The notes beneath the pieces are model-generated. The model did not search any database. It worked only from the letters and a program-made list of their open reading frames with translations, and was not told the DNA's origin. DNA of 64,000 nucleotides. Origin: Desulfosudaceae bacterium. Its GTDB lineage: Bacteria > Desulfobacterota > Desulfobacteria > Desulfobacterales > Desulfosudaceae. The DNA lies in assembly GCA_963674745.2 (NCBI GenBank), contig CAXXDV010000001.1, positions 2,208,001-2,272,000 of the forward strand. Direction: 5' to 3'. Positions 1-64,000 of this stretch are shown here, in pieces. The position numbers and the translations under genes are program-made. How positions within the stretch are numbered: the stretch's first letter is position 1; every line of letters begins with the position of its first letter.

Positions 1-1067
1 GGCCCAACTGTCTGGGCGTTACCAACACACACCATCGGTTGAATACAACGCCTCATCGTTATTATGGTGAGCCGGGTTTTATCGGCCTGGTTTCACAGTC
101 CGGCAGTTTTGTGACCCAGATGTTCTCCTACCTGCAAAATCTGGGACTGGGATTCAGTACGGCCTTCAGCATCGGCAACGAGGCCAACACGGACCTGGTT
201 GATTGCCTGGAGTATCTCGGCGCCTGTCCCCACACGAAAGTGATTGCCCTTTATGTGGAAGCGATTCACCGGGGCCGTGATTTTGTCGAGACGGCCCGCC
301 GGATCACGCCGCATAAGCCCATCGTAGCCCTGTATATCGGCGGTTCTGAAACCGGCCGCAAGGCGGCGCTTTCTCATACCGGCTCCTTGTCCGGGCCGGA
401 CGAACTGTATGAAGGTATTTTCCGCCAAAGCGGTGTGGTGCGCGCGGCCTCTCTGGCGGAATTGTTTGATTTCTGCATGGCCCTGGGCCAATTGCCGGCG
501 CCGGCCGGCGGCAAGGTGTTTGTGCAGACCCATTCCGGCGGTCCCGGCGCGGTGGCGGCGGATGCCTGTGGCCGGGCGGGGTTGTGCCTGCCTGAACCGG
601 GAGATGCGACCCGGCAGAAAATTGCAGAATTCGTACCGGCTACCGGCAGTATCAGGAATCCCATTGATGTCACTTTTACAAAAGATATTGTGCAGTTTTT
701 TTCGGCACTGCCCCAGGCCTTGCTCGAGGATCCGGAATGTCAGCTGCTGCTGCTCTATTACTACCTGCCTGCGGATATGATAAAAGGGGCTTTGCTCCGG
801 ATGGGGGTTCCCCGGCAGGAACTGGATTCGAAAGTCGCTGAAATAGCGCAAATGATGTCACAGAACATCAGGCGGATAATTGATGAGCAGAACAAACCGG
901 TGGTCTGTTTTTCCTATCAGGGGAGAAATGAAACCGCCATGCAGATGCTGGCGCAGGCCGGTATCCCCTTTTATCAGGGGCCGGAAGAGGCCGTTCGATC
1001 CATCGGTGCCATGAATCACTACCGCCGATATAAGCAAAAGCTGGCGATGCAAGACGGAACGGTTTAA
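1..1067 (+). CDS. Acyl-CoA synthetase (NDP-forming) alpha subunit / CoA-binding protein, 5' end outside window
   Basis: PNCLGV at the window start, SQSGS, GNEAN, SHTGSL (phospho-His motif), SGGPG, NPID. Confidence 0.85.
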   Translation, partial: PNCLGVTNTHHRLNTTPHRYYGEPGFIGLVSQSGSFVTQMFSYLQNLGLGFSTAFSIGNEANTDLVDCLEYLGACPHTKVIALYVEAIHRGRDFVETARRITPHKPIVALYIGGSETGRKAALSHTGSLSGPDELYEGIFRQSGVVRAASLAELFDFCMALGQLPAPAGGKVFVQTHSGGPGAVAADACGRAGLCLPEPGDATRQKIAEFVPATGSIRNPIDVTFTKDIVQFFSALPQALLEDPECQLLLLYYYLPADMIKGALLRMGVPRQELDSKVAEIAQMMSQNIRRIIDEQNKPVVCFSYQGRNETAMQMLAQAGIPFYQGPEEAVRSIGAMNHYRRYKQKLAMQDGTV

Positions 1068-1249
1068 GGGCCCGGACGCCAGGGACAGATATGTCGTTTT
1101 TCATCTTGCCGGTGTTATGGGGTCGGCTCTGAGGGTGTTTTTTATTGCTTTTCTACAGGATTTTTTTTATAATTTTCATGATTTAGTTTGGAGAAAGGGG
1201 CTTTTCAAACAATCATCAACCGCATCACCTAAACTTTCGACCACATTTT

Positions 1250-1573
1250 ATGAACTTAAAAAAACTTTCCGAGATACACGGGCTAACAGTCGAAGAGTTT
1301 GCGGGGATTCTGGAAGTGTTTGTCGATACGGCAAAAGAGGACATTGAAAAAATTCAGACGGCCGTTGAAGAACAGGACCTGCTCTCCGCCGAAAGAGCGG
1401 CGCACTCTTTGAAGGGCGCTTCCGGCAACCTGGGGTTTGAAAAAATGTTTGAAATGGCGCGGGCCGTGGAAGTCAATGCGGAAAAAGGCGAGTTTGAGCA
1501 GATCAAAAGCGCGCTTCCACGTTTAACCCGGGAACTGGAAGAAATTATAACCCAGTTAAGTGCCGCCGTTTGA
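1250..1573 (+). CDS. Hpt (histidine phosphotransfer) domain protein
   Basis: AHSLKGASGNLG motif. Confidence 0.9.
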   Translation: MNLKKLSEIHGLTVEEFAGILEVFVDTAKEDIEKIQTAVEEQDLLSAERAAHSLKGASGNLGFEKMFEMARAVEVNAEKGEFEQIKSALPRLTRELEEIITQLSAAV

Positions 1574-1696
1574 GCCCGTGCTTTTCCAGCCGGCGATCCG
1601 GTTTTGCGTTTGATCCAGGCGGTTTTTTCTGGTATTAAAGATTGGGGTGAACAGATCTTTTCTTGTCAACATCAATGAGCTCTATACGGGTATGTT

Positions 1697-2815
1697 ATGG
1701 AAGATTCCCAGAAAAAATTTTCTATCCTGGTTGTAGATGATAATCTCCTTAACTTAAAACTGCTGGCAACGACACTGGACAACCACGGGTATAAAACCTT
1801 CACCGCTCTGGATGGTCCTACCGCGCGCCATTTTGCCGAAAACGAATCCCCGGATTTAATCCTGCTGGATGTCAAAATGCCGGGGGAGGACGGTTTTGAA
1901 GTCATCACACGTTTAAAGCAGAACCCCGTGACCGCTTCCATTCCCGTCATTTTTCTGTCCGGGGTCAGTGAGCTGGAGTCAAAACTGACCGGTTTTGATC
2001 TGGGGGCTGTTGACTATATTACCAAGCCGTTTCATCCACTGGAAGTACTGGCGCGGGTTCAACTTCATCTCAAACTGTCCGTGGCCACCAATTCTCTGAT
2101 CAGCAACCAGGCGGATAAACTCAAACAGATCACCGAAGCCCAGTCTTCGATGCTGACCACCCCTGAAACCCAGCCCAAGGCCGGATTCGGTGTTTATTAT
2201 TGCGCCCTGGAAGAAGCCGGCGGTGATTTCTACGATGTACTGCCGGTCTCAGAAGATATTTACGGGTATTTTGTGGCTGATTTTTCCGGGCATGATATTA
2301 AGACCAGCTATATGACATCGTCCGTAAAAGCACTTCTGAAACAAAACTGCACTCCTGTTTACCGGCCGCTGGAAAGTATAAAAATAATAAATGATGTTTT
2401 ATTGAAAATACTGCCGGAAGATAAGTTCCTGACCGCCTGTTACGCCTGCCTGAACCGGAAAACCAGGAACATGACCATCATCAGTGCCGGTCATCCGCCG
2501 GTTGTCTTCGCGGCTGCCAAAGGCAAGCCCAAGTTTGTCAGCTTAAAAGGCGATGTGCTGGGCAGTTTTTCAGATGTCGCTTTCGGGCAGAAGCAGCTTA
2601 AAGTCTCCACCGGCGATCGGTTTTATATCTATTCCGACGGATTGATCGAATCATCAAAAAAGAAGCGGTTGCCGGATGACAGCGAGTTGCTGGAAGCCTG
2701 CCAAAAAGTGGCGGATGTGCCCGTCAGAAACGCGCCCGAGGAAATCGCAAAGATCATGGGAAAAGACACATCACGTTGTGAGGACGATGTGATCGTTCTG
2801 TCCATAGAGGTTTAA
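1697..2815 (+). CDS. Response regulator receiver + PP2C/SpoIIE phosphatase
   Basis: VVDD..LLDVKMP..KPF receiver; GGDFYD, ADFSGH, AGHPP, SDGL, DDV phosphatase motifs. Confidence 0.9.
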   Translation: MEDSQKKFSILVVDDNLLNLKLLATTLDNHGYKTFTALDGPTARHFAENESPDLILLDVKMPGEDGFEVITRLKQNPVTASIPVIFLSGVSELESKLTGFDLGAVDYITKPFHPLEVLARVQLHLKLSVATNSLISNQADKLKQITEAQSSMLTTPETQPKAGFGVYYCALEEAGGDFYDVLPVSEDIYGYFVADFSGHDIKTSYMTSSVKALLKQNCTPVYRPLESIKIINDVLLKILPEDKFLTACYACLNRKTRNMTIISAGHPPVVFAAAKGKPKFVSLKGDVLGSFSDVAFGQKQLKVSTGDRFYIYSDGLIESSKKKRLPDDSELLEACQKVADVPVRNAPEEIAKIMGKDTSRCEDDVIVLSIEV

Positions 2816-2825
2816 GAGTGGATAT

Positions 2826-4178
2826 ATGGCTGAAAAAGAAAATATATTCATTTCTCAGGATAAGAACCGCCTGGTTGTGCACTTCCCATCCCACCTGAAT
2901 CATATTAATCGGATTGAAGAGGAAACCCGCAATTTTCTTAATAAAAACGGGCTGTCCGGCGATCTTTTCCCCGTCTGCCTGGCCATGCGTGAAGGCCTTT
3001 TAAATGCCGTCAAGCACGGTAATCTGTCCGATCCTAAAAAAACCGTGAAATATAGCCTGACCTTTTCCGACGATATTCTCACCATGGAAATCGAAGATCA
3101 GGGTGACGGTTTTGACTGGAAGTCTGTCCAGAATATCCGTCCTTCAGAAGAATGTGAACACGGCCGGGGCATATTCATTATGCGGCGGTATTTTTCTGAG
3201 TTTCAATACAATAGTAAGGGCAATCGGCTGACCCTCAAAAAATACAGCCGTTCTGACAACCGTAAGGGGGAAAAACCCACCAGCCGGTTGGAAGAACTGG
3301 CCCAGGCCATCCTGCAATCACCGGAGCGGATCGAAACGACTTCGAAAGAAGAGATGTTCCGGTTGATTGAATGCCTTTACGTCCGCAATAACCGTCTGGC
3401 GCTTCAGAATGCCGAACTTCGTCGTTCCCAGACCTGGCTCAGCGGTCATGCCCGGTCCGAGGTAACGACCGGCAGACCGGCGGAGCGGCACAGCAGCCTG
3501 TTTCAACATAACCCGGCCGGTACAATTACCGTGGATGAGGAAGGACGGATTACCGAGTACAGCCTGGCGAAAAGGGCCGTCAGCGGACGGCTGCCGGAAA
3601 TCGGGTCAGTCATGTACAAAGATTACGCCGCCAAACATAAGATCGATATGCATACGGAACTGTTGGGCTGCATTAATTCTGCCGATCCCAAAGAATTTCC
3701 GGATATGGAATACGAAGACAAAACATATTATATCCGAATATCGCCGTTTCCCGGTGGGGCCATTATTACCTCTCTGGACATCACCTCTCTGAAAAAGGCC
3801 GAAAGAAAATATATCCGTCTGGTAAGGGCAATAGATCAATCCCGCGACGAAATGGTGGTGTTTGATCATAAAGGATATGCGGAATATGCCAACGCTGCTT
3901 TTTTAAACAACCGGGATGTTTCGCTGGATACGATCATTGATAGGAAATACGATGACATCCGGATGGAAATAATCGGCCGGTCATTTGCGGATAAAATGGG
4001 ACAGGTGTTGAGATACGGTGAGCCCTGGAGCGGCTGCTTGACCAGACCGTTTAATAACGGCCGGGAAGACGTATTTGTATCTATAAAACCGGTCAAAGAC
4101 GACAATGATGTCGTCATGGGGTATGTCGCTGTCAGCAGACCAGGGACAGGCGACCATACATCTAAAGCAGACGAATGA
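2826..4178 (+). CDS. RsbW-like anti-sigma Ser/Thr kinase (HATPase) fused to PAS-like domains
   Basis: REGLLNAVKHGN, EDQGDGFD, GRGIF motifs; PAS-like C-terminal region (YANAAF..GEPWSG). Confidence 0.8.
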   Translation: MAEKENIFISQDKNRLVVHFPSHLNHINRIEEETRNFLNKNGLSGDLFPVCLAMREGLLNAVKHGNLSDPKKTVKYSLTFSDDILTMEIEDQGDGFDWKSVQNIRPSEECEHGRGIFIMRRYFSEFQYNSKGNRLTLKKYSRSDNRKGEKPTSRLEELAQAILQSPERIETTSKEEMFRLIECLYVRNNRLALQNAELRRSQTWLSGHARSEVTTGRPAERHSSLFQHNPAGTITVDEEGRITEYSLAKRAVSGRLPEIGSVMYKDYAAKHKIDMHTELLGCINSADPKEFPDMEYEDKTYYIRISPFPGGAIITSLDITSLKKAERKYIRLVRAIDQSRDEMVVFDHKGYAEYANAAFLNNRDVSLDTIIDRKYDDIRMEIIGRSFADKMGQVLRYGEPWSGCLTRPFNNGREDVFVSIKPVKDDNDVVMGYVAVSRPGTGDHTSKADE

Positions 4179-4372
4179 TCGGGGCCATCGCCGGAGACAT
4201 CATCGGTTCAGTCTATGAACACCGACCGATCAAAACAAAGGATTTCCCGCTTTTTGACGACCGGTGCGCTTTTACGGATGATTCGGTGCTTACCATTGCT
4301 GTCGCCGAAGCCGTTCTGTCCGGCACCGGTTACGCCGTTTCCTTATCGTTTCGCGCCAGGTATTACAAATAG
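4175..4372 (+). pseudogene. Truncated ADP-ribosylglycohydrolase (DraG family) N-terminus
   Basis: MIGAIAGDIIGS..E and FTDDSVLT motifs, but only 65 aa before a stop next to a repeat element. Confidence 0.75.
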
Positions 4373-4419
4373 TCTATTTAGTTAATCGCCCGAATAGTGG
4401 TAGTAAATAAGTGATATGA

Positions 4420-4648
4420 GGATCCAAGGGGTCAAGGGGCCAAGGGGCCGAGAACGGCCTTTATATACAAGTGCTTGACGAGTTTCTCAGTGCTTGGTTG
4501 ACAAGTTGAAACCAGGACGTTTTTCATAGGCAGCCAAATTTTTTTAGAAAAATTAGCACTAACAAAATTTATGTGTTAAAAATTCAGGAAATATTTTGAT
4601 AACAAACACTTGACCCCTTGAATCCTTGAACCCTTGACCTCTTGAACC
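4420..4648. repeat. Inverted arrays of 8-bp tandem repeats flanking an AT-rich spacer (MITE/REP-like)
   Basis: 4420-4451 ggatccaa/ggggtcaa/ggggccaa/ggggccga; 4609-4648 five copies of cttga(a/c)(c/t)(c/t), the reverse complement of the left units. Confidence 0.75.
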
Positions 4649-4796
4649 CTGTGTGCCCACTAAATTGGAGAAGAGCTGTCTATTTCTTTGCGCCATGACC
4701 CTGTATTTTAAAAAGCATGCGTCCGCTCTTTACAAGATGGGAAAACATGATAAATAAGGTAGCAAATATCATACAATGTTGGAAAGCGAGTGAACT

Positions 4797-5816
4797 ATGA
4801 AACTTGGTATCGTGGGTCTGGACGGAGCCGGCAAGACAACCCTGTTCGAGGCCCTGACACGCTCGGCCGAGGACGCCGGGCATAAAAACGAAGACCGCCT
4901 GGCGGTGATTTACGTGCCGGATCAGCGGGTGGATGTGCTGACCGGGATGTATAAGCCGCGCAAGACGATTTACGCCCAGATCGAATATTGCCTGCCTGCC
5001 GGGATAAAGAAAAATGACCGGGAGGCCCGCTGGAATGCAGTTCGGGAGTGTGACGCCCTGATCAACGTGGTCCGGAATTTCCAGATACCGGGAGGCGAGG
5101 CGCCGGCGCCGTATAAGGATATGGCCACTCTGGATGAAGAATTTATCCTGGCCGATTACATGGTGGTCGAAAAAAGGCTGGAACGCATCGAAGCCGATAA
5201 AAAAAGGGGCAAGAAAGCCGACGCGGTTGAGATTTCGCTGCTAGAACAGGCCCGCAAGATGCTGGAGAACAACCAGCCCCTGCGTCTGAACACCGATATA
5301 ACAGGCTCGCCATTGATGCGGGGGTTTACCTTCCTCTCCGGAAAACCGGTCCTGGCCCTGTTGAACAATGAAGATGATGACATGGCCCTGCCTGCCGGAG
5401 ATCCGCCCCCGGGTGTTGAAACCATGGTGGTCAGGGGAAAGCTGGAGCATGAAATATCCCGCATGTCCGACGAAGAGGCCGCCGAGTTTCTAAAGGAGTT
5501 TGACATCACCGAGCCGGCCACCGCCCGGGCCATCAAACGGTCTTATGAGACACTGGGGCTGCTCTCTTTTTTTACGGTGGGGGAGGATGAAGTCCGGGCC
5601 TGGACAATCAAAAAAGAGACACCGGCGGTTAAAGCAGCCGGGGTGATTCATTCAGATATTGAGAAGGGGTTTATCCGGGCCGAAATTGTTTCTTACGATG
5701 ACCTGATCAGCGCCGGCAGTTATGCCGAGGCCAGAAAAAAAGGCACCACCCGGCTGGAAGGTAAGACCTATGTCATGGCGGACGGTGATGTGGTGAATTT
5801 CCGTTTTAATGTTTAG
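4797..5816 (+). CDS. YchF-like (Obg family, DUF933) NTPase, divergent paralogue
   Basis: GLDGAGKTTLF P-loop; C-terminal FFTVGEDEVRAWT..AGVIHSDIEKGFIRAE..FRFNV. Confidence 0.85.
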   Translation: MKLGIVGLDGAGKTTLFEALTRSAEDAGHKNEDRLAVIYVPDQRVDVLTGMYKPRKTIYAQIEYCLPAGIKKNDREARWNAVRECDALINVVRNFQIPGGEAPAPYKDMATLDEEFILADYMVVEKRLERIEADKKRGKKADAVEISLLEQARKMLENNQPLRLNTDITGSPLMRGFTFLSGKPVLALLNNEDDDMALPAGDPPPGVETMVVRGKLEHEISRMSDEEAAEFLKEFDITEPATARAIKRSYETLGLLSFFTVGEDEVRAWTIKKETPAVKAAGVIHSDIEKGFIRAEIVSYDDLISAGSYAEARKKGTTRLEGKTYVMADGDVVNFRFNV

Positions 5817-5825
5817 GGGGTTGTT

Positions 5826-6668
5826 GTGATTATTGATTTTCATACCCATATTTTCCCTGAATCGATTCGAAACAACCGGGCCGATTTCTTCAAGGGTGAG
5901 TCGGCCTTCCGCCTGCTGTATGAACCTGAAAAATCAAAAATCGCCAGTGCCGAAGACCTGATCGCGCAGATGGATGAAAGCGGTGTGGACATGGCCGTTA
6001 CCTTTGGTTTCCCCTGGGAATCCCCGGAACTGGCCCGGGAACACAATGATTATATTATCGAGGCCCAGAAACGCTATCCCGAACGGCTGGCCGGTTTGTG
6101 CTGCGTGGGCATGTATCGCGGTGATCCCGCCCGTGAGGTGGCGCGGTGTCTGGATGCCGGACTTTACGGCGTGGGCGAACTGGCCTTCTATCACTCCGGA
6201 ATAGACGAAGAGGCCATCGGGCTGCTGGAACCCGTCATGGCGATCTGCCGCGATCGCGACAAACCGGTCATGATCCACACCAACGAGCCCGTTGGTCATC
6301 AGTATCCCGGCAAGAGCCCCCTTACCGTGGGGCAGATTTATGACCTGGCCGCCGCGTTTCCGGATAACCGCATCGTCCTGGCCCACTGGGGGGGCGGTGT
6401 CTTTTTTTACAATCTGTTGAAGCGGGAAGCAAAAGAGGTGCTAAAAAACGTCTGGTATGATACCGCCGCTTCGCCCTTTCTGTATGATGTCGATATTTAT
6501 AAAACCGCCTGCGCCCTGACCGGACCGGATAAGATCCTGTGGGGTACGGATTTCCCCCTGCTCAAACCGGCCCGTTATTTCAAAGAACTCAACCAGGCCC
6601 GAATTTCTGAAACTGACCGGGCCGCTATTGTTGGCGGCAATGCCGCTGCTGCTTTGGGACTGACGTAA
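5826..6668 (+). CDS. Amidohydrolase family (Amidohydro_2) protein
   Basis: DFHTH, GVGEL, IHT, LAHWGG, WGTDFP. Confidence 0.85.
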   Translation: MIIDFHTHIFPESIRNNRADFFKGESAFRLLYEPEKSKIASAEDLIAQMDESGVDMAVTFGFPWESPELAREHNDYIIEAQKRYPERLAGLCCVGMYRGDPAREVARCLDAGLYGVGELAFYHSGIDEEAIGLLEPVMAICRDRDKPVMIHTNEPVGHQYPGKSPLTVGQIYDLAAAFPDNRIVLAHWGGGVFFYNLLKREAKEVLKNVWYDTAASPFLYDVDIYKTACALTGPDKILWGTDFPLLKPARYFKELNQARISETDRAAIVGGNAAAALGLT

Positions 6669-6794
6669 GATGCGGGTCGTCTCGTTACGTACGAGATTTA
6701 AATAATATTACATAAAGCCTGTGTTCGTCCCTCCTCTGTTCATACAGAAAACTGAAAAACAGGTCCTATAAGGATCGAAGTTTACCCGGTTCGT

Positions 6795-8360
6795 TTATTC
6801 TGTACGTATTATCTCAATCCCATTCAGTGATCTCAAATCATACAAATCAGGACGGCGGTCATGAAGCGGTCTGACGGTTGATAAATGCCGCTGATGGGCC
6901 AAAGCGGAAATGGCCAGTTCGGAAACTACCACCGCCTCGACGTTGGGGTCTGCTTCCCCTTCGACGCCTTTTTCCGGAAAGGAGAAATCGCTGGGCGTCA
7001 GGATGGCGGCCTGGCTGTAATGCATAAAAGAGCCGGCATCCGTGCGCATACTCCCGACACTGCCGGTCATGACGACATATACGAAATTTTCAACGGCCCG
7101 GGCCTGGGCGCAATGTCGGACACGATAATACGCCTTTTTTTCTTCAGTATAGTAAGGGACAAAGATCACTTCCGTTCCGGAAAGGGTTAACAGGCGAGAG
7201 ACTTCCGGGAATTCGATATCATAACAGATCTGAATGGCGATGCGGGCCAGGGGCGTGTCAAACACGCGGATTCCCTCGCCGGGCTGGATATCCCCTTCTA
7301 CACGTTCCGCCGGAGTGATGTGAAGCTTGTCCTGAGTATAGATGTTGCCATGAGGCGTAAACAGATGCGCTGTGTTAAAATATAGCCCATCCCGCAGAAC
7401 GGGGTGTGATCCGCCGATGATGTAAATATTATATTTCATGGCAAATCGCTTAAGCGTATCGATATATTGATCCGTCATGGACGCCAGCTTCTGGATCATC
7501 TCTTTAAAGGTCATGCCTGTCATGCAGCTGAACATAGAATATGTGAAATACTCGGGAAAGAGCAGGAAATGGCAGTGCCAGGCATCGGCCGAATTGACGA
7601 AGAACTCGACGGTCTCTTCGAGGTCTTCCCAGCCGTTGATACGGCGCATGGGGTACTGGGCGGCACACACGCGTATCCGTCGGGCCCTCTGTTTTACAGG
7701 ACTGGCGGCCGTAATCCTTTTCTTGGAAATATCGAAATCGGGGTTGGGCATCTCCAGGAAGGTCGAATAATTCAGGCTGGACTTGTCAACGGTGATGTCC
7801 AGCTGCACATTCTTTACCTGGTATCCGGCCTTCAGGTGCGCGTTCAAGGCAAAATCCTTCAGTTCTCCCCGAGTCACTTTTTCTATGTACTGTTCCGCCG
7901 ACATCTTTCCGGCGTGCTCTTTGTAACCGGGGATTCGTCCATAAGCGATCATCCGGCGCAGATTGTATCGCTTCAAGAGAACCTTACGGCGTTTATATAA
8001 AAGGCCGGACACACCCCTGCGCCGGAAGTCGGGATGAACGGCCATATCCGCCCCGTAGAGTGTGTCGCCGTCGGGATTGTGCGTGCTGAACGTGCTGGCT
8101 CCGGTAAGTTCATCCACCGTATACCAGAACTCATCGTCGATGCTGATGATCGTAGAGGTGGCGTATCCGACGATCCGGCTACCTGCCACGGCCACAAACT
8201 GGCCGTCCGGAAACGCTGCAAATTGCATTTCATAGATGCGCGGTGGATAGATGAATTCCGGAGGATAATCGCTGTAGGCCGCCCGGCTGCACTCGATAAT
8301 TGCGGGGATATCATCCGACCGCCATCGGCGTGTTGTGATTTTGGTACTTGTTTTGCTCAT
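6795..8360 (-). CDS. GNAT acetyltransferase + carbon-nitrogen hydrolase (nitrilase-fold) fusion
   Basis: AVHPDFRRRGVS GNAT motif; FPE / DKLH / ICYDIEFPE catalytic Glu-Lys-Cys; ATG at 8360 preceded by GGAGAGG. Confidence 0.85.
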   Translation of the reverse strand: MSKTSTKITTRRWRSDDIPAIIECSRAAYSDYPPEFIYPPRIYEMQFAAFPDGQFVAVAGSRIVGYATSTIISIDDEFWYTVDELTGASTFSTHNPDGDTLYGADMAVHPDFRRRGVSGLLYKRRKVLLKRYNLRRMIAYGRIPGYKEHAGKMSAEQYIEKVTRGELKDFALNAHLKAGYQVKNVQLDITVDKSSLNYSTFLEMPNPDFDISKKRITAASPVKQRARRIRVCAAQYPMRRINGWEDLEETVEFFVNSADAWHCHFLLFPEYFTYSMFSCMTGMTFKEMIQKLASMTDQYIDTLKRFAMKYNIYIIGGSHPVLRDGLYFNTAHLFTPHGNIYTQDKLHITPAERVEGDIQPGEGIRVFDTPLARIAIQICYDIEFPEVSRLLTLSGTEVIFVPYYTEEKKAYYRVRHCAQARAVENFVYVVMTGSVGSMRTDAGSFMHYSQAAILTPSDFSFPEKGVEGEADPNVEAVVVSELAISALAHQRHLSTVRPLHDRRPDLYDLRSLNGIEIIRTE

Positions 8361-8602
8361 TGGTTGTTGCCTCTCCGTTCTTTTTGTTCCACGAGACCGC
8401 ACAGATGCGTGCAAATCCCTGTAAACGCACTTTCCATTAAAAATAAACGGTTTTCACCGGTACGCATTCCCACTTGATCCGTTTTTTTTAACAAAAACGC
8501 ATATCAACATTATATCTTTGAGCGCTTGATGCGGTATTTCCCGGTGTCCTGCATTTCTCGTTTCCTGTCGGAAATACCCGCAGGCAGCAAACGATTTGTT
8601 GT

Positions 8603-9913
8603 TTATACAGTGACAACCCCGGGCAGGGGTTTGATAAAATTCTGGCGGAGACTATATGTGTAGGCGCCCTGATTGGGTATCATGAGCACGTCCCCGGGTT
8701 GAATATCACCGCCCCAATAAGAATATCCCCATACATCATGAGGCGTACAGAGAGAACCGAGAATGAGGCATCTTTTTTCCTTTATTTCCGGACGTGTCAG
8801 GTTCAGTATCGGCGCGTAATCAGTTTCAAATCGTTCCCAGCCGATGGCATTCGTTCCCGCATCCGTGATTACAAGGTCGTTCGCCTTCTTGTCCACCACG
8901 GTAACAAAGAGATGCATGGCATCGTTGCAAATCCAGCGTCCCGGCTCAAAACAGACCCGGCAGGGAAACACGGCCCTGAGACTCTCCCGGACAGCAGCGC
9001 CCAGGGTTTCGGCAAAATCGCTGATCGGACAGGCAGGCAGGCGGTAATGCGTCTCCCCGTTGTCAACTGGTGTGCCACAAGCCTTTTTCACCAGTCCGAC
9101 CGGTGTTCCGGCAGGCTGGAGCCATTCACCCTGCTCGGGCCAGTACCCACCCCCGATATCGACAAATTCGATTCGTTTCCGCCAGTCTTCCGGTTTCTTT
9201 TCAAGCGCGTCTCCCAGAAGATGCAGAAAACGCACCTGTGCATCCGGCGTGAGATTCCAACTGGTATGAAACTGCAACCCTTTCAATAAGACATGACGGC
9301 ACTGCAATCCTTTTTCCCAGAATTCTTCCAGCGCATCCAGCGGAATGCCGAATTTGCGCCACAGACCGGATGTGTCCGTAGTCAGTCTCACACCGGCCCG
9401 CACGGTCTGATTCGCCCGGGACGCTATACGCTCTAATCGTGTCAATTCATTGAAGCTGTCAATCAAAACGACCACACGATCCGCATTGTTCACCGCAAGT
9501 ATCAATTCATGATCGGTCTTACCCGGACCGCTGAAAATAATATCATCAGCGCCAAGCATCAGGGCCATATCGAGCTCCAGGCCACTGGATACATCCAGTC
9601 CGAAACCTGTTGAAAGAAGCGTCCGGGCCGCATCCGGATGATTGTTGCTTTTTACGGCATAATAAAAAGACACGTCCGGCAGTACATTCTGAAATTCTTT
9701 CATGAAATGCCGGGAACGCTCTTTCAGCCCGGATGTTTCCAGAAGATAAAGAGGCGGCACATGATCTTTAAGTATGCGCCTGTACCTGTCGCCACAATTG
9801 AAATAATACGCTACAAAGGATATCAGGTCTTTTTCCGGAAACACCGGTGTGTTTTCATTCAGTAAGAAATCATCCGGGTAGCCCATGTTTTCGTAATCTC
9901 TTTCGTTTCTCAA
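8603..9913 (-). CDS. Fold-type III PLP decarboxylase (Orn/DAP/Arg family)
   Basis: YYAVKSN (PLP Lys), SGPGK, KFG, DIGGG, EPGR, GSLCTPHD, GAYT. Confidence 0.85.
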   Translation of the reverse strand: MRNERDYENMGYPDDFLLNENTPVFPEKDLISFVAYYFNCGDRYRRILKDHVPPLYLLETSGLKERSRHFMKEFQNVLPDVSFYYAVKSNNHPDAARTLLSTGFGLDVSSGLELDMALMLGADDIIFSGPGKTDHELILAVNNADRVVVLIDSFNELTRLERIASRANQTVRAGVRLTTDTSGLWRKFGIPLDALEEFWEKGLQCRHVLLKGLQFHTSWNLTPDAQVRFLHLLGDALEKKPEDWRKRIEFVDIGGGYWPEQGEWLQPAGTPVGLVKKACGTPVDNGETHYRLPACPISDFAETLGAAVRESLRAVFPCRVCFEPGRWICNDAMHLFVTVVDKKANDLVITDAGTNAIGWERFETDYAPILNLTRPEIKEKRCLILGSLCTPHDVWGYSYWGGDIQPGDVLMIPNQGAYTYSLRQNFIKPLPGVVTV

Positions 9914-11178
9914 TCCGATTCATATTCGAATACGATATTATTTATAATGTCCTGGCATTCGGCACCAATATCATCCATACCAGGCGCAATGATCACATGG
10001 CCCAACTGCCAGGCGTCATAATCTTCCGGCGGCGTCCGGACAACATGTCCGGGTTTTTTGGATATAAATATTTCCCGCACCCGTGGATCGCCTTCAATAC
10101 CCCTGGTATTCACCTGCTTCAATACCCCTTCCTGCATCGAGAATAATCGTACCCCGGTATACGGCGTGTTATCATCCGGATCATCTATCCGGACAGGATA
10201 CTGGCGCGCGAAGTCAATATTCAGCTTCAGGATATCCATGTTCCGGCAGTTTTTGAGAAGAAAGGGAAGGCAATCGCCACCCGGTCGAGGGGTCATTTCC
10301 AGAAATATGATTTGATCATTGCAAGTCATGATGTCTACCATGCAGACAGCGCGGGAAATCCCCAGGGCTTCAGCGCCCCGCACCAGCAGGTTTTCGAAAT
10401 CCGTTTCCCGGATCAAATCGGGTAAGTGATTGACAAGCGTATATGCCCGGGTCGTTCCAAATGGGCCGCCATCAAACGGTGTCTTTCGACACAACCGCAG
10501 CACCCTGGCCCGATGGTTTTCAATTATGAAATCACCGCTGTACTCAACGCCGTCCACATATTCTTCGGCCATGATGTCAGGTCGACCGGCAGCAACACGA
10601 CTGTACATGCGATGAAACGACCGTAAATCCAGACCCTCCCGTATTGTCCGGTATGCGCTCCAGCATTCACTTTCAGTCCGGCAGATAAAAACCAGTTCGC
10701 TGCCGCTTCCACTGACCGGTTTTATTACCAGCGGTTTTCCAATGGTGTTCAAAACTTCAACCACTTCTTTTTCGGAACGCACAAGCCTCGCTCTTGGACA
10801 TGGCACACCGGCCGTATGCCATGCCGTGCGTGTCAGGTGTTTGTTCCGGCATTTCCGAATGGCGTCCGGCGAGGGATAAGACAATTCATATTCCCGCGCA
10901 AGTATCGCCGTCAGTTCCATCGATTCACAGTCAAAACAGGCGATCCCGTTTAGCGACAGGCCTTCGCGGTCTATATGATTCTGAAGGTGTTGTCGAACCA
11001 GACTTACATCTGTAAGCCGGCAAAGAATTTCATCGTGGAAAAGAAGGGGGGGTAAACCCGCGGACGCACGGACAGCCGGATCGGTAATAAACAACGCTTC
11101 ACCGGGGCAGGCCTGCCTTATCCACTCAATATAGTCGGCGGTAGAACCAACGACCAGCACTTTAGATTCAAACGGCAT
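9910..11178 (-). CDS. ATP-grasp ligase (L-amino-acid-ligase-like)
   Basis: CRNK, VIKPVSGSGS, EEYVDGVEYS, LEMTPRPGG; overlaps both neighbours. Confidence 0.85.
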   Translation of the reverse strand: MPFESKVLVVGSTADYIEWIRQACPGEALFITDPAVRASAGLPPLLFHDEILCRLTDVSLVRQHLQNHIDREGLSLNGIACFDCESMELTAILAREYELSYPSPDAIRKCRNKHLTRTAWHTAGVPCPRARLVRSEKEVVEVLNTIGKPLVIKPVSGSGSELVFICRTESECWSAYRTIREGLDLRSFHRMYSRVAAGRPDIMAEEYVDGVEYSGDFIIENHRARVLRLCRKTPFDGGPFGTTRAYTLVNHLPDLIRETDFENLLVRGAEALGISRAVCMVDIMTCNDQIIFLEMTPRPGGDCLPFLLKNCRNMDILKLNIDFARQYPVRIDDPDDNTPYTGVRLFSMQEGVLKQVNTRGIEGDPRVREIFISKKPGHVVRTPPEDYDAWQLGHVIIAPGMDDIGAECQDIINNIVFEYESD

Positions 11179-12136
11179 GGTCCATTGCCCGAACGTATGT
11201 ATCTGTTGTTTCTGCATGCGTTACAAATGGAATATCCATTTTGAAAAGTGGTCTGGGCGTCAGTCGAAACCGTTCCTTCCACCCGAAATCACCGCACAGA
11301 AAATCAACGGATATCATATGTTCACGGCATGCCCGTTCCATATGATGCAAGTTGATCAGTTTGGCCACACCGGGAAAATCGGCGTTCGTTCCACCGGCAA
11401 GAAGGGTATAGCGCCCCTTATAGACCGAGCCCATGTCCACGGCAGCCAGCTTGCCGCCCAGTTCCACGGCCGTGATCCGGAGCATGCCGTTATCTTGGAG
11501 CCAGTTCGCAAGATTTTGAAAGGCGCGAAGGAAACGGGCATCACTGAAATATGATGCCTCTCTGAATGTCTTCTGATTAAGTTTAAACAATCTGTCCAGA
11601 TCCGGCAGGCTGTCATATCTCCACGTAACGCCAATCGACTCCAGGCGATTCACCTCCTGCAGGATTTTTTTACGCGACTTGCCGGGAAATTGGTCAAGAT
11701 AAGTCTTGAATGAATATTGATAATCACCAGGGTAGAACAAGTACCCCATCTCATCTATTACCTGTAGCTCAACGCACATATTCAGGGACTCGCCGGTCAG
11801 GTAACGGATATGCGCCTGGCCCGGTATGTGTTCCACCAAAGCATGGAACACATTTTCATCTCTTGAGATAATGCGGTTTTGTTCAAGCCATGTCCCTCCC
11901 GCCCATAGTTCACCGGGGAAATGTGCGTATGTACGCGTCTCCATCATCCGGCTCAACGCCAGCATACCGGCAACTTGATCACCATCTTCAGCAATGATAA
12001 AGTGCGGTTTGTGGTTGAACTCACGCTGGAAAGACGCCCGTACCGGCCACAGGTCAAATACCTTTTCCTTCGGCCAGGCCTTTGTCCAGCAGCGTTCTGC
12101 CTCTTCCAGATCGTCGCATATCCGCACATTAAACAT
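11168..12136 (-). CDS. GNAT-fold protein (CelD/BcsL/FemAB-like)
   Basis: C-terminal FPGVAKL..H..AC..VDFLCGDFGWKERF pattern; AAGGAG RBS. Confidence 0.7.
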   Translation of the reverse strand: MFNVRICDDLEEAERCWTKAWPKEKVFDLWPVRASFQREFNHKPHFIIAEDGDQVAGMLALSRMMETRTYAHFPGELWAGGTWLEQNRIISRDENVFHALVEHIPGQAHIRYLTGESLNMCVELQVIDEMGYLFYPGDYQYSFKTYLDQFPGKSRKKILQEVNRLESIGVTWRYDSLPDLDRLFKLNQKTFREASYFSDARFLRAFQNLANWLQDNGMLRITAVELGGKLAAVDMGSVYKGRYTLLAGGTNADFPGVAKLINLHHMERACREHMISVDFLCGDFGWKERFRLTPRPLFKMDIPFVTHAETTDTYVRAMDHAV

Positions 12137-12147
12137 GACGCTACTCC

Positions 12148-12594
12148 TTACTGCCTGAGTGTCACATTAAGCTGGCTGTGTGTCCCGCCAAAGAAGGCCT
12201 GGGCAAACGCTCTGACTACTTCAGGGTCGTACGGCTTGCAACTGAACACGTCCAGATACGTGCTGTTGGTCAGATTTGCAAAATGAGCTGAAATAAGTGA
12301 TGTTTCAATCAGCTGAACCATTGAGTATCCGGCTACTCGCTCATCTTCGCCGAAATGAACCACCTGGGTTTCCCCAAAACGTTTCATTTCTATGAGATCA
12401 CACAACTCTTTTACAAAACGTTTGATTTCGTCTGCGTCTCTGATTTTCATGGGATCGCAGTCATAAATGTCGATTGCGGAGGCAATACCCCATACGTTCA
12501 TGGCGATTGCTTTTTGTTTGATGAACGAATAGCAGTTGTCATCCTTTTCTTCGTCCGGATACGCTCCTCTTTCCCCCTCAACCAAATTTTTCAT
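12148..12594 (-). CDS. speD: Pyruvoyl-dependent S-adenosylmethionine decarboxylase-like proenzyme
   Basis: IDIYDC, HFG..GYS..LIETSLISAH, YLDVFSCK. Confidence 0.75.
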   Translation of the reverse strand: MKNLVEGERGAYPDEEKDDNCYSFIKQKAIAMNVWGIASAIDIYDCDPMKIRDADEIKRFVKELCDLIEMKRFGETQVVHFGEDERVAGYSMVQLIETSLISAHFANLTNSTYLDVFSCKPYDPEVVRAFAQAFFGGTHSQLNVTLRQ

Positions 12595-12645
12595 TTTTTA
12601 CTCTCCCTTCGATCTTGAAGTATTGAACGAAAACGTTACGCTTCG

Positions 12646-12786
12646 TTATGAATTTTCTTCCCACATCTTGTCCTTTAGTGTTTTCTGCCTGTGATGCCGC
12701 TTTCCGGACTTTTTGTCTTTTTTTTTGTTGAAATCCATTTCATCGTCCAGGGTATTCATGTGCCTGTTCTTTTTCTTTTTAGACAT
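12646..12786 (-). CDS. 46-aa Lys-rich small peptide, first ORF of the operon
   Basis: ATG at 12786 with GAGG RBS; MSKKKKNRHMNTLDDEMDFNKKKDKKSGKRHHRQKTLKDKMWEENS; downstream of the sigma54 site. Confidence 0.6.
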   Translation of the reverse strand: MSKKKKNRHMNTLDDEMDFNKKKDKKSGKRHHRQKTLKDKMWEENS

Positions 12787-12862
12787 GTGAACCTCAAAAT
12801 ATTGTACCTGTTTCAACCGGCTGATTAATATCTCGTCCCGATCAATTCCTTTTAATGTGCAT

Positions 12863-12878
12863 AGCATTTTATGTGCCA
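12863..12878 (-). promoter_or_regulatory. Sigma54 (-24/-12) promoter
   Basis: TGGCAC-ATAAA-ATGCT with correct GG-N10-GC spacing, pointing into the peptide-speD operon. Confidence 0.8.
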
Positions 12879-13203
12879 GTACGTTAAAAATATTTAACAA
12901 ACTGAATTTATTTGATTATATTTTTCAGGAAGGGCTTGGGGAAAATGCGTAAACGCAAAAATATGGTATTACTATGCCGATTTATTTTTTTTAGGAAACT
13001 TATTGCTTATTTATGGCGGGCTATGTTATAATTGTCAGAATTTGAAGTAATGAGACTCAGGAAAACTGAAAAGCGGTGCAGGAAGTTTTATTATACATTA
13101 CATTTGTATAGCTTAATAGTAAGGTACAATAAATTTTATGACTTCGGATTAACGCTGTCAAGCTTAAAAAAGTGGAATTTTTATTCCGATTTAGGGAAAA
13201 ATA

Positions 13204-14619
13204 ATGATTATTCGTTTAGTCCTGGCTTTAGACGACAGGCACCTGCAGAAGAAACTGGAAAAAGAGTTTACCGGTCCGGATATTCAAACAGAAAAATACG
13301 GCCACCTGAAGGACGCATGGCAGAAAGTAGAGCGCAGTTGCGGTGATGTTATCATCATCAGCGAATCGAGACTCTTGCAGCCGGTTGAAACCGGTATCGC
13401 TAATTTGAATAACCTCCCTGAAAACCCTGTCACGATCATCCTTCATCACTCCGATTCGTCTGAAAAAATGGCCCAGTTAACAGCCGCCGGTGCCGATGTC
13501 GTTCTTTCCACAGGTATTTCACATCAGAGCCTGGTAGAGGCAATAGATACCACACTGGAGTCCAGGCGACAATTTGTTCAAAAAGAGTCCCTGGCACGTC
13601 GCGGTATTATCTCTCCCCGCCTGGGCGATTTTGTAATGGACAGCGAGGTCATGCGGATTTTTATCTCTGAAGTGCAGCAGATCGTTCAGAGTGATTCACC
13701 CATCCTTATCACCGGAGAAACCGGAGTGGGGAAGGAGCATCTTGCCAAAGCCATTCATGCCGAAAGCGTAAGGTCAAACGGTCCTTTTGTAACTGTCAAC
13801 ACAACGGCCTTTCCGGACCAACTCCTGGAAAGTGAATTGTTCGGCCATGAGCAGGGTGCATTTACGGGTGCAACCCGATATCGCCGCGGTTCCTTTGAGC
13901 AGGCTCACGGCGGCACCCTTTTTCTTGATGAAATCGGGGATATGCCTCTCCATTTGCAGGCCAAGCTCTTACGCGTTCTTCAGGATTATGAAGTCAAACC
14001 CCTTGGAAGTGAAAAGTCGATCTGGGTGGATATTCGTGTTATTGCTGCAACAAATAAAGATTTGGAAAAAGAGATCGAAAAAGGCAATTTCCGTCTGGAT
14101 CTGTATTACCGTTTAAGCGTTCTGTCTCTAACGATTCCCCCACTGCGTGAACGTCGTGAAGACATCCCGGCGCTTTCCCGGCGTTTTATTAATTACAACC
14201 GATACAAACTGAACAAAGACCCCTACCGATTGTCCCAGGATGCTATCGATGTCCTTTGCGCTTACGAATGGCCGGGGAACACGCGAGAACTGATGAACAT
14301 CATTGAACGGGCCATGCTTCTTTCACAACATAACGAGATTACGCTAAAAGATCTGCCACAGATATTCCACAGAGGCATAAATATCACGTCCGATATACCG
14401 GACATTGCCCCGTTTTTATTTGTCAACGGGATGAAAAACAAAACCCTTCCTGAAATCCTTGAGGCCGTCCGGGATCATGTTGAAAAAAAATATATTGAAA
14501 TGGTTTTGACTGAGACCGCCGGCCGCGTCGGGAGGGCTGCCGGTAAAGCCGGAATTAATCAAAGAGGGTTTTATAATAAGATGAAGAAATACGGATTACG
14601 GAAAGAAGACTTTAAATAA
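13204..14619 (+). CDS. Sigma54-dependent enhancer-binding protein (NtrC/Fis family) with degenerate receiver domain
   Basis: GETGVGKE, ESELFGH..GAFTGA, LFLDEIG, WPGNTREL, C-terminal HTH. Confidence 0.92.
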   Translation: MIIRLVLALDDRHLQKKLEKEFTGPDIQTEKYGHLKDAWQKVERSCGDVIIISESRLLQPVETGIANLNNLPENPVTIILHHSDSSEKMAQLTAAGADVVLSTGISHQSLVEAIDTTLESRRQFVQKESLARRGIISPRLGDFVMDSEVMRIFISEVQQIVQSDSPILITGETGVGKEHLAKAIHAESVRSNGPFVTVNTTAFPDQLLESELFGHEQGAFTGATRYRRGSFEQAHGGTLFLDEIGDMPLHLQAKLLRVLQDYEVKPLGSEKSIWVDIRVIAATNKDLEKEIEKGNFRLDLYYRLSVLSLTIPPLRERREDIPALSRRFINYNRYKLNKDPYRLSQDAIDVLCAYEWPGNTRELMNIIERAMLLSQHNEITLKDLPQIFHRGINITSDIPDIAPFLFVNGMKNKTLPEILEAVRDHVEKKYIEMVLTETAGRVGRAAGKAGINQRGFYNKMKKYGLRKEDFK

Positions 14620-14714
14620 TGAGACAATGATAAAAAAGACGGTTCGTCCACTTTTTCCCCGATACCTTCGAGCTTCTTGAGCGGGTACGATGTTGCTGTT
14701 TTATAACACAAATA

Positions 14715-14743
14715 TTGACCATTAACGTTATTTTTGATATATA
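14715..14743 (+). promoter_or_regulatory. Possible sigma70 promoter
   Basis: TTGACC-17 nt-TATATA with TG extension, upstream of ORF 14801. Confidence 0.35.
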
Positions 14744-14800
14744 GACATAAAATATAGGTGGTTAGTCCTTAACCAGGGTTAAATTATCAGGCAGGCAAAC

Positions 14801-15352
14801 ATGAAAAAACGATCATGCAGCATTATTTTTTTGTCCATTGTCGGTATGATGATTTGTTTTTCGGCCACAGTGCGGGCTGATGATGAAAAGGCCCCCGAGC
14901 GGATAACGGACATGGTGGGTATCTATGGGAAGAAAACGGTTCTTTTCCATATTATCGGGGGGGATAACAATAATTTTACGATCCGGGTTGAAAACATACT
15001 GATGAAATCCCCGAATCCGTTGCGCGGGATTAATGAGGCCTACCTTGACATTGCCACGATTCGTCATGACATGAAAAGATTCAGGGTGACGATTGACGAA
15101 CTGGAGAAGCGCCTCAAGCAATACGATGAGGAACAGGCGGCTTCAGAGCAGCGGAAAACACAAGAACACTTGAAGAAGCAGGAAATCGCCAGACAAAGAG
15201 AACTGGAGAGACGAAAACGATTAATGGAAGAAGCCACCCTGGAAAGCGCATTTGAAGAAGCCATCGGTAAGCCGATTGAGGAGGAAGCAACCTCTCCAGA
15301 GGGAGAAGCTGAAGAAGACGCTGCAGAAGAAACTGAAGCAGAAGCAGAATGA
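14801..15352 (+). CDS. Hypothetical exported protein with coiled-coil and acidic tail
   Basis: Signal-peptide-like N-terminus; E/K/R-rich helix. Confidence 0.65.
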   Translation: MKKRSCSIIFLSIVGMMICFSATVRADDEKAPERITDMVGIYGKKTVLFHIIGGDNNNFTIRVENILMKSPNPLRGINEAYLDIATIRHDMKRFRVTIDELEKRLKQYDEEQAASEQRKTQEHLKKQEIARQRELERRKRLMEEATLESAFEEAIGKPIEEEATSPEGEAEEDAAEETEAEAE

Positions 15353-15396
15353 TTTATAGATGGTAGGCCAGGGACAATAATCCGGGCCTATGCCCT

Positions 15397-16092
15397 CTAT
15401 TCGTCGAGCAGGAGCGCTTCGATGGCATCACTCTCGGGGCAATCCGGCAACACATAACCGCCGAAAAGCGCCGAACCCACCCAGCGCGCCTCATCACGGA
15501 GCAGCATCTCTCCCAGCTTGAAAGCCACATAGGCGTCGAGGTGATCATCATCCAATCCGGCCTGTTCAGGAAAACCAAGGGCCTGAGCAACAATGGCCGT
15601 TTCACTTTTGCTGCCCTTGTATCGTTTCAAGGGGTGTTTGATCTTTTTGTCAGCCCACCAGACCGCTATGGCTAAAGCCGGATGCACTTCAACTAAACAA
15701 TGACCATTGTTGATGCTGCTCACAAGTTTCAAACGACCCGGCGTAGCGCCGAATGGATAGCCCAATGTATGACAGGTAATTGACCAATGCGGCAGGAGGG
15801 CAAAATGTTCGGAATTGACAGCGTTGTTTTCGACTTGGCCTTTTTCTACCCGGGAAGATATCCATTTGCGGACGCTCTTGTCGATTTTGCGGTCATAAAA
15901 GTCATCGGAATCAAATCCCAGCGGTGCATCCCAGGCAATCAGCACATTTTCGTTCTTTTCCAGCAACTGATAAACCCAGGAGCGAAGTGCCTGGGGGGAG
16001 AGACGATCAAAGCAGTCATCACCGTGACAAATCACCGTATCCTTGGATGGCGCAGGGTCGACACCGACGATGTACCAGTTATTTTCTGTCAT
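15397..16092 (-). CDS. DUF429-like predicted nuclease (RNase H fold)
   Basis: VGVD, WDAPLGF, VEVHPALA, DDHLDAYVA. Confidence 0.65.
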   Translation of the reverse strand: MTENNWYIVGVDPAPSKDTVICHGDDCFDRLSPQALRSWVYQLLEKNENVLIAWDAPLGFDSDDFYDRKIDKSVRKWISSRVEKGQVENNAVNSEHFALLPHWSITCHTLGYPFGATPGRLKLVSSINNGHCLVEVHPALAIAVWWADKKIKHPLKRYKGSKSETAIVAQALGFPEQAGLDDDHLDAYVAFKLGEMLLRDEARWVGSALFGGYVLPDCPESDAIEALLLDE

Positions 16093-16514
16093 AAGCCTTC
16101 AGTCGTTGAAAAATTGATTGTTCTAATGAATTTTCCCGTTTAGGGGCCGGGCGCCGTATCAATCGATAAGATCCCCTGATCTTGTCGCTGAGCGGGTGAA
16201 AGTGCCGCTGATTTTTTTATATATAGCTATTTGTAGCGGGGGTGTCAACTAAACACAGCACTAAACACAGCATCAAGAAAACCGGAAAGCAGATGTTTTT
16301 TTTGTGCCGACAAATAATGATATACTCAAAACGATATCATTGATTCGACTGAAATGATGTGATTTGATGTGGTTACCCGGTCGCTGGTTTCGTAAAAAGT
16401 CCAAATGTTTAATCCCGTCACCGGCCGGGTCTCGAAAAAGAAACGCCGTGACTGCTTAACGATCAATACGCCAGGGCAATAAAAGATGAAGCAAATTACC
16501 AAAGAGGGAAGATC

Positions 16515-17603
16515 ATGACCGAAGATATTTATGTCAAGCTGGGTGAGCGGCTGAATCAGAATTTCATGAAGCTGCCGCTGGGGGAGCCGGTACTGGCGTT
16601 TTTGAAAAAAGCCTTTCTGCCTGAGCAGGCGGAGATAGCCGCCAATCTGCCCATGGGCGCGCATCCTCTGGAACACTTGGCAGGCGTGTTGGGGCGTGAC
16701 CCAAACGAGCTGTTTGAGATGCTTGACCGCATGGCGGACAAAGGCCTTGTTTTTATCCACCGGGATGATGCGGGCGTTCATCATTACTCCCTTCCGCCTT
16801 TTTTTCCGGGAATTGTGGAGTTTCAGACCATGCGCGGCACGGAGAGTCCCGAAGACGTGGAAATGGCCGAAACAATCGGGCGCATGCTTAATTATCTGGA
16901 CGAGGTGGGCGAGGACCTGTTCAAGAACCCGGAAGTGGCCAACAAGGTGCTGCCCGCAGGTCTGCGGACCCTGACCGTGGAAAAAGAACTCCCCCCGGAT
17001 ACGACCGTTATGCCCTTTGAACAGGTCAGCGCCATTGTCCGGCAGGAAGCCTCTTTCGCAGTGGTTTACTGCCATTGCCGGCACCAGGCAAAATTGACCG
17101 GTAACCCCTGCCGGGTTGAAAACGTTCCCGAACGGACCTGTTTTTATTTCGGCCAGGTGGCCGATTTCATGATCGAGCGGGGATTTGCCCGACGGGTGTC
17201 AAAGGAGGCGTGTCTTGAAATTTTAAAACAGTGTGAAGCCGCCGGGCTGGTTCATAATATCAACAATTACCTCGGCCGTTCCCTGGTGCTCTGTAACTGC
17301 TGCAGCTGCTGCTGTGATTTTCTGGCCCGCATGAAAAAATACCGCGGGCTGCAAAGTGTGGCCCCGTCCAATTTCATTGTCAGCCTGGACCCGGAAAACT
17401 GTACCGGCTGCGGCACCTGTGTTGAGCGTTGCCAGATGGAGGCCCTGACCCTGGTTGATGACAAGGTGTCTTTAACGGAAAGCTACTGTATCGGCTGCGG
17501 CAACTGCGTGTCCGTCTGCCCGACCGAAACCCTTAAAATGGTGCGGCATTCCGACGCCCGCCCGGTTGAACTGAAATTTGATTTCCCCGGACTGGGGCTT
17601 TAA
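16515..17603 (+). CDS. 4Fe-4S dicluster-binding protein
   Basis: CHCR, CNCCSCCC and two CxxCxxCxxxC ferredoxin motifs. Confidence 0.88.
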   Translation: MTEDIYVKLGERLNQNFMKLPLGEPVLAFLKKAFLPEQAEIAANLPMGAHPLEHLAGVLGRDPNELFEMLDRMADKGLVFIHRDDAGVHHYSLPPFFPGIVEFQTMRGTESPEDVEMAETIGRMLNYLDEVGEDLFKNPEVANKVLPAGLRTLTVEKELPPDTTVMPFEQVSAIVRQEASFAVVYCHCRHQAKLTGNPCRVENVPERTCFYFGQVADFMIERGFARRVSKEACLEILKQCEAAGLVHNINNYLGRSLVLCNCCSCCCDFLARMKKYRGLQSVAPSNFIVSLDPENCTGCGTCVERCQMEALTLVDDKVSLTESYCIGCGNCVSVCPTETLKMVRHSDARPVELKFDFPGLGL

Positions 17604-17610
17604 TACAATA

Positions 17611-17752
17611 GGGTATCTCTAAAAATTAGAATTTTGGTTCGAGGTCAAGGCGTGCGAGAATTTTAACCGGAGGAATACATAGACGTATTTCGAGGATTAA
17701 AATTTGAGCACAACGCCGACATCGGGCCAAAAGGCAATTTTTAGCGGTGCCC
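17611..17752. mobile_element. Palindromic MITE-like element (~142 bp)
   Basis: Terminal IR gggtatctctaaaaatt / aatttttagcggtgccc; nested internal IRs; AATA direct repeat on both flanks. Confidence 0.7.
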
Positions 17753-17773
17753 AATATTCAAAACAACCTGTTT

Positions 17774-18877
17774 TCAGCGCAGGCGTTTTTGGGCGGCGTT
17801 TATGCGTTGAAGGATCAGGCTCTCAAACCGGTCGGCCTGGTCCTTGAATGTGATGCCGGCATCGAGCACGGCAAAGTCGCAACTTAATTCCGGCAGGCGC
17901 TGTTCGCTGAACTTGACGTAATCCTTTCCGCTGGTCACCATTAGCTCTGCCGCGCTTTTTCGTGCCGCCCGGAAGATCTCGGACAAGTCGGCGGCGGTAT
18001 AGTCATGATGGTCCCGGAAGAACCGGTGCCCCGCAATTTCAACCCCCTTTTGCCGGAGACTGTTCAGAAACGAGGGGTTGTCGGCCAGGCCGCTGAAAAC
18101 AAAAGCGCGCCGGTTGGCCAGGGCCTCGATACCCGGTATGGATCCTTCCGTTGGTGAGACCGTGCCAAAGGCAATCCAGTGCGTAATCACCGGTGTGTGG
18201 CAGGCGTAAAAGGCCGGTTTGTCCTGAATCCAGGTTTTCAGTCTTCGGGGATGCGGCGCGTCGGGATTGTCGGACCGGGTGAACACGATGATGTCTGCCA
18301 GCCTGATGGTCGCCAATGGCTCCCTGAGCGGACCGGCCGGCAGCAGGAGGCGGTTTCCCAGCGGCCGGACGTTGTCCAGCAGCACGATATCAATGTCCCG
18401 GGCCAGCTGAAAATGCTGGAACCCGTCATCCAGCAGGACCACGTCCGGGGAAAACCGTTGGATGGCCTGCATGGCGATGTCGTATCTTTTTCGTCCCACG
18501 GCCACGGGAACGTTGGCCAGCCGGCGGGCCATAAGCAACGGTTCATCGCCCGAGCGATCAGCCGCCATGAGGATGTCCCGCCCGTTGCTTACCAGGCCGC
18601 CTTGGGCGGAGGCGCTGCCCCGGTAGCCCCGGCTGACGATCAGCGGGGTCATTCCCGCTTGCTGCAGTCGCCTGGCCAGGTAAATGGTCATGGGCGTTTT
18701 GCCGGTACCGCCGGTGGTCAAATTACCGATGGAAATCGTCGGGCAGGGCAATCGTTTTGTTTTAAGGATATTGGCGGTATACAGCTTTCTCCGTAAAAAG
18801 GCGGCCGGGCCGTATAGCCAGGAGGCGGGAAGAAGGGCGGCCGTCGTCGGGTTTGATCTGTTGTTCATGGTCTTCAT
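17774..18877 (-). CDS. lpxK: Tetraacyldisaccharide 4'-kinase
   Basis: GNLTTGGTGKTP, SRGY, GDEP, LDDGFQH, GPLRE. Confidence 0.95.
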   Translation of the reverse strand: MKTMNNRSNPTTAALLPASWLYGPAAFLRRKLYTANILKTKRLPCPTISIGNLTTGGTGKTPMTIYLARRLQQAGMTPLIVSRGYRGSASAQGGLVSNGRDILMAADRSGDEPLLMARRLANVPVAVGRKRYDIAMQAIQRFSPDVVLLDDGFQHFQLARDIDIVLLDNVRPLGNRLLLPAGPLREPLATIRLADIIVFTRSDNPDAPHPRRLKTWIQDKPAFYACHTPVITHWIAFGTVSPTEGSIPGIEALANRRAFVFSGLADNPSFLNSLRQKGVEIAGHRFFRDHHDYTAADLSEIFRAARKSAAELMVTSGKDYVKFSEQRLPELSCDFAVLDAGITFKDQADRFESLILQRINAAQKRLR

Positions 18878-18901
18878 GTTTTGTTGCCGCTAAGGCGAAA
18901 A

Positions 18902-19978
18902 TTATCCGAACCTTACCAGTACCCCCCAGGCCACGAAAAGAAGCACGATATTGGCCGACCAGGCGGCGATAATGGGCGGCAGAACCCCGCTATACCCCAG
19001 AGAAATAGAAAACCCGTAGAGCATCATGTAAGCGAAAGAAATACCGATGCCGTAAGTGATGGTAGCGGCCATTCCGCCCAGGGTCCTGCCGGACGCGCCC
19101 AGCCCGGTGCCCAGCAGGCTCATCAGCAGGCAGATAAAGGGAAAGGCGATTTTGGCGTGCAGGTCCACCTGGAATGAAGCTGTGCTGTAACCTTCTCCGG
19201 CAACCTTTTTGATATGACGAAGCAGCTCGAAGAACCCCATTTCTTCCGCGCTTTTTACCGCCCGGCCCAGGTCTTCCGGGCTGATATCGATTTCAATCGT
19301 CTGGCGCCATTTGGCCGATGCCTGTTGCAGATCACCGTTTTTGTCAAAGCGGTTGTCCATGACACCGGTTAAATGCCATTTTGATTCCGAATAAACCGCC
19401 CTGCGCGCATCGACGCGTCGCACCAGGCGGAAGGTATCGTCAAAAAAATTAAGGGTTACGCCAAAGGCGGAGACCTTTTCCGGATTGTACCAGTTAATAT
19501 GCATGATGACGCGGCTGTCTTTTATCCATATGTCGTTTCGTTTGATTTTGGTCGAAGCCTTGTGCCGGACTTTTTTCAGCCAGATGAAGTTGGCCTGGCT
19601 GATGGTGACCGGGACAACCATCTCCGATAAAATAAACAGCAACAGGCAGAAACCGGCACCGGTTACCATTGCGGGCTTCAGCAGGGCGCCGGCGCCCAGA
19701 CCGCTGCTTTTCAAAGCAATGATTTCATTGTGCCGCTTCATCAGCCCGAAAACGATCAGGGTCGCGATCAGGGCCGCGGCGGGGGTAATCTGGACCACCA
19801 CCAGCGGTATCTTGAGCAGAAAAAAAGTCAGAAATTCAGAAAGGGGCAGGCCGGATTCCAGGACTTTATCAATCTTGCCCAGAAAGTCGATGGCAATATA
19901 GACCACAACGACTACCGTCGCGATAACGGCGAATTGTTTCAGGATTTCTTTGAAAATGTATTTAAACAGTATGGACAT
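18902..19978 (-). CDS. lptG: LPS export ABC transporter permease LptG
   Basis: YjgP/YjgQ signature (NEIIALKSSG), 6 TM, adjacent to lptF. Confidence 0.85.
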   Translation of the reverse strand: MSILFKYIFKEILKQFAVIATVVVVVYIAIDFLGKIDKVLESGLPLSEFLTFFLLKIPLVVVQITPAAALIATLIVFGLMKRHNEIIALKSSGLGAGALLKPAMVTGAGFCLLLFILSEMVVPVTISQANFIWLKKVRHKASTKIKRNDIWIKDSRVIMHINWYNPEKVSAFGVTLNFFDDTFRLVRRVDARRAVYSESKWHLTGVMDNRFDKNGDLQQASAKWRQTIEIDISPEDLGRAVKSAEEMGFFELLRHIKKVAGEGYSTASFQVDLHAKIAFPFICLLMSLLGTGLGASGRTLGGMAATITYGIGISFAYMMLYGFSISLGYSGVLPPIIAAWSANIVLLFVAWGVLVRFG

Positions 19979-20002
19979 TGCCCTAAGAACCCTTTCGGTC
20001 GG

Positions 20003-21151
20003 TTAATGCAGACGTCTGAAGGCACGGTTCAGTTCATCAGAAACGGTACGGTCACTGGCGGAAAGGAACATCAGGTAGACCGCCAGGCCGGTCATAACGA
20101 TATCCGGCATCCACATGCCCAAAGCCGGCGTCAGCGTTCCTTTTTCAGCCAGTATTTCGCCTGCGGACAACAGGAGATAGTATGCCAGAAAACAGATCAG
20201 CGCCAGGCCGACGCCCGATGATTTCCTGCTGGCCCGGGCCTGCAGCCCCAGCGGCACCGCCAGCAGGCCCAGCGCGATACAGGCAAAAGGGATGGAAAAT
20301 TTTCTATAGTATTCCAGTTGGACATCAAAGTAGTCTTTGTGCCGGGGGGCCTCGTTTTTAATAAATTCTCGCAGTTCATTAATGGTCATGGCTCTTTCAT
20401 CTACACGATGGGCCCTTCGTGAGGCCGGCTGCTGCAGGTCGAGGTTGACCGCATACTGTTTAAAACGGACACTCTGGAACGTCTTTTTTTCCGCATTGGC
20501 CTGGTTGATAATGCCGTATGAAAGATTAAGCCGAAAAATTTTGGTGTCCGTATCAAAGAAAAATTTTCCGGAAGGTGCGCAGATGGTTACGGCCTTGCCG
20601 GCGGTCTGTCGATCTTCTATGAAAATGTCGGACAGCGTATTGGTTTTTTTATTCAACTGGCCGATATAGAGCGTAATGTTGTTGAAGCTGTTGATGAATT
20701 CCTGTTCTTTTAAGCCCATGGCGGGACTTGAGGTAATGGTTTGATATGTAAGGGTCTCCATCGCGGTTTTTCCCCTGGGCATGAACCAGACAGACACCAT
20801 GGCCGTCAGCAGAGCTGTTACCAGGCAGAAAAACATGGTGGGATAAAGCAGGCGATAGATACTGATGCCGCTGGATTTTATGGCAGTGATCTCATTGTCG
20901 CCGGAAACCCTCAAGAGGGCCAGCAAAACGGCGATCATGGTGGATATGGGAATGACATATCCGAGAAAATGCGGCATGGAGTAAAGCAGCAACAGCAGGA
21001 CCGGCGTGATAGCGATGTTGTAGTTGACGATGAAATCAATAATATCAAGTAGTTCGTGGGTCATAAAGACGGATGTGAAAAAAATGATACTGGTCGCAAA
21101 ATAGGGTAAAAACTGTCTGAAAATATATCTGTCCAGTGCGGTCGGTTTCAT
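20003..21151 (-). CDS. lptF: LPS export ABC transporter permease LptF
   Basis: DNEITAIKSSGIS, KFSIPFAC..PLG. Confidence 0.85.
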   Translation of the reverse strand: MKPTALDRYIFRQFLPYFATSIIFFTSVFMTHELLDIIDFIVNYNIAITPVLLLLLYSMPHFLGYVIPISTMIAVLLALLRVSGDNEITAIKSSGISIYRLLYPTMFFCLVTALLTAMVSVWFMPRGKTAMETLTYQTITSSPAMGLKEQEFINSFNNITLYIGQLNKKTNTLSDIFIEDRQTAGKAVTICAPSGKFFFDTDTKIFRLNLSYGIINQANAEKKTFQSVRFKQYAVNLDLQQPASRRAHRVDERAMTINELREFIKNEAPRHKDYFDVQLEYYRKFSIPFACIALGLLAVPLGLQARASRKSSGVGLALICFLAYYLLLSAGEILAEKGTLTPALGMWMPDIVMTGLAVYLMFLSASDRTVSDELNRAFRRLH

Positions 21152-21163
21152 GTGAGATCCGGA

Positions 21164-22309
21164 TTAAAGCGTTTTGCCTTTGGCGCTTCTGGTAAAAATA
21201 GCAAAAAGAGCGGTTCCGAACAACATTATAATCCCGGCCAGAGGAAACGCCTGCCGGAGAGAAAGAAAATCCATGGCCAGGCCCGCGACCGAAGCGCCGA
21301 AAAACATACCCATACTGTGGGCCATGGTCAGCATGGACATGATCGTGCCCATGGCTTTAGCATCATCCCCCTTGATGACGGCCATGGCCATGAGTGGCGG
21401 CATGGCAATGCCGCCGCCGATACCGAAAGCCACACTGGCGGAAAACAGTGCCCAGAAGCTTTCCGCCCAGTGAAAGGAGAAAATGGCGGCGGTGACGATA
21501 ACGCCACCGATGATCGCCATTCTTTTCTTGTTTGACCTGTCGGCCAGCATGCCCATGGGGACCTGCAAAACGCCGCTGATAAAAATACCCAGCATCACCA
21601 GAATTCCCGTCCGGGTGCTGGACAGGCCGCTATCTGTTGCCAGTACGGGCAGGAAACACCAGAGGGTACCGATACAGAAAACATAAACAAACCGAAGAAT
21701 CAGAAGGCCTGACAAAAACCGGTCTTTTAACAGCTCCGACCAGGGAATCCGGATGACGGCACGGCCGACAGCCGCCTCTTCTTTTATGGGCGGCAGGCAG
21801 AAAAAGCTGAGCAGAAAACCGGTAAACGACAGAATGCCCATAACGATGAAGGCCGCGTCTATACCACAGGAATCGTTTAGAAAGCCGCCCATGATAGGGC
21901 CGATGCTGAGACTGCCGAAAACCGACAGGTTGAACAGCCCCATGGTAAAGCCTTCACTGTCTTTGGGCGTTATCTCACCGATATAGGCCTGGGCGACCGG
22001 CATGATCATGGCCGAGGCGATCCCCTGAAAAAACCGGGCCGTAATAAGCCCCGAGATGGTATCGGAAAAAATAAAGGCAATGGAGACAATGGCGTACCCC
22101 AGAAGGCCGGCTGTAATATAGGGTTTTCTACCGGTTTTGTCGGAAAGAGACCCGAATACCGGCAGCAAAACGGTTCTGGATAGAGAAAATACGGAAAAGA
22201 CGAAACCGATATAAAGGCCGCTGGCCCCGAGGCTCTCGGCGTATACCGGAAGCAGGGGGACGACGATGCCCACTCCCATTACAGCGCTGAAAATGGAAAA
22301 AAAGAGCAC
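21164..22309 (-). CDS. MFS transporter (true start may be slightly upstream)
   Basis: GSLSDKTGRK motif A; many TM segments. Confidence 0.9.
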   Translation of the reverse strand: MLFFSIFSAVMGVGIVVPLLPVYAESLGASGLYIGFVFSVFSLSRTVLLPVFGSLSDKTGRKPYITAGLLGYAIVSIAFIFSDTISGLITARFFQGIASAMIMPVAQAYIGEITPKDSEGFTMGLFNLSVFGSLSIGPIMGGFLNDSCGIDAAFIVMGILSFTGFLLSFFCLPPIKEEAAVGRAVIRIPWSELLKDRFLSGLLILRFVYVFCIGTLWCFLPVLATDSGLSSTRTGILVMLGIFISGVLQVPMGMLADRSNKKRMAIIGGVIVTAAIFSFHWAESFWALFSASVAFGIGGGIAMPPLMAMAVIKGDDAKAMGTIMSMLTMAHSMGMFFGASVAGLAMDFLSLRQAFPLAGIIMLFGTALFAIFTRSAKGKTL

Positions 22310-22344
22310 TGAAAATATTTTTTTATCCAGCTGTTTAATGTGTA

Positions 22345-22722
22345 TTATTCCTTAACGGCGATGCATTCTATTTCCACCAGCGCGCCGAGGGGCAGGGCCG
22401 CTACCTGAACGGTAGACCTTGCGGGTTTGTGCGGGTCAAGAAAGTCGGCATAAATTTGGTTGAAAACACCAAAATCATTTATATCAGTCAGAAAAACCGT
22501 GGTTTTAACGATGTCCTCAAGCCTGAACCCGGCAGCTTCCAGAACGGCCGCCATGTTGCTCAGCAATTGGCGGGTCTGGCGTTGTAAGTCGTCTCCGGCC
22601 AGTTTTCCGGTTTCCGGAATAAGCCCGATTTGACCGGAACAGTACAGGGTATCCCCGGTTTTTATCGCCTGTGAATACGGGCCGACGGCAGCCGGCGCTT
22701 TATCGGTTGAGATGGGTTCCAT
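22345..22722 (-). CDS. RidA family enamine deaminase
   Basis: APAAVGPYSQA, SGQI, PARS, VEIE. Confidence 0.92.
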   Translation of the reverse strand: MEPISTDKAPAAVGPYSQAIKTGDTLYCSGQIGLIPETGKLAGDDLQRQTRQLLSNMAAVLEAAGFRLEDIVKTTVFLTDINDFGVFNQIYADFLDPHKPARSTVQVAALPLGALVEIECIAVKE

Positions 22723-22726
22723 ATGG

Positions 22727-24077
22727 CTATACGTTTTTGTGCTTTTCAACCACGTTTTCCACCAGTGACCGGATTTGGGCCAGCCGCGCTTCGGTCATGG
22801 CTTCAAATCGTAACACCAGGGCGGGCTGCGTGTTTGAAGCACGCACCAACCCCCACCCGTCATCGAAAAGGACCCTGACGCCGTCAATGTCAACGACATT
22901 GTATTCTTTTTTAAAATAAGCGGTTACCCGGGCCACCAGGTCGAATTTTTCTTCGTCCGGGCATTCTACCCGAATTTCCGGCGTGGTAAAGGTTTGGGGA
23001 ATATCGGTCAGCAGGCCGGATAATGATTTGCCCGATGCGGCCATCAGTTCCAGCAGCCGGCAGGAGGCATAAACAGCGTCGTCATATCCCAGATAGCGGT
23101 CGGCAAAGAATATATGCCCGCTCATTTCACCGGCCAGGGCCGCATTTTCCTGTTTCATTTTGGTTTTGATCAACGAATGGCCGGTTTTCCACATGATGGC
23201 CCTGCCGCCGTGTTTTTCAATGTCGTCATACATTACTTTGGAACATTTGACCTCTGATATAAATGTTGCCCCGGGTTTGCGGGTCAGAATTTCCCGGGCG
23301 AACAGGATGATGAGCTTGTCGCCGTAGACAATTTTGCCGGTTTCGTCCACCACGCCGATGCGATCACCGTCGCCATCATATCCGATGCCGAGATCAAGCC
23401 CCTTTTCCCTAACCAGGGCGATCAGGTCGGTCATGTTGTCCAGGACGGTGGGGTCGGCTTCGTGGTTGGGAAAACGACCATCCATGTCACAAAACAGGTC
23501 GTGAACCTCGCATCCCAGATTCCGTAAAATGGGGACGGCCACCACCCCGGCGGTCCCCGTTGCCGGCATCAACGCCCACCTTTAAGGATCCGGCCAGGGA
23601 AATATTGCTTTCAACAAAGGCTTTGTAAGGCGTTACGGCGTCCGCCTGTGACAGCTCCCCCTGACCTTCCCGGAAAGCCTGGCTGGTAATGATGTCCCGT
23701 ATTTTCAGGATTTCTTTTCCAAAAATCGAGTCCATATCCAGGCAGAGTTTAAAACCGTTGTATTCCGGCGGGTTGTGGCTGGCGGTAACCATAACGCCGC
23801 CGCCGGTTGATAAATGGTTGATGGCAAAGTAAAAAACCGGTGTCGGGCAGACGCCGATATCTACCACATCGCATCCGGAATCAAGCAGGCCCTGGATGAC
23901 TTGCTGAGAATAAGTGGTTGACGTCAGTCGACAATCCCGGCCCACCGCCGCAAAAGAACGGCCATGGTCCTGCAGGTAAGTGCCGATGGCTTTGCCCAGC
24001 AGCAGGACCTCGGCTTCATTAAAGTCTTCGCCCGCAACACCCCTGATATCATATTCCCTGAAAATTTTGGGATCCAT
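22727..24077 (-). CDS. Phosphomannomutase/phosphoglucomutase (AlgC-like), split by an extra G at 23555-23558
   Basis: FREYDIRG, TASHNP, DGDGDR, GEMSGH; removing one G restores DAGNGTAG. Confidence 0.88.
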
Positions 24078-24253
24078 CTTGTTCTCTCCTTGTGATCATT
24101 TACCAAAGATTATCCTGTTCCGGTGTAAAATGCAAGATGAGCCAAGCCGTTTGTATTGTTCTTGAAACATATGCGTTTTCTGTGATAAATATTGGTTAGG
24201 CTTAAATGACCGGCAGGAAAATGAATCAACTCTGATAATCATGGGCAATCGCT

Positions 24254-26074
24254 ATGTCTGAAGACCTTCAAAAACTGTTTTCAACCAAAAAAGTCTGTCA
24301 GCTTTTGATTAAAAAAAGCGTTATCACCAGGAAAACCGCCGAAGAAATTCTTAAAAACCAGGGCGATTACCGGGAGATGCTGGAAAAAAGAAGAAGCGCC
24401 CGCGCGACATCGGCACCCCCGGGAATACGGATCAACAATCCGGTAACCATAGTGGACATTATTGTCGCCATGAATCTGCCGAGGAGTGACCGGAATATCG
24501 GTCAGGTTGACGAGGAACTGATCTTTCAGCTTCTGGCCACCGAATGGGACATCCCTTTCAAGAAGATCGATCCGGTCAAGCTTGATATGGAACTGGTTAC
24601 CAATACGATCCCCCGCTCATTTGCCATGAATTATCTGGCGGTGCCGATTGATATTGAAAAGGACTGCCTGATTGTCGCCACCCCCAACCCGTTTAACCTG
24701 GAGGTGTTTAATGATATTGCCCGGGCGGTAAAACGAAAAGTCGTTCCGGTGGTCAGCACCAAGACCGATATTATCCGGACCATAAATGAATTTTTCGGGT
24801 TTAAAAAATCCATTGCCGCGGCCGCGGTCCAGTTTGAAGCCCCGGTAGTGGACCTGGGGAACCTGGAACAGTTTGTCAGCATGGCCGGTGATGATGAGCT
24901 GCCTTCCAATGACAGCCATATCGTCAATGCCGTAAACCATCTGTTCGCGTATGCTTTTGATCAGCGGGCCAGTGATATTCATATTGAGCCGAAACGGGAG
25001 ATCACCGAGATTCGTATGCGCATCGACGGTGTGCTTCATTCGGTTTACAAGATTCCCAAAAAAGTGCATTACGCCATTACCAGCCGGATTAAGAACATGG
25101 CCAGGATGGACATGGCGGAGAAAAGAAAACCCCAGGATGGCCGTATCAAGATAGAGCGTGGAAAAACCGAAGCTGAAATCCGTGTTTCGACGGTACCGGT
25201 TGCCTTTGGTGAAAAATGCGTCATGCGTGTCATGGATCCGGATATTCTGTTGCAGGATGTGGAAGGGCTGGGTTTTGCCAAAGACGAACTGTCCGCCTAT
25301 CAGCAGATTATTAATAAACCCAACGGTGTGTTGCTGGTCTGCGGTCCCACGGGCAGCGGCAAATCGACGACCCTGTATTCCACACTGCGATATCTGGCCA
25401 CCCCCGACGTCAATATCGTGACAGTCGAAGACCCGGTAGAAATGATACACGAACAGTTCAATCAGATATCGGTTCAGCCTGCCGCGGGCGTTACTTTCGG
25501 TTCTATTCTGCGGCATATTTTACGTCAGGACCCGGACATTATCATGATCGGTGAAATGCGGGACCTGGAAACAGCCCAAAATGCAATCCAGGCTTCTCTG
25601 ACCGGACATTTTGTCATGAGCACACTGCATACCAATGATGCACCGTCGGCCATTGTTCGGCTGCTGGACATGGGGGTTCAGCATTTTCTGATTCAGGCGG
25701 CCCTGGCCGGTGTCATGGCCCAGCGGCTGGTCAGAAGGGTGTGTGATAACTGTCGGGAGACGTTTGAAATCGATGCCGGTGAACTTGAAGCCATGGGCAT
25801 TCAGACCGGAAAGGCGGGTCCGGTCAGGCTTTATCAGGGAAAGGGCTGTACCAAATGCCGCTACACCGGCTATCGCGGCAGAATCGGCGTTTTTGAATTA
25901 ATGCCGTATACCGATGCCCTCCGGAAAGCCACGACCCTTCGTGCCGACTTACATAAGATAAGGCAGATCAGCAGGGACGAGGGGATGCATACCCTGCGGG
26001 AAGACGCCATCAGAAAGATGCTCAACGGTGATACCACCTACCAGGAGGTGCTTCGGGTGACCTGGGACTATTAA
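24254..26074 (+). CDS. GspE/PilB family secretion/pilus ATPase
   Basis: ASDIHIEP, PQDGR, GPTGSGKST, LRQDPD, TGH..STLH, CxxC pairs. Confidence 0.92.
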   Translation: MSEDLQKLFSTKKVCQLLIKKSVITRKTAEEILKNQGDYREMLEKRRSARATSAPPGIRINNPVTIVDIIVAMNLPRSDRNIGQVDEELIFQLLATEWDIPFKKIDPVKLDMELVTNTIPRSFAMNYLAVPIDIEKDCLIVATPNPFNLEVFNDIARAVKRKVVPVVSTKTDIIRTINEFFGFKKSIAAAAVQFEAPVVDLGNLEQFVSMAGDDELPSNDSHIVNAVNHLFAYAFDQRASDIHIEPKREITEIRMRIDGVLHSVYKIPKKVHYAITSRIKNMARMDMAEKRKPQDGRIKIERGKTEAEIRVSTVPVAFGEKCVMRVMDPDILLQDVEGLGFAKDELSAYQQIINKPNGVLLVCGPTGSGKSTTLYSTLRYLATPDVNIVTVEDPVEMIHEQFNQISVQPAAGVTFGSILRHILRQDPDIIMIGEMRDLETAQNAIQASLTGHFVMSTLHTNDAPSAIVRLLDMGVQHFLIQAALAGVMAQRLVRRVCDNCRETFEIDAGELEAMGIQTGKAGPVRLYQGKGCTKCRYTGYRGRIGVFELMPYTDALRKATTLRADLHKIRQISRDEGMHTLREDAIRKMLNGDTTYQEVLRVTWDY

Positions 26075-26084
26075 GCGTTTTGGT

Positions 26085-27194
26085 TTACAGCACGCTTCTA
26101 AATAAAGCACCCTTGCGGATAGGTTCCGTTGACTTGGTTACGATGGCGGTCGAAGTCGTATTTTCTGTGACCAGGACCAGCAATTTTCCATAAACACTTT
26201 CGGCGAGATTGATTTTCTGTTTATTTCTTTCGTATGAATCCTGGTGATACACCTCATAACGTTGTCCGATTTTTACACCGTCTTTTTTTCCTTTATTGAG
26301 AAAAACAATCGTGTAGTCACTGGACATTTTAATATGATCTTGCGCCAGCAGTACTTTCCCGGATAACCCTTCCGGTGAGGGGACAATCGGAATTTCCTTG
26401 CTGCGTTTCTCCTGGGGCATTACAAGACATTCGGAACTGATGGTGTCAAGCGCTTTGGTTATTTTTGCCATCACATACTGCGGCTCAACAGAGGTAACTT
26501 CGGCAGTCGCAATGATCCGATACTGATATCCCACATATTCGTCCGTGTCGGGGTCTTTAATTTTTATCAGGGGTTTATATACGCTGAACAGCTCTCCGAT
26601 GACATAATCGCCGGTAATGGACTTGATATAAATCGTATCGTTTTGGCTTATCATGGTTTTTTTGGACCCCACGGCTTTGATAATAGTCCCTGCGGCCAGA
26701 GGGTCGTTAAGGACTTTTTTGATCATGCCTGTGGGGGGCGGGAGCTTTTTGATAAAATCAATGAAGGCGATTCCCGGATACAGAAAATAAACCGGTTTGG
26801 TAAGCGATGCCGAACCGATGTCTCCGGCGGTGGCAACAACCGGGGGGCCTTCAGGTCTTGAGCTTTCAGGCTCGAGCCCTTCGGCTTCATCTCCTTCAGG
26901 GCCGACGATGGCCTCTGTGCGTTGATGCAGCCGGATTTTCTGTCCCGGGCGTAACTCATGTGGGTTGGTGAGTTGTTCATTCTGCCCCCACATGGCCGGC
27001 CATTCCCATTCCGAGCCATAAAATTTTTTGGATAAGCCCCACAGGGTGTCCCCTTTTTGTACGGTATAGTAAAACCCCGGGGCGTATTCATTGTCATTTT
27101 GCTGGCTTCCTTCGGCAAAGGCCATGGAAGATATTAAGAAACAGACGGTCATTACGAAAACAATGGAGGGGATGATTGTTTTTTTGCCTGCCAT
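26085..27194 (-). CDS. LysM-domain exported protein (TsaP-like)
   Basis: Signal peptide; YTVQKGDTLWGLS..NPHELRPGQ. Confidence 0.85.
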   Translation of the reverse strand: MAGKKTIIPSIVFVMTVCFLISSMAFAEGSQQNDNEYAPGFYYTVQKGDTLWGLSKKFYGSEWEWPAMWGQNEQLTNPHELRPGQKIRLHQRTEAIVGPEGDEAEGLEPESSRPEGPPVVATAGDIGSASLTKPVYFLYPGIAFIDFIKKLPPPTGMIKKVLNDPLAAGTIIKAVGSKKTMISQNDTIYIKSITGDYVIGELFSVYKPLIKIKDPDTDEYVGYQYRIIATAEVTSVEPQYVMAKITKALDTISSECLVMPQEKRSKEIPIVPSPEGLSGKVLLAQDHIKMSSDYTIVFLNKGKKDGVKIGQRYEVYHQDSYERNKQKINLAESVYGKLLVLVTENTTSTAIVTKSTEPIRKGALFRSVL

Positions 27195-27310
27195 AGCTCA
27201 CCTATTGCGTTTGGATTTGTTTTTTTGTATGAATCCCGAATGACTAACTTTATCGTCGACGAAATGTTTTTGTCAAGGACTTTAGTGTTTCAAAGGATTT
27301 AAAGCCCATA

Positions 27311-29035
27311 CTAATCCACCATGCTGGCGGCATCTCCTCCGGGAAGCCCCAGTTCCCAGGCGCGCAGTACGCGACGAAGCAGTTTGCCGCTACGGGTTCG
27401 GGGGAGATTGTCAATAAACGTAATTTCATCAATGCTGATGTCCGGCGCGATGGCCGCTTTTACGAACATTTTGATTTCGTGGTTCAGCCGACGGGAGGCG
27501 GGATAATCTTTTTTGATGATTACAAAGGCTTTTAACACCGAGGTGCCGGTTTCACGGTCTTTCCCCTTGGCGATAATCGCCGCCTCAACAACCGCCGGAT
27601 GCTGGCAGAGGACCTGCTCAATCTCAAACGGACCGACAGATCTGTTTTCACCGGTTTTAAGAATATCGTCGAGCCGACCCTGGTGATAAAAATAGCCTTC
27701 TTCGTCTTTTAAGGCGATATCACCGGTCAGAAACCAGCCGTTGATAAAATAGTCCTCAAAGCGTTGCCGGTCCTGCCACAACCCCTTCATCATACCGGGC
27801 CACCCGGTTTTCAGGGCCAGTTGCCCCAGGGAAAGAGAAGGCAGCTCCTCACCGTTGTCATCAAGCACGGTGGCAATGACACCCGGCAGCGGTTTGCCTA
27901 TGGCGCCGGGCTTGATGTCCAGGGCAGGTAGATTGGCCAGGCAGATAATGCCGGTTTCCGACATCCACCAGGTGTCATGAGGGCTGTTGCCGAGATGCTT
28001 TTTTACCCAGTAGAACAGATCCGGCATCAACGGTGAACCCACCGTGGCGATATGACACAGCGTGTCCAGATGATAACGTGCGGGCAGATCGTCTCCGGCC
28101 TCAATCAGTGTCCGGATGGTGTGCGGGGTTGTGTACCAGATCGATACCCGGTTTGTCTCCAGCGTGCGGTAACAGTTTGCCGCCGTAAAGGGCGTTTCGG
28201 AAACAACCGAGGTGACGCCGCACAACCAGGGCGCAAAGGCACCGTAAACCGTGCCGGTGACCCAGGCCGGGTCGGCATCCGTCCAGAGCACATCATCGTC
28301 AGACAGGTCCAGTGCCCACCTGGCCGAGGCGTACATACCGATCATGTCACCGTGACTGTGAATGATGCCTTTGGGCGGGCGGGTAGAGCCGGAGGTATAG
28401 ATAATGTACAGCGGCGTTTCCATGGGTACTTGCCGGGGCGCGGTGTCGACCGGCAGCGCATCCGGTTTGTCTTCGATAATAATTTCATTGCTGTGAGAGC
28501 CGGAACCGGCCGTTGTCAGAAAAACGGCGCCAATGGCAGTCGCGCTTTCCGATGGAATGGTTTCGACCAGATCCGGATTGGTCAGGATGCCCTTTGGGGA
28601 GATGTCGGCCAGACGGGTTTCCAGTTCATTATATCCGGAACTGGCGAACATCGGGCAGAAAATAATGCCGGCCCGGGCACAGGCGGCCATGGCAAAGAAG
28701 AACTCTCTGCAGGGCGGCAGAAAAATCATCAGGCGGTCGCCGACCGCAAAGCCGTTTCGGGTAAAAAAGGCCGCCCATTGAGCTGATTTGTTTCGCAGCT
28801 GCCGGTAAGAGAAGATGCTTACCTGTCCATTTTTTTCAAAGATCAGGGCCGGGTGATCGCATTTATCCGGGTGGTCTGCCCACTTGTCGATGGATTCAGC
28901 GATGATGTTGGTCGGAGATGCCGGGTTTAAGCCCAACTCGTTTTCAATGTCGGTCCAGTTAAATGATTGGCACACCTGTTCGTAATTGTTCAGGTTGGCG
29001 TTGGGGTTCTGGGCCGGTACCCGGGCTTTGATCAT
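27311..29035 (-). CDS. Acetyl/acyl-CoA synthetase-like AMP-binding enzyme
   Basis: YTSGSTRPPKG, DTWWMSETG, TGD, LPRTRSGK. Confidence 0.88.
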   Translation of the reverse strand: MIKARVPAQNPNANLNNYEQVCQSFNWTDIENELGLNPASPTNIIAESIDKWADHPDKCDHPALIFEKNGQVSIFSYRQLRNKSAQWAAFFTRNGFAVGDRLMIFLPPCREFFFAMAACARAGIIFCPMFASSGYNELETRLADISPKGILTNPDLVETIPSESATAIGAVFLTTAGSGSHSNEIIIEDKPDALPVDTAPRQVPMETPLYIIYTSGSTRPPKGIIHSHGDMIGMYASARWALDLSDDDVLWTDADPAWVTGTVYGAFAPWLCGVTSVVSETPFTAANCYRTLETNRVSIWYTTPHTIRTLIEAGDDLPARYHLDTLCHIATVGSPLMPDLFYWVKKHLGNSPHDTWWMSETGIICLANLPALDIKPGAIGKPLPGVIATVLDDNGEELPSLSLGQLALKTGWPGMMKGLWQDRQRFEDYFINGWFLTGDIALKDEEGYFYHQGRLDDILKTGENRSVGPFEIEQVLCQHPAVVEAAIIAKGKDRETGTSVLKAFVIIKKDYPASRRLNHEIKMFVKAAIAPDISIDEITFIDNLPRTRSGKLLRRVLRAWELGLPGGDAASMVD

Positions 29036-30072
29036 GACAGGACTCCATATGGCTGATGCGTTGCGAACAGTTGCGCGACCAGATCGTTAACCGGTTCTGT
29101 GCCTGACGGAATCATATCTTCAACCCCGAATGGCGTCTCGGACGTCAGGGCTTCGAGTACGGCTTTGACCGAAGCGGCGTTGGCTCCGGGGTCATATCCG
29201 CCTTCCAGAGACAATAATATAGGAATGTTGCCGACGTTTTCGGCCAGCCGCCTGATCAGGGCGGTTAACATAAAATAAGTTCTTTCCGTCCAGACCGATC
29301 GGCCCAGGGGATCGTCCCTGTGGGCGTCAAAGCCTGCCGCGATCAGTATCAGGGAAGGGTTGTAATTGGTAAACAGCGGTGTCAGGACAGTCTGATACAG
29401 GCAGGCCACATCCTCGTCGACCAGTTTTCTGGGCAGGGGAATATTTATTGTAAATCCCTGTCCCTTACCTTCTCCAACGTCCGTGAAATCTCCGGAATAG
29501 GGAAACAGCATCAGGTCATGGGATGATAGATACAACACGTTGTCTTCCTGATAAAAGACATCATTCAAACCGTTGCCGTGATGAACGTCCCAGTCGATGA
29601 TCAGTATCCTTTCCGTCGCGTAATGTGCTTGGGCGTAACGGGCGGCAATGGCCAGGTTGTTGAACAGGCAGAAGCCGGTTGTGCGGTCAGGAAGGGCGTG
29701 ATGACCCGGTGGCCGGACCAGGGCGAAAAACGCCTGGCAGGTGCCCTGCATCAGATAGTCGATTCCCTGCATGCAGGCGCCGGCCGCCAGCCAGGCCGCC
29801 AGATAGGACTGACTGCTGACCGGCGTGTCCGGTGCCAGGCTGGTGAGTTTCTGCTCAGCGGTTTTGAGGATTTTTTTTACGTGGCCGGGCGAGTGAACCA
29901 GCTCAAGCTGGTCTAAAGCGGCCGGCTCCGGGGTTACCGCCAACAACGTTCCATCGAAAGAACGGTCGAGCATTCTGTAAATCGAGCTCAGCCGGGCCGG
30001 ACTTTCCGGATGGGCATGACCGGTTTTATGGTTTAAAAAACGGTCGTCCCTGGTCACGGCGATACGACGCAT
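29032..30072 (-). CDS. Zn-dependent histone-deacetylase-family protein
   Basis: HPESPARL, RPPGHHA, GFC, DWDVHHGNG, GFDAH, EGGY. Confidence 0.93.
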   Translation of the reverse strand: MRRIAVTRDDRFLNHKTGHAHPESPARLSSIYRMLDRSFDGTLLAVTPEPAALDQLELVHSPGHVKKILKTAEQKLTSLAPDTPVSSQSYLAAWLAAGACMQGIDYLMQGTCQAFFALVRPPGHHALPDRTTGFCLFNNLAIAARYAQAHYATERILIIDWDVHHGNGLNDVFYQEDNVLYLSSHDLMLFPYSGDFTDVGEGKGQGFTINIPLPRKLVDEDVACLYQTVLTPLFTNYNPSLILIAAGFDAHRDDPLGRSVWTERTYFMLTALIRRLAENVGNIPILLSLEGGYDPGANAASVKAVLEALTSETPFGVEDMIPSGTEPVNDLVAQLFATHQPYGVLS

Positions 30073-30100
30073 ATCTGAATATCCTTGCCACAAACGCCGG

Positions 30101-32064
30101 TTACAGCGTGGAAATGTCAACTTTGTTCTCGATCAGTTTGTCGATGACCGATTCATCCGCAATGGTCGATGTGTCCCCCAGCTCATCCAGCTTATCGGCC
30201 GCGATCTTTTTCAGGATGCGGCGCATGATTTTACCGCTGCGGGTTTTGGGCAGCCCTTCCGCCCACTGGATAACATCGATGGTGGCGATCGGCCCGATTT
30301 CTTTGCGGACCAGGGAGACCAGTTCTTTTTTAAGTTCATTCGACGGTTCGCACCCGGTTTTGAGAATGACAAAGGCGTAAATACCCTGGCCTTTGATTGA
30401 ATGGGGAAATCCCACCACGGCGGCTTCAGCTATGTGGTCATGCAACACCAGGGCGGACTCCAGTTCGGCCGTGCCCAGGCGATGGCCGGATACGTTGATG
30501 ACGTCGTCGATTCGGCCGATGATCCAGAAATAGTCGTCTGCATCTTTTTTGGCGGCATCACCGGTGAAATACATGCCCGGGCCTGGCTGAAATAGGTGGA
30601 AATAAACCGTTCATGGTCGCCGAAAACCGTTCGGGCCATGCCCGGCCAGGGCTTGCGGATGCAGAGAAAGCCTTCTTCATCCGGGTGTTTGACTTCATCG
30701 CCGGCGTCATCGAGAATGATCGGGTCGACCCCGAAAAACGGAAAGGCGCAGGATCCCGGCTTGATCGGCGCCACCCCGGGCAGGGGGGTCAGCATGTGGC
30801 CGCCGGTTTCGGTCTGCCACCAGGTGTCGATAATGGGGCACCAGTCCCGGCCGATATGGTGGTGATACCAGCGCCATGCTTCGGGGTTGATGGGTTCGCC
30901 CACCGTTCCCAGCAGCCGCAGGCTGGACAGGTCGTGTTTTTTGACATGGCTTTCGCCTTCCTTGGCCAGGGCCCGGATGGCGGTCGGCGCGGTATAAAAT
31001 TTATTGACCCTGTATTTTTCCACAATGGCCCAGAAACGGTCAAAATCCGGATAGCTGGGTACTCCTTCAAACATGACGCTGGTAAATCCGTTGACCAGCG
31101 GTCCGTAGACAATATAGCTGTGTCCGGTGATCCAGCCGATATCCGCCGTGCACCAGAAGACATCTTCGGGTGTGAGGTCAAAAACATATTCCTGGGTCAT
31201 GGCCGTGTAGACCAGGTAGCCACCGTGAGTGTGAACGACGCCTTTGGGCTTGCCCGTGCTGCCACTGGTATAAAGGATAAACAGGGGGTCTTCGGCGTCC
31301 ATGGGCTCAGGCGCCACGTAATCGGGCAGGCCGGGTGCCGAAACGATTTCATGCCACCAGCATTCCCGTTCCGGGTCAAGAGCGATTCCGGCGTCGGTCC
31401 GATTGACGACGATGACTGATTTGACGTCGGGGCATTTTTTCAGGGCCGCGTCCACGTTGTTTTTCAGCGGCACCGGTTTTCCGGAGCGATAACCACCGTC
31501 GGCCGTGATAACCACTTTGGCACCGCAATCGCCAATGCGGTTGGCAATGGCTTCGGCGCTGAAACCGCCGAACACGACGCCGTGAATGGCCCCGATGCGG
31601 GCGCAGGCCAGCATGGCCACCGGCAGTTCGATGATCATGGGCAGGTAGATGATGACCCGGTCGCCTTTCTGAACGCCCTTTTCCTTCAGGGCCGCGGCAA
31701 AAGCGTTGACCTGCCGGTAAAGATCACCATAGGTGTAGGCTTTCGTCTCTTCGGGATTGTCGCCTTCCCAGTAATAGGCGATTTTTTCCGCAATTTTGTC
31801 CAGGTGACGATCCAGGCAGTTAAACGAGGCGTTGATTTTGCCGCCGCCGAACCATTCAATCTGCGCCTCGTTAAAATCATAACGCAGGACGGAATCCCAT
31901 TTTTTTTCCCAGGTCAGGTAGTGTTCGGCCTGTCGGGTCCAGAAAGTTTCCGGGCTGTCTATGGATTCCCGGTACATTTCCCGGTAGGCGTCTATTCCCT
32001 TGACATGGGCTGTTTTCTGAAAGTCTGCCAGATGGGTGTCATAGGTTTTTTGAAATTCGGTCAC
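30101..32064 (-). CDS. acs: Acetyl-CoA synthetase, split by a 1-base deletion near 30580
   Basis: [21 protein letters not shown], then [13 protein letters not shown] in the next frame. Confidence 0.92.
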
Positions 32065-32094
32065 GCTGGCCTCCTTAGGTTAGCAATTAATGAA

Positions 32095-33974
32095 TCAAAG
32101 TTTAATTTTCTGATTGTTCGTATCAAAAGAGCAGGTCAGGATCAGCATATCGTCATCCCGCCGCGTCTTTGTTTCGTAGGGCAGCGTCTTAAACAGTTTT
32201 TTCATGGCGGTGTTGGTCGGCTCGGTGTACGCCACCAGGCCACCGATACCGTTTGCTTTGGCCGCAATGGATAATTTTTTCAGAATGGTAGAGGCGATTT
32301 TTTCCCCTGCCACTGCTTGCTGACGGAAAAAGCCACTTCGGCAACATTGCCGACGGATTCCAGCATATAAGCACCGATGCCGACGACCTCGCCGAATCCA
32401 AAATCCCCGGTGATGGCCAGAATGGTGAGGTTTTTGATGTAGTCGATTTCCCACATCTCCTCGATATCATTTCTGAAAAAACAGGTTTTGTTCTGGAAAA
32501 ACCGGGCCAGAACATCCTTTTTGTCCAGGTTGTAGAAATGTTCCTGAATACGGCGGTCATCAATCGGTTTGGCCGGACGGAATTTGATGGTCCGGTCATC
32601 GATGGTTCGTGTCTCTTCCAGGCCGGCCGGGTAAACCCCGCGAAGGGCCTCCCCCAGTTTCTTCCCTGATGTCAACAGCCCCATTTTTTTGGCCTGTTCA
32701 AACAGTTCCTCCCGGAAATCGGGATGCGCCAGGGTAATCATGGCCGTAGCCCGTTCCTGCAAGTTTTTCCCGAACAGGTTGACCGCACCGAATTCGCTGA
32801 CCACATAAGTAGCGTCGCTCATGGGCACAACCACATTGCCGGTTAATCGTGGCAGGATACGGCTGCTTTTCTTGTCAACGGAAGTGCTGGGAATCAAGAG
32901 GATGGATTTCCCGCCGGCCGAGGCGGTTCCGCGAACAAAGTCAAGAACGCTGGAAACACCGGCAAAATAATTATGGGGCAGCGCATCCACGGCCGCCTGA
33001 CCGGTCAGGTCCATTTCCCGGACCATGTTAACGGCCACCATTTTGTTGTGACGGGCGATTACCGCCGGGTCATTGACGTAATCGGCCGGAAAAAATTCAA
33101 TGGACGGGTTGTCATGGATAAATTCGTACAGGTTTTGTGTCCCCACCGCGTTGCTGGCCACAATTTTTCCTTCATTAAGACCTTTATGTCGGTTGGTGAT
33201 GACACCCCGGGAAACCAGGTCCATGATACCGTCGATAACGAACTGGGTATGTACGCCCAGGTCGTTTTTTTCTGAAAGCGCCAGCAAAATGGCCTTGGGT
33301 GTGGCACCCAATCCCAGTTGGAAGGTGGAACCGTCTTCGATCAGGTTGGCGACCAGTTTCGCGATTTTGTGAGCGGATTCGAACTCGGGGATGTCGGCGA
33401 TGGTCAGCAGTGGCTCCTCTTTTTCCACAATAAAATCAACATCATTTACATGGATGAAACTGTGGCCCAAAACCCGCGGCATCTCGGGGTTGACCTGGGC
33501 GATAACAATATCCGCCGAACGGGCGGCTGAAAGCCCCACATCGACTGAGATACCCAGGCTCATCCAGCCGAAGTCGTCCGGCGGGGATGTCTGAATCAGG
33601 GCGGCGTGAAGGGGGAGCTGTTTTTTACTGAACAGGCCGGCAACGGCTGACATATTAATAGGTGTGATAAACGGTTTGTTCGGCTCCAGGTGTCTGACGT
33701 CACCGGCACCCTGATAAACGTTCCGGATGTGAAAATTGTTGAGCCGGTTTTGATTGGCCAGCCGGGTGATGGGGGAGTTCTCCAGTCCCATCAGCCGGAC
33801 AATTTCCAGGTCGGAAAAATGGTCGGCATTTTTTACCAGGGTATTTACCAGGTGTTGCGGTTCACCGCAGGAAGAACCGATAAAAATCCGGCGGCCGGAT
33901 TTGAGCATGGCAATGGCTTCTTCGGCGGTCTTTTTTTTCCGGACGTATTCGTCGGGCCAGTAACTGGTTTGCAT
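32095..33974 (-). CDS. Acetyl-CoA hydrolase/transferase + C-terminal GNAT fusion, frameshift near 32300
   Basis: SPPD..G..SLG, QLGLG, DLGVHT, DLTGQ, VVSEFG; C-terminal AEVAFSV..WQGK GNAT. Confidence 0.85.
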
Positions 33975-34180
33975 GCGGCTGGTACTGTATTGTATGATTA
34001 GGTTAATGCGGCAGGTATGCCATTGATCATCCTGCCAGACTTCCGGACAGGTGTTCCGAAATTTTGTTTTATCATAACATGTGAATAGCTCGGGGAACAA
34101 CCTTTTTGTCCGTGATGATTTTAGCTTGACAGACTGTTTTTTTTATCTTAAAAGATAACGTTAACGATAAAAGACTGACA

Positions 34181-34256
34181 GCGGGCATAGCTCAGTTGGT
34201 AGAGTACAAGCTTCCCAAGCTTGGTGTCGCGAGTTCGAGTCTCGTTGCCCGCTCCA
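34181..34256 (+). tRNA. tRNA-Gly (CCC)
   Basis: GCGGGCA acceptor stem, CAAGC-TTCCCAA-GCTTG anticodon arm, GTTCGAG T-loop, CCA end, 76 nt. Confidence 0.97.
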
Positions 34257-34342
34257 GGCATCGTATAACAAGCCTGTTGGCGGCGGCAGAGCAGTTTGAC
34301 TTAGGCGCTGGGTTTGATCGGAGACAGAAAGTTGTATCAGTG

Positions 34343-34366
34343 AAACGGGCAAAAGCCCGTTTTTTT
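34343..34366 (+). terminator. Hairpin + U-tract upstream of rimP
   Basis: AAACGGGC-AAAA-GCCCGTTT followed by T-run. Confidence 0.7.
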
Positions 34367-34397
34367 GTTTCATAAAAAGCGGCGTGGGGGGCAGTGA

Positions 34398-34937
34398 ATG
34401 GTGCCAACCGAGACACCGGCAGAGAAGAAGTCGCAGGCAGACGGTGGATTCCGGTTGTCAGAAAACAATCAGACGGTAAAAGAAACCATCTGGCGGTTGG
34501 CAGAACCGGTCTGTGAAGCCGAGGGCCTGGAGCTTGTATTTGTCGAGCTCCAGAGAGAAAGAAGCGGCCGTATCCTTCGTCTGTTTATTGACAAGGCAAC
34601 CGGCGTGACTCTGGACGATTGCGCCCGGATCAGCCGACAGGTAGACGCGCTTCTGGACGTTTATTGTGACGCCAGAAACGCCTATACACTGGAAGTCTCT
34701 TCGGCGGGTATCAACCGGCCTTTGGGGCGGCGGCATGATTATGAAAGGTTTAAAGGTAATGTTGTAAAGGTGAAGTTGCGAACGCCGATTGACGGCCGAA
34801 AGAATTTTAAGGGAACGTTGCTCGGCTTAGCCGATGATTTTGTCAGAATAAGAGTTGATAACAGGGAGTTCGCCATTCCATATAAAGGGATAGCGAAAGC
34901 ACAACTTGTTAATGACGATGGAGTCAAGGGATGGTAA
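34398..34937 (+). CDS. rimP: Ribosome maturation factor RimP
   Basis: LRLFID, LEVSSAGINRPL; precedes nusA. Confidence 0.93.
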   Translation: MVPTETPAEKKSQADGGFRLSENNQTVKETIWRLAEPVCEAEGLELVFVELQRERSGRILRLFIDKATGVTLDDCARISRQVDALLDVYCDARNAYTLEVSSAGINRPLGRRHDYERFKGNVVKVKLRTPIDGRKNFKGTLLGLADDFVRIRVDNREFAIPYKGIAKAQLVNDDGVKGW

Positions 34938-36332
34938 TTCAGGATATTAAACGTGTTGTCGATCAGGTCAGTCGGGACAAAGGGATTGATCGCGACGTAC
35001 TTATCAAGGCGCTGGAAGAAGCATTGAAATCGGCTGCCCGCAAAAAGTTCGGAGCGGTGACCGACATAGAGACAATATATGATGAGAACACGGGTGAAAT
35101 AGAAGTCTTCCAGTTTAAAGAGGTGGTTGAAACGGTGACCGACCCGAGTCTCCAGATCAGCATCGAGGAAGGTCGGCAACTGGACCCGGAATGCGAAATC
35201 GGAGACAGCCTGGGCGTCAAAATGGATACCAGCAGTTTTGGAAGAATCGCCGCTCAATCTGCCAAACAGGTGATTATTCAGAAAATTAATGATGCTGAAA
35301 GAAATGTGGTCTATAAAAATTTTATTGACAAGGAAGGCGATATTATCAACGGCATCGTGCAGCGTATTGATCGGGGTAACGTTATTGTCAATATCGGTGA
35401 AGCCGAAGCCATCCTGCTTTCCAGGGAACAGATTCCCGGAGAGCATTTCCGCAGGGGTGACCGGTTGCGTGCCAATATTATGAAGGTTCATCAGGAGGCA
35501 CCGGGGCCTCAGATCATTTTGTCAAGGGCGCATCCGGATTTTGTGGTCAACCTTTTTAAGACTGAAGTGCCTGAAATCAGTGAAGGTATTATTACCATTA
35601 AAGCGGTCGTCAGAGAAGCCGGTGCCAGGACAAAGATCGCGGTCGTCTCCAATGATGTCGATATTGATCCGGTCGGGGCCTGTGTGGGTGTCAGGGGCAG
35701 TCGTATACAAAATGTCGTAAAAGAGCTGCGCGGGGAAAAAATAGACATTGTCTCCTGGAATATTGACCCGGCAAAATTCGTCTGCAATGCCCTTTCTCCG
35801 GCCCAGATTTCACGTGTGATTATTGATGAAGACAATAAAAGCATGGAGGTTATCGTCTCTGACGATACCCATTCTCAGGCCATTGGCCGACGGGGTCAGA
35901 ACGTCAAGCTGGCCTCAAAGTTGACCGGCTGGCACCTTGATGTGGTCGGTGAGTCTATATATAATAAAACAATGGAAAAAGGTTATGGTTCACTTTTGAA
36001 AATATCCGGAGTGGACGAGCACCTGGCCACGGCGATGTGTGAGATGGGCTTTTTTTTCAGCCGAGGAAGTCTGTAATGCCGATATCGACGACCTGATCGA
36101 AGTTGAAGGTATTGATGAGGAGACCGCGACGGTATTGATAAAAGATGCGGCCCAGGTGATTGAAGAGGCGAGACCCGACGAAGAAGAATCGTCCGAAACC
36201 GGCGGTGATGAGGAGTCGGACACGACGGAAGAAAAATCCGAGGCCGAATCCGGGGATGATGAGGTGTCGGACACGACGGAAGAAAAATCCGAGGCCGAAT
36301 CCGGGGATGACGAGCAGGAAATAAAGGAATAA
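34931..36332 (+). CDS. nusA: Transcription factor NusA, C-terminal part frameshifted at T-run 36050-36057
   Basis: FGRIAAQSAKQ, EVPEI, DPVGACVG..GSR, AIGRRGQNV. Confidence 0.95.
36207..36308 (+). repeat. 2 x 51-bp in-frame tandem duplication in nusA acidic tail
   Basis: gatgagg(a/t)gtcggacacgacgg...ggggat repeated with 1 mismatch. Confidence 0.9.
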
Positions 36333-36413
36333 TAACTTGCGGCGTTTTTTGTACAGTGAATGTGTTGCCACCAAGACAGTTGGCCGGTATAGAAAGTAAG
36401 AACAGGAGGCCGA

Positions 36414-39115
36414 ATGGCAAAAACCAGGATATATGAACTTGCCAGAGCTCTTAATATGACGAATCAAGCGCTTTTGGAGAAGCTTGTCGAAATGGGCATT
36501 GAAGTGAAGAGCCATATGAGCTCCTTGGACGAGGACATGGTTGAAAAGGTCAAGCAGGAGCTCTTTGCCGGCGGCGGTGGCCAGACCGCTGTGGTGGAAA
36601 AAAAGCGCGTAGGGTCAAACGTTATTCGAAAGCGGAAACAAAAAGCCGCTCCAAAAATAGAAGTGGTTTCTGAAACGCCGGAAAAGGCTGAAGAACCGGA
36701 AGTGCCGGAGGCCGAAGAAGCGGCCGCGCCTGAGAAAGAAGAAAAAGCGGCCATAGAACCGGAGGCGGTCGTCGAGGAAGAGGCGGCCAAAGCCGAAGAA
36801 ACGGTCGACGAAGTGGTTGAGGAGGAAGTGGAAGCTGACGCTGAAGCGCCGACCAGGGAGGCCGAAACGGTTGAAGAACCGGCGGCTGTCGAGGCTTCCA
36901 AGCCGGCGGCCGAGGAAGAAGCGGAAAAACCGGCGCCTCCACCCAAAAAGAAGACCAAAGCCAAGAAACACCAGGCGGCCAAAATAATTAAGTTTGCGGA
37001 TGAGACCACACAGGCGCTGATAAGAGGCAAAACATCGCCGCCACCCGCCAGGGTAAAGGTGCGGCTGAAGAAAAGCCGGCCGAAGATGCTGCTGCGCCCG
37101 CAGTGCCCGGCATGATCGATAGCGGTGAAGCCGATCGTAAAACCGGCAAAAAGACCAGAAAAAAACACAAGCGGGTAGGGACAGAAGAGACCGAAGAGGT
37201 TCTGGGCAAGAAGAAAGCCGTCTCAAAACGCAAGGAAATTGTTGAAGGCGCGGCCTTATATGATATAAAACCCCGCGGCCGACTGCGCAAAAAAGGCAAA
37301 GGGAAAGTCCGGCCGGCAGGTAGCGCTAAGACGCAGATAACAACGCCCAAAGCCATTAAGCGAAGGTTGAAGATAGATGAATCGATAACGGTTTCAGATC
37401 TGGCCAAACGGATGGGTATTAAAGCCAGCGAGATCATCGGGATACTGATGGGTATGGGCGTAATGGCGACGGTGAATCAATCCATTGATTTTGACACGGC
37501 CGTTCTGGTTGCGGCTGAATTCGAATATGAAGTTGAGAAAGCAACCATAGGTGAGGATGAGATTTTGTTGCAGGCCAATGTAGAAGATGAACCGCATAAG
37601 CTGGTGTCGAGAGCCCCGGTGGTGACCATAATGGGCCATGTCGATCATGGCAAGACGTCTCTGCTGGATGTGATCCGGCAGTCGCGCATAACAGAGAGTG
37701 AAGCCGGGGGGATTACCCAGCATATCGGTGCCTATAAGGTGAAGACGAACAAGGGTGAGGTGGTCTTTCTGGATACACCGGGACATGAGGCATTTACCGC
37801 CATGCGGTCGAGAGGCGCCCAGGCTACTGATATCGTCGTGCTGGTGGTCGCAGCGGACGACGGTGTCATGCCGCAGACCATCGAAGCGATAAACCATTCA
37901 CGGGCGGCGGAAGTGCCGATTGTGGTTGCTGTTAATAAGATTGATAAAGATGGTGCAGACAGCGACAGGGTCAAGCGTGAGCTGGCCGAACAGTCTCTAA
38001 TCCCCGAGGATTGGGGCGGTGATACAATTTTTGTGGAAGTCTCCGCCAAACAGAAAATCGGGATTGACAATCTTCTTGACATGATTTTGCTTCAGTCGGA
38101 AATGCTTGAATTGAAAGCGAATCCGGACAAGCATGCCAGAGGCCTTGTGCTTGAATCGGAGATGGATCCGGGCCAGGGGCCGCTGGCGACCGTCCTGGTA
38201 CGGGAAGGAACCCTTTCTGTGGGGCAGACCATCGTGTGTGGTGTTCATCACGGGAAAATACGCGCCATGGTCGATGATGCCGGCGAACGAATTGATCATG
38301 CCGGGCCTTCAACACCGGTTGAAATTTTCGGTTTAAGCGGCGTGGCTGACGCCGGTGATGAGTTCCTTGTGCTTGAAGATGAAAAGAGCGCCAGGCTTCT
38401 CAGTGAGGAAAGAAGCCGGAAACAGCGCACTAAAGATTTGAGCCGGCAGAACCCGGTCAGTCTGGACAACTTTTTCGAGCAGATGCAGGCTGGTGATATT
38501 AATCATTTGAATCTGATTATCAAAGCAGATGTTAACGGATCGTGTGAGGCTATCGAAGACGCTCTGATGAAAATTCTTACCGACGAGGTGCAGGTCAACG
38601 TGATTCACTCCGCGGTCGGTGCCATTATTGAGTCCGACGTCCTGCTGGCCTCTGCTTCGAACGCGATCATTCTGGGCTTTAATGTCCGCCCGACGGGTAA
38701 AGTGAAGAACGCGGCTGTCGAGGAAAGCGTGGATATTCGTTATTATAACGTGATTTACGATTTAATCGAAGACATTAAAGAGGCTGTCACCGGACTGATG
38801 GCGTCTACCTATGAAGAGCACACGCTGGGTCGGGCTGAGGTCCGGGAGCTGTTTGTGATTCCCAAAAAAGGAACCGTGGCGGGCTCTATCGTTCTTGACG
38901 GAAAGATTGAGAGGGGACGTCAGGCTCGGATTGTCCGGGACGGGGTAGTGATATATGAAGGCACTGTGGGCTCTCTGCGTCATTTCAAAGACGACGTCAA
39001 AGAAGTCAGGAGCGGTCTGGAATGCGGTATTGGTGTTGAACAGTATAATGATATCAAGGTGAAAGATGTCATTGAATGTTATTATAACGAAGAGATCAAA
39101 CCAGTTATCGAATAG
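36414..39115 (+). CDS. infB: Translation initiation factor IF-2, frameshifted in the linker (~37005-37100)
   Basis: [11 protein letters not shown]-domain; [30 protein letters not shown]. Confidence 0.95.
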
Positions 39116-39118
39116 GAT

Positions 39119-39406
39119 ATGATAGTCGGAACGGGTGAGATTATTGTTCGAATTGAAGGCTGCCGATCGTTAAAGGAAAAAAGAAAGGTTGTGAAATCCA
39201 TGATTACCAGGCTGGGTAACACCTTTAATATTTCCGTGGCCGAGGTTGGCGCCAATGATGTTCATCAGCGCGCTGAAATTGGATTTGCGTTGATCGGTAA
39301 TGATTGCGGGGTCGTTAATTCGAAGATTGATAAAGTTTTTAATATGGCAGAAAACATGGCGGTAGCGGAAGTTTTGGAAACAAGGATGGAAATTCTGACA
39401 ATATGA
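39119..39406 (+). CDS. DUF503 (YlxP) family protein
   Basis: SLKEKR..FNISVAEV; between infB and rbfA. Confidence 0.85.
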   Translation: MIVGTGEIIVRIEGCRSLKEKRKVVKSMITRLGNTFNISVAEVGANDVHQRAEIGFALIGNDCGVVNSKIDKVFNMAENMAVAEVLETRMEILTI

Positions 39407-39768
39407 AAACCTATCCAAGATCGAACCGGATCGGTAAAAAGATTCAGCGGGGGGTTTCCGAATACCTTCAGAATAACCTCCGGGATCCGAGGCTGCAGAT
39501 GGTGACGATTACAGGCGTCGTCATGTCTCCGGATCTAAGCGTGGCCAGAGTTTACTATAGTGTAAACGGGGGGGCAAGAGAACGGAAAGATGCCCGGGCG
39601 GGATTCAAAAGCGCTTCGGGTTTTATCAGACGTTCACTGGCCGCGTCTTTAGAGATGAAATACACACCGACGCTTAAGTTCGCTTATGACGAGTCTCTGG
39701 ACTACGGTACGACTATGGATCGGTTGCTGGAAGAAATAAAAACCGAAAATGTATCAAGAGATAAGTAA
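39403..39768 (+). CDS. rbfA: Ribosome-binding factor A
   Basis: RDPRL, SPDLSVARVY, TPTLKFAYD. Confidence 0.93.
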   Translation: MKTYPRSNRIGKKIQRGVSEYLQNNLRDPRLQMVTITGVVMSPDLSVARVYYSVNGGARERKDARAGFKSASGFIRRSLAASLEMKYTPTLKFAYDESLDYGTTMDRLLEEIKTENVSRDK

Positions 39769-40726
39769 TCACCTTAAACAAAGTAAACATCTTTTAATCG
39801 CTTCTCATATTCACCCGGATGGTGACGCCATCGGATCGGTATTGGCGCTGGGAAACGCGCTGATATCCCTGGGTAAGCAGGTCACGCTGTATAATGAGCA
39901 TCCGGTTCCGCCGGTTTATCGTTTTTTACCCGGTAGTGAGAAAATGGTTTCCGCGATTGATTCCCTCAGTGCTTATGATACGGCCGTCGTTCTGGATTGC
40001 AGCAAGCTGGAGCGGATCGGTACGCTGTCTGAAAAAATCGGTGATATGCCGGTTATCAATATCGACCACCACCTTTCCAACGACAATTTCGGCATGTTCC
40101 AGATAGTAGAGCATGGGGCCAGCTCCACCGTGGAGATCGTTTACCGGCTGATAAAAAGGATGATGGGCATAAAGATCACGCCGGAAGTCGCCTATCCCAT
40201 TTATACCGGCGTCGTCACGGATACGGCTTCTTTCAGTTTCAGCAATTCAACGCCGAACGCTTTTGCGATATGCGGTGAGATGGTCAGTGTGGGTGTTGAT
40301 CCGGTGGAGGTGGCCAGAAGGATTTATATCACCTATTCAGCGGAACGGATCAAATTCATGCGCATGGTACTGGACACGTTCGCCCTTTCAGAAAATAAAA
40401 AAGTGTCTTTTTTGATGGCCACTCAGGAAATGATCCGAAACAGCGGCATGCATCCGGATAATGTCGGCCGGTTCGTCAATTATGCCAAACATATCGAAGG
40501 CGTCAAGATATCGGCGCTGGCTCTGGAAATGGAGCATCACCTTGTGAACCTGCCCGACAATCATACTGAGTTTCATGTCAGCCTCCGTTCGGACGGCAGC
40601 ATAGATGTTGCGGAGATCGCGATTTCTTTTGGTGGTGGTGGCCATCATCGGGCTGCCGGATTTAATCTTGTGACGACTTATGAAGGCATCCGGGAAACCA
40701 TCCTGGGCCTGGCGGATCTGATTTGA
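39749..40726 (+). CDS. DHH/DHHA1 phosphoesterase (NrnA-like)
   Basis: HPDGDAIGS, IDHH, TDT, SLRS, GGGGH. Confidence 0.9.
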   Translation: MYQEISNHLKQSKHLLIASHIHPDGDAIGSVLALGNALISLGKQVTLYNEHPVPPVYRFLPGSEKMVSAIDSLSAYDTAVVLDCSKLERIGTLSEKIGDMPVINIDHHLSNDNFGMFQIVEHGASSTVEIVYRLIKRMMGIKITPEVAYPIYTGVVTDTASFSFSNSTPNAFAICGEMVSVGVDPVEVARRIYITYSAERIKFMRMVLDTFALSENKKVSFLMATQEMIRNSGMHPDNVGRFVNYAKHIEGVKISALALEMEHHLVNLPDNHTEFHVSLRSDGSIDVAEIAISFGGGGHHRAAGFNLVTTYEGIRETILGLADLI

Positions 40727-40752
40727 CGGCAAAGGGCCGCGGCAGGAATACC

Positions 40753-41652
40753 ATGGACGGAATTATCGTTGTCGACAAACCGCCGGATATGACGTCCGCG
40801 AAGCTGGTCTCCCGGGTAAAACGGCTTTTAAAAGCGAATAAAGTCGGTCATGCCGGTACACTGGACCCGTTTGCCACGGGCGTGATGATCTGCTTGATAA
40901 ACCGTGGCACCCGTCTGGCGGAATTTTTTCTGCATGGTGAAAAAGCCTACGATGCCACGCTTTGCCTGGGAGTGGAAACGGACACCCAGGACTTTACCGG
41001 GACGGTATTGCAGGCCCGGGACGTCCGTCCGGAGGATTATTCGAAAACCGATATTATATCGGTTTTTCGTGCTTTTGAAGGCGACAGTCAGCAGGTTCCG
41101 CCCTGCTTTTCGGCCCTCAAGCACGAGGGCAAACCTTTGTATCAATATGCCAGGAAGGGAATCCGGGTGGAAAAACCACCCCGGTCGATACATCTTTCCG
41201 CTCTTGAGCCAAAGGAGATTGATCTGCCCTTTGTCCGTTTTTCCGTTCGTTGCTCCGGCGGAACATATATCCGGACATTGTGCCACGATATCGGCCGGCG
41301 ATTGGGCTGCGGCGGCCATCTGACTGCCCTGCGCCGGATTGAAGCCGGAGGCTTTTCGGTGAGTGATGTCATGACCCTGGACGAAGTTGAAAAACAGGTT
41401 GCGAACGGGCAAGCGTCCGATCTGCTGGTCAGCTTGAGCGATGCCCTGTGGCATATGCCCGCCTATGTCGCGGATGACAACCTGGCCGCGTTCGTTGCTC
41501 ACGGCCGGCAATTGACCGACGACGCGTTTCCTGACGGGGTAACCGCTGATCCCCGGGGGGCTTTTAAGCTGGTCGATAAAGAGGGGCGTCTTCTGGCTGT
41601 TATTCGCAGGCAGGAAGGTGCTTTCCGGTATGGCTGCGTATTTTCAGGATAA
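40753..41652 (+). CDS. truB: tRNA pseudouridine(55) synthase
   Basis: KVGHAGTLDPFATG, GTYIRTL. Confidence 0.95.
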   Translation: MDGIIVVDKPPDMTSAKLVSRVKRLLKANKVGHAGTLDPFATGVMICLINRGTRLAEFFLHGEKAYDATLCLGVETDTQDFTGTVLQARDVRPEDYSKTDIISVFRAFEGDSQQVPPCFSALKHEGKPLYQYARKGIRVEKPPRSIHLSALEPKEIDLPFVRFSVRCSGGTYIRTLCHDIGRRLGCGGHLTALRRIEAGGFSVSDVMTLDEVEKQVANGQASDLLVSLSDALWHMPAYVADDNLAAFVAHGRQLTDDAFPDGVTADPRGAFKLVDKEGRLLAVIRRQEGAFRYGCVFSG

Positions 41653-41786
41653 CCGGATTTTTTGTTCAGGCTGGACAAGAATGTTCAGTCTTGATGTAAT
41701 TGAAGATTATATATTGACTTTTAAATGAAAAAGATTTGTAATATACTTTTTTTAATGAACTAAATAATATGGAAGGAGTCTGTTGG

Positions 41787-42059
41787 ATGAGCAGTTTTAC
41801 GACGGAACAGAAAAAAGCGTTAATCGAAAAATTCAGAAAGCATGATTCAGATACCGGGTCTCCGGAAGTCCAGGTGGCATTATTAACCCACAGGATTACT
41901 TATTTGACCGAGCATGTAAAGGTACATAAAAAAGATCATCATTCCCGGAGAGGGCTGCTGATGCTGGTCGGTCAGCGCAGGAAACTGTTGAATTATGTAA
42001 AGAATAAAGATGTCAATCGATATCGGACGATTATCAAGGACCTTGGACTGAGAAGGTAG
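41787..42059 (+). CDS. rpsO: 30S ribosomal protein S15
   Basis: [32 protein letters not shown] before ATG 41787. Confidence 0.97.
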
Positions 42060-42245
42060 GCAACGGGCGTTTTGGTCCGATTTCTCAGGTTCTACGCCCG
42101 CATCAGGCACAAAATTGAATTACAGTGATATTCAATTAATTCGGTTGGTTGAGCTTCTTTCCGGTTTCCGGTGCGAACAAGACTGCTCGTTACGGGATAA
42201 CAATTCAGGGCATCCCTTTTTTATTGAAGGGTGCCAACACTCATT

Positions 42246-42287
42246 GCGGCTTACTGCGTTTTGCGTTTGTTGTAAGCCGCTTTTTTT
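42246..42287 (+). terminator. Stem-loop + T7 directly upstream of the pnp RBS
   Basis: GCGGCTTAC...GTAAGCCGC-TTTTTTT. Confidence 0.5.
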
Positions 42288-42300
42288 ATTAGGAGAATAA

Positions 42301-44481
42301 ATGCAAGAAATCATTCAGGAAACAACTATAAACGATAAGCCGTTTATCATTAAAACCGGCAAAATTGCCAAACAGGCTTCCGGTTCGGCCGTTGTGCAGT
42401 ATGGCGAAACGATTGTACTGGTTACCGTGGTTTCGACTGAAACGCCACGAGAAGATGCCGATTTTTTGCCCCTTTCCGTGGAATATCAGGAGAAGATTTA
42501 CGCCGCCGGAAGAATTCCGGGGAATTATTTCCGGAGGGAAATGGGGCGCCCCAGCGAAAAAGAAACACTGACCTGTCGTTTGATTGATCGTCCCATCAGG
42601 CCGTTATTTCCAAAAGGCTATAATTTTGAGACCCAGGTAATTGCTACTGTTTTGTCCATGGACCGGGAGAACGATCCGGATGTCCTGGCGATCGTGGGCG
42701 CTTCCACGGCCCTGGAACTCTCGGACATCCCTTTTGAAGGCCCGATTGCCGCGGTGCGGGTGGGGCGTCTGGACGGTCAACTGATCGTCAACCCCTCAAA
42801 CATGGATATCGATCAATGTGATTTAAATATTGTCGTGGCCGGGTCAAAAACCGGTGTGGTCATGGTCGAGGGCGGCAGCAAGGAAGTTAGTGAAGCAGAA
42901 ATGATAGAGGCCATTTATTTCGGCCATAACGCCATCAAACCGATGATTGAAATGCAGGAACAGCTAAAAGCGGCCTGCGGGAAGCCCAAACGTTCTTTTG
43001 CTCCGCCGGAAAGTGACCTGGCCCTGGAAACCACCATTATGGAAATGGCTTCCGATGATGTCCGCAGCACCCTGATGAATTTCACGCTGGATAAAATGTC
43101 CAGAAAAGAAGCCTTAAAAAACGTCAGAACCGGGCTGATCGAAAAGCTGGGCGAGGATTACGCGGAACGGGTAAAAGAAATAAAAGCCCTGTTTTCGGAT
43201 CTGGTCAAAAAGATCAGCCGGGATATCGTGCTGTCCGAAAACAAACGTATTGATGGCCGTGCCTTCGATGAAGTGCGAAAAGTCGATTGTGAAGTCGGTG
43301 TTCTGCCCAGGACCCATGGCAGTGCCTTGTTTACCCGGGGTGAGACCCAGGTATTGGGTGTCATGACCCTTGGCTCCGGACAGGATGAACAGCGGGTGGA
43401 AACCCTGGGCGGCGATGAGACCCGGCCGTTCATGCTGCATTATAATTTTCCGCCCTATTCAGTCGGCGAAACCAAAAGGATGCTGGGCCCGAGCCGGAGG
43501 GATATCGGGCATGGCAACCTGGCCCATCGGGCCATCGCCAGCATCCTTCCGGATAAAGCCGATTTTGATTACACCATTCGGCTGGTTTCAGAAGTTATGG
43601 AATCCAACGGCTCCTCTTCCATGGGAACGGTTTGCTCCTGCATTCTGGCTTTGATGGACGGTGGCGTGCCGATCAAAGCCCCGGTCTCCGGGATTGCCAT
43701 GGGCCTGGTCAAAGAGGGGGATAAGGTGGCCGTTTTAACCGATATCCTCGGCGATGAAGATCATTTCGGGGATATGGATTTCAAGGTTACGGGAACGGAA
43801 AAAGGCGTTACCGCCCTTCAGATGGATATCAAAATCAAGGAACTTCCGCGCCAGATCCTGGAAAACGCCCTGGCCCAGGCCAAAGAGGGCCGGATGTTTA
43901 TCCTGGGGAGAATGCTGGAAGCCCTGGACCGGGTCCGGGATGAACTTTCCCCGCATGCGCCCCGGATTCACCTGGTTAATATCCATCCTGACAAGATCAG
44001 GGAGTTGATCGGCCCGGGTGGCCGCATTATCAGGGAACTCCAGATGACGACCAATACACGGATTGAAGTCGATGACACCGGCCTGGTCAAGATCGCGGCC
44101 GCAACCGAAGAGAGCGCTAAAGCGGCCATTGCAGCGGTTGAGGAAATCGGAAAGGTTCCGGAACCGGGTGAAATTTATGAAGGCCAGGTTGTCCGGATTA
44201 CGGATTTCGGGGCTTTTGTGCAATTAAAAGAAGGTACCGACGGTCTGTGTCATATTTCTGAACTGGCGCATCATCATGTCAAGAGTGTCAGTGATGTCGT
44301 CAAGGTCGGTGAGTTGCTGAAGGTCAAAGTTCTCGAAGTCGATCCCTCCGGAAAGATCCGTCTGAGCCATAAAGCCCTGCTGCCGGTGCCTGAAGGAAAA
44401 GAAGGCGACGACCGGAAAAGCAACCATCATAAAAAATCCGGAGATGGGCCGAAACGAAACAATGCTCAGCGGAGAAGATAA
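42301..44481 (+). CDS. pnp: Polyribonucleotide nucleotidyltransferase
   Basis: [34 protein letters not shown] and S1 domains. Confidence 0.97.
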
Positions 44482-44505
44482 CAAAGGGAATTCGATTTTC
44501 AAATA

Positions 44506-44970
44506 ATGACACCAGACACACCGGTCGTAAAATTTGTCAGGCTCAGGCCTGAAGACGACAGCGATATCGCGCTGCCGGAATATATGACACCACACTCCTC
44601 GGGAATGGACCTGCGGGCCGCCGTGAAAACGGATCAGGTTATTCCCAGGGGTGAAGTGGGCCTGATCCCGACGGGATTCGCTGTTGAGCTGCCTGTCGGT
44701 ATTGAAGCACAGATTCGTCCCAGAAGCGGACTGGCCGTCAAGCATGGTATCAGCATCATTAACGCACCCGGCACGATAGATGCTGATTATCGGGGTGAAA
44801 TTCAAGTCGCCTTGATTAATCTTGGAAAAGAACGCTATGTCGTCAAACGGGGGGACAGGATCGCGCAGATGGTTGTTCAACCCGTTTGTCACGCCAGAAT
44901 CAAACTGGTCGAGGAAATCGCTTCTTCTTCTCGCGGAGAAGGCGGTTTCGGCCATACCGGCCTTAAGTAA
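44506..44970 (+). CDS. dut: dUTP pyrophosphatase
   Basis: GMDL, RSGLA, GTIDADYRGE, RGEGGFGHTG. Confidence 0.96.
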   Translation: MTPDTPVVKFVRLRPEDDSDIALPEYMTPHSSGMDLRAAVKTDQVIPRGEVGLIPTGFAVELPVGIEAQIRPRSGLAVKHGISIINAPGTIDADYRGEIQVALINLGKERYVVKRGDRIAQMVVQPVCHARIKLVEEIASSSRGEGGFGHTGLK

Positions 44971-44999
44971 GGGGTCGACCCTTTTGAACCGGTTAGCTT

Positions 45000-45815
45000 T
45001 TGGGGGGTAAGTTGAAACACGTTGAATCAGGCCCGAAGAAAAACGGCAACCTTTTCGCCTGTGCCCTGGCCAGCGGCAGCAAGGGCAATTGCCTGTATGT
45101 CTCGGACGGAGATACGGCATTACTGATAGATGCCGGTCTTTCCGGTGTTGAGATAGAAAGACGACTGGCTGTTCATGACATTGATCCCCGATCATTGACC
45201 GCGATTCTTATCTCCCATGAGCACAGTGACCATATCCAGGGTGCCGGTGTTTTTGCCAGACGTTATCAGCTGCCGGTTTATATAAGTCGGGAGACCTGGC
45301 GGGCGGCCGGAACCTTTTTGGGCAAAATCGAAACATACCGGTATTTTGAATGCGGCAGCGGATTTGTCATCGGGGAGCTGGATATCCATCCCTTTTCTTT
45401 ATCACATGATGCGGCGGATCCGGCCGGATTTACGTTTACCCGAAGCGGCTTGAAAATCGGGCTGGCAACGGACCTGGGCGTGGCGACGACCATGGTCAAG
45501 GAAAACCTCAAGGGCTGTCAGGTTCTGATCCTGGAGGCGAACCATGATCCGGAGATGTTGATCGAAGGGCGTTACCCCTGGCCTGTCAAGCAGCGCATCA
45601 AGGGCAGGACAGGGCATCTGTCGAATAACGATACCCGGCAACTGCTTGCCGAACTCAAGCACGACGGGCTGGCGCATGTTGTTCTGGCCCATTTAAGTCA
45701 TGAGAACAATACTTGTGAAAAGGCGCTTTCCGTGGCGGGTGAGGCGCTTGGCGTATCTCATACCACTCTTTCCGTCGCCTTGCAGCACCGGTGTGGTGAG
45801 CTGATTCAGATTTGA
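45000..45815 (+). CDS. MBL-fold hydrolase (YycJ/WalJ-like)
   Basis: LASGSKGN, SHEHSDH, EANHD, GHLSN, HLS. Confidence 0.88.
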   Translation: MGGKLKHVESGPKKNGNLFACALASGSKGNCLYVSDGDTALLIDAGLSGVEIERRLAVHDIDPRSLTAILISHEHSDHIQGAGVFARRYQLPVYISRETWRAAGTFLGKIETYRYFECGSGFVIGELDIHPFSLSHDAADPAGFTFTRSGLKIGLATDLGVATTMVKENLKGCQVLILEANHDPEMLIEGRYPWPVKQRIKGRTGHLSNNDTRQLLAELKHDGLAHVVLAHLSHENNTCEKALSVAGEALGVSHTTLSVALQHRCGELIQI

Positions 45816-45999
45816 GTTCACCAGGGAAGCCCCCCTTTTCATGGTTTTTTTCGATGGTGACCGGCGTTTTGCCGCCAAATCCGGAGATCAATTCGTGAAA
45901 ACCCAGACCAAAGAACACAAAACCTTGCGCTCATTTCCGCTATGGAGTAAAATAATAGAAGTAGGTTTAATTAAATAACCATAATTATGGTGTAAATTA

Positions 46000-47946
46000 A
46001 TGTCGGACACGGATCTGGAGACTCCGGGAAATTCCGTTCCCGCACCCGAGGAAAAAAAAGAACTGACTTTAGAGGAAAAAGTCCTGGATTGTTTTGTGGC
46101 CTTTTATAAAAAACAACTGGGCTTTCGCCGAAGGGTCGGAGCGGAAATTTCTTTTCTGGAAGCCAATCGGTTCAACCCTAAGGTCAAGACGCACAATGTA
46201 AAAGTGAAAGTCGGCATGAATGACTGGCGGGCCAGGCGGGTGACCCTTGGTCCCATTGGCGAGGACTCCGGCTCCAAGAGTAAGTGCTTTCTGGTTATTT
46301 ATGACGATAAGATTGTTGTTAAGGTCCCGCCCATTCCGATTACCGATTTTGACGCCTATATTAAAAGCATGAAAAAGGAACGGCGGATTATTGAAAAAGT
46401 TCAGCCCCGGGAAAGCGTTATCCCCACTCTCGGGGTTATCCTCAACAAGTATCAACCTTATCTGGAAGATATGTCGGCCGCCGGCAAAGAACTCACCGAA
46501 GAAAGTGCCGAAGAATGGTTGAGGGAAAATCCGGATTTCCAGGAATATTTTCAGATCGAGGGCGGGTTTGTGTTTTTTATGGATCTTGCCAGATATGTTT
46601 TTCTGGCCGATGCGATCGCCTTGTTCCACGCCATTGACAGCGGGCTCCAGGACGAACTTTTAAGAGATCCGACGATTATTGACGACTTTGACAAATTCGA
46701 GGGACGATACGGTCTGGAAAATGCCCAGCTGGGAATGGACCTTAAGAGCGTTTATGATGAGTTTGAAGACCACTTGCGAAAGCTGATGGTCAAGGCCGGT
46801 GTGTCCCCTTCTTTATTGCTTTATAAAACCCAGGAATGGTTCTTTCGCCATGTGGCCGAGCTCCAGGTCGAAAAAGATGAAAAAAAGGGTCTGGATGACG
46901 GATTTGTTAATCAGCTCAATAAGCTGCTGAAGAAGATCATGGATGAAAACCGGGACCTGGTCAACGAATACAAACAGATGGTTCAGGATTCGATCCAGAC
47001 CGTCTCTTTTTCTCAGTATAAGATGTACATGGAAGGGTTGATCTCCAATTCGCTGGAACTGCTGGCCTGGTTGGATTATAAAGGTGTGGCCATCCGTGAC
47101 ATAAAGCCGGACAATCTGCTGGTGGCTGGAGATCCGGACAGGTACCCGGCGTTTTTATCCGCTCCGAATACCTATAAGATCGGGTTGATCGACGTGGAAA
47201 CCGCTGTTGATATAAAACCTGAAGACGGCCGGCTGGTTCAACCACAACTGGGCGGGACCCCTTTTTATGCCACACCGTTGAATATGTTCTCCAATAAAAC
47301 ATTGCTATCCGCCCATGGCGATCTGCAAAGAGCGCTCTTCCTTCAGGACTGGTTTTCGACTTTGGCGATGATTTACGGTATTGTTGTCAACGATTACCTG
47401 TTCGGTAAAACGGCAAAGCAGCTGGTGATCCTGACCCGCAAAATTCAAAAGGCGCTCAAAGCCGATCAGCCACCTGAAGCCGTTCTAAATGAGGCCAACA
47501 AGATATTCTGGACGACTGCCGCCGAGGAATTTAATTCAAGTATGAGGGCACACAGAGAACAGTTCCGGACCATCAGAGTTTTTCTGCATGGTAATGTCCG
47601 GACGCTGTTTGAGCGGGAATTCACCAAAGAAATGAAAAATGCGGACAAGGCCATAAAAAAGCTGATCGCGCAGCAGTCATTGTTCAAGAACAAAAAGAAT
47701 CAGATGCAGCTCTATCAGGGGGCACCGGACCGCATCACCGAAGTCATCGATAAAATCAAGAACAAACCGGATATCGATACCCGGTCGTTGGCGCAACTGG
47801 AACGTGTAAGGGAGTTGAAACAACGTCAGCAGTATTACAATGAGGTCGTCGGTCTGGTACAGGACCCCAACAGTGAAATGTCCGCGCTTTACCTGATGGA
47901 TGTGATGTTTACACTGGCGCGTGATTTCATGGATCTTCGCTTCTGA
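46000..47946 (+). CDS. Protein-kinase-like domain protein (atypical)
   Basis: VVKVP, IRDIKPDNLLV, LIDVE, GGTPFYATP, QDWF. Confidence 0.65.
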   Translation: MSDTDLETPGNSVPAPEEKKELTLEEKVLDCFVAFYKKQLGFRRRVGAEISFLEANRFNPKVKTHNVKVKVGMNDWRARRVTLGPIGEDSGSKSKCFLVIYDDKIVVKVPPIPITDFDAYIKSMKKERRIIEKVQPRESVIPTLGVILNKYQPYLEDMSAAGKELTEESAEEWLRENPDFQEYFQIEGGFVFFMDLARYVFLADAIALFHAIDSGLQDELLRDPTIIDDFDKFEGRYGLENAQLGMDLKSVYDEFEDHLRKLMVKAGVSPSLLLYKTQEWFFRHVAELQVEKDEKKGLDDGFVNQLNKLLKKIMDENRDLVNEYKQMVQDSIQTVSFSQYKMYMEGLISNSLELLAWLDYKGVAIRDIKPDNLLVAGDPDRYPAFLSAPNTYKIGLIDVETAVDIKPEDGRLVQPQLGGTPFYATPLNMFSNKTLLSAHGDLQRALFLQDWFSTLAMIYGIVVNDYLFGKTAKQLVILTRKIQKALKADQPPEAVLNEANKIFWTTAAEEFNSSMRAHREQFRTIRVFLHGNVRTLFEREFTKEMKNADKAIKKLIAQQSLFKNKKNQMQLYQGAPDRITEVIDKIKNKPDIDTRSLAQLERVRELKQRQQYYNEVVGLVQDPNSEMSALYLMDVMFTLARDFMDLRF

Positions 47947-48839
47947 TAATACCATTTGCCGTGAAGATTCTGATACCACCAGGCAAAACGGATGGGTGCC
48001 GGCAACTTTGGTATCCAGAATCCGTCCGGAATTGTTTCGGCAGGCTGCCGGCGGCCGGGTGTGATATCAGCCATGATGTGGCCTTCGCCTTCCGACTGCT
48101 TCATTCGTGCCAGTATTTCCCCTCCGGCATCGACGATCTGGGTCTCACCAAGAAAAAATGATTCGTATGGGAACCCCGGAAGCAAGGGGGTGTTTCCGTT
48201 AAAACGACCGGCGTGTGCCGCGTGAACGACCGGGCAGCCCAGCATTCGCGCGAATCTGGCCGGTGTTTTCTCCATAATTGAAAAATTGTTATTTTTTACC
48301 GAATGCGAAAAGCCGGGCAACCTTTTTTTCGGTAAGGACCACCAGCAGGAACCGCCGACAACCAGGTCTACCCGGCCCAGCAGTCGTCGAGCGGTCCGGG
48401 TCCTTACAAATTCCCAGCACAATGCAACGCCGATATCCCCGACCGGTGTGGTTAAGACACCATCATCGGCTCCGCCGCGATAATAGCAGTTTTCCCACAT
48501 GGTGGGCTGGTCTTTGTCATGAAAGAAAAATTGCCGGTCCGGGAAAACCAGAAAAAAGCGGTTGTAGGCATGCTTTCCCACGGATACAATGAATGACCCC
48601 CCGATGATACCGTTGTAACTCGCGGCAAGCTCCATGAACATCCGCATCGCATGGCCATCCGGTTTTTCAGCCACCCTGTCCATCACCGGATGAAAGCCCA
48701 TGGCCGTGGGAAAAAACTCCGGCAGAATGACCATTTGCGCACCGCCGGCGAATGCTTCTGCGGCCAGCCGCCGGGCGGACTGGAGGTTTTTGTTTACGTC
48801 GCCCAGCGTGGCGACCATCTGAACAGCTGCAATTTTCAT
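47889..48839 (-). CDS. Carbon-nitrogen hydrolase family protein
   Basis: LPEFF, HDK, LCWE catalytic triad. Confidence 0.88.
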   Translation of the reverse strand: MKIAAVQMVATLGDVNKNLQSARRLAAEAFAGGAQMVILPEFFPTAMGFHPVMDRVAEKPDGHAMRMFMELAASYNGIIGGSFIVSVGKHAYNRFFLVFPDRQFFFHDKDQPTMWENCYYRGGADDGVLTTPVGDIGVALCWEFVRTRTARRLLGRVDLVVGGSCWWSLPKKRLPGFSHSVKNNNFSIMEKTPARFARMLGCPVVHAAHAGRFNGNTPLLPGFPYESFFLGETQIVDAGGEILARMKQSEGEGHIMADITPGRRQPAETIPDGFWIPKLPAPIRFAWWYQNLHGKWYYQKRRSMKSRASVNITSIR

Positions 48840-49175
48840 AAAAAAGTACCTCTCATAAACGGTGTTTAAGATATTCCTTTGGCTCCTTCTAAAAAGCTAT
48901 CGACTTAACTGGCCATTATACCATTTGCTTACTACCACTAATCGGGAGATGAACCAATTTTTTAAAATCCCCAAACGGCTTAAACGGCGCCCATGAGGTG
49001 CGCCGTGGCGGAACCCCCGCCAATGACGCTGCCTGCGTCGGTGATAACATTATCCCGGTGTAATGAAAAGCGTCCGGCCGAAAAACAGATCCGTTCCGTT
49101 CTTGCGATTTTTTTTTTGATCGCTTACACTTTGTCCTGACGAAAGATGAGCCATGATTAATAAGAGATAAATACC

Positions 49176-50204
49176 ATGACTGTCGATTCAAGACAATGGA
49201 GGGCCCGGGCTCTCATTTTTTTGCTTATTAACGCCGCCGTGATTGTTGCCTGCAGCGCTGACCGGCGGATCAGTTTTTCCGGTAAAACCATGGGAACCAC
49301 TTATCACATTACGGTGATTGCACCGTCGATGACCAGTGGTGACCGTCTGCAGAAAAAAGTGGAAGCCCGCCTGGTGGAGATTAATAACAGCATGTCCACC
49401 TATATCGCTGCCAGTGAAATCAGCCGCTTTAATAACTTTAATCATGTCGGGCGACCTTTTGCCGCATCCGATGATTTTACCCGGGTGCTGCAAATCGGGG
49501 AAAGAATTTTCAACCTGACGAAAGGGGCCTGGGATGCAACGGTATGGCCGCTGGTTAAGCTGTGGGGTTTTCATCTCCCGGTGGAACAACGCCGTGTACC
49601 GACCAGAAAACAGATCGACAGCGCACTGGCATGTATCGGTTATGGGAAGATTCAGCTGACCGAGGCGGGTGTAATTAAGAAAGCATCCTGTGTCACCCTG
49701 GATTTGGGCTCCATCGCCAAGGGGTACGGCGTGGATCAGATCGCGGCGTTACTGAAAGAAAACGGCTTAACCGATTTTATCGTTGAAATCGGCGGCGAGA
49801 TAGTCGCCTCCGGGACCAAGGGAAATGGAGACAATTGGAATATCGGCATCAATCTGCCGGAGGACTATGCGCCGGCCAATCAGGTGCGTCGAACACTGAC
49901 GCTTTCCAATCGTGCCGTAGCCACCAGCGGGGATTATCGGAATTTTTTTATGGTTGGTGATAACCGGTACTGCCACGTCCTTGATCCGCGTACCGGTAGC
50001 CCGGTAAAGACCAGTGTGGTCAGCGCCTCGGTTGTTTCCGATTCCTGTGCATTTGCCGATGGTCTGGCAACGGCGCTCATGATCATGGCGCCGGAAGAAA
50101 GCCTGTCGCTTGTCAATTCTCTGGCGCACACGGAGTGTCTGGTTACCGTGCGGGAAGCCGACGGACAACTGAAAGACTACTATTCAAAAAAATTCTATAA
50201 ATAA
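49176..50204 (+). CDS. apbE: FAD:protein FMN transferase (ApbE family lipoprotein)
   Basis: Lipobox IVAC, TMGT, DLGSIAKGY, ATSGDY, ADGLAT. Confidence 0.92.
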   Translation: MTVDSRQWRARALIFLLINAAVIVACSADRRISFSGKTMGTTYHITVIAPSMTSGDRLQKKVEARLVEINNSMSTYIAASEISRFNNFNHVGRPFAASDDFTRVLQIGERIFNLTKGAWDATVWPLVKLWGFHLPVEQRRVPTRKQIDSALACIGYGKIQLTEAGVIKKASCVTLDLGSIAKGYGVDQIAALLKENGLTDFIVEIGGEIVASGTKGNGDNWNIGINLPEDYAPANQVRRTLTLSNRAVATSGDYRNFFMVGDNRYCHVLDPRTGSPVKTSVVSASVVSDSCAFADGLATALMIMAPEESLSLVNSLAHTECLVTVREADGQLKDYYSKKFYK

Positions 50205-50214
50205 GGAGGATATT

Positions 50215-51036
50215 ATGTCGGCCTACGAATTTTACCTGGTGGAAAAAGAACCGCCCCTGGCATGGGTTTACCTGAACCGCCCGGAGAAAAAAAATGCAAT
50301 GAATCCACCGGCATGGAAAGAGATTATACCGATTTTTGAGGATATTGAGGCCGATGATGATATTCGCGTGGCCATTATCGCCGGCAAAGGGCAGGCTTTT
50401 TCAGCCGGTATTGATCTGGTGGGAATGGGGGGCGAACTGCCGGAAATGACCGATCCGCATCAGAAGGGCGGTATTAAGGAAAAGTTGATTAAAAAGATCA
50501 AACAGCTCCAGGACACCATCAGCTGTATCGAGTGGTGCAGAAAGCCGGTTATCGCAGCCATCCATGGTTATTGTATCGGCGCCGGCCTTGATATGGCGAC
50601 GGCCTGTGATATCCGTCTGTGCAGCGAGGACGCCGTTTTTTCCCTGCGGGAAGCGGCAGTGGCTTTTGTGGCCGATGTCGGTGTGCTGCAACGCATACCC
50701 CATATCGTCGGGCAGGGGATCGCCAGGGAACTGGCCTTCAGCGCGAAAAATATCGATGCCAAAAGGGCCCGGGAAGTTTTGCTGGTGAACGAGGTGTTTC
50801 AAGACAAAGCGGCGTTGTTGGCCGGCGCCCGCCAATGGGCAATAGAAATAGCCGAAAAATCACCCCTGGCGGTTCAGGCCTCCAAGGACGTTTTGAATTA
50901 TGGTATCGGCAAATCGATAAACGACGGGCTTACCTATGTGGCCAGCAAAAGTGCCAACATTCTTCCCTCTGATGATTTTCTTGAGGCTGTAACCGCTTTT
51001 ATTGAAAAACGCAAGCCGGTCTTTCCTGGAAAATAA
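50215..51036 (+). CDS. Enoyl-CoA hydratase/isomerase (dienoyl-CoA isomerase-like)
   Basis: LNRPEKKNA, FSAGIDL, KPVIAAIHG.CIG.G, ADVG. Confidence 0.9.
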   Translation: MSAYEFYLVEKEPPLAWVYLNRPEKKNAMNPPAWKEIIPIFEDIEADDDIRVAIIAGKGQAFSAGIDLVGMGGELPEMTDPHQKGGIKEKLIKKIKQLQDTISCIEWCRKPVIAAIHGYCIGAGLDMATACDIRLCSEDAVFSLREAAVAFVADVGVLQRIPHIVGQGIARELAFSAKNIDAKRAREVLLVNEVFQDKAALLAGARQWAIEIAEKSPLAVQASKDVLNYGIGKSINDGLTYVASKSANILPSDDFLEAVTAFIEKRKPVFPGK

Positions 51037-51042
51037 CCTGTT

Positions 51043-52359
51043 TTGAAAGTACATCTGACCAGCCTGGGTTGCGCCAAGAACCAGGTAGACAGTGAGTTGA
51101 TGCTGGGCATGTTCCTGGAACGGGGACATCTGCCATGTGATACGCCTGACGAGGCTGACGCCATTGTTGTCAATACCTGCGCTTTTATTGAAGCGGCCGT
51201 TGAAGAGGCGATCGATACGATTCTTGAACTGGCGAAATTCAAAAGCGAACAATGCCGCCTGATCGTCTGTGGCTGCCTTCCGGAAAGATATCAGTACGAC
51301 CTGGCAGATTCTTTGCCCGAGGTCGATTTTTTTTTCGGAACCGGCGCCTACCACAAGGTGGTCGATGCGCTGGCGGCGGATACCGGCCGTCTTGTCCGGT
51401 GTTCCCTGCCGCCCCCGGAAAGCGTCAGCCTGGCTCACAAATTCCCCGGCAGAATGTGGCGCCGTGACGGATTTGCGTACCTGAAAATCGCTGAAGGATG
51501 TGACCGGCGATGTACTTATTGTATTATCCCCAAACTACGCGGCCGCCGGAAAAGCCGCCCCCTCGAAGATATTGTTTCTGAAGCGACCGCCCTGGTCGAA
51601 ACGGGTGTTCGGGAACTGGTATTGATCAGCCAGGAAACGTCCGCTTACGGTCGGGATTTGACGCCGATGACGGATTTAACGGAACTTCTGGACGTCCTTT
51701 CGGCGCGATTTCCGGAAACGTGGGTCCGTTTGCTTTATATGCATCCGGAAACCATTACTTCCGGGCTGATCCGTATGATCGCGGACCGGGAAAATATCTG
51801 TTCATATTTTGATATTCCCGTCCAGCATGCGACAGACCGGATATTAAAACGTATGGGCCGGCACCATAAAAGAGCGGATCTTTTCCGGCTTTTTACACAA
51901 ATCAGGAGACATGTGCCGCAGGCCGCTTTGCGGACCACCGTCATGGTCGGATTCCCGGGAGAAACCAAACCGGATATGGATGAGTTAATGAATTTTATTA
52001 AAGAGATAGAGTTTGACCATGTGGGTGTCTTCGTATATTCTGATCATGAAGATCTGGCTTCCCATGGTCTGGCCGGTCATGTCGCTTTGGAAAAGGCGGA
52101 AACGAGGCGTCACCGGTTGATGACCGCACAGGCAGAAATCTCCCGGGCGCGTAACCATCAGCGACTGGGTGAGAACCTTCGCGTTCTGCTGGAAAATCGG
52201 ATCGGGGATCATCTTTTTGATGGCCGGGCTGAATTTCAGGCGCCGGAGGTGGACGGCATTATCCGGGTTGCCGGTGAAGACCCGGTAAATTGCGGTGATT
52301 TTGTCACCGTGCACGTAACGGAAGCGACCGAATACGATCTTTCGGGAAAAATTGTATGA
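51043..52359 (+). CDS. rimO: Ribosomal protein S12 methylthiotransferase
   Basis: SLGCAKNQVDSE, NTCAFIE, KIAEGCDRRCTYC.IP, APEVDG. Confidence 0.93.
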   Translation: MKVHLTSLGCAKNQVDSELMLGMFLERGHLPCDTPDEADAIVVNTCAFIEAAVEEAIDTILELAKFKSEQCRLIVCGCLPERYQYDLADSLPEVDFFFGTGAYHKVVDALAADTGRLVRCSLPPPESVSLAHKFPGRMWRRDGFAYLKIAEGCDRRCTYCIIPKLRGRRKSRPLEDIVSEATALVETGVRELVLISQETSAYGRDLTPMTDLTELLDVLSARFPETWVRLLYMHPETITSGLIRMIADRENICSYFDIPVQHATDRILKRMGRHHKRADLFRLFTQIRRHVPQAALRTTVMVGFPGETKPDMDELMNFIKEIEFDHVGVFVYSDHEDLASHGLAGHVALEKAETRRHRLMTAQAEISRARNHQRLGENLRVLLENRIGDHLFDGRAEFQAPEVDGIIRVAGEDPVNCGDFVTVHVTEATEYDLSGKIV

Positions 52360-53339
52360 CTGAGAATCTTAAACAGGCCATTTTAACGGCGGTGGCCGAA
52401 GATATTGATGAAATTGAAAAGGCGCTGGGCGATAACCTGACACCCTACCTGGACAAGGTCCGGGAAATCGCCGGTCATATTCTTTTCAGCGGCGGCAAGC
52501 GGATACGGCCGTTGTTGATGATATTAAGCGCCAGATTATGTGGTTACCAGAAGAATGATGCGGCAACCTTTGCTATTCTTTTCGAATATCTGCACACGGC
52601 GACGCTGCTCCATGATGATCTTGTGGATTATGCCAGTGTCCGGAGAGGTAAGCCTGTGGCCAACACTATCTGGGGGAACGCTTCTGCGGTCCTTACCGGA
52701 GACTTCCTTCTGGCCCGGGCCAGCAGCCTGGCAGTGAAAACAGAAAAAATGGAAATTCTGGAGATTTTGGCGCGGATCACTGAAGACATGTCCCAGGGGG
52801 AGCTTCATCAGTTGGCGAAAAAAGGTGATCCGGAACTGTCCGAAGCAGAATATCTGCAGATCATCAGAAACAAAACGGCTGTTCTGATGCAGGGGGCCTG
52901 TCTGTCCGGGGCTATTCTGGCGGATGCCTCCCCGGCTGAAAAGCAGGCCATGTCTGATTACGGTATTAATCTGGGAATGGCTTTTCAAATGGCGGACGAT
53001 CTTCTGGATTACGTTTCAGACAGTGAACAGCTTGGAAAGGCTGTGGGGGCGGACCTGAGGGAAGGGAAGTTTACCCTGCCGCTGATCGCCAGTCTGGCCA
53101 GGGCCGATGAGCGTGACGCCGGGCAGATAAAAGAAATGATGAATAAAAGGGAGTTCTCAACTGAAGCGTTCCAGGCCTTGAACCGATTACTTGACAAATA
53201 CGGTGGCATTGATTATACGCGGACCTGCGCTGCCGCTTATGTTGCCCGGGCCAAAGCTGCGCTGTCCATGTTCAAGCCCTCAACCGCCGGAGACATACTG
53301 GCGATGCTTGCCGATTACACTTTGGCGAGGAACAGCTAA
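52356..53339 (+). CDS. Polyprenyl diphosphate synthase (IspB-like)
   Basis: GGKRIRP, LHDDLVD..RRG, FQMADDLLD. Confidence 0.92.
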   Translation: MTENLKQAILTAVAEDIDEIEKALGDNLTPYLDKVREIAGHILFSGGKRIRPLLMILSARLCGYQKNDAATFAILFEYLHTATLLHDDLVDYASVRRGKPVANTIWGNASAVLTGDFLLARASSLAVKTEKMEILEILARITEDMSQGELHQLAKKGDPELSEAEYLQIIRNKTAVLMQGACLSGAILADASPAEKQAMSDYGINLGMAFQMADDLLDYVSDSEQLGKAVGADLREGKFTLPLIASLARADERDAGQIKEMMNKREFSTEAFQALNRLLDKYGGIDYTRTCAAAYVARAKAALSMFKPSTAGDILAMLADYTLARNS

Positions 53340-53346
53340 CCCGGAG

Positions 53347-54573
53347 ATGAAAATGCGTACTTTAATTTTTGTTCTGACCGGCCTGATGACACTGCTTATC
53401 TTCCCGGTCGCTTACAGTGCCGATTCATCCGATGGTATTCTTTCCATTGAAACCATTGGTACCAGCCGGATAAACGAGGAAGACCCTTCTTCCGCCGAAC
53501 AGGCCGCCATCAGCAATGCGCTGGAACTGGCGCTTGATCGAGGTGTGGCCGCGATCGTACCCCCGGAGATTCTGGCCGGGAATTTTTCGGAGATCGTCAA
53601 TTCTTTTTACGGCCGTACCGAACACTTTATTCTTAACTATAAGAAGTTGGCGGTGACCAAGGTGGATGGCTTCTGCCGGGTTCTGGTCCGGGCATCTATC
53701 CCGGCCGACAATATAAAAGGACGCATCCGGCAGTCCGGTATCATGATCGACAGGTCGGTATCCCCGCGTGTGCTGATTATGATCAGTGAAGAGCGGGATG
53801 GAAAAGTACCTGTCTACTGGTGGCGGAAAGGCGGGTCGAAGCTTATGGTCGTGGCTGAAAAAAGCATGGCCCAGGATTTCGTTAAAAGGGGGCTAACGCC
53901 CTTATCCCACGATCGGGGACAATTGATGATGGACTTGAACGACGACAGCCTCCGTTTAAAGGATAGTGCGGTCTTTGAGATCGGCCGTCAGCTGGGTGCG
54001 GATTTTGTTATTACCGGCCGGTCTTCGGTGGTCATTCCGGATAATTTCAGGCCTGAAAGAGGGGGGGATGTTTTGGGGGTGATTGATGCCCGGCTGCTGG
54101 ATATCAATACCGAGAGCATTATTTCCATCGCCACGATCCATCATAGTGCCAGTCACTCGGAGAATGCTCCCGGCAGACACAACGCTCTTTCCGGGGCCGG
54201 AACGGAGGCGGTACGGCGATTTGCGCCGGCCATTATTACGGCTTTCGAACAACAGAAAAACAGGCCTCATGAATATCAAATCCGTATTGAGGGTGCCGGA
54301 TACCTGGCCTACCTGAACACATTTCGAAATCTTCTGGCGTCCCTTGACGGCGTTGACCAGCTCCAGATTAATGAAATGAAAAGAGACGAGGCTGTTATCA
54401 GCGTGAACTTCAGGGGGAGTACGCGTGAACTGGCCGGTAAACTGGCTTCAGCGGCTTCTGAGGGTTTAACCATAAATGTCCGGCGTGTTTTAGAAGACGG
54501 TATCGTCATCACGCTGGCACCACCGGATATGACGGCTGATTTCAATGAGACGGGAGAAACAACCAGGCCATAA
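53347..54573 (+). CDS. Hypothetical exported protein
   Basis: GGAG RBS, signal peptide, long ORF in operon context. Confidence 0.7.
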   Translation: MKMRTLIFVLTGLMTLLIFPVAYSADSSDGILSIETIGTSRINEEDPSSAEQAAISNALELALDRGVAAIVPPEILAGNFSEIVNSFYGRTEHFILNYKKLAVTKVDGFCRVLVRASIPADNIKGRIRQSGIMIDRSVSPRVLIMISEERDGKVPVYWWRKGGSKLMVVAEKSMAQDFVKRGLTPLSHDRGQLMMDLNDDSLRLKDSAVFEIGRQLGADFVITGRSSVVIPDNFRPERGGDVLGVIDARLLDINTESIISIATIHHSASHSENAPGRHNALSGAGTEAVRRFAPAIITAFEQQKNRPHEYQIRIEGAGYLAYLNTFRNLLASLDGVDQLQINEMKRDEAVISVNFRGSTRELAGKLASAASEGLTINVRRVLEDGIVITLAPPDMTADFNETGETTRP

Positions 54574-54862
54574 CAGCCGGCTGGGATTTGCCGGGCGGCT
54601 GATCGAAGACCTTTTGCTGCTTTTCCGGTTGCTGATCGATTTTATCCGGGGGAGATATCGTCAGGTGCCGGTGCGGGTCATTGCTGTATTGATTTTTGTT
54701 CTGGTTTATATTTTTTCACCGTTTGATCTTATTCCGGATTACCTGCCGGGTTTCGGGCAGATTGACGACGTCGTTGTGGCTTTGCTTTGTCTTTATTTTT
54801 TAGAAAAGGACCTGCTGATTTATAAACAATGGAAAACAGGCAATAGCGGGGAGCAGGAATGA
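54545..54862 (+). CDS. YkvA/DUF1232 family membrane protein
   Basis: YIFSPFDLIPDYLPGFGQIDD. Confidence 0.9.
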   Translation: MRREKQPGHNSRLGFAGRLIEDLLLLFRLLIDFIRGRYRQVPVRVIAVLIFVLVYIFSPFDLIPDYLPGFGQIDDVVVALLCLYFLEKDLLIYKQWKTGNSGEQE

Positions 54863-55680
54863 CTATTCGCGATGAAATCCTTCGTGCGGCCAGCATACTG
54901 GCGAGAGCGGAAAATGCCGTGGCATCTACCGGTGCCGGCATCTCCGCGGAAAGCGGCATCGCCACTTTCAGGGATCCGGGGGGTGTCTGGGACCGGCTGG
55001 ACCCGATGGAAGTGGGTAACACCGCCGGATTGATAAACGCTCTGGATAAAAACGCTGAGAAATATGTGTCGTTGTTTATCGAATTGCTGGATTCTTTGGA
55101 AAGCGCCGAGCCCAATGCCGGGCATCTGGCACTTGCCGATCTCGAAAACTTGGGGATCATTAAAACCGTCATCACCCAGAATATTGACAACCTTCACCAG
55201 GAAGCCGGTAATAGCCGGGTGATTGAGGTCCACGGCAACGGCTTCAGATTTTCCTGCACCTCTTGTGGCCGTCGGGAAGAAAGGGAAAGAAAAGGGCTGT
55301 TAAATGAAGCCAAAAGCAGAATCAAGGCCATGACGGAATTTTCTTTGACGACTTTTATAACGGTGCTTCCGGAATGTGCTCTTTGCGGGGCCATGATGCG
55401 GCCGGACGTGGTCATGTTCGGTGAATCCGTACAGGGCCTTCCGGCCGCTTTCGAAGCGGTCAGGAACTGTGATGCCATGCTGGCGTTGGGAACTTCCGGC
55501 GTGGTCTACCCGGCGGCCTATTTCCCGTTTGAAGCCAAACATGCCGGTGCCAGTGTGATTGTGGTCAATCCCAGTGAAAATCCGTTTTATGCGGTTTCTG
55601 ATGCCTATATACCGATGAAAGCCGGAGAAGCCCTGCCGCAAATAGTCGAAGCGGTCAGGCAGATCCGTGGCGATGCCTGA
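54859..55680 (+). CDS. NAD-dependent deacylase (Sir2/CobB family)
   Basis: TGAGISAESGI.TFR, TQNID.LH, HG, RPDVVMFGE, GTS. Confidence 0.93.
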   Translation: MTIRDEILRAASILARAENAVASTGAGISAESGIATFRDPGGVWDRLDPMEVGNTAGLINALDKNAEKYVSLFIELLDSLESAEPNAGHLALADLENLGIIKTVITQNIDNLHQEAGNSRVIEVHGNGFRFSCTSCGRREERERKGLLNEAKSRIKAMTEFSLTTFITVLPECALCGAMMRPDVVMFGESVQGLPAAFEAVRNCDAMLALGTSGVVYPAAYFPFEAKHAGASVIVVNPSENPFYAVSDAYIPMKAGEALPQIVEAVRQIRGDA

Positions 55681-55753
55681 AATATCCGGTTTGACAGCGA
55701 TACCGTTGACGGCGCCGATGTTAATCGTCGATGCCTGATGAAATGACACTTCA

Positions 55754-57472
55754 ATGGGGAGGGAAAACATGGGAAATGAGCGTTTCTGGACCAAAGCCTA
55801 TGATGAGGGAGTGGGAGATCTTTCTCCGGATCAATGGGAAATCAGCTATGTAGATGCCGTTCGGCCGACTTTTTCAAGCCTCGGAGACAAGACCGCCTAC
55901 GCTTTCATGGGGACGCATATCAGCTTTTCCGATCTTGATCGTTATGCCAACCGGTTCGCGCGGATGCTGCTGGACAACGGGTTTCAAAAAGGCGACACGG
56001 TCGGTATTAACCTGCCCAATATCCCTGAATATGCCATTGCCTGGCTGGGCACACTTCGCGCCGGTTGCGTGGTTTCCGGTGTGTCCCCCCTGCTGTCGTC
56101 ACCGGAGATGAAACACCAGCTGGCCGACTCCAAAGCCAGGGGCGTGGTGACCCTGGACGCGATTTTTGCCGCCAGGGTGACGGAAATCGCCGATGAACTG
56201 CCGGATTTGAAACTGATCGTCGTGGCCGGCGTGGGCGGGTTCCTGTCGCCCGTAAAGCGGTTTTTAGGCAAGCGGCTGGGGAAAATTCCGACCGGTAAAA
56301 TAACGCCCCTTGCCGGCAAAACCGTCCTGAAGATCGAACCGGTCATTAAAAGCGCGACTTACAGTGACGCCGATCCCGGTGTAACGGTGACACCCGATGA
56401 CATCGCCTATATCCAGTATACCGGCGGCACCACCGGGCTTCCCAAGGGGGCGCAGTTGAGTCATCGCAACGTGGTGGCCGATCTGCTGATCGTTCAGCAC
56501 TGGCTGCACTGGGAAAAAGGACGGGGGCTGGCCCTGTCGGGATTCCCGTTTTTTCACATCGCCGGTCTGTTTTTCAATAAAAACTGTATTTACCTGGGCT
56601 GGACCCAGGTGCTGATTCCCAATCCGCGGGATACGGACCATATCTGCAAGGAAATAAAAAAATATCAGCCGACGGTACTGGTCAACGTGCCGTCTCTGTT
56701 TCAGATGCTGATCGCCAATCCCGGGTTTAAGACGCTGGACCATTCCGGCCTGGAGGCCTGTATCTCTGCGGCTTCTCCTTTTCCCGAGGAATCCCAGCGG
56801 CAACTGGAGCAGATCGTCGGCAAGGAAAAGCTGCTCGAGGTCTACGGTATGACCGAGACGGCTCCGCTGACCACCATGAATCCCGTTGACGGCCCCAAGA
56901 AACTGGGCCATATCGGCCTGCCCCTGCCCAATACGGACATCTGTTTAAAAAGCACCGAAACCGGCGAACCCGTTCCCATTGGTGAACCAGGTGAGATATG
57001 TGTCAAGGGGCCCCAGGTGATGGTGGGGTATTTCAATAAGCCCGAGGAGACCCAAAAAGTCTTTGATGCCGAAGGTTATCTGCATACCGGTGACGTGGCC
57101 GTTCAGGACGAAGACGGCTACCTGCGGATTGTCGATCGTACCAAGGATATGATCATCGTCAGCGGGTTCAAGGTATTTTCCCGCCGGGTGGAGGACCTCC
57201 TTTCCGAACATCCGGCCATCGAAATGATCGCCACCATCGGCCGTCCCAACCCCGACCGTCCCGGTTCGGAACTGGTCGAGGCCTATGTCAAACCCGTTGA
57301 GGGCCATCCTCTGGCTGCGGACAAGGACGCCCTGGAAAAGGAAATCGTCGCTTTTGCCAAGGAGAAGCTGTCTCCTTATGAAGTGCCCAAGCGGATTCAT
57401 GTCATGGATGAGCTGCCTCTGACGACCGTCGGCAAGGTGGACAAGAAGGTGTTGCGCAAACGCGAGGATTGA
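55754..57472 (+). CDS. Long-chain acyl-CoA ligase (FadD-like)
   Basis: YTGGTTGLPKG, YGMTE, TGD, DRTKDM, LPLTTVGK. Confidence 0.92.
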   Translation: MGRENMGNERFWTKAYDEGVGDLSPDQWEISYVDAVRPTFSSLGDKTAYAFMGTHISFSDLDRYANRFARMLLDNGFQKGDTVGINLPNIPEYAIAWLGTLRAGCVVSGVSPLLSSPEMKHQLADSKARGVVTLDAIFAARVTEIADELPDLKLIVVAGVGGFLSPVKRFLGKRLGKIPTGKITPLAGKTVLKIEPVIKSATYSDADPGVTVTPDDIAYIQYTGGTTGLPKGAQLSHRNVVADLLIVQHWLHWEKGRGLALSGFPFFHIAGLFFNKNCIYLGWTQVLIPNPRDTDHICKEIKKYQPTVLVNVPSLFQMLIANPGFKTLDHSGLEACISAASPFPEESQRQLEQIVGKEKLLEVYGMTETAPLTTMNPVDGPKKLGHIGLPLPNTDICLKSTETGEPVPIGEPGEICVKGPQVMVGYFNKPEETQKVFDAEGYLHTGDVAVQDEDGYLRIVDRTKDMIIVSGFKVFSRRVEDLLSEHPAIEMIATIGRPNPDRPGSELVEAYVKPVEGHPLAADKDALEKEIVAFAKEKLSPYEVPKRIHVMDELPLTTVGKVDKKVLRKRED

Positions 57473-57665
57473 TTTTCCATGTTTGCCCCTTTAATATGGT
57501 AATAAATGGAAAATCCTGGTTATTTATTATTGAGAAAAGCAAACATGGAAAATATGGCGGAATATTTTCCACGTTTACCCCTTTAATAATAGTAATACAT
57601 GGAAAACTTTCCACATATATACGCCAATAACATGGAAAATTTTTCCACCTATTACACTGTTGGAA
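57472..57665 (+). promoter_or_regulatory. Array leader / putative attI-like site with iterated TGGAAAA/TTTTCCA boxes
   Basis: Ends in G|TTGGAA (57659), complementary to the first cassette's R'' TTCCAAC; about 8 TGGAAA(A) boxes in both orientations. Confidence 0.6.
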
Positions 57666-57680
57666 GCATTGGAAAAAGGT

Positions 57681-58559
57681 ATGATAAATATATTATCGTT
57701 TATATTCTTCATTCTGATCAGTTTTCCAGCGTTCGCAGAAGAGCCTACCGTTTTTCAGATGCCTAAAAATGAAAACATCTATTTCAAGAGTTATTCATAT
57801 ACTTTCTCAGAATACTTTCAGTTCAATGCAAACGGAACATATCGAAAAATAACCCGAGAACATATGTATGTTGATGAAAGCGATCACGGCACATGGAGAC
57901 AGGACAAATCTGGAGAGCTCATTTTAACATCGCAGGAGCATTATCGTAATATTGAATGTGCTTCATTGTGCATTGGCATATGGAATGCTGAGGGAATTAA
58001 GCGACTGCCGTTGGTAAAGGAATATATCAAAAAACTCCTTGATAATTCTAATGTGCAAGCGTTTACAAAAGAGCAAATAGAAGCAAGGAAGCTGTACGGT
58101 AAGAAACATATAAATAAAATGCTCCTTGCTAAATTTAACGAGCAAGAGTTAACAAAGGAACTAATTGATGAAATTGAGAACACAGATTTTGAACATTCAA
58201 ACCCACCACTCATCTATGTTGATTATAGAGTTGAAATAGTACCTCGGAGTGATCTCAATGACCTTATAAAACAGATTGATGAGTTTCTGAATGATTCAGA
58301 AAAAAAAGACTTTCATGCAACACCTATGAACTATAAGGGACAGACATTTCTTCTTTGGAAAAATGCACAAACTTGTTCAAAACAAGATCTGAAAGAAACT
58401 TTAGCGGAGATTGACAAACATAATTCTGAAACTACCCTTACACACATTTATACTAAAATTAAGGGGGACATTTTTCAAAAAGAATCAGAGACGACTCAAG
58501 AATTTATTTTTTATCCAGAGATGAATACTTGTATACCACAACCTGAAAAAAGAGAATAA
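57681..58559 (+). CDS. Cassette 1: hypothetical exported protein
   Basis: ATG after AAAGG; signal peptide MINILSFIFFILISFPAFA. Confidence 0.75.
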   Translation: MINILSFIFFILISFPAFAEEPTVFQMPKNENIYFKSYSYTFSEYFQFNANGTYRKITREHMYVDESDHGTWRQDKSGELILTSQEHYRNIECASLCIGIWNAEGIKRLPLVKEYIKKLLDNSNVQAFTKEQIEARKLYGKKHINKMLLAKFNEQELTKELIDEIENTDFEHSNPPLIYVDYRVEIVPRSDLNDLIKQIDEFLNDSEKKDFHATPMNYKGQTFLLWKNAQTCSKQDLKETLAEIDKHNSETTLTHIYTKIKGDIFQKESETTQEFIFYPEMNTCIPQPEKRE

Positions 58560-58565
58560 ATAGGC

Positions 58566-58693
58566 TTCCAACAATTCAGCGCAATAGGATCGCCAGGGCA
58601 CTCGGATTTTGAACAGCCGTGCTGAATTGTATATTAACCGACTTTAAGACAGTCGGAGGAAGCCCTGGCGCCCTTTGGCTGAAGACGTTATAT
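58566..58693 (+). repeat. attC site 1 (family A)
   Basis: TTCCAAC...CGCCAGGGC...GCCCTGGCG...GAC|GTTATAT. Confidence 0.88.
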
Positions 58694-58713
58694 TTTATGA
58701 AGGATATTTCTGA

Positions 58714-59226
58714 ATGGATAAGAAAAAATGTTTGATATGCTGTAGTGAAATAGATGTTCAGGCTAAAAAATGTCCTTTTTGTAAACACTGGCAAAATAAA
58801 ATTAGCCTGGTGATTTGGCATCCATTTTTTACAGTAGCGATATTGCTTGTTCTTTACCTTCTATTCCAACAATTCTTCATTGATACACTTGGCCCTGGTG
58901 AGGATTTTGCTCCGGTAAGAAGTGAGATTGTTTTAAAGGATTGTACTATGGAGTTCGGTGAATCCAAATGCGGGCAAACAGTGGTCATTTTAGGAATGAT
59001 TGAAAATAATAGCGATCTAAATTGGGAAAAACCAAATTTTGAAATAATTTTCTTTGACAAGGATAAAAATATAATTGATACCGAACAGGAGGAAAATTAC
59101 AGTTTTGTCCTACCATCAAAAGAAAAAGTCCCTTTTAAGGTATCGATTAGAAGAGAATTTCCGCAGGAACTTTATGACTCGTTTGAGATACGAATTGTAA
59201 CGGCCAAAGAAGAAGGCCACTATTAA
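58714..59226 (+). CDS. Cassette 2: zinc-ribbon + TM + FxLYD-like domain protein
   Basis: CxxC..CPxC, one TM helix, G.IEN.S..FFDKD. Confidence 0.7.
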   Translation: MDKKKCLICCSEIDVQAKKCPFCKHWQNKISLVIWHPFFTVAILLVLYLLFQQFFIDTLGPGEDFAPVRSEIVLKDCTMEFGESKCGQTVVILGMIENNSDLNWEKPNFEIIFFDKDKNIIDTEQEENYSFVLPSKEKVPFKVSIRREFPQELYDSFEIRIVTAKEEGHY

Positions 59227-59227
59227 A

Positions 59228-59352
59228 ATATAACAACACGTTGGTAAGGGACCGCAAGGGGCGTCCGATTTTGGCTCTTGCCACATAATTCAAAAACGAG
59301 TTTTCTGCGGGTGGCTCCTTCCCCTTGCGGCCCCACACCGTGGACGTTATAT
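59228..59352 (+). repeat. attC site 2 (family B)
   Basis: ATATAAC...CCGCAAGGGG...CCCCTTGCGG...GAC|GTTATAT. Confidence 0.88.
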
Positions 59353-59372
59353 GCTTAAAAAGGAATTAGAGA

Positions 59373-59804
59373 ATGAAGTACGTCGCATTTATCTTGATTT
59401 TTTTTTCGGCTTTGGCATTTGCAAATGATAGCAAACACTACGAGCTTGCAAAACAATTTGATGAGTTATCTGGGGCGCAAGACAAAACAAAGCTGGTTGA
59501 TTCCATATTGCCAAACTTGGTAATCAATATGCCAGAACTAAAAGGCAATGAAAATATCATCAGAGAACATTTAATAAGCATACTATCATCACAAGAATAT
59601 CAAGATGGAAAAATAAATGTATATATGAGCATTTATAACGAAAAGCAGCTTGAGTCGCTCATTGAGTTAGTGAAATCACCTGCTTTTAAATTACTGCAAG
59701 ATCACAGATATGAAATGAATATTGGTTTTATTAAAAACATGAATGAAATAATTCAAAGAAGAATGCCAGAGCTTGAAGCAAAGGTAGCTAATCAAAAAGA
59801 ATAA
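59373..59804 (+). CDS. Cassette 3: hypothetical exported helical protein (DUF2059-like)
   Basis: AAGGA RBS, signal peptide ending ALAFA. Confidence 0.7.
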   Translation: MKYVAFILIFFSALAFANDSKHYELAKQFDELSGAQDKTKLVDSILPNLVINMPELKGNENIIREHLISILSSQEYQDGKINVYMSIYNEKQLESLIELVKSPAFKLLQDHRYEMNIGFIKNMNEIIQRRMPELEAKVANQKE

Positions 59805-59807
59805 TTC

Positions 59808-59933
59808 ATATAACAACGCCACTCACCCGGACTCGCAGGGGCGGTCGGCTTTGGGTTTAGGCATAAGTTGGTGTTGAACGCACATTAAAAAAGGTCTGTA
59901 CCCCCTGCTCGCCGGTGGTGGCGGACGTTAGCC
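59808..59933 (+). repeat. attC site 3 (family B)
   Basis: ATATAAC..GCCAC..GCAGGGG...CCCCTGC..GTGGC GGAC|GTTAGCC. Confidence 0.88.
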
Positions 59934-59952
59934 CTACAAGGATTCTACAATT

Positions 59953-60357
59953 TTGAAATACAAATTGTTCATATTTTTCTTCGCGATTATTTCCACCTTG
60001 GGAGTATCCTCCTTTGCCGATGAGACAGGCCAAGTGGAAGTTGCAAGACGAGTCGTAATTAAATTTTTGAGTGCAATTGAAAACAAAAACCTGAATGCGT
60101 ATAAGGACATTATTCATCCCAATTCAGATGCCAGTTTGATGAAAGTGTGGCGTAAATGGGAGAAAATTCACAATCGCCAAAGCTTAGATAAATTATCCGT
60201 TATTTCTGGAGATGACGATATAATGATTTTACGAGCTGATATCATGACTATATCTCAGAAACGTTCTAAATCAGATATAATATTTATTTTGCAAAAGTGG
60301 TCCGGCGAATGGAAAATTTTGGACTTAACAGAAATTGATCAACAATTTTTGGGCTAA
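59953..60357 (+). CDS. Cassette 4: hypothetical exported protein (NTF2-like)
   Basis: TTG start after AAGGA, signal peptide, C-terminal GEWKI; stop codon inside R''. Confidence 0.65.
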   Translation: MKYKLFIFFFAIISTLGVSSFADETGQVEVARRVVIKFLSAIENKNLNAYKDIIHPNSDASLMKVWRKWEKIHNRQSLDKLSVISGDDDIMILRADIMTISQKRSKSDIIFILQKWSGEWKILDLTEIDQQFLG

Positions 60358-60479
60358 CAATCAAGCTCAAGTGGACAGCCAGGGCACTCGGGTTTCGAAA
60401 AGTCGGGGAAATTTGAACAATCAAAATTTTAAACAAAGCTGGTGGAAGCCCTTGCTGCCATTGGCTTGAGACGTTATAA
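60352..60479 (+). repeat. attC site 4 (family A)
   Basis: GGCTAAC..AAGCTCAAGTGGACAGC...GCTGCCATTGGCTT GAGAC|GTTATAA. Confidence 0.9.
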
Positions 60480-60485
60480 ATCGAT

Positions 60486-61163
60486 ATGAACATTTCCAAA
60501 CCATACATATTGTTTTTAAGCTTTGTTCTTTTGTTTATTGTTGATTCCATTTGTCATGCTAATGAAATTGAAAAAAAGTTCATTGAAGCAGGGCTTATTG
60601 ACATTCATATGATCGATGAATCGATAAAAGTCGATCTCGTGAATTCTGATCCCGACAAAAATTTTTTTCGGGAAAATTTTTATAATGGCCTTAATAAGGC
60701 TTATCTCCGTAGAGAAGTCGCCCAAAAATTATCAACGGCTCAAAAATATCTAAAATCAGAATTCTCCGATTATTCAATTTTGATAATGGATGCGGCTCGT
60801 CCGAGAAGTGTGTCACAACGAATGTATGATAAAATGAAGGGGACCAAATTCGAAAAATTTGTCGCCAATCCTAATAGAGGATCAATGCATAATTATGGTA
60901 TCGCTGTTGATGTAACAATAGTGGACGGAAATGGCAAAGAAATTGATATGGGATTTACGCCTTTTTACAAGAGCAATCTTTCAATCTACTGGGGTTATGC
61001 AAAACTCAAAATGTTTGACCTTAGCGGAGAACAAAGAAAGAACCGGAAACTGCTTTCGACCATAATGAAAAAGGCTGGGTTTTACCCTCTAAGTTATGAA
61101 TGGTGGCATTTTAACGGATTATCGAAGGATCTAGCCCGTAAGAAATACGTAATAATCGAATAA
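60486..61163 (+). CDS. Cassette 5: D-Ala-D-Ala dipeptidase-like (peptidase M15D, VanX/DdpX family) with signal peptide
   Basis: DAARP..V, SMHNYGIAVDVT, DMG, EWWHF. Confidence 0.88.
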   Translation: MNISKPYILFLSFVLLFIVDSICHANEIEKKFIEAGLIDIHMIDESIKVDLVNSDPDKNFFRENFYNGLNKAYLRREVAQKLSTAQKYLKSEFSDYSILIMDAARPRSVSQRMYDKMKGTKFEKFVANPNRGSMHNYGIAVDVTIVDGNGKEIDMGFTPFYKSNLSIYWGYAKLKMFDLSGEQRKNRKLLSTIMKKAGFYPLSYEWWHFNGLSKDLARKKYVIIE

Positions 61164-61164
61164 T

Positions 61165-61287
61165 TTATAACAACACCATGCACTTGACTCGCAGGGGCGG
61201 GCTGCTTTTTAAGTATCCTGGTTTGGTGTTAACGTGGCTTTGTAAAAGGCACGTTTCCCTGCTCCCAAGTGACGGTGGACGTTATAT
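61165..61287 (+). repeat. attC site 5 (family B)
   Basis: TTATAAC..CACTTG..GCAGGG...CCCTGC..CAAGTG..GGAC|GTTATAT. Confidence 0.88.
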
Positions 61288-61307
61288 TTTATGAAGGATA
61301 TTTCTGA

Positions 61308-61820
61308 ATGGATAAGAAAAAATGTTTGATATGCTGTAGTGAAATAGATGTTCAGGCTAAAAAATGTCCTTTTTGTAAACACTGGCAAAATAAAATTAGC
61401 CTGGTGATTTGGCATCCATTTTTTACAGTAGCGATATTGCTTGTTCTTTACCTTCTATTCCAACAATTCTTCATTGATACACTTGGCCCTGGTGAGGATT
61501 TTGCTCCGGTAAGAAGTGAGATTGTTTTAAAGGATTGTACTATGGAGTTCGGTGAATCCAAATGCGGGCAAACAGTGGTCATTTTAGGAATGATTGAAAA
61601 TAATAGCGATCTAAATTGGGAAAAACCAAATTTTGAAATAATTTTCTTTGACAAGGATAAAAATATAATTGATACCGAACAGGAGGAAAATTACAGTTTT
61701 GTCCTACCATCAAAAGAAAAAGTCCCTTTTAAGGTATCGATTAGAAGAGAATTTCCGCAGGAACTTTATGACTCGTTTGAGATACGAATTGTAACGGCCA
61801 AAGAAGAAGGCCACTATTAA
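61308..61820 (+). CDS. Cassette 6: duplicate of cassette 2
   Basis: Identical 170-aa translation. Confidence 0.75.
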   Translation: MDKKKCLICCSEIDVQAKKCPFCKHWQNKISLVIWHPFFTVAILLVLYLLFQQFFIDTLGPGEDFAPVRSEIVLKDCTMEFGESKCGQTVVILGMIENNSDLNWEKPNFEIIFFDKDKNIIDTEQEENYSFVLPSKEKVPFKVSIRREFPQELYDSFEIRIVTAKEEGHY

Positions 61821-61821
61821 A

Positions 61822-61946
61822 ATATAACAACACGTTGGTAAGGGACCGCAAGGGGCGTCCGATTTTGGCTCTTGCCACATAATTCAAAAACGAGTTTTCT
61901 GCGGGTGGCTCCCTCCCCTTGCGGCCCCACACCGTGGACGTTGGGC
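61822..61946 (+). repeat. attC site 6 (copy of attC2)
   Basis: Same as attC2 except T59319/C61913; R' GTTGGGC. Confidence 0.88.
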
Positions 61947-61969
61947 GTAAAAAAAACGGGGAGTTCAAA

Positions 61970-62449
61970 ATGAATCAACCGATAAGCGATAAACATTTGA
62001 AAGAAATAAAACGCATACGAATAAGTTTAATAAAAAATGTACTTATTTTTTGTATCTGCGTTGCATCTATTCCATTCTTTTATACCAAGGGCTATTTTAT
62101 AATTGATAAAATGTCTTCTAAAAGTATCGATCAGTATTCAATAGAACTTCAGAACCAATTGACAGAAATCAATGGCATTAATGCGGTTACAAAAAACGAG
62201 AAACGGCTGAAAGAAATTAGCTGGCAGAACACATCTATAATATTCAACGTCGTAAAGAAAATACCCGAGGGTATTAATTCGGTCACTTGTATACTGCTGG
62301 CATTTTCAGCGTTTTTATTTTTTATTAATCTTTATACTCAGTATCGTTGTCTAAAATTAATTAAAAACATTCAAAACGCCCAACCAAGCAGCTCAAAAGG
62401 ATCGCCAGGGCATTCGGGTTTTGAGCAGTCGGGGGTCACTGAACATTAA
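61970..62449 (+). CDS. Cassette 7: hypothetical 2-TM membrane protein, reads into attC7
   Basis: GGGGAG RBS, ATG 61970, two hydrophobic segments. Confidence 0.7.
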   Translation: MNQPISDKHLKEIKRIRISLIKNVLIFCICVASIPFFYTKGYFIIDKMSSKSIDQYSIELQNQLTEINGINAVTKNEKRLKEISWQNTSIIFNVVKKIPEGINSVTCILLAFSAFLFFINLYTQYRCLKLIKNIQNAQPSSSKGSPGHSGFEQSGVTEH

Positions 62450-62505
62450 CCATATATAAGTCAGTCGGAGGAAGCCCTGGCGCCCTTTGGCTGCCGCCGT
62501 TATGC
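62378..62505 (+). repeat. attC site 7 (family A)
   Basis: GCCCAAC..GCAGC..CGCCAGGGC...GCCCTGGCG..GCTGC..GTTATGC. Confidence 0.88.
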
Positions 62506-62519
62506 GTAACGAGTATCAT

Positions 62520-63005
62520 ATGAATGATATAACATCAGATTCAACCCTTTTAACATTATATGGATTTGGAATCATATCGATCACCTTAGATATTTGGTTT
62601 TTTATCCCTTTTTGGGGACAGTGTGCGATAATTTGGCCATTAGCCATATTTGCAATAATTATTTATTATGGACAATTGCGAAAAGAAGAGGTCATCCCTC
62701 CAGCAGATTTGAAATTTTTTCTATTCCCTTTCTTTAACCCAATAGTATTAATTGCTTTATGGCTTGCGCTATTTTTTCCTAGAATGAACGATCCAATTAT
62801 AACCAATTTCGGAAAGCTCCACTTTTTGTTTGTATTTATATTTTTTTCTTTCGGTATAGATACTATGATTTTAAATTCTGATAACTATCAAGGGGTGTCT
62901 GATTTGGGCCGAATGTGTTGGATTTGTTCTTTTACAATTGCTTTATTGTTATCAATTACAATTAGAGTATTTCAATATAAAAGGAATAAACAAAACTGCG
63001 CATAA
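62520..63005 (+). CDS. Cassette 8: hypothetical multi-TM membrane protein
   Basis: Highly hydrophobic; stop codon inside R'' GCATAAC. Confidence 0.7.
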   Translation: MNDITSDSTLLTLYGFGIISITLDIWFFIPFWGQCAIIWPLAIFAIIIYYGQLRKEEVIPPADLKFFLFPFFNPIVLIALWLALFFPRMNDPIITNFGKLHFLFVFIFFSFGIDTMILNSDNYQGVSDLGRMCWICSFTIALLLSITIRVFQYKRNKQNCA

Positions 63006-63126
63006 CCAAGAAGCTCAAGTGGACATCCAGGGCATTCGGGTTTTGAAAAATCGGGGGAATTGAACAGCCAAAATTATTAACAAAGCTGGTGGAAGCCCTG
63101 GCTGCCATTGGCTTCAGACGTTAGCG
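63000..63126 (+). repeat. attC site 8 (family A), R' interrupted by group II intron after GTTA
   Basis: GCATAAC..AAGCTCAAGTGGAC...CCATTGGCTT CAGAC|GTTA. Confidence 0.88.
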
Positions 63127-64000
63127 CGCCAAGCGAAGCTTGGTGCGTCTTGCGGGGTGCAAGTCCCCGTCGGGTGAGGCCTAACCAGCCACCCGTATCG
63201 AGTGTTGCGTGATTGGGAAGGATAGGCATACCGTCGAACGACCCACACGAAGCGTACACAGAGAATCGTACAGGCCGTAGGGGAGTCCGTGCTCCCTGAA
63301 GTGCTGGTATCGCTTCGAAAGGAAGCTTGGTTCCGGTCGCCGAGAGTTGTAACGTACTCGAAGGCAACACAAAAGCATCCGTTATGGTGAGGGTGTGGAG
63401 GGCCGGCGGAGTTATCAAGCCGTGGCATGTACGAAGAGACGCACACAAGAACTTGGGAGGCCCATCCGACTCCTGCGCGGCAATATGGTCCGGCTGACAC
63501 TTAGACACGAAAGGGAAACCCGGATACAGATATCAGCCGAGCCTAAGTAGCCGCAGGGCAGGAAGGGGAACCAAAGCGAAAGTGGAGGAACCCTGGTTGG
63601 GTGGGAGTCGTATCGAGCATAGTACTCTGAGCGTGGGAAAGCCACGTACATGGGGAAGGACTTGACGGAAGTACGTAGCCCGCAAAGGAAACACATGCCG
63701 GACACAGCAGGATCGGATAAACGTGTGCAAACCTCACTGCGGGGGATAGCCAAAACGGCTCGGTTCAACACGCAGCATCGCTTTCGGGATCTTTATGGTC
63801 TGCTTAATACGGAACTGCTTCATCTGGCGTGGAAGGGCTTGAATAAAAGTTCGGCCATAGCCGATGACGACATCACCGTCAAGACATACAGTCAGGACCT
63901 GATCGCCAACCTGGAAGGGCTGGCGGAACAGCTCCGGCAGAAGAGATACCGGGCGAGATTGGTCAAAAGACGTTTTATTCCAAAGCGTAACGGTAAGAAA
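63124..64000 (+). mobile_element. Group II intron, 5' part (runs off window)
   Basis: 5' GCGCG, hairpin CCAAGC-GAA-GCTTGG, TGCGTCT pairing with AGACGCA at the end of DI, GGGGTGCAAGTCCCC, EBS1 loop TAACGT, followed by an RT ORF. Confidence 0.9.
63695..64000 (+). CDS. Group II intron reverse transcriptase/maturase, N-terminus (truncated by window end, not in ORF track)
   Basis: AAGGA RBS; MPDTAGSDKRVQTSLRGIA..HRFRDLYGLL..AW..L..KRYRARLVKRRFIPKRNGK (RT domains 0-1). Confidence 0.88.
   Translation, partial: MPDTAGSDKRVQTSLRGIAKTARFNTQHRFRDLYGLLNTELLHLAWKGLNKSSAIADDDITVKTYSQDLIANLEGLAEQLRQKRYRARLVKRRFIPKRNGKK

What the first reader, a model, noticed from the sequence alone, without database searches (positions are those of the whole stretch)
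63111..64000. Group II intron that appears to target the top strand of the attC R' core via EBS1
Seen: the intron starts at 63124 (GCGCG, then a hairpin and a DI basal stem), right after GAC-GTTA of attC8, in the same orientation as the cassettes. A stem-loop GAGT-tgTAACGT-ACTC (63344-63359) displays TAACGT, the exact complement of the last six 5'-exon bases ACGTTA (63118-63123). ACGTTA also occurs at the R' of attC1-5; attC6 has ACGTTG (G-U pair) and attC7 has CCGTTA. Established: the well-known IIC-attC introns insert in the opposite orientation, on the bottom strand. Inference: this intron is from a different lineage; the TSLRGIA N-terminus of its protein suggests class E, unverified. It reads the crossover sequence by base pairing and leaves the GTT intact. 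It becomes the 5' part of the next cassette, so it could be moved by IntI and transcribed with the array.
Basis: partly seen in the sequence, partly recalled or inferred. Interest (0 to 1): 0.85.

Follow-up and report, generated by a model that had tools for sequence, protein, structure and literature searches.

The report
Sense-strand attC-homing group II intron
A complete, probably active mobile intron sits in the recombination site between two integron gene cassettes, pointing the same way as the genes, and it belongs to a widespread environmental intron clade that finds this site by RNA-DNA base pairing, on the opposite strand and by a different means from the textbook integron-invading introns.

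Summary
A 2003-nt group II intron starts at window 63124, right after ...GGCTTCAGACGTTA of an attC site, and ends 1126 nt past the window end. It points the same way as the cassette ORFs. A second, 100% identical copy lies in another attC of the same genome, 7 kb from an integron integrase gene.

Relatives from other genomes and metagenomes gave 52 distinct 5' exons, and 48 end in GTTA or GTTG. The EBS1 loop (TAACGT, 63350-63355) pairs with the exon at 5 or more of 6 positions in 40 of 42 loci. It also shows two compensatory changes.

I found a second pairing. An internal loop (EBS2, GAAGCT, 63322-63327) pairs with GGCTTC (63110-63115) in the L' arm of the attC, and this pairing covaries across loci. 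Both copies in this genome sit in the 11 of 106 attC sites that carry GGCTTC.

The RNA is IIE/IIF-type, not IIC. A firm class E label could not be tested.

The accessible literature describes only bottom-strand IIC-attC introns, one CL1 intron, class E fragments and one odd IIC case. Earlier notes of this scan reported sense-strand attC introns on other DNA, including a class-E-like one. There is no RNA or bench evidence.

The parts
63000..63123 (+). attC site (5' exon). R'' GCATAAC is at 63000-63006 and overlaps the stop codon of the upstream cassette ORF (62487-63005). The R' core GTTA is at 63120-63123. The last three bases of R' lie beyond the intron, at window-equivalent 65127-65129.
   Evidence: The site is a member of a 154-copy attC family found with an nhmmer profile. 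The repeat family is seen. An anchored DNA fold gives -16.9 kcal/mol against -4.6 for shuffles.
63110..63115 (+). IBS2 (GGCTTC), exon positions -14 to -9, in the L' arm of the attC
   Evidence: It pairs with GAAGCT at 63322-63327 (6 bp, one of them G-U; duplex -8.2 kcal/mol). Both intron copies lie in the 11 of 106 CGTTA-ending attC sites that carry GGCTTC here.
63118..63123 (+). IBS1 (ACGTTA), covering the GTT of the crossover core plus one base
   Evidence: It is the exact complement of TAACGT at 63350-63355. Conservation and covariation in relatives are shown.
63124..64000 (+). Group II intron, the part inside the window (bases 1-877 of 2003). The intron ends at window-equivalent 65126 (L009 11126).
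   Evidence: A second identical copy exists. Alignments to relatives run from base 1 to base 2003. The 3' profile places the end after ...CCUACCACGAC.
63129..63143 (+). Hairpin near the 5' end (CCAAGC-GAA-GCTTGG) directly after GCGCG
   Evidence: It is read from the sequence. The stem changes on both sides in L019 (CCGA...TCGG) in the alignment.
63160..63421 (+). Domain I core matched by Rfam RF02005 (group-II-D1D4-6)
   Evidence: 111.2 bits, E = 2.6e-31, model positions 1-225 of 225.
63318..63331 (+). Unpaired internal loop of domain Id that carries EBS2 (core GAAGCT, 63322-63327)
   Evidence: It is unpaired in the Rfam consensus and in the RNAalifold consensus of 49 relatives. It covaries with exon positions -8 to -15.
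63344..63359 (+). EBS1 hairpin (stem GAGT/ACTC; EBS1 TAACGT at 63350-63355)
   Evidence: It is a hairpin loop in the Rfam and alifold consensus structures. In 40 of 42 loci it pairs with the exon at 5 or more of 6 positions, with compensatory changes in L019 and L133.
63650..64000 (+). Start of the intron-encoded reverse transcriptase/maturase (458 aa; ORF L009 9650-11026, window-equivalent 63650-65026)
   Evidence: Pfam RVT_1, E = 1.4e-33. NCBIfam TIGR04416 scores 342 bits against a cut-off of 300. YADD is present and no endonuclease domain is found.

Best explanation
[quoted passage not shown] Its homing site is the 3' end of integron attC sites, read on the cassette-sense (top) strand. Two loops of domain I base-pair with the DNA. 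EBS1 (TAACGT) pairs with ACGTTA, which is the R' crossover core plus flanking bases. EBS2 (GAAGCT) pairs with GGCTTC in the L' arm, two bases further upstream. The RNA reverse-splices after GTTA, three bases downstream of the G|TT crossover point, so the intron becomes the first part of the next cassette. Because the protein has no endonuclease, cDNA priming probably depends on the replication fork. In both copies the sense strand is the G-rich strand, which is the lagging-strand template. Because the intron points the same way as the cassettes, it can be transcribed with the array and splice out, which leaves the downstream gene untouched. What is shown: the anatomy, the boundaries, the two identical copies, conservation of the target across a monophyletic clade, and covariation of EBS1 and EBS2 with the exons. 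What is inferred: splicing, the retrohoming pathway, the role of the replication strand, and expression from the cassette promoter.
For: Boundaries and copies. Group II identity: RF02005 at 111 bits. TIGR04416 at 342 bits. Domain V has a 2-nt bulge and a 5-nt loop, and domain VI has a bulged A 7 nt from the 3' end. The attC context: 154 attC sites of this family in the genome and three integron integrase genes over the cut-off, one of them 7 kb from copy B and reading away from the cassette array. Target conservation: 45 GTTA, 3 GTTG, 2 ATTA, 1 GTTC and 1 TTTA among 52 distinct 5' exons. EBS1: 26 of 42 loci pair at 6 of 6 positions and 40 of 42 at 5 or more. Two of the 3 exons changed at -4 carry the matching EBS1 change, against 0 of 39 unchanged exons (Fisher P = 0.0035). 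EBS2: the mean duplex energy with the intron's own exon is -4.37 kcal/mol against -3.43 with other exons. None of 2000 permutations reached this, and Wilcoxon P = 0.013. Clear covarying pairs are L168, L142, L136, L102, L105, L127 and L013. Within this genome both copies are in the GGCTTC class, 11 of 106 sites (P about 0.01). All 11 exact GGCTTC-NN-ACGTTA sites in the genome lie in attC sites. The 5' exons are hairpin-prone: 36 of 43 fold better than the mean of their shuffles (Wilcoxon P = 3e-8; folds, statistics). Clade: all GTTR-labelled introns but the long-branch row L022 fall in one clade of 55 rows (SH-aLRT 99). Its nearest neighbours include rhizobial plasmid introns that are not at GTTA. 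Sense orientation in relatives: 34 of 49 loci have a same-strand ORF of at least 60 aa that starts within 150 nt downstream and is longer than any opposite-strand frame. Tandem introns that are 88% alike (L101) show that an occupied site is still a target, so recognition lies on the 5' side. GC skew places both copies with the sense strand on the G-rich strand.
Against: There is no RNA or bench evidence. No RNA run was listed, and no contig joined the two exons across the intron. EBS2 pairing is weak or absent in many loci, for example -2.5 kcal/mol or weaker in L015, L017, L097, L108, L119 and L159. In four other loci the best pairing lies 4-5 bases further upstream. The EBS2 loop was picked from a scan of the same data. 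In that scan the peak (26) was 2.3 times the permuted mean at that column (11.4), but it did not exceed the highest value found anywhere in 30 permutations (29). The later statistics are therefore post hoc. Per locus, only 15 of 43 exons fold better than shuffles at z < -2. Only 3 of 38 loci have an exact 7-of-7 R'' partner for the restored R'. The 5' end is GCGCG rather than the consensus GUGYG in 31 of 53 distinct junctions. By my own reading of the fold, domain V has AAC where I recall AGC. The replication-strand argument rests on two copies and on GC skew alone. Some exons break the rule (L107 AGTTC, L110 GGTTA, L159 CATTA without compensation).
Confidence: 0.85

Rival explanations
1. Recognition works as in group IIC introns. 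The intron or its protein reads the folded top-strand attC hairpin plus a short IBS1, and the apparent EBS2 pairing is a by-product of similar L' arms among attC sites and has no function.
For: About half of the 49 loci show no convincing EBS2 pairing. The 5' exons are hairpin-prone as a set. EBS2-IBS2 was dispensable for self-splicing of a IIE and a IIF intron in vitro (PMC3753933, passages read). The unbiased scan peak did not exceed the global maximum of the permutations.
Against: In a folded hairpin both IBS1 and IBS2 would be base-paired with R'' and L'', which competes with the intron RNA. EBS2 changes together with unusual L' arms: L168 GGGTTT with AACCC, L142 GAGATT with GATCTC, and this genome's GAAGCT with GGCTTC. 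Both copies here chose the GGCTTC subclass, 11 of 106 sites. L108 sits after a sequence that does not fold like an attC.
Confidence: 0.1
2. The introns are passengers. One or a few old insertions were spread by the integron integrase as parts of cassettes, so the shared junction reflects descent and not site-specific homing.
For: The intron lies on the cassette side of the G|TT crossover. L108 and L111 share the intron plus at least 127 nt of the downstream cassette (1 mismatch in 2164 nt), but they have unrelated sequence upstream of GTTA.
Against: The two copies in this genome share 36 nt of upstream attC but have different downstream cassettes. This is the opposite of what transport by the integrase predicts. 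There are 57 distinct 3' exons and 52 distinct 5' exons. Tandem introns are found. EBS1 changes are compensated by exon changes.
Confidence: 0.03
3. The true 5' splice site is the consensus-like GTGCG at 63143, and 63124-63142 is exon.
For: GTGCG fits the GUGYG consensus better than GCGCG does.
Against: Empty attC sites in the genome stop matching at 63122-63127. The relatives' alignments and their conserved sequence start at 63124, while their flanks are unrelated. The exon ending at 63123, not the one ending at 63142, pairs with the EBS1 loop.
Confidence: 0.01

Closest known systems
Group IIC-attC introns (S.ma.I2 and relatives; PMC3001079 passages read; summary in PMC7923331)
   Same: They are mobile group II introns without an endonuclease domain that insert site-specifically into integron attC sites, including in arrays that lack an integrase.
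   Different: They have the IIC ribozyme with no EBS2. They insert in the bottom strand, opposite to cassette transcription, at TTGT/T in R'', and they need a DNA stem-loop plus a 3-4 bp IBS1. The intron here has an IIE/IIF-type ribozyme of 626 nt. It inserts in the top strand, in the sense orientation, after GTTA in R', and it pairs with the exon through a 6-bp EBS1 and an EBS2.
H.ha.F1 and H.ha.F2, class E intron fragments in a Halorhodospira halochloris attC cluster (PMC7923331; passages read)
   Same: They are class E-type introns on the cassette-sense strand of an attC array, with attC-like structures upstream. The authors speculated about a role of those structures in targeting.
   Different: Those copies are 5'-truncated, so no 5' junction, EBS1 or EBS2 could be read. 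No targeting lineage or mechanism was shown. I could not test whether they belong to the clade found here.
UHB.I2, a IIB1/CL1 intron in a soda-lake cassette array (PMC7923331)
   Same: It is a non-IIC intron in the same orientation as the cassettes, immediately after an attC site.
   Different: It belongs to a different protein class (CL1). Its boundaries are UUGCG..GU. The authors reported poor exon conservation among its relatives.
[quoted passage not shown] 2012, known to me only as cited in PMC7923331; the paper itself is not held)
   Same: It is a sense-oriented, top-strand insertion in an attC.
   Different: It is a class C intron and was described as a single case.
Group IIE introns such as Cl.be.I2 (PMC3753933; introduction read, passages)
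   Same: The ribozyme is 450-700 nt, domain V has a 5-nt loop, EBS1 and EBS2 lie in domain Id, and the protein has no endonuclease domain.
   Different: No attC target is reported for them in the passages I read. A shared protein clade with the intron here could not be tested.

Membership tests
Group II intron | Domain I-IV ribozyme core | tested here: met
   RF02005 at 111.2 bits against a gathering score of 49, with the full model matched.
Group II intron | Domain V hairpin with a 2-nt bulge, and domain VI with a bulged A near the 3' end | tested here: met
   The fold of L009 11027-11126 shows a CG bulge in domain V and a bulged A at L009 11119, 7 nt from the end, with z = -2.99. Rfam RF00029 did not reach its gathering score on this copy.
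Group II intron | Boundaries 5'-GUGYG ... AY-3' (consensus as quoted in PMC7923331) | tested here: inconclusive
   The 3' end is AC, which fits. The 5' end is GCGCG, with C in place of U at position 2. This is the commonest form in the clade (31 of 53 distinct junctions), and GTGCG occurs in 5.
Group II intron | Intron-encoded reverse transcriptase/maturase in domain IV | tested here: met
   TIGR04416 at 342 bits against a cut-off of 300. RVT_1 is matched and YADD is present.
IIE/IIF structural type (PMC3753933) | 5-nt loop in domain V in place of the usual 4-nt loop | tested here: met
   The loop is GAAAA, closed by GCGG/CCGC. Relatives keep a 5-nt loop, as read by eye in the sequences printed.
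IIE/IIF structural type (PMC3753933) | Ribozyme of 450-700 nt without the ORF, and a protein without an endonuclease domain | tested here: met
   2003 nt minus a 1377-nt ORF leaves 626 nt. RVT_1 is the only Pfam domain found.
IIE/IIF structural type (PMC3753933) | The alpha' motif at the tip of a stem-loop in DId3, plus an extra bulge loop | not tested
   A second hairpin follows the EBS1 hairpin, but alpha-alpha' pairing was not examined.
Bacterial class E (protein phylogeny) | The intron protein groups with named class E references | not testable with these tools
   No named class E sequence could be fetched. The class F/g3 reference Ni.ha.I1 hits RF02003, not RF02005. It shares 37% identity over the reverse transcriptase part only and lies outside the clade. 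The g1 reference Sr.me.I2 shares 32% identity.
Group IIC-attC introns | IIC ribozyme without EBS2 | tested here: not met
   The RNA is RF02005-type and 626 nt long, and an EBS2 loop covaries with the exon.
Group IIC-attC introns | Insertion in the attC bottom strand, opposite to the cassettes, at TTGT/T | tested here: not met
   The intron is on the same strand as the cassette ORFs and sits after GTTA of R'.
Integron attC site (the target) | Imperfect inverted repeat with R'' (..TAAC) and R' (GTT...) cores at the 3' end of promoterless cassettes, with an integron integrase in the genome | tested here: met
   Searches show the site, and one search shows three integrase genes at 415-429 bits against a cut-off of 265. 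The window's own array has no such gene over the cut-off within it; the nearest over the cut-off is about 150 kb away, so it counts as an attC cluster without an integrase.

The most novel reading that the evidence does not exclude
This clade may be a dedicated hitch-hiker of integrons. It would home into attC top strands that are exposed on the lagging-strand template of chromosomal arrays. It would retune EBS2 to the attC family of each host and leave the GTT crossover usable. It would then be carried between arrays and across phyla by the integron integrase as part of the cassette it heads. L108 and L111 share the same intron and cassette behind unrelated upstream DNA, which fits this. If true, integrons are a vehicle for intron spread, and the intron is a natural attC-specific targeting RNA.
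Probability: 0.3. Interest if true: 0.8.

Novelty: new variant of a known kind. Interest (0 to 1): 0.7.

Why it matters
In the 2015 review I read (PMC4424553), insertion at integron attC sites is treated as a speciality of class C introns, which read a DNA hairpin on the bottom strand and sit backwards in the array. Here a separate intron clade, found in at least seven phyla, reaches the same site on the other strand by ordinary EBS-IBS base pairing with about 12 bases of the L'-R' end. That is convergent targeting of the same recombination site by a different mechanism. A sense-oriented intron can be spliced out of cassette transcripts. It stays with the downstream cassette when the integrase cuts, and its EBS2 appears to track the host's attC family. 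The idea is directly testable with homing assays. It also bears on how integron arrays are populated by other mobile elements, and on whether such introns could serve as attC-specific gene-targeting tools.

Tried and rejected
1. RNA evidence. The look-up of sequencing runs listed no RNA holder.

2. Empty site. Read laying on three DNA runs of one study gave no contig joining 63123 to the 3' exon. Intron depth was about twice that of the flanks, and the conserved intron parts were far deeper. The short joints seen inside the intron had sides under 50 letters at 90% likeness, and I did not use them.

3. Class E label. The plasmid accessions CP000320, AE006469 and DQ363750 were not in the collection. 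RefSeq forms of two of them gave class F/g3 and g1 references only. Simon et al. 2008 and Rodriguez-Martinez et al. 2012 are not held. A search for 'Ps.tu.I1' found no paper.

4. Test of R''/R' complementarity across the intron. Only 3 of 38 loci have an exact 7-of-7 partner and 8 have 6 of 7. This is weak, as expected, because the distal R' bases come from the next cassette.

5. CTGAAG at 63295-63300 as EBS2. It is a perfect complement of CTTCAG at 63112-63117, but I rejected it because it is conserved in relatives whose exons differ.

6. Pattern search for CGTTR in the window. It gave 216 matches against 234 expected, so the search served only to show that IBS1 alone is not specific.

7. The search of earlier findings by sequence and by place gave nothing.

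8. Rows with long branches in the tree (L019, L020, L022, L031) probably come from wrongly picked or broken ORFs, and I did not interpret them.

9. No structure prediction or protein database search was run, because the protein family is not in doubt.
Full report
WHAT IS THERE

An attC site runs from 63000 to 63123. Its R'' (GCATAAC) is at 63000-63006 and overlaps the stop codon of the upstream cassette ORF. The site ends ...TTGGCTTCAGACGTTA at 63123. GCGCG follows at 63124, then the hairpin CCAAGC-GAA-GCTTGG at 63129-63143.

Rfam finds one family in 50000-64000: RF02005, group-II-D1D4-6, at 63160-63421, with 111.2 bits against a gathering score of 49 and the whole model matched. In its consensus, and in an RNAalifold consensus of 49 relatives, the stretch GAGT-tgTAACGT-ACTC (63344-63359) is a hairpin with TAACGT in the loop.

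The window ends inside the intron, so I took the rest from the genome. The window is C1:2208001-2272000. L009 is C1:2262001-2280000, and an L009 position equals the window position minus 54000.

The ORF at L009 9650-11026 encodes a 458-aa protein. It matches Pfam RVT_1 only and passes NCBIfam TIGR04416, group II intron reverse transcriptase/maturase, at 342 bits against a cut-off of 300. YADD is present and there is no endonuclease domain.

The last 100 nt fold into two hairpins. The first is a domain V hairpin with a 2-nt CG bulge and a 5-nt GAAAA loop. The second is a domain VI hairpin with a bulged A 7 nt from the end. The intron ends ...CCUACCACGAC.

BOUNDARIES

A search of the genome with 63100-64000 gave 13 matches. 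Two are full length and 100% identical: the window itself and C3:2340157-2341057 on the minus strand. The other 11 match only the first 23-28 bases, which are the attC tail, and stop at 63122-63127.

The two copies are identical from 63088 to window-equivalent 65127 and unrelated outside that stretch. Blastn against the first set of relatives gave alignments that start at intron base 1 in eight loci and at base 3 in two. Eight of these alignments end at base 2003.

The intron is therefore window 63124 to window-equivalent 65126, 2003 nt, of which 626 nt are ribozyme. The alternative 5' site GTGCG at 63143 is excluded.

THE HOST SITES

An nhmmer profile built from nine local attC sites finds 154 sites of this family in the genome.

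Three integron integrase genes pass the TIGR02249 cut-off. One lies at C3:2348261-2349205 on the plus strand, with its cassette array running leftwards on the minus strand. Copy B of the intron lies in that array, about 7 kb from the integrase gene, and points the same way as the cassettes.

The window's own array (C1:2266554-2289173, plus strand) has no such gene over the cut-off within it. The nearest over the cut-off is about 150 kb away, so the array counts as an attC cluster without an integrase.

In both arrays the ORFs, the R''-to-R' direction and the intron share one strand. The downstream cassette of the window copy encodes a DUF4240 protein. Its Pfam match begins at the ATG at L009 11142, 16 nt after the intron and behind an AAGGA, so the insertion lies in the 5' leader and not in the gene.

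IS IT A HABIT OF THE LINEAGE?

Scans with the protein gave 80 loci from species genomes and 79 from metagenomes. A profile of the first 100 alignment columns located the 5' end in 62 sources. Of these, 56 have a usable junction with at least 5 nt of exon, which gives 53 distinct exons.

One of the 53 is another intron's 3' end (a tandem arrangement, seen in L101 and L157). The other 52 end as follows:
- GTTA in 45
- GTTG in 3
- ATTA in 2
- GTTC in 1
- TTTA in 1

Position -5 is C in 43 of the 52.

The 57 distinct 3' exons begin with G (29), T (21) or A (7), and never with C. Many restore a canonical R' such as GTTA|GGC or GTTA|GAC, but only 18 of 57 fit RRY.

As a set, the 5' exons fold like attC sites. 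With AAC forced to pair with GTT, 36 of 43 fold better than the mean of their own shuffles (mean z -1.5, Wilcoxon P = 3e-8). Only 15 of 43 reach z < -2 on their own. Several are textbook sites, for example L015, L161 and L168, where GCCTAAC or GCATAAC is matched by GTTA|GGC or GTTA|TGC across the intron.

In 34 of 49 loci with at least 400 nt of 3' flank, an ORF of at least 60 aa starts on the intron's strand within 150 nt and is longer than any frame on the opposite strand.

In a maximum-likelihood tree of 102 intron proteins, every intron with a GTTR exon except L022 falls in one clade of 55 rows (SH-aLRT 99). L022 is a long-branch row, probably from a mis-picked ORF, and it sits unresolved outside the clade. 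The clade's nearest neighbours include introns from Rhizobium etli and Bradyrhizobium japonicum plasmids. These have the same RNA type but other flanks. Hosts named in the records span Thermodesulfobacteriota, Myxococcota, Lentisphaerota, Pseudomonadota, Krumholzibacteriota, Nitrospirota, Moduliflexota and a Bacillota genome bin.

HOW THE SITE IS READ

EBS1. I could extract the EBS1 loop in 42 loci. In 26 of them it pairs with exon positions -1 to -6 at 6 of 6 positions (G-U allowed), and in 40 at 5 or more.

The informative cases are the three exons changed at -4:
- L019 has ACATTA with loop TAATGT, a compensatory change.
- L133 has ATTTTA with loop TAAAGT, also compensatory.
- L159 has GCATTA and is not compensated.

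None of the 39 loci with G at -4 has the partner base changed (Fisher P = 0.0035).

IBS1 alone cannot explain the specificity. CGTTA occurs 7330 times in this genome, and CGTTR occurs 216 times in the window, as chance predicts.

EBS2. I scanned domain I for stretches that pair with exon positions -6 to -15, using exons swapped among loci as the control. The scan gave one peak over an unpaired 13-nt internal loop just 5' of the EBS1 hairpin, with 26 loci against a permuted mean of 11.4 at that column. The highest value found anywhere in the 30 permutations was 29, so the scan alone is not decisive.

In the window this loop is AAAGGAAGCTTGGT (63318-63331). Its GAAGCT pairs with GGCTTC at 63110-63115.

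Across 49 loci the duplex energy of the loop with its own exon averages -4.37 kcal/mol, against -3.43 with other exons. None of 2000 permutations did as well, and Wilcoxon P = 0.013.

The loop follows unusual exons:
- L168: TGGGTTTG with TGAACCCA
- L142: GAGATTG with TGATCTC
- L136: CAAGTTTA with TGAGCTTG
- L102: GAGCTTG with TAAGCTC
- L127: TGGCT with AGCCA

All of these fall in the register -8/-9 to -12/-15.

About half of the loci show little pairing, and I chose the loop after seeing the same data.

Independent support comes from this genome. Of the 106 attC sites that end in CGTTA, only 11 carry GGCTTC at that position; the others carry GGCTGC (44), GGCTGA (23), GGCGGC (15), GGCTTG (7), GGTGGC (5) and GACTGA (1). 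Both intron copies sit in the GGCTTC class (P about 0.01). All 11 exact GGCTTC-NN-ACGTTA sites in the genome are attC sites.

I read this as ordinary IIB-style homing into about 12 paired bases of the L'-R' end, with looser retrotransposition into attC sites that match EBS1 only.

Tandem introns in L101 are 88% alike over 996 nt, so they are not an assembly artefact. They show that an occupied site can be hit again, which places recognition on the 5' side.

REPLICATION STRAND (INFERENCE)

GC skew puts the origin near C1:1.52 Mb and the terminus near C3:1.34 Mb. In both copies the sense strand is the G-rich strand, which is the lagging-strand template. [quoted passage not shown]

Of the nine unoccupied exact target sites, seven have the same orientation and two the opposite one. 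Two insertions prove nothing.

WHICH KIND OF INTRON

It is not IIC. The ribozyme is 626 nt, it has an EBS2, and it matches RF02005.

Nagy et al. name a 5-nt domain V loop, a ribozyme of 450-700 nt and EBS1/EBS2 in domain Id as marks of IIE and IIF introns (PMC3753933, introduction read). These three are met here.

A labelled class F/g3 intron, Ni.ha.I1, has its coordinates in Table S2 of PMC3552965 (read). It hits RF02003 instead of RF02005. It aligns over the reverse transcriptase part only, at 37% identity, and falls outside the clade. The g1 intron Sr.me.I2 shares 32% identity.

I could not fetch any named class E protein, so 'class E' remains likely but untested.

The 5' end GCGCG departs from GUGYG. 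By my own reading, domain V carries AAC where the canonical triad, recalled from memory, is AGC. Both features are conserved in the clade, which has intact ORFs and two identical copies here, so I do not take them as signs of decay.

LITERATURE

Six full-text searches (plus the failed) and the passages I read show the following.
- IIC-attC introns insert in the bottom strand, opposite to cassette transcription (PMC3001079; PMC7923331).
- A 2015 review lists attC targeting as a class C trait and homing for all other lineages (PMC4424553).
- Sonbol and Siam 2021 report the first IIB association with integrons: UHB.I2 (CL1, sense orientation, directly after an attC) and two 5'-truncated class E fragments in a Halorhodospira attC cluster. 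They speculate that upstream structures matter, and they cite one top-strand IIC case (PMC7923331).
- Toro and Martinez-Abarca 2013 contains neither 'attC' nor 'integron' in its main text. Its Table S1 lists a class D intron in a Vibrio vulnificus chromosomal-integron cassette.
- Two integron papers from 2022, one a review, mention only IIC-attC introns.

I found no description of a full-length E-like clade whose EBS1 and EBS2 read the attC top strand. Subscription journals, including Toro et al. 2002, and the supplements of PMC7923331 were not seen.

Earlier notes of this scan report sense-strand attC introns of several classes in other genomes, one of them called class-E-like. A look-up by sequence found no look-alike of this protein.

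MOVEMENT WITH CASSETTES

The insertion point lies three bases to the cassette side of the G|TT crossover (established knowledge of integron recombination), so the intron belongs to the downstream cassette.

In this genome the two copies share the upstream attC tail but have different downstream cassettes. That is the signature of retrohoming.

L108 and L111 show the reverse. The intron plus at least 127 nt of cassette are nearly identical (1 mismatch in 2164 nt), but beyond GTTA the upstream DNA is unrelated. In L108 that upstream DNA does not fold like an attC. This fits transport of the intron-headed cassette by the integrase, but it does not prove it.

VERDICT

The class label is open. No expression or mobility data exist.

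Noticed in passing
L108 1-2315 and L111 1-2901 (metagenome contigs): The same intron plus at least 127 nt of the same downstream cassette (1 mismatch in 2164 nt) lies behind unrelated upstream DNA. In L111 the upstream DNA is a canonical attC. In L108 it looks like the 3' end of an ordinary gene and has no attC-like fold. This fits movement of an intron-headed cassette by the integron integrase to a secondary site.
   Followed up: partly
L101 1-3021 (junction at 1070/1071); L157 junction at 994/995; L012 3455-3463: Two introns lie head to tail with no exon between them, and in L101 they are 88% alike over 996 nt. In L012 the 3' exon begins with the first 9 bases of an intron 5' end, possibly a remnant of an earlier copy.
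   Followed up: partly
L009 11054-11086 (window-equivalent 65054-65086): Domain V reads GAACCGG... where, from memory, the catalytic triad is AGC. The 5' end is GCGCG, not GUGYG. Both features are conserved across the clade. Rfam RF00029 (domains V-VI) did not reach its gathering score on this copy.
   Followed up: no
window 60486-61163 (+): One cassette of the array encodes a Peptidase_M15 (D-Ala-D-Ala dipeptidase family) protein. Most other cassette ORFs have no Pfam match.
   Followed up: no
window 54859-57472 (+): Sir2-family and AMP-binding enzyme genes lie just upstream of the first attC of this array. No integrase gene stands between them and the cassettes.
   Followed up: no
G000 C1:1739981-1740487, C1:2102784-2103290, C1:2282749-2283252, C3:2332314-2332799: A 255-aa ORF with a partial tyrosine-recombinase match (about 86 bits, below the integron integrase cut-off) recurs four times, each followed by a short broken piece. 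At least two of the copies lie inside or beside cassette arrays.
   Followed up: no
L009 9001-9123 in runs X1 and X2: Some contigs join the end of the attC (9123) back to its start (9001 or 9003). This would fit two attC sites in direct succession elsewhere in the community. Other contigs skip most of the intron ORF, for example 9750 to 11037, which hints at ORF-less derivatives. The sides of these joints are short and likeness was set at 90%, so both are weak.
   Followed up: no
G000 C1 and C3, whole contigs: The genome holds at least 154 attC sites of one family, in arrays on both replichores, and three integron integrase genes. Most arrays, but not all, point in the direction of replication as judged by GC skew.
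   Followed up: partly
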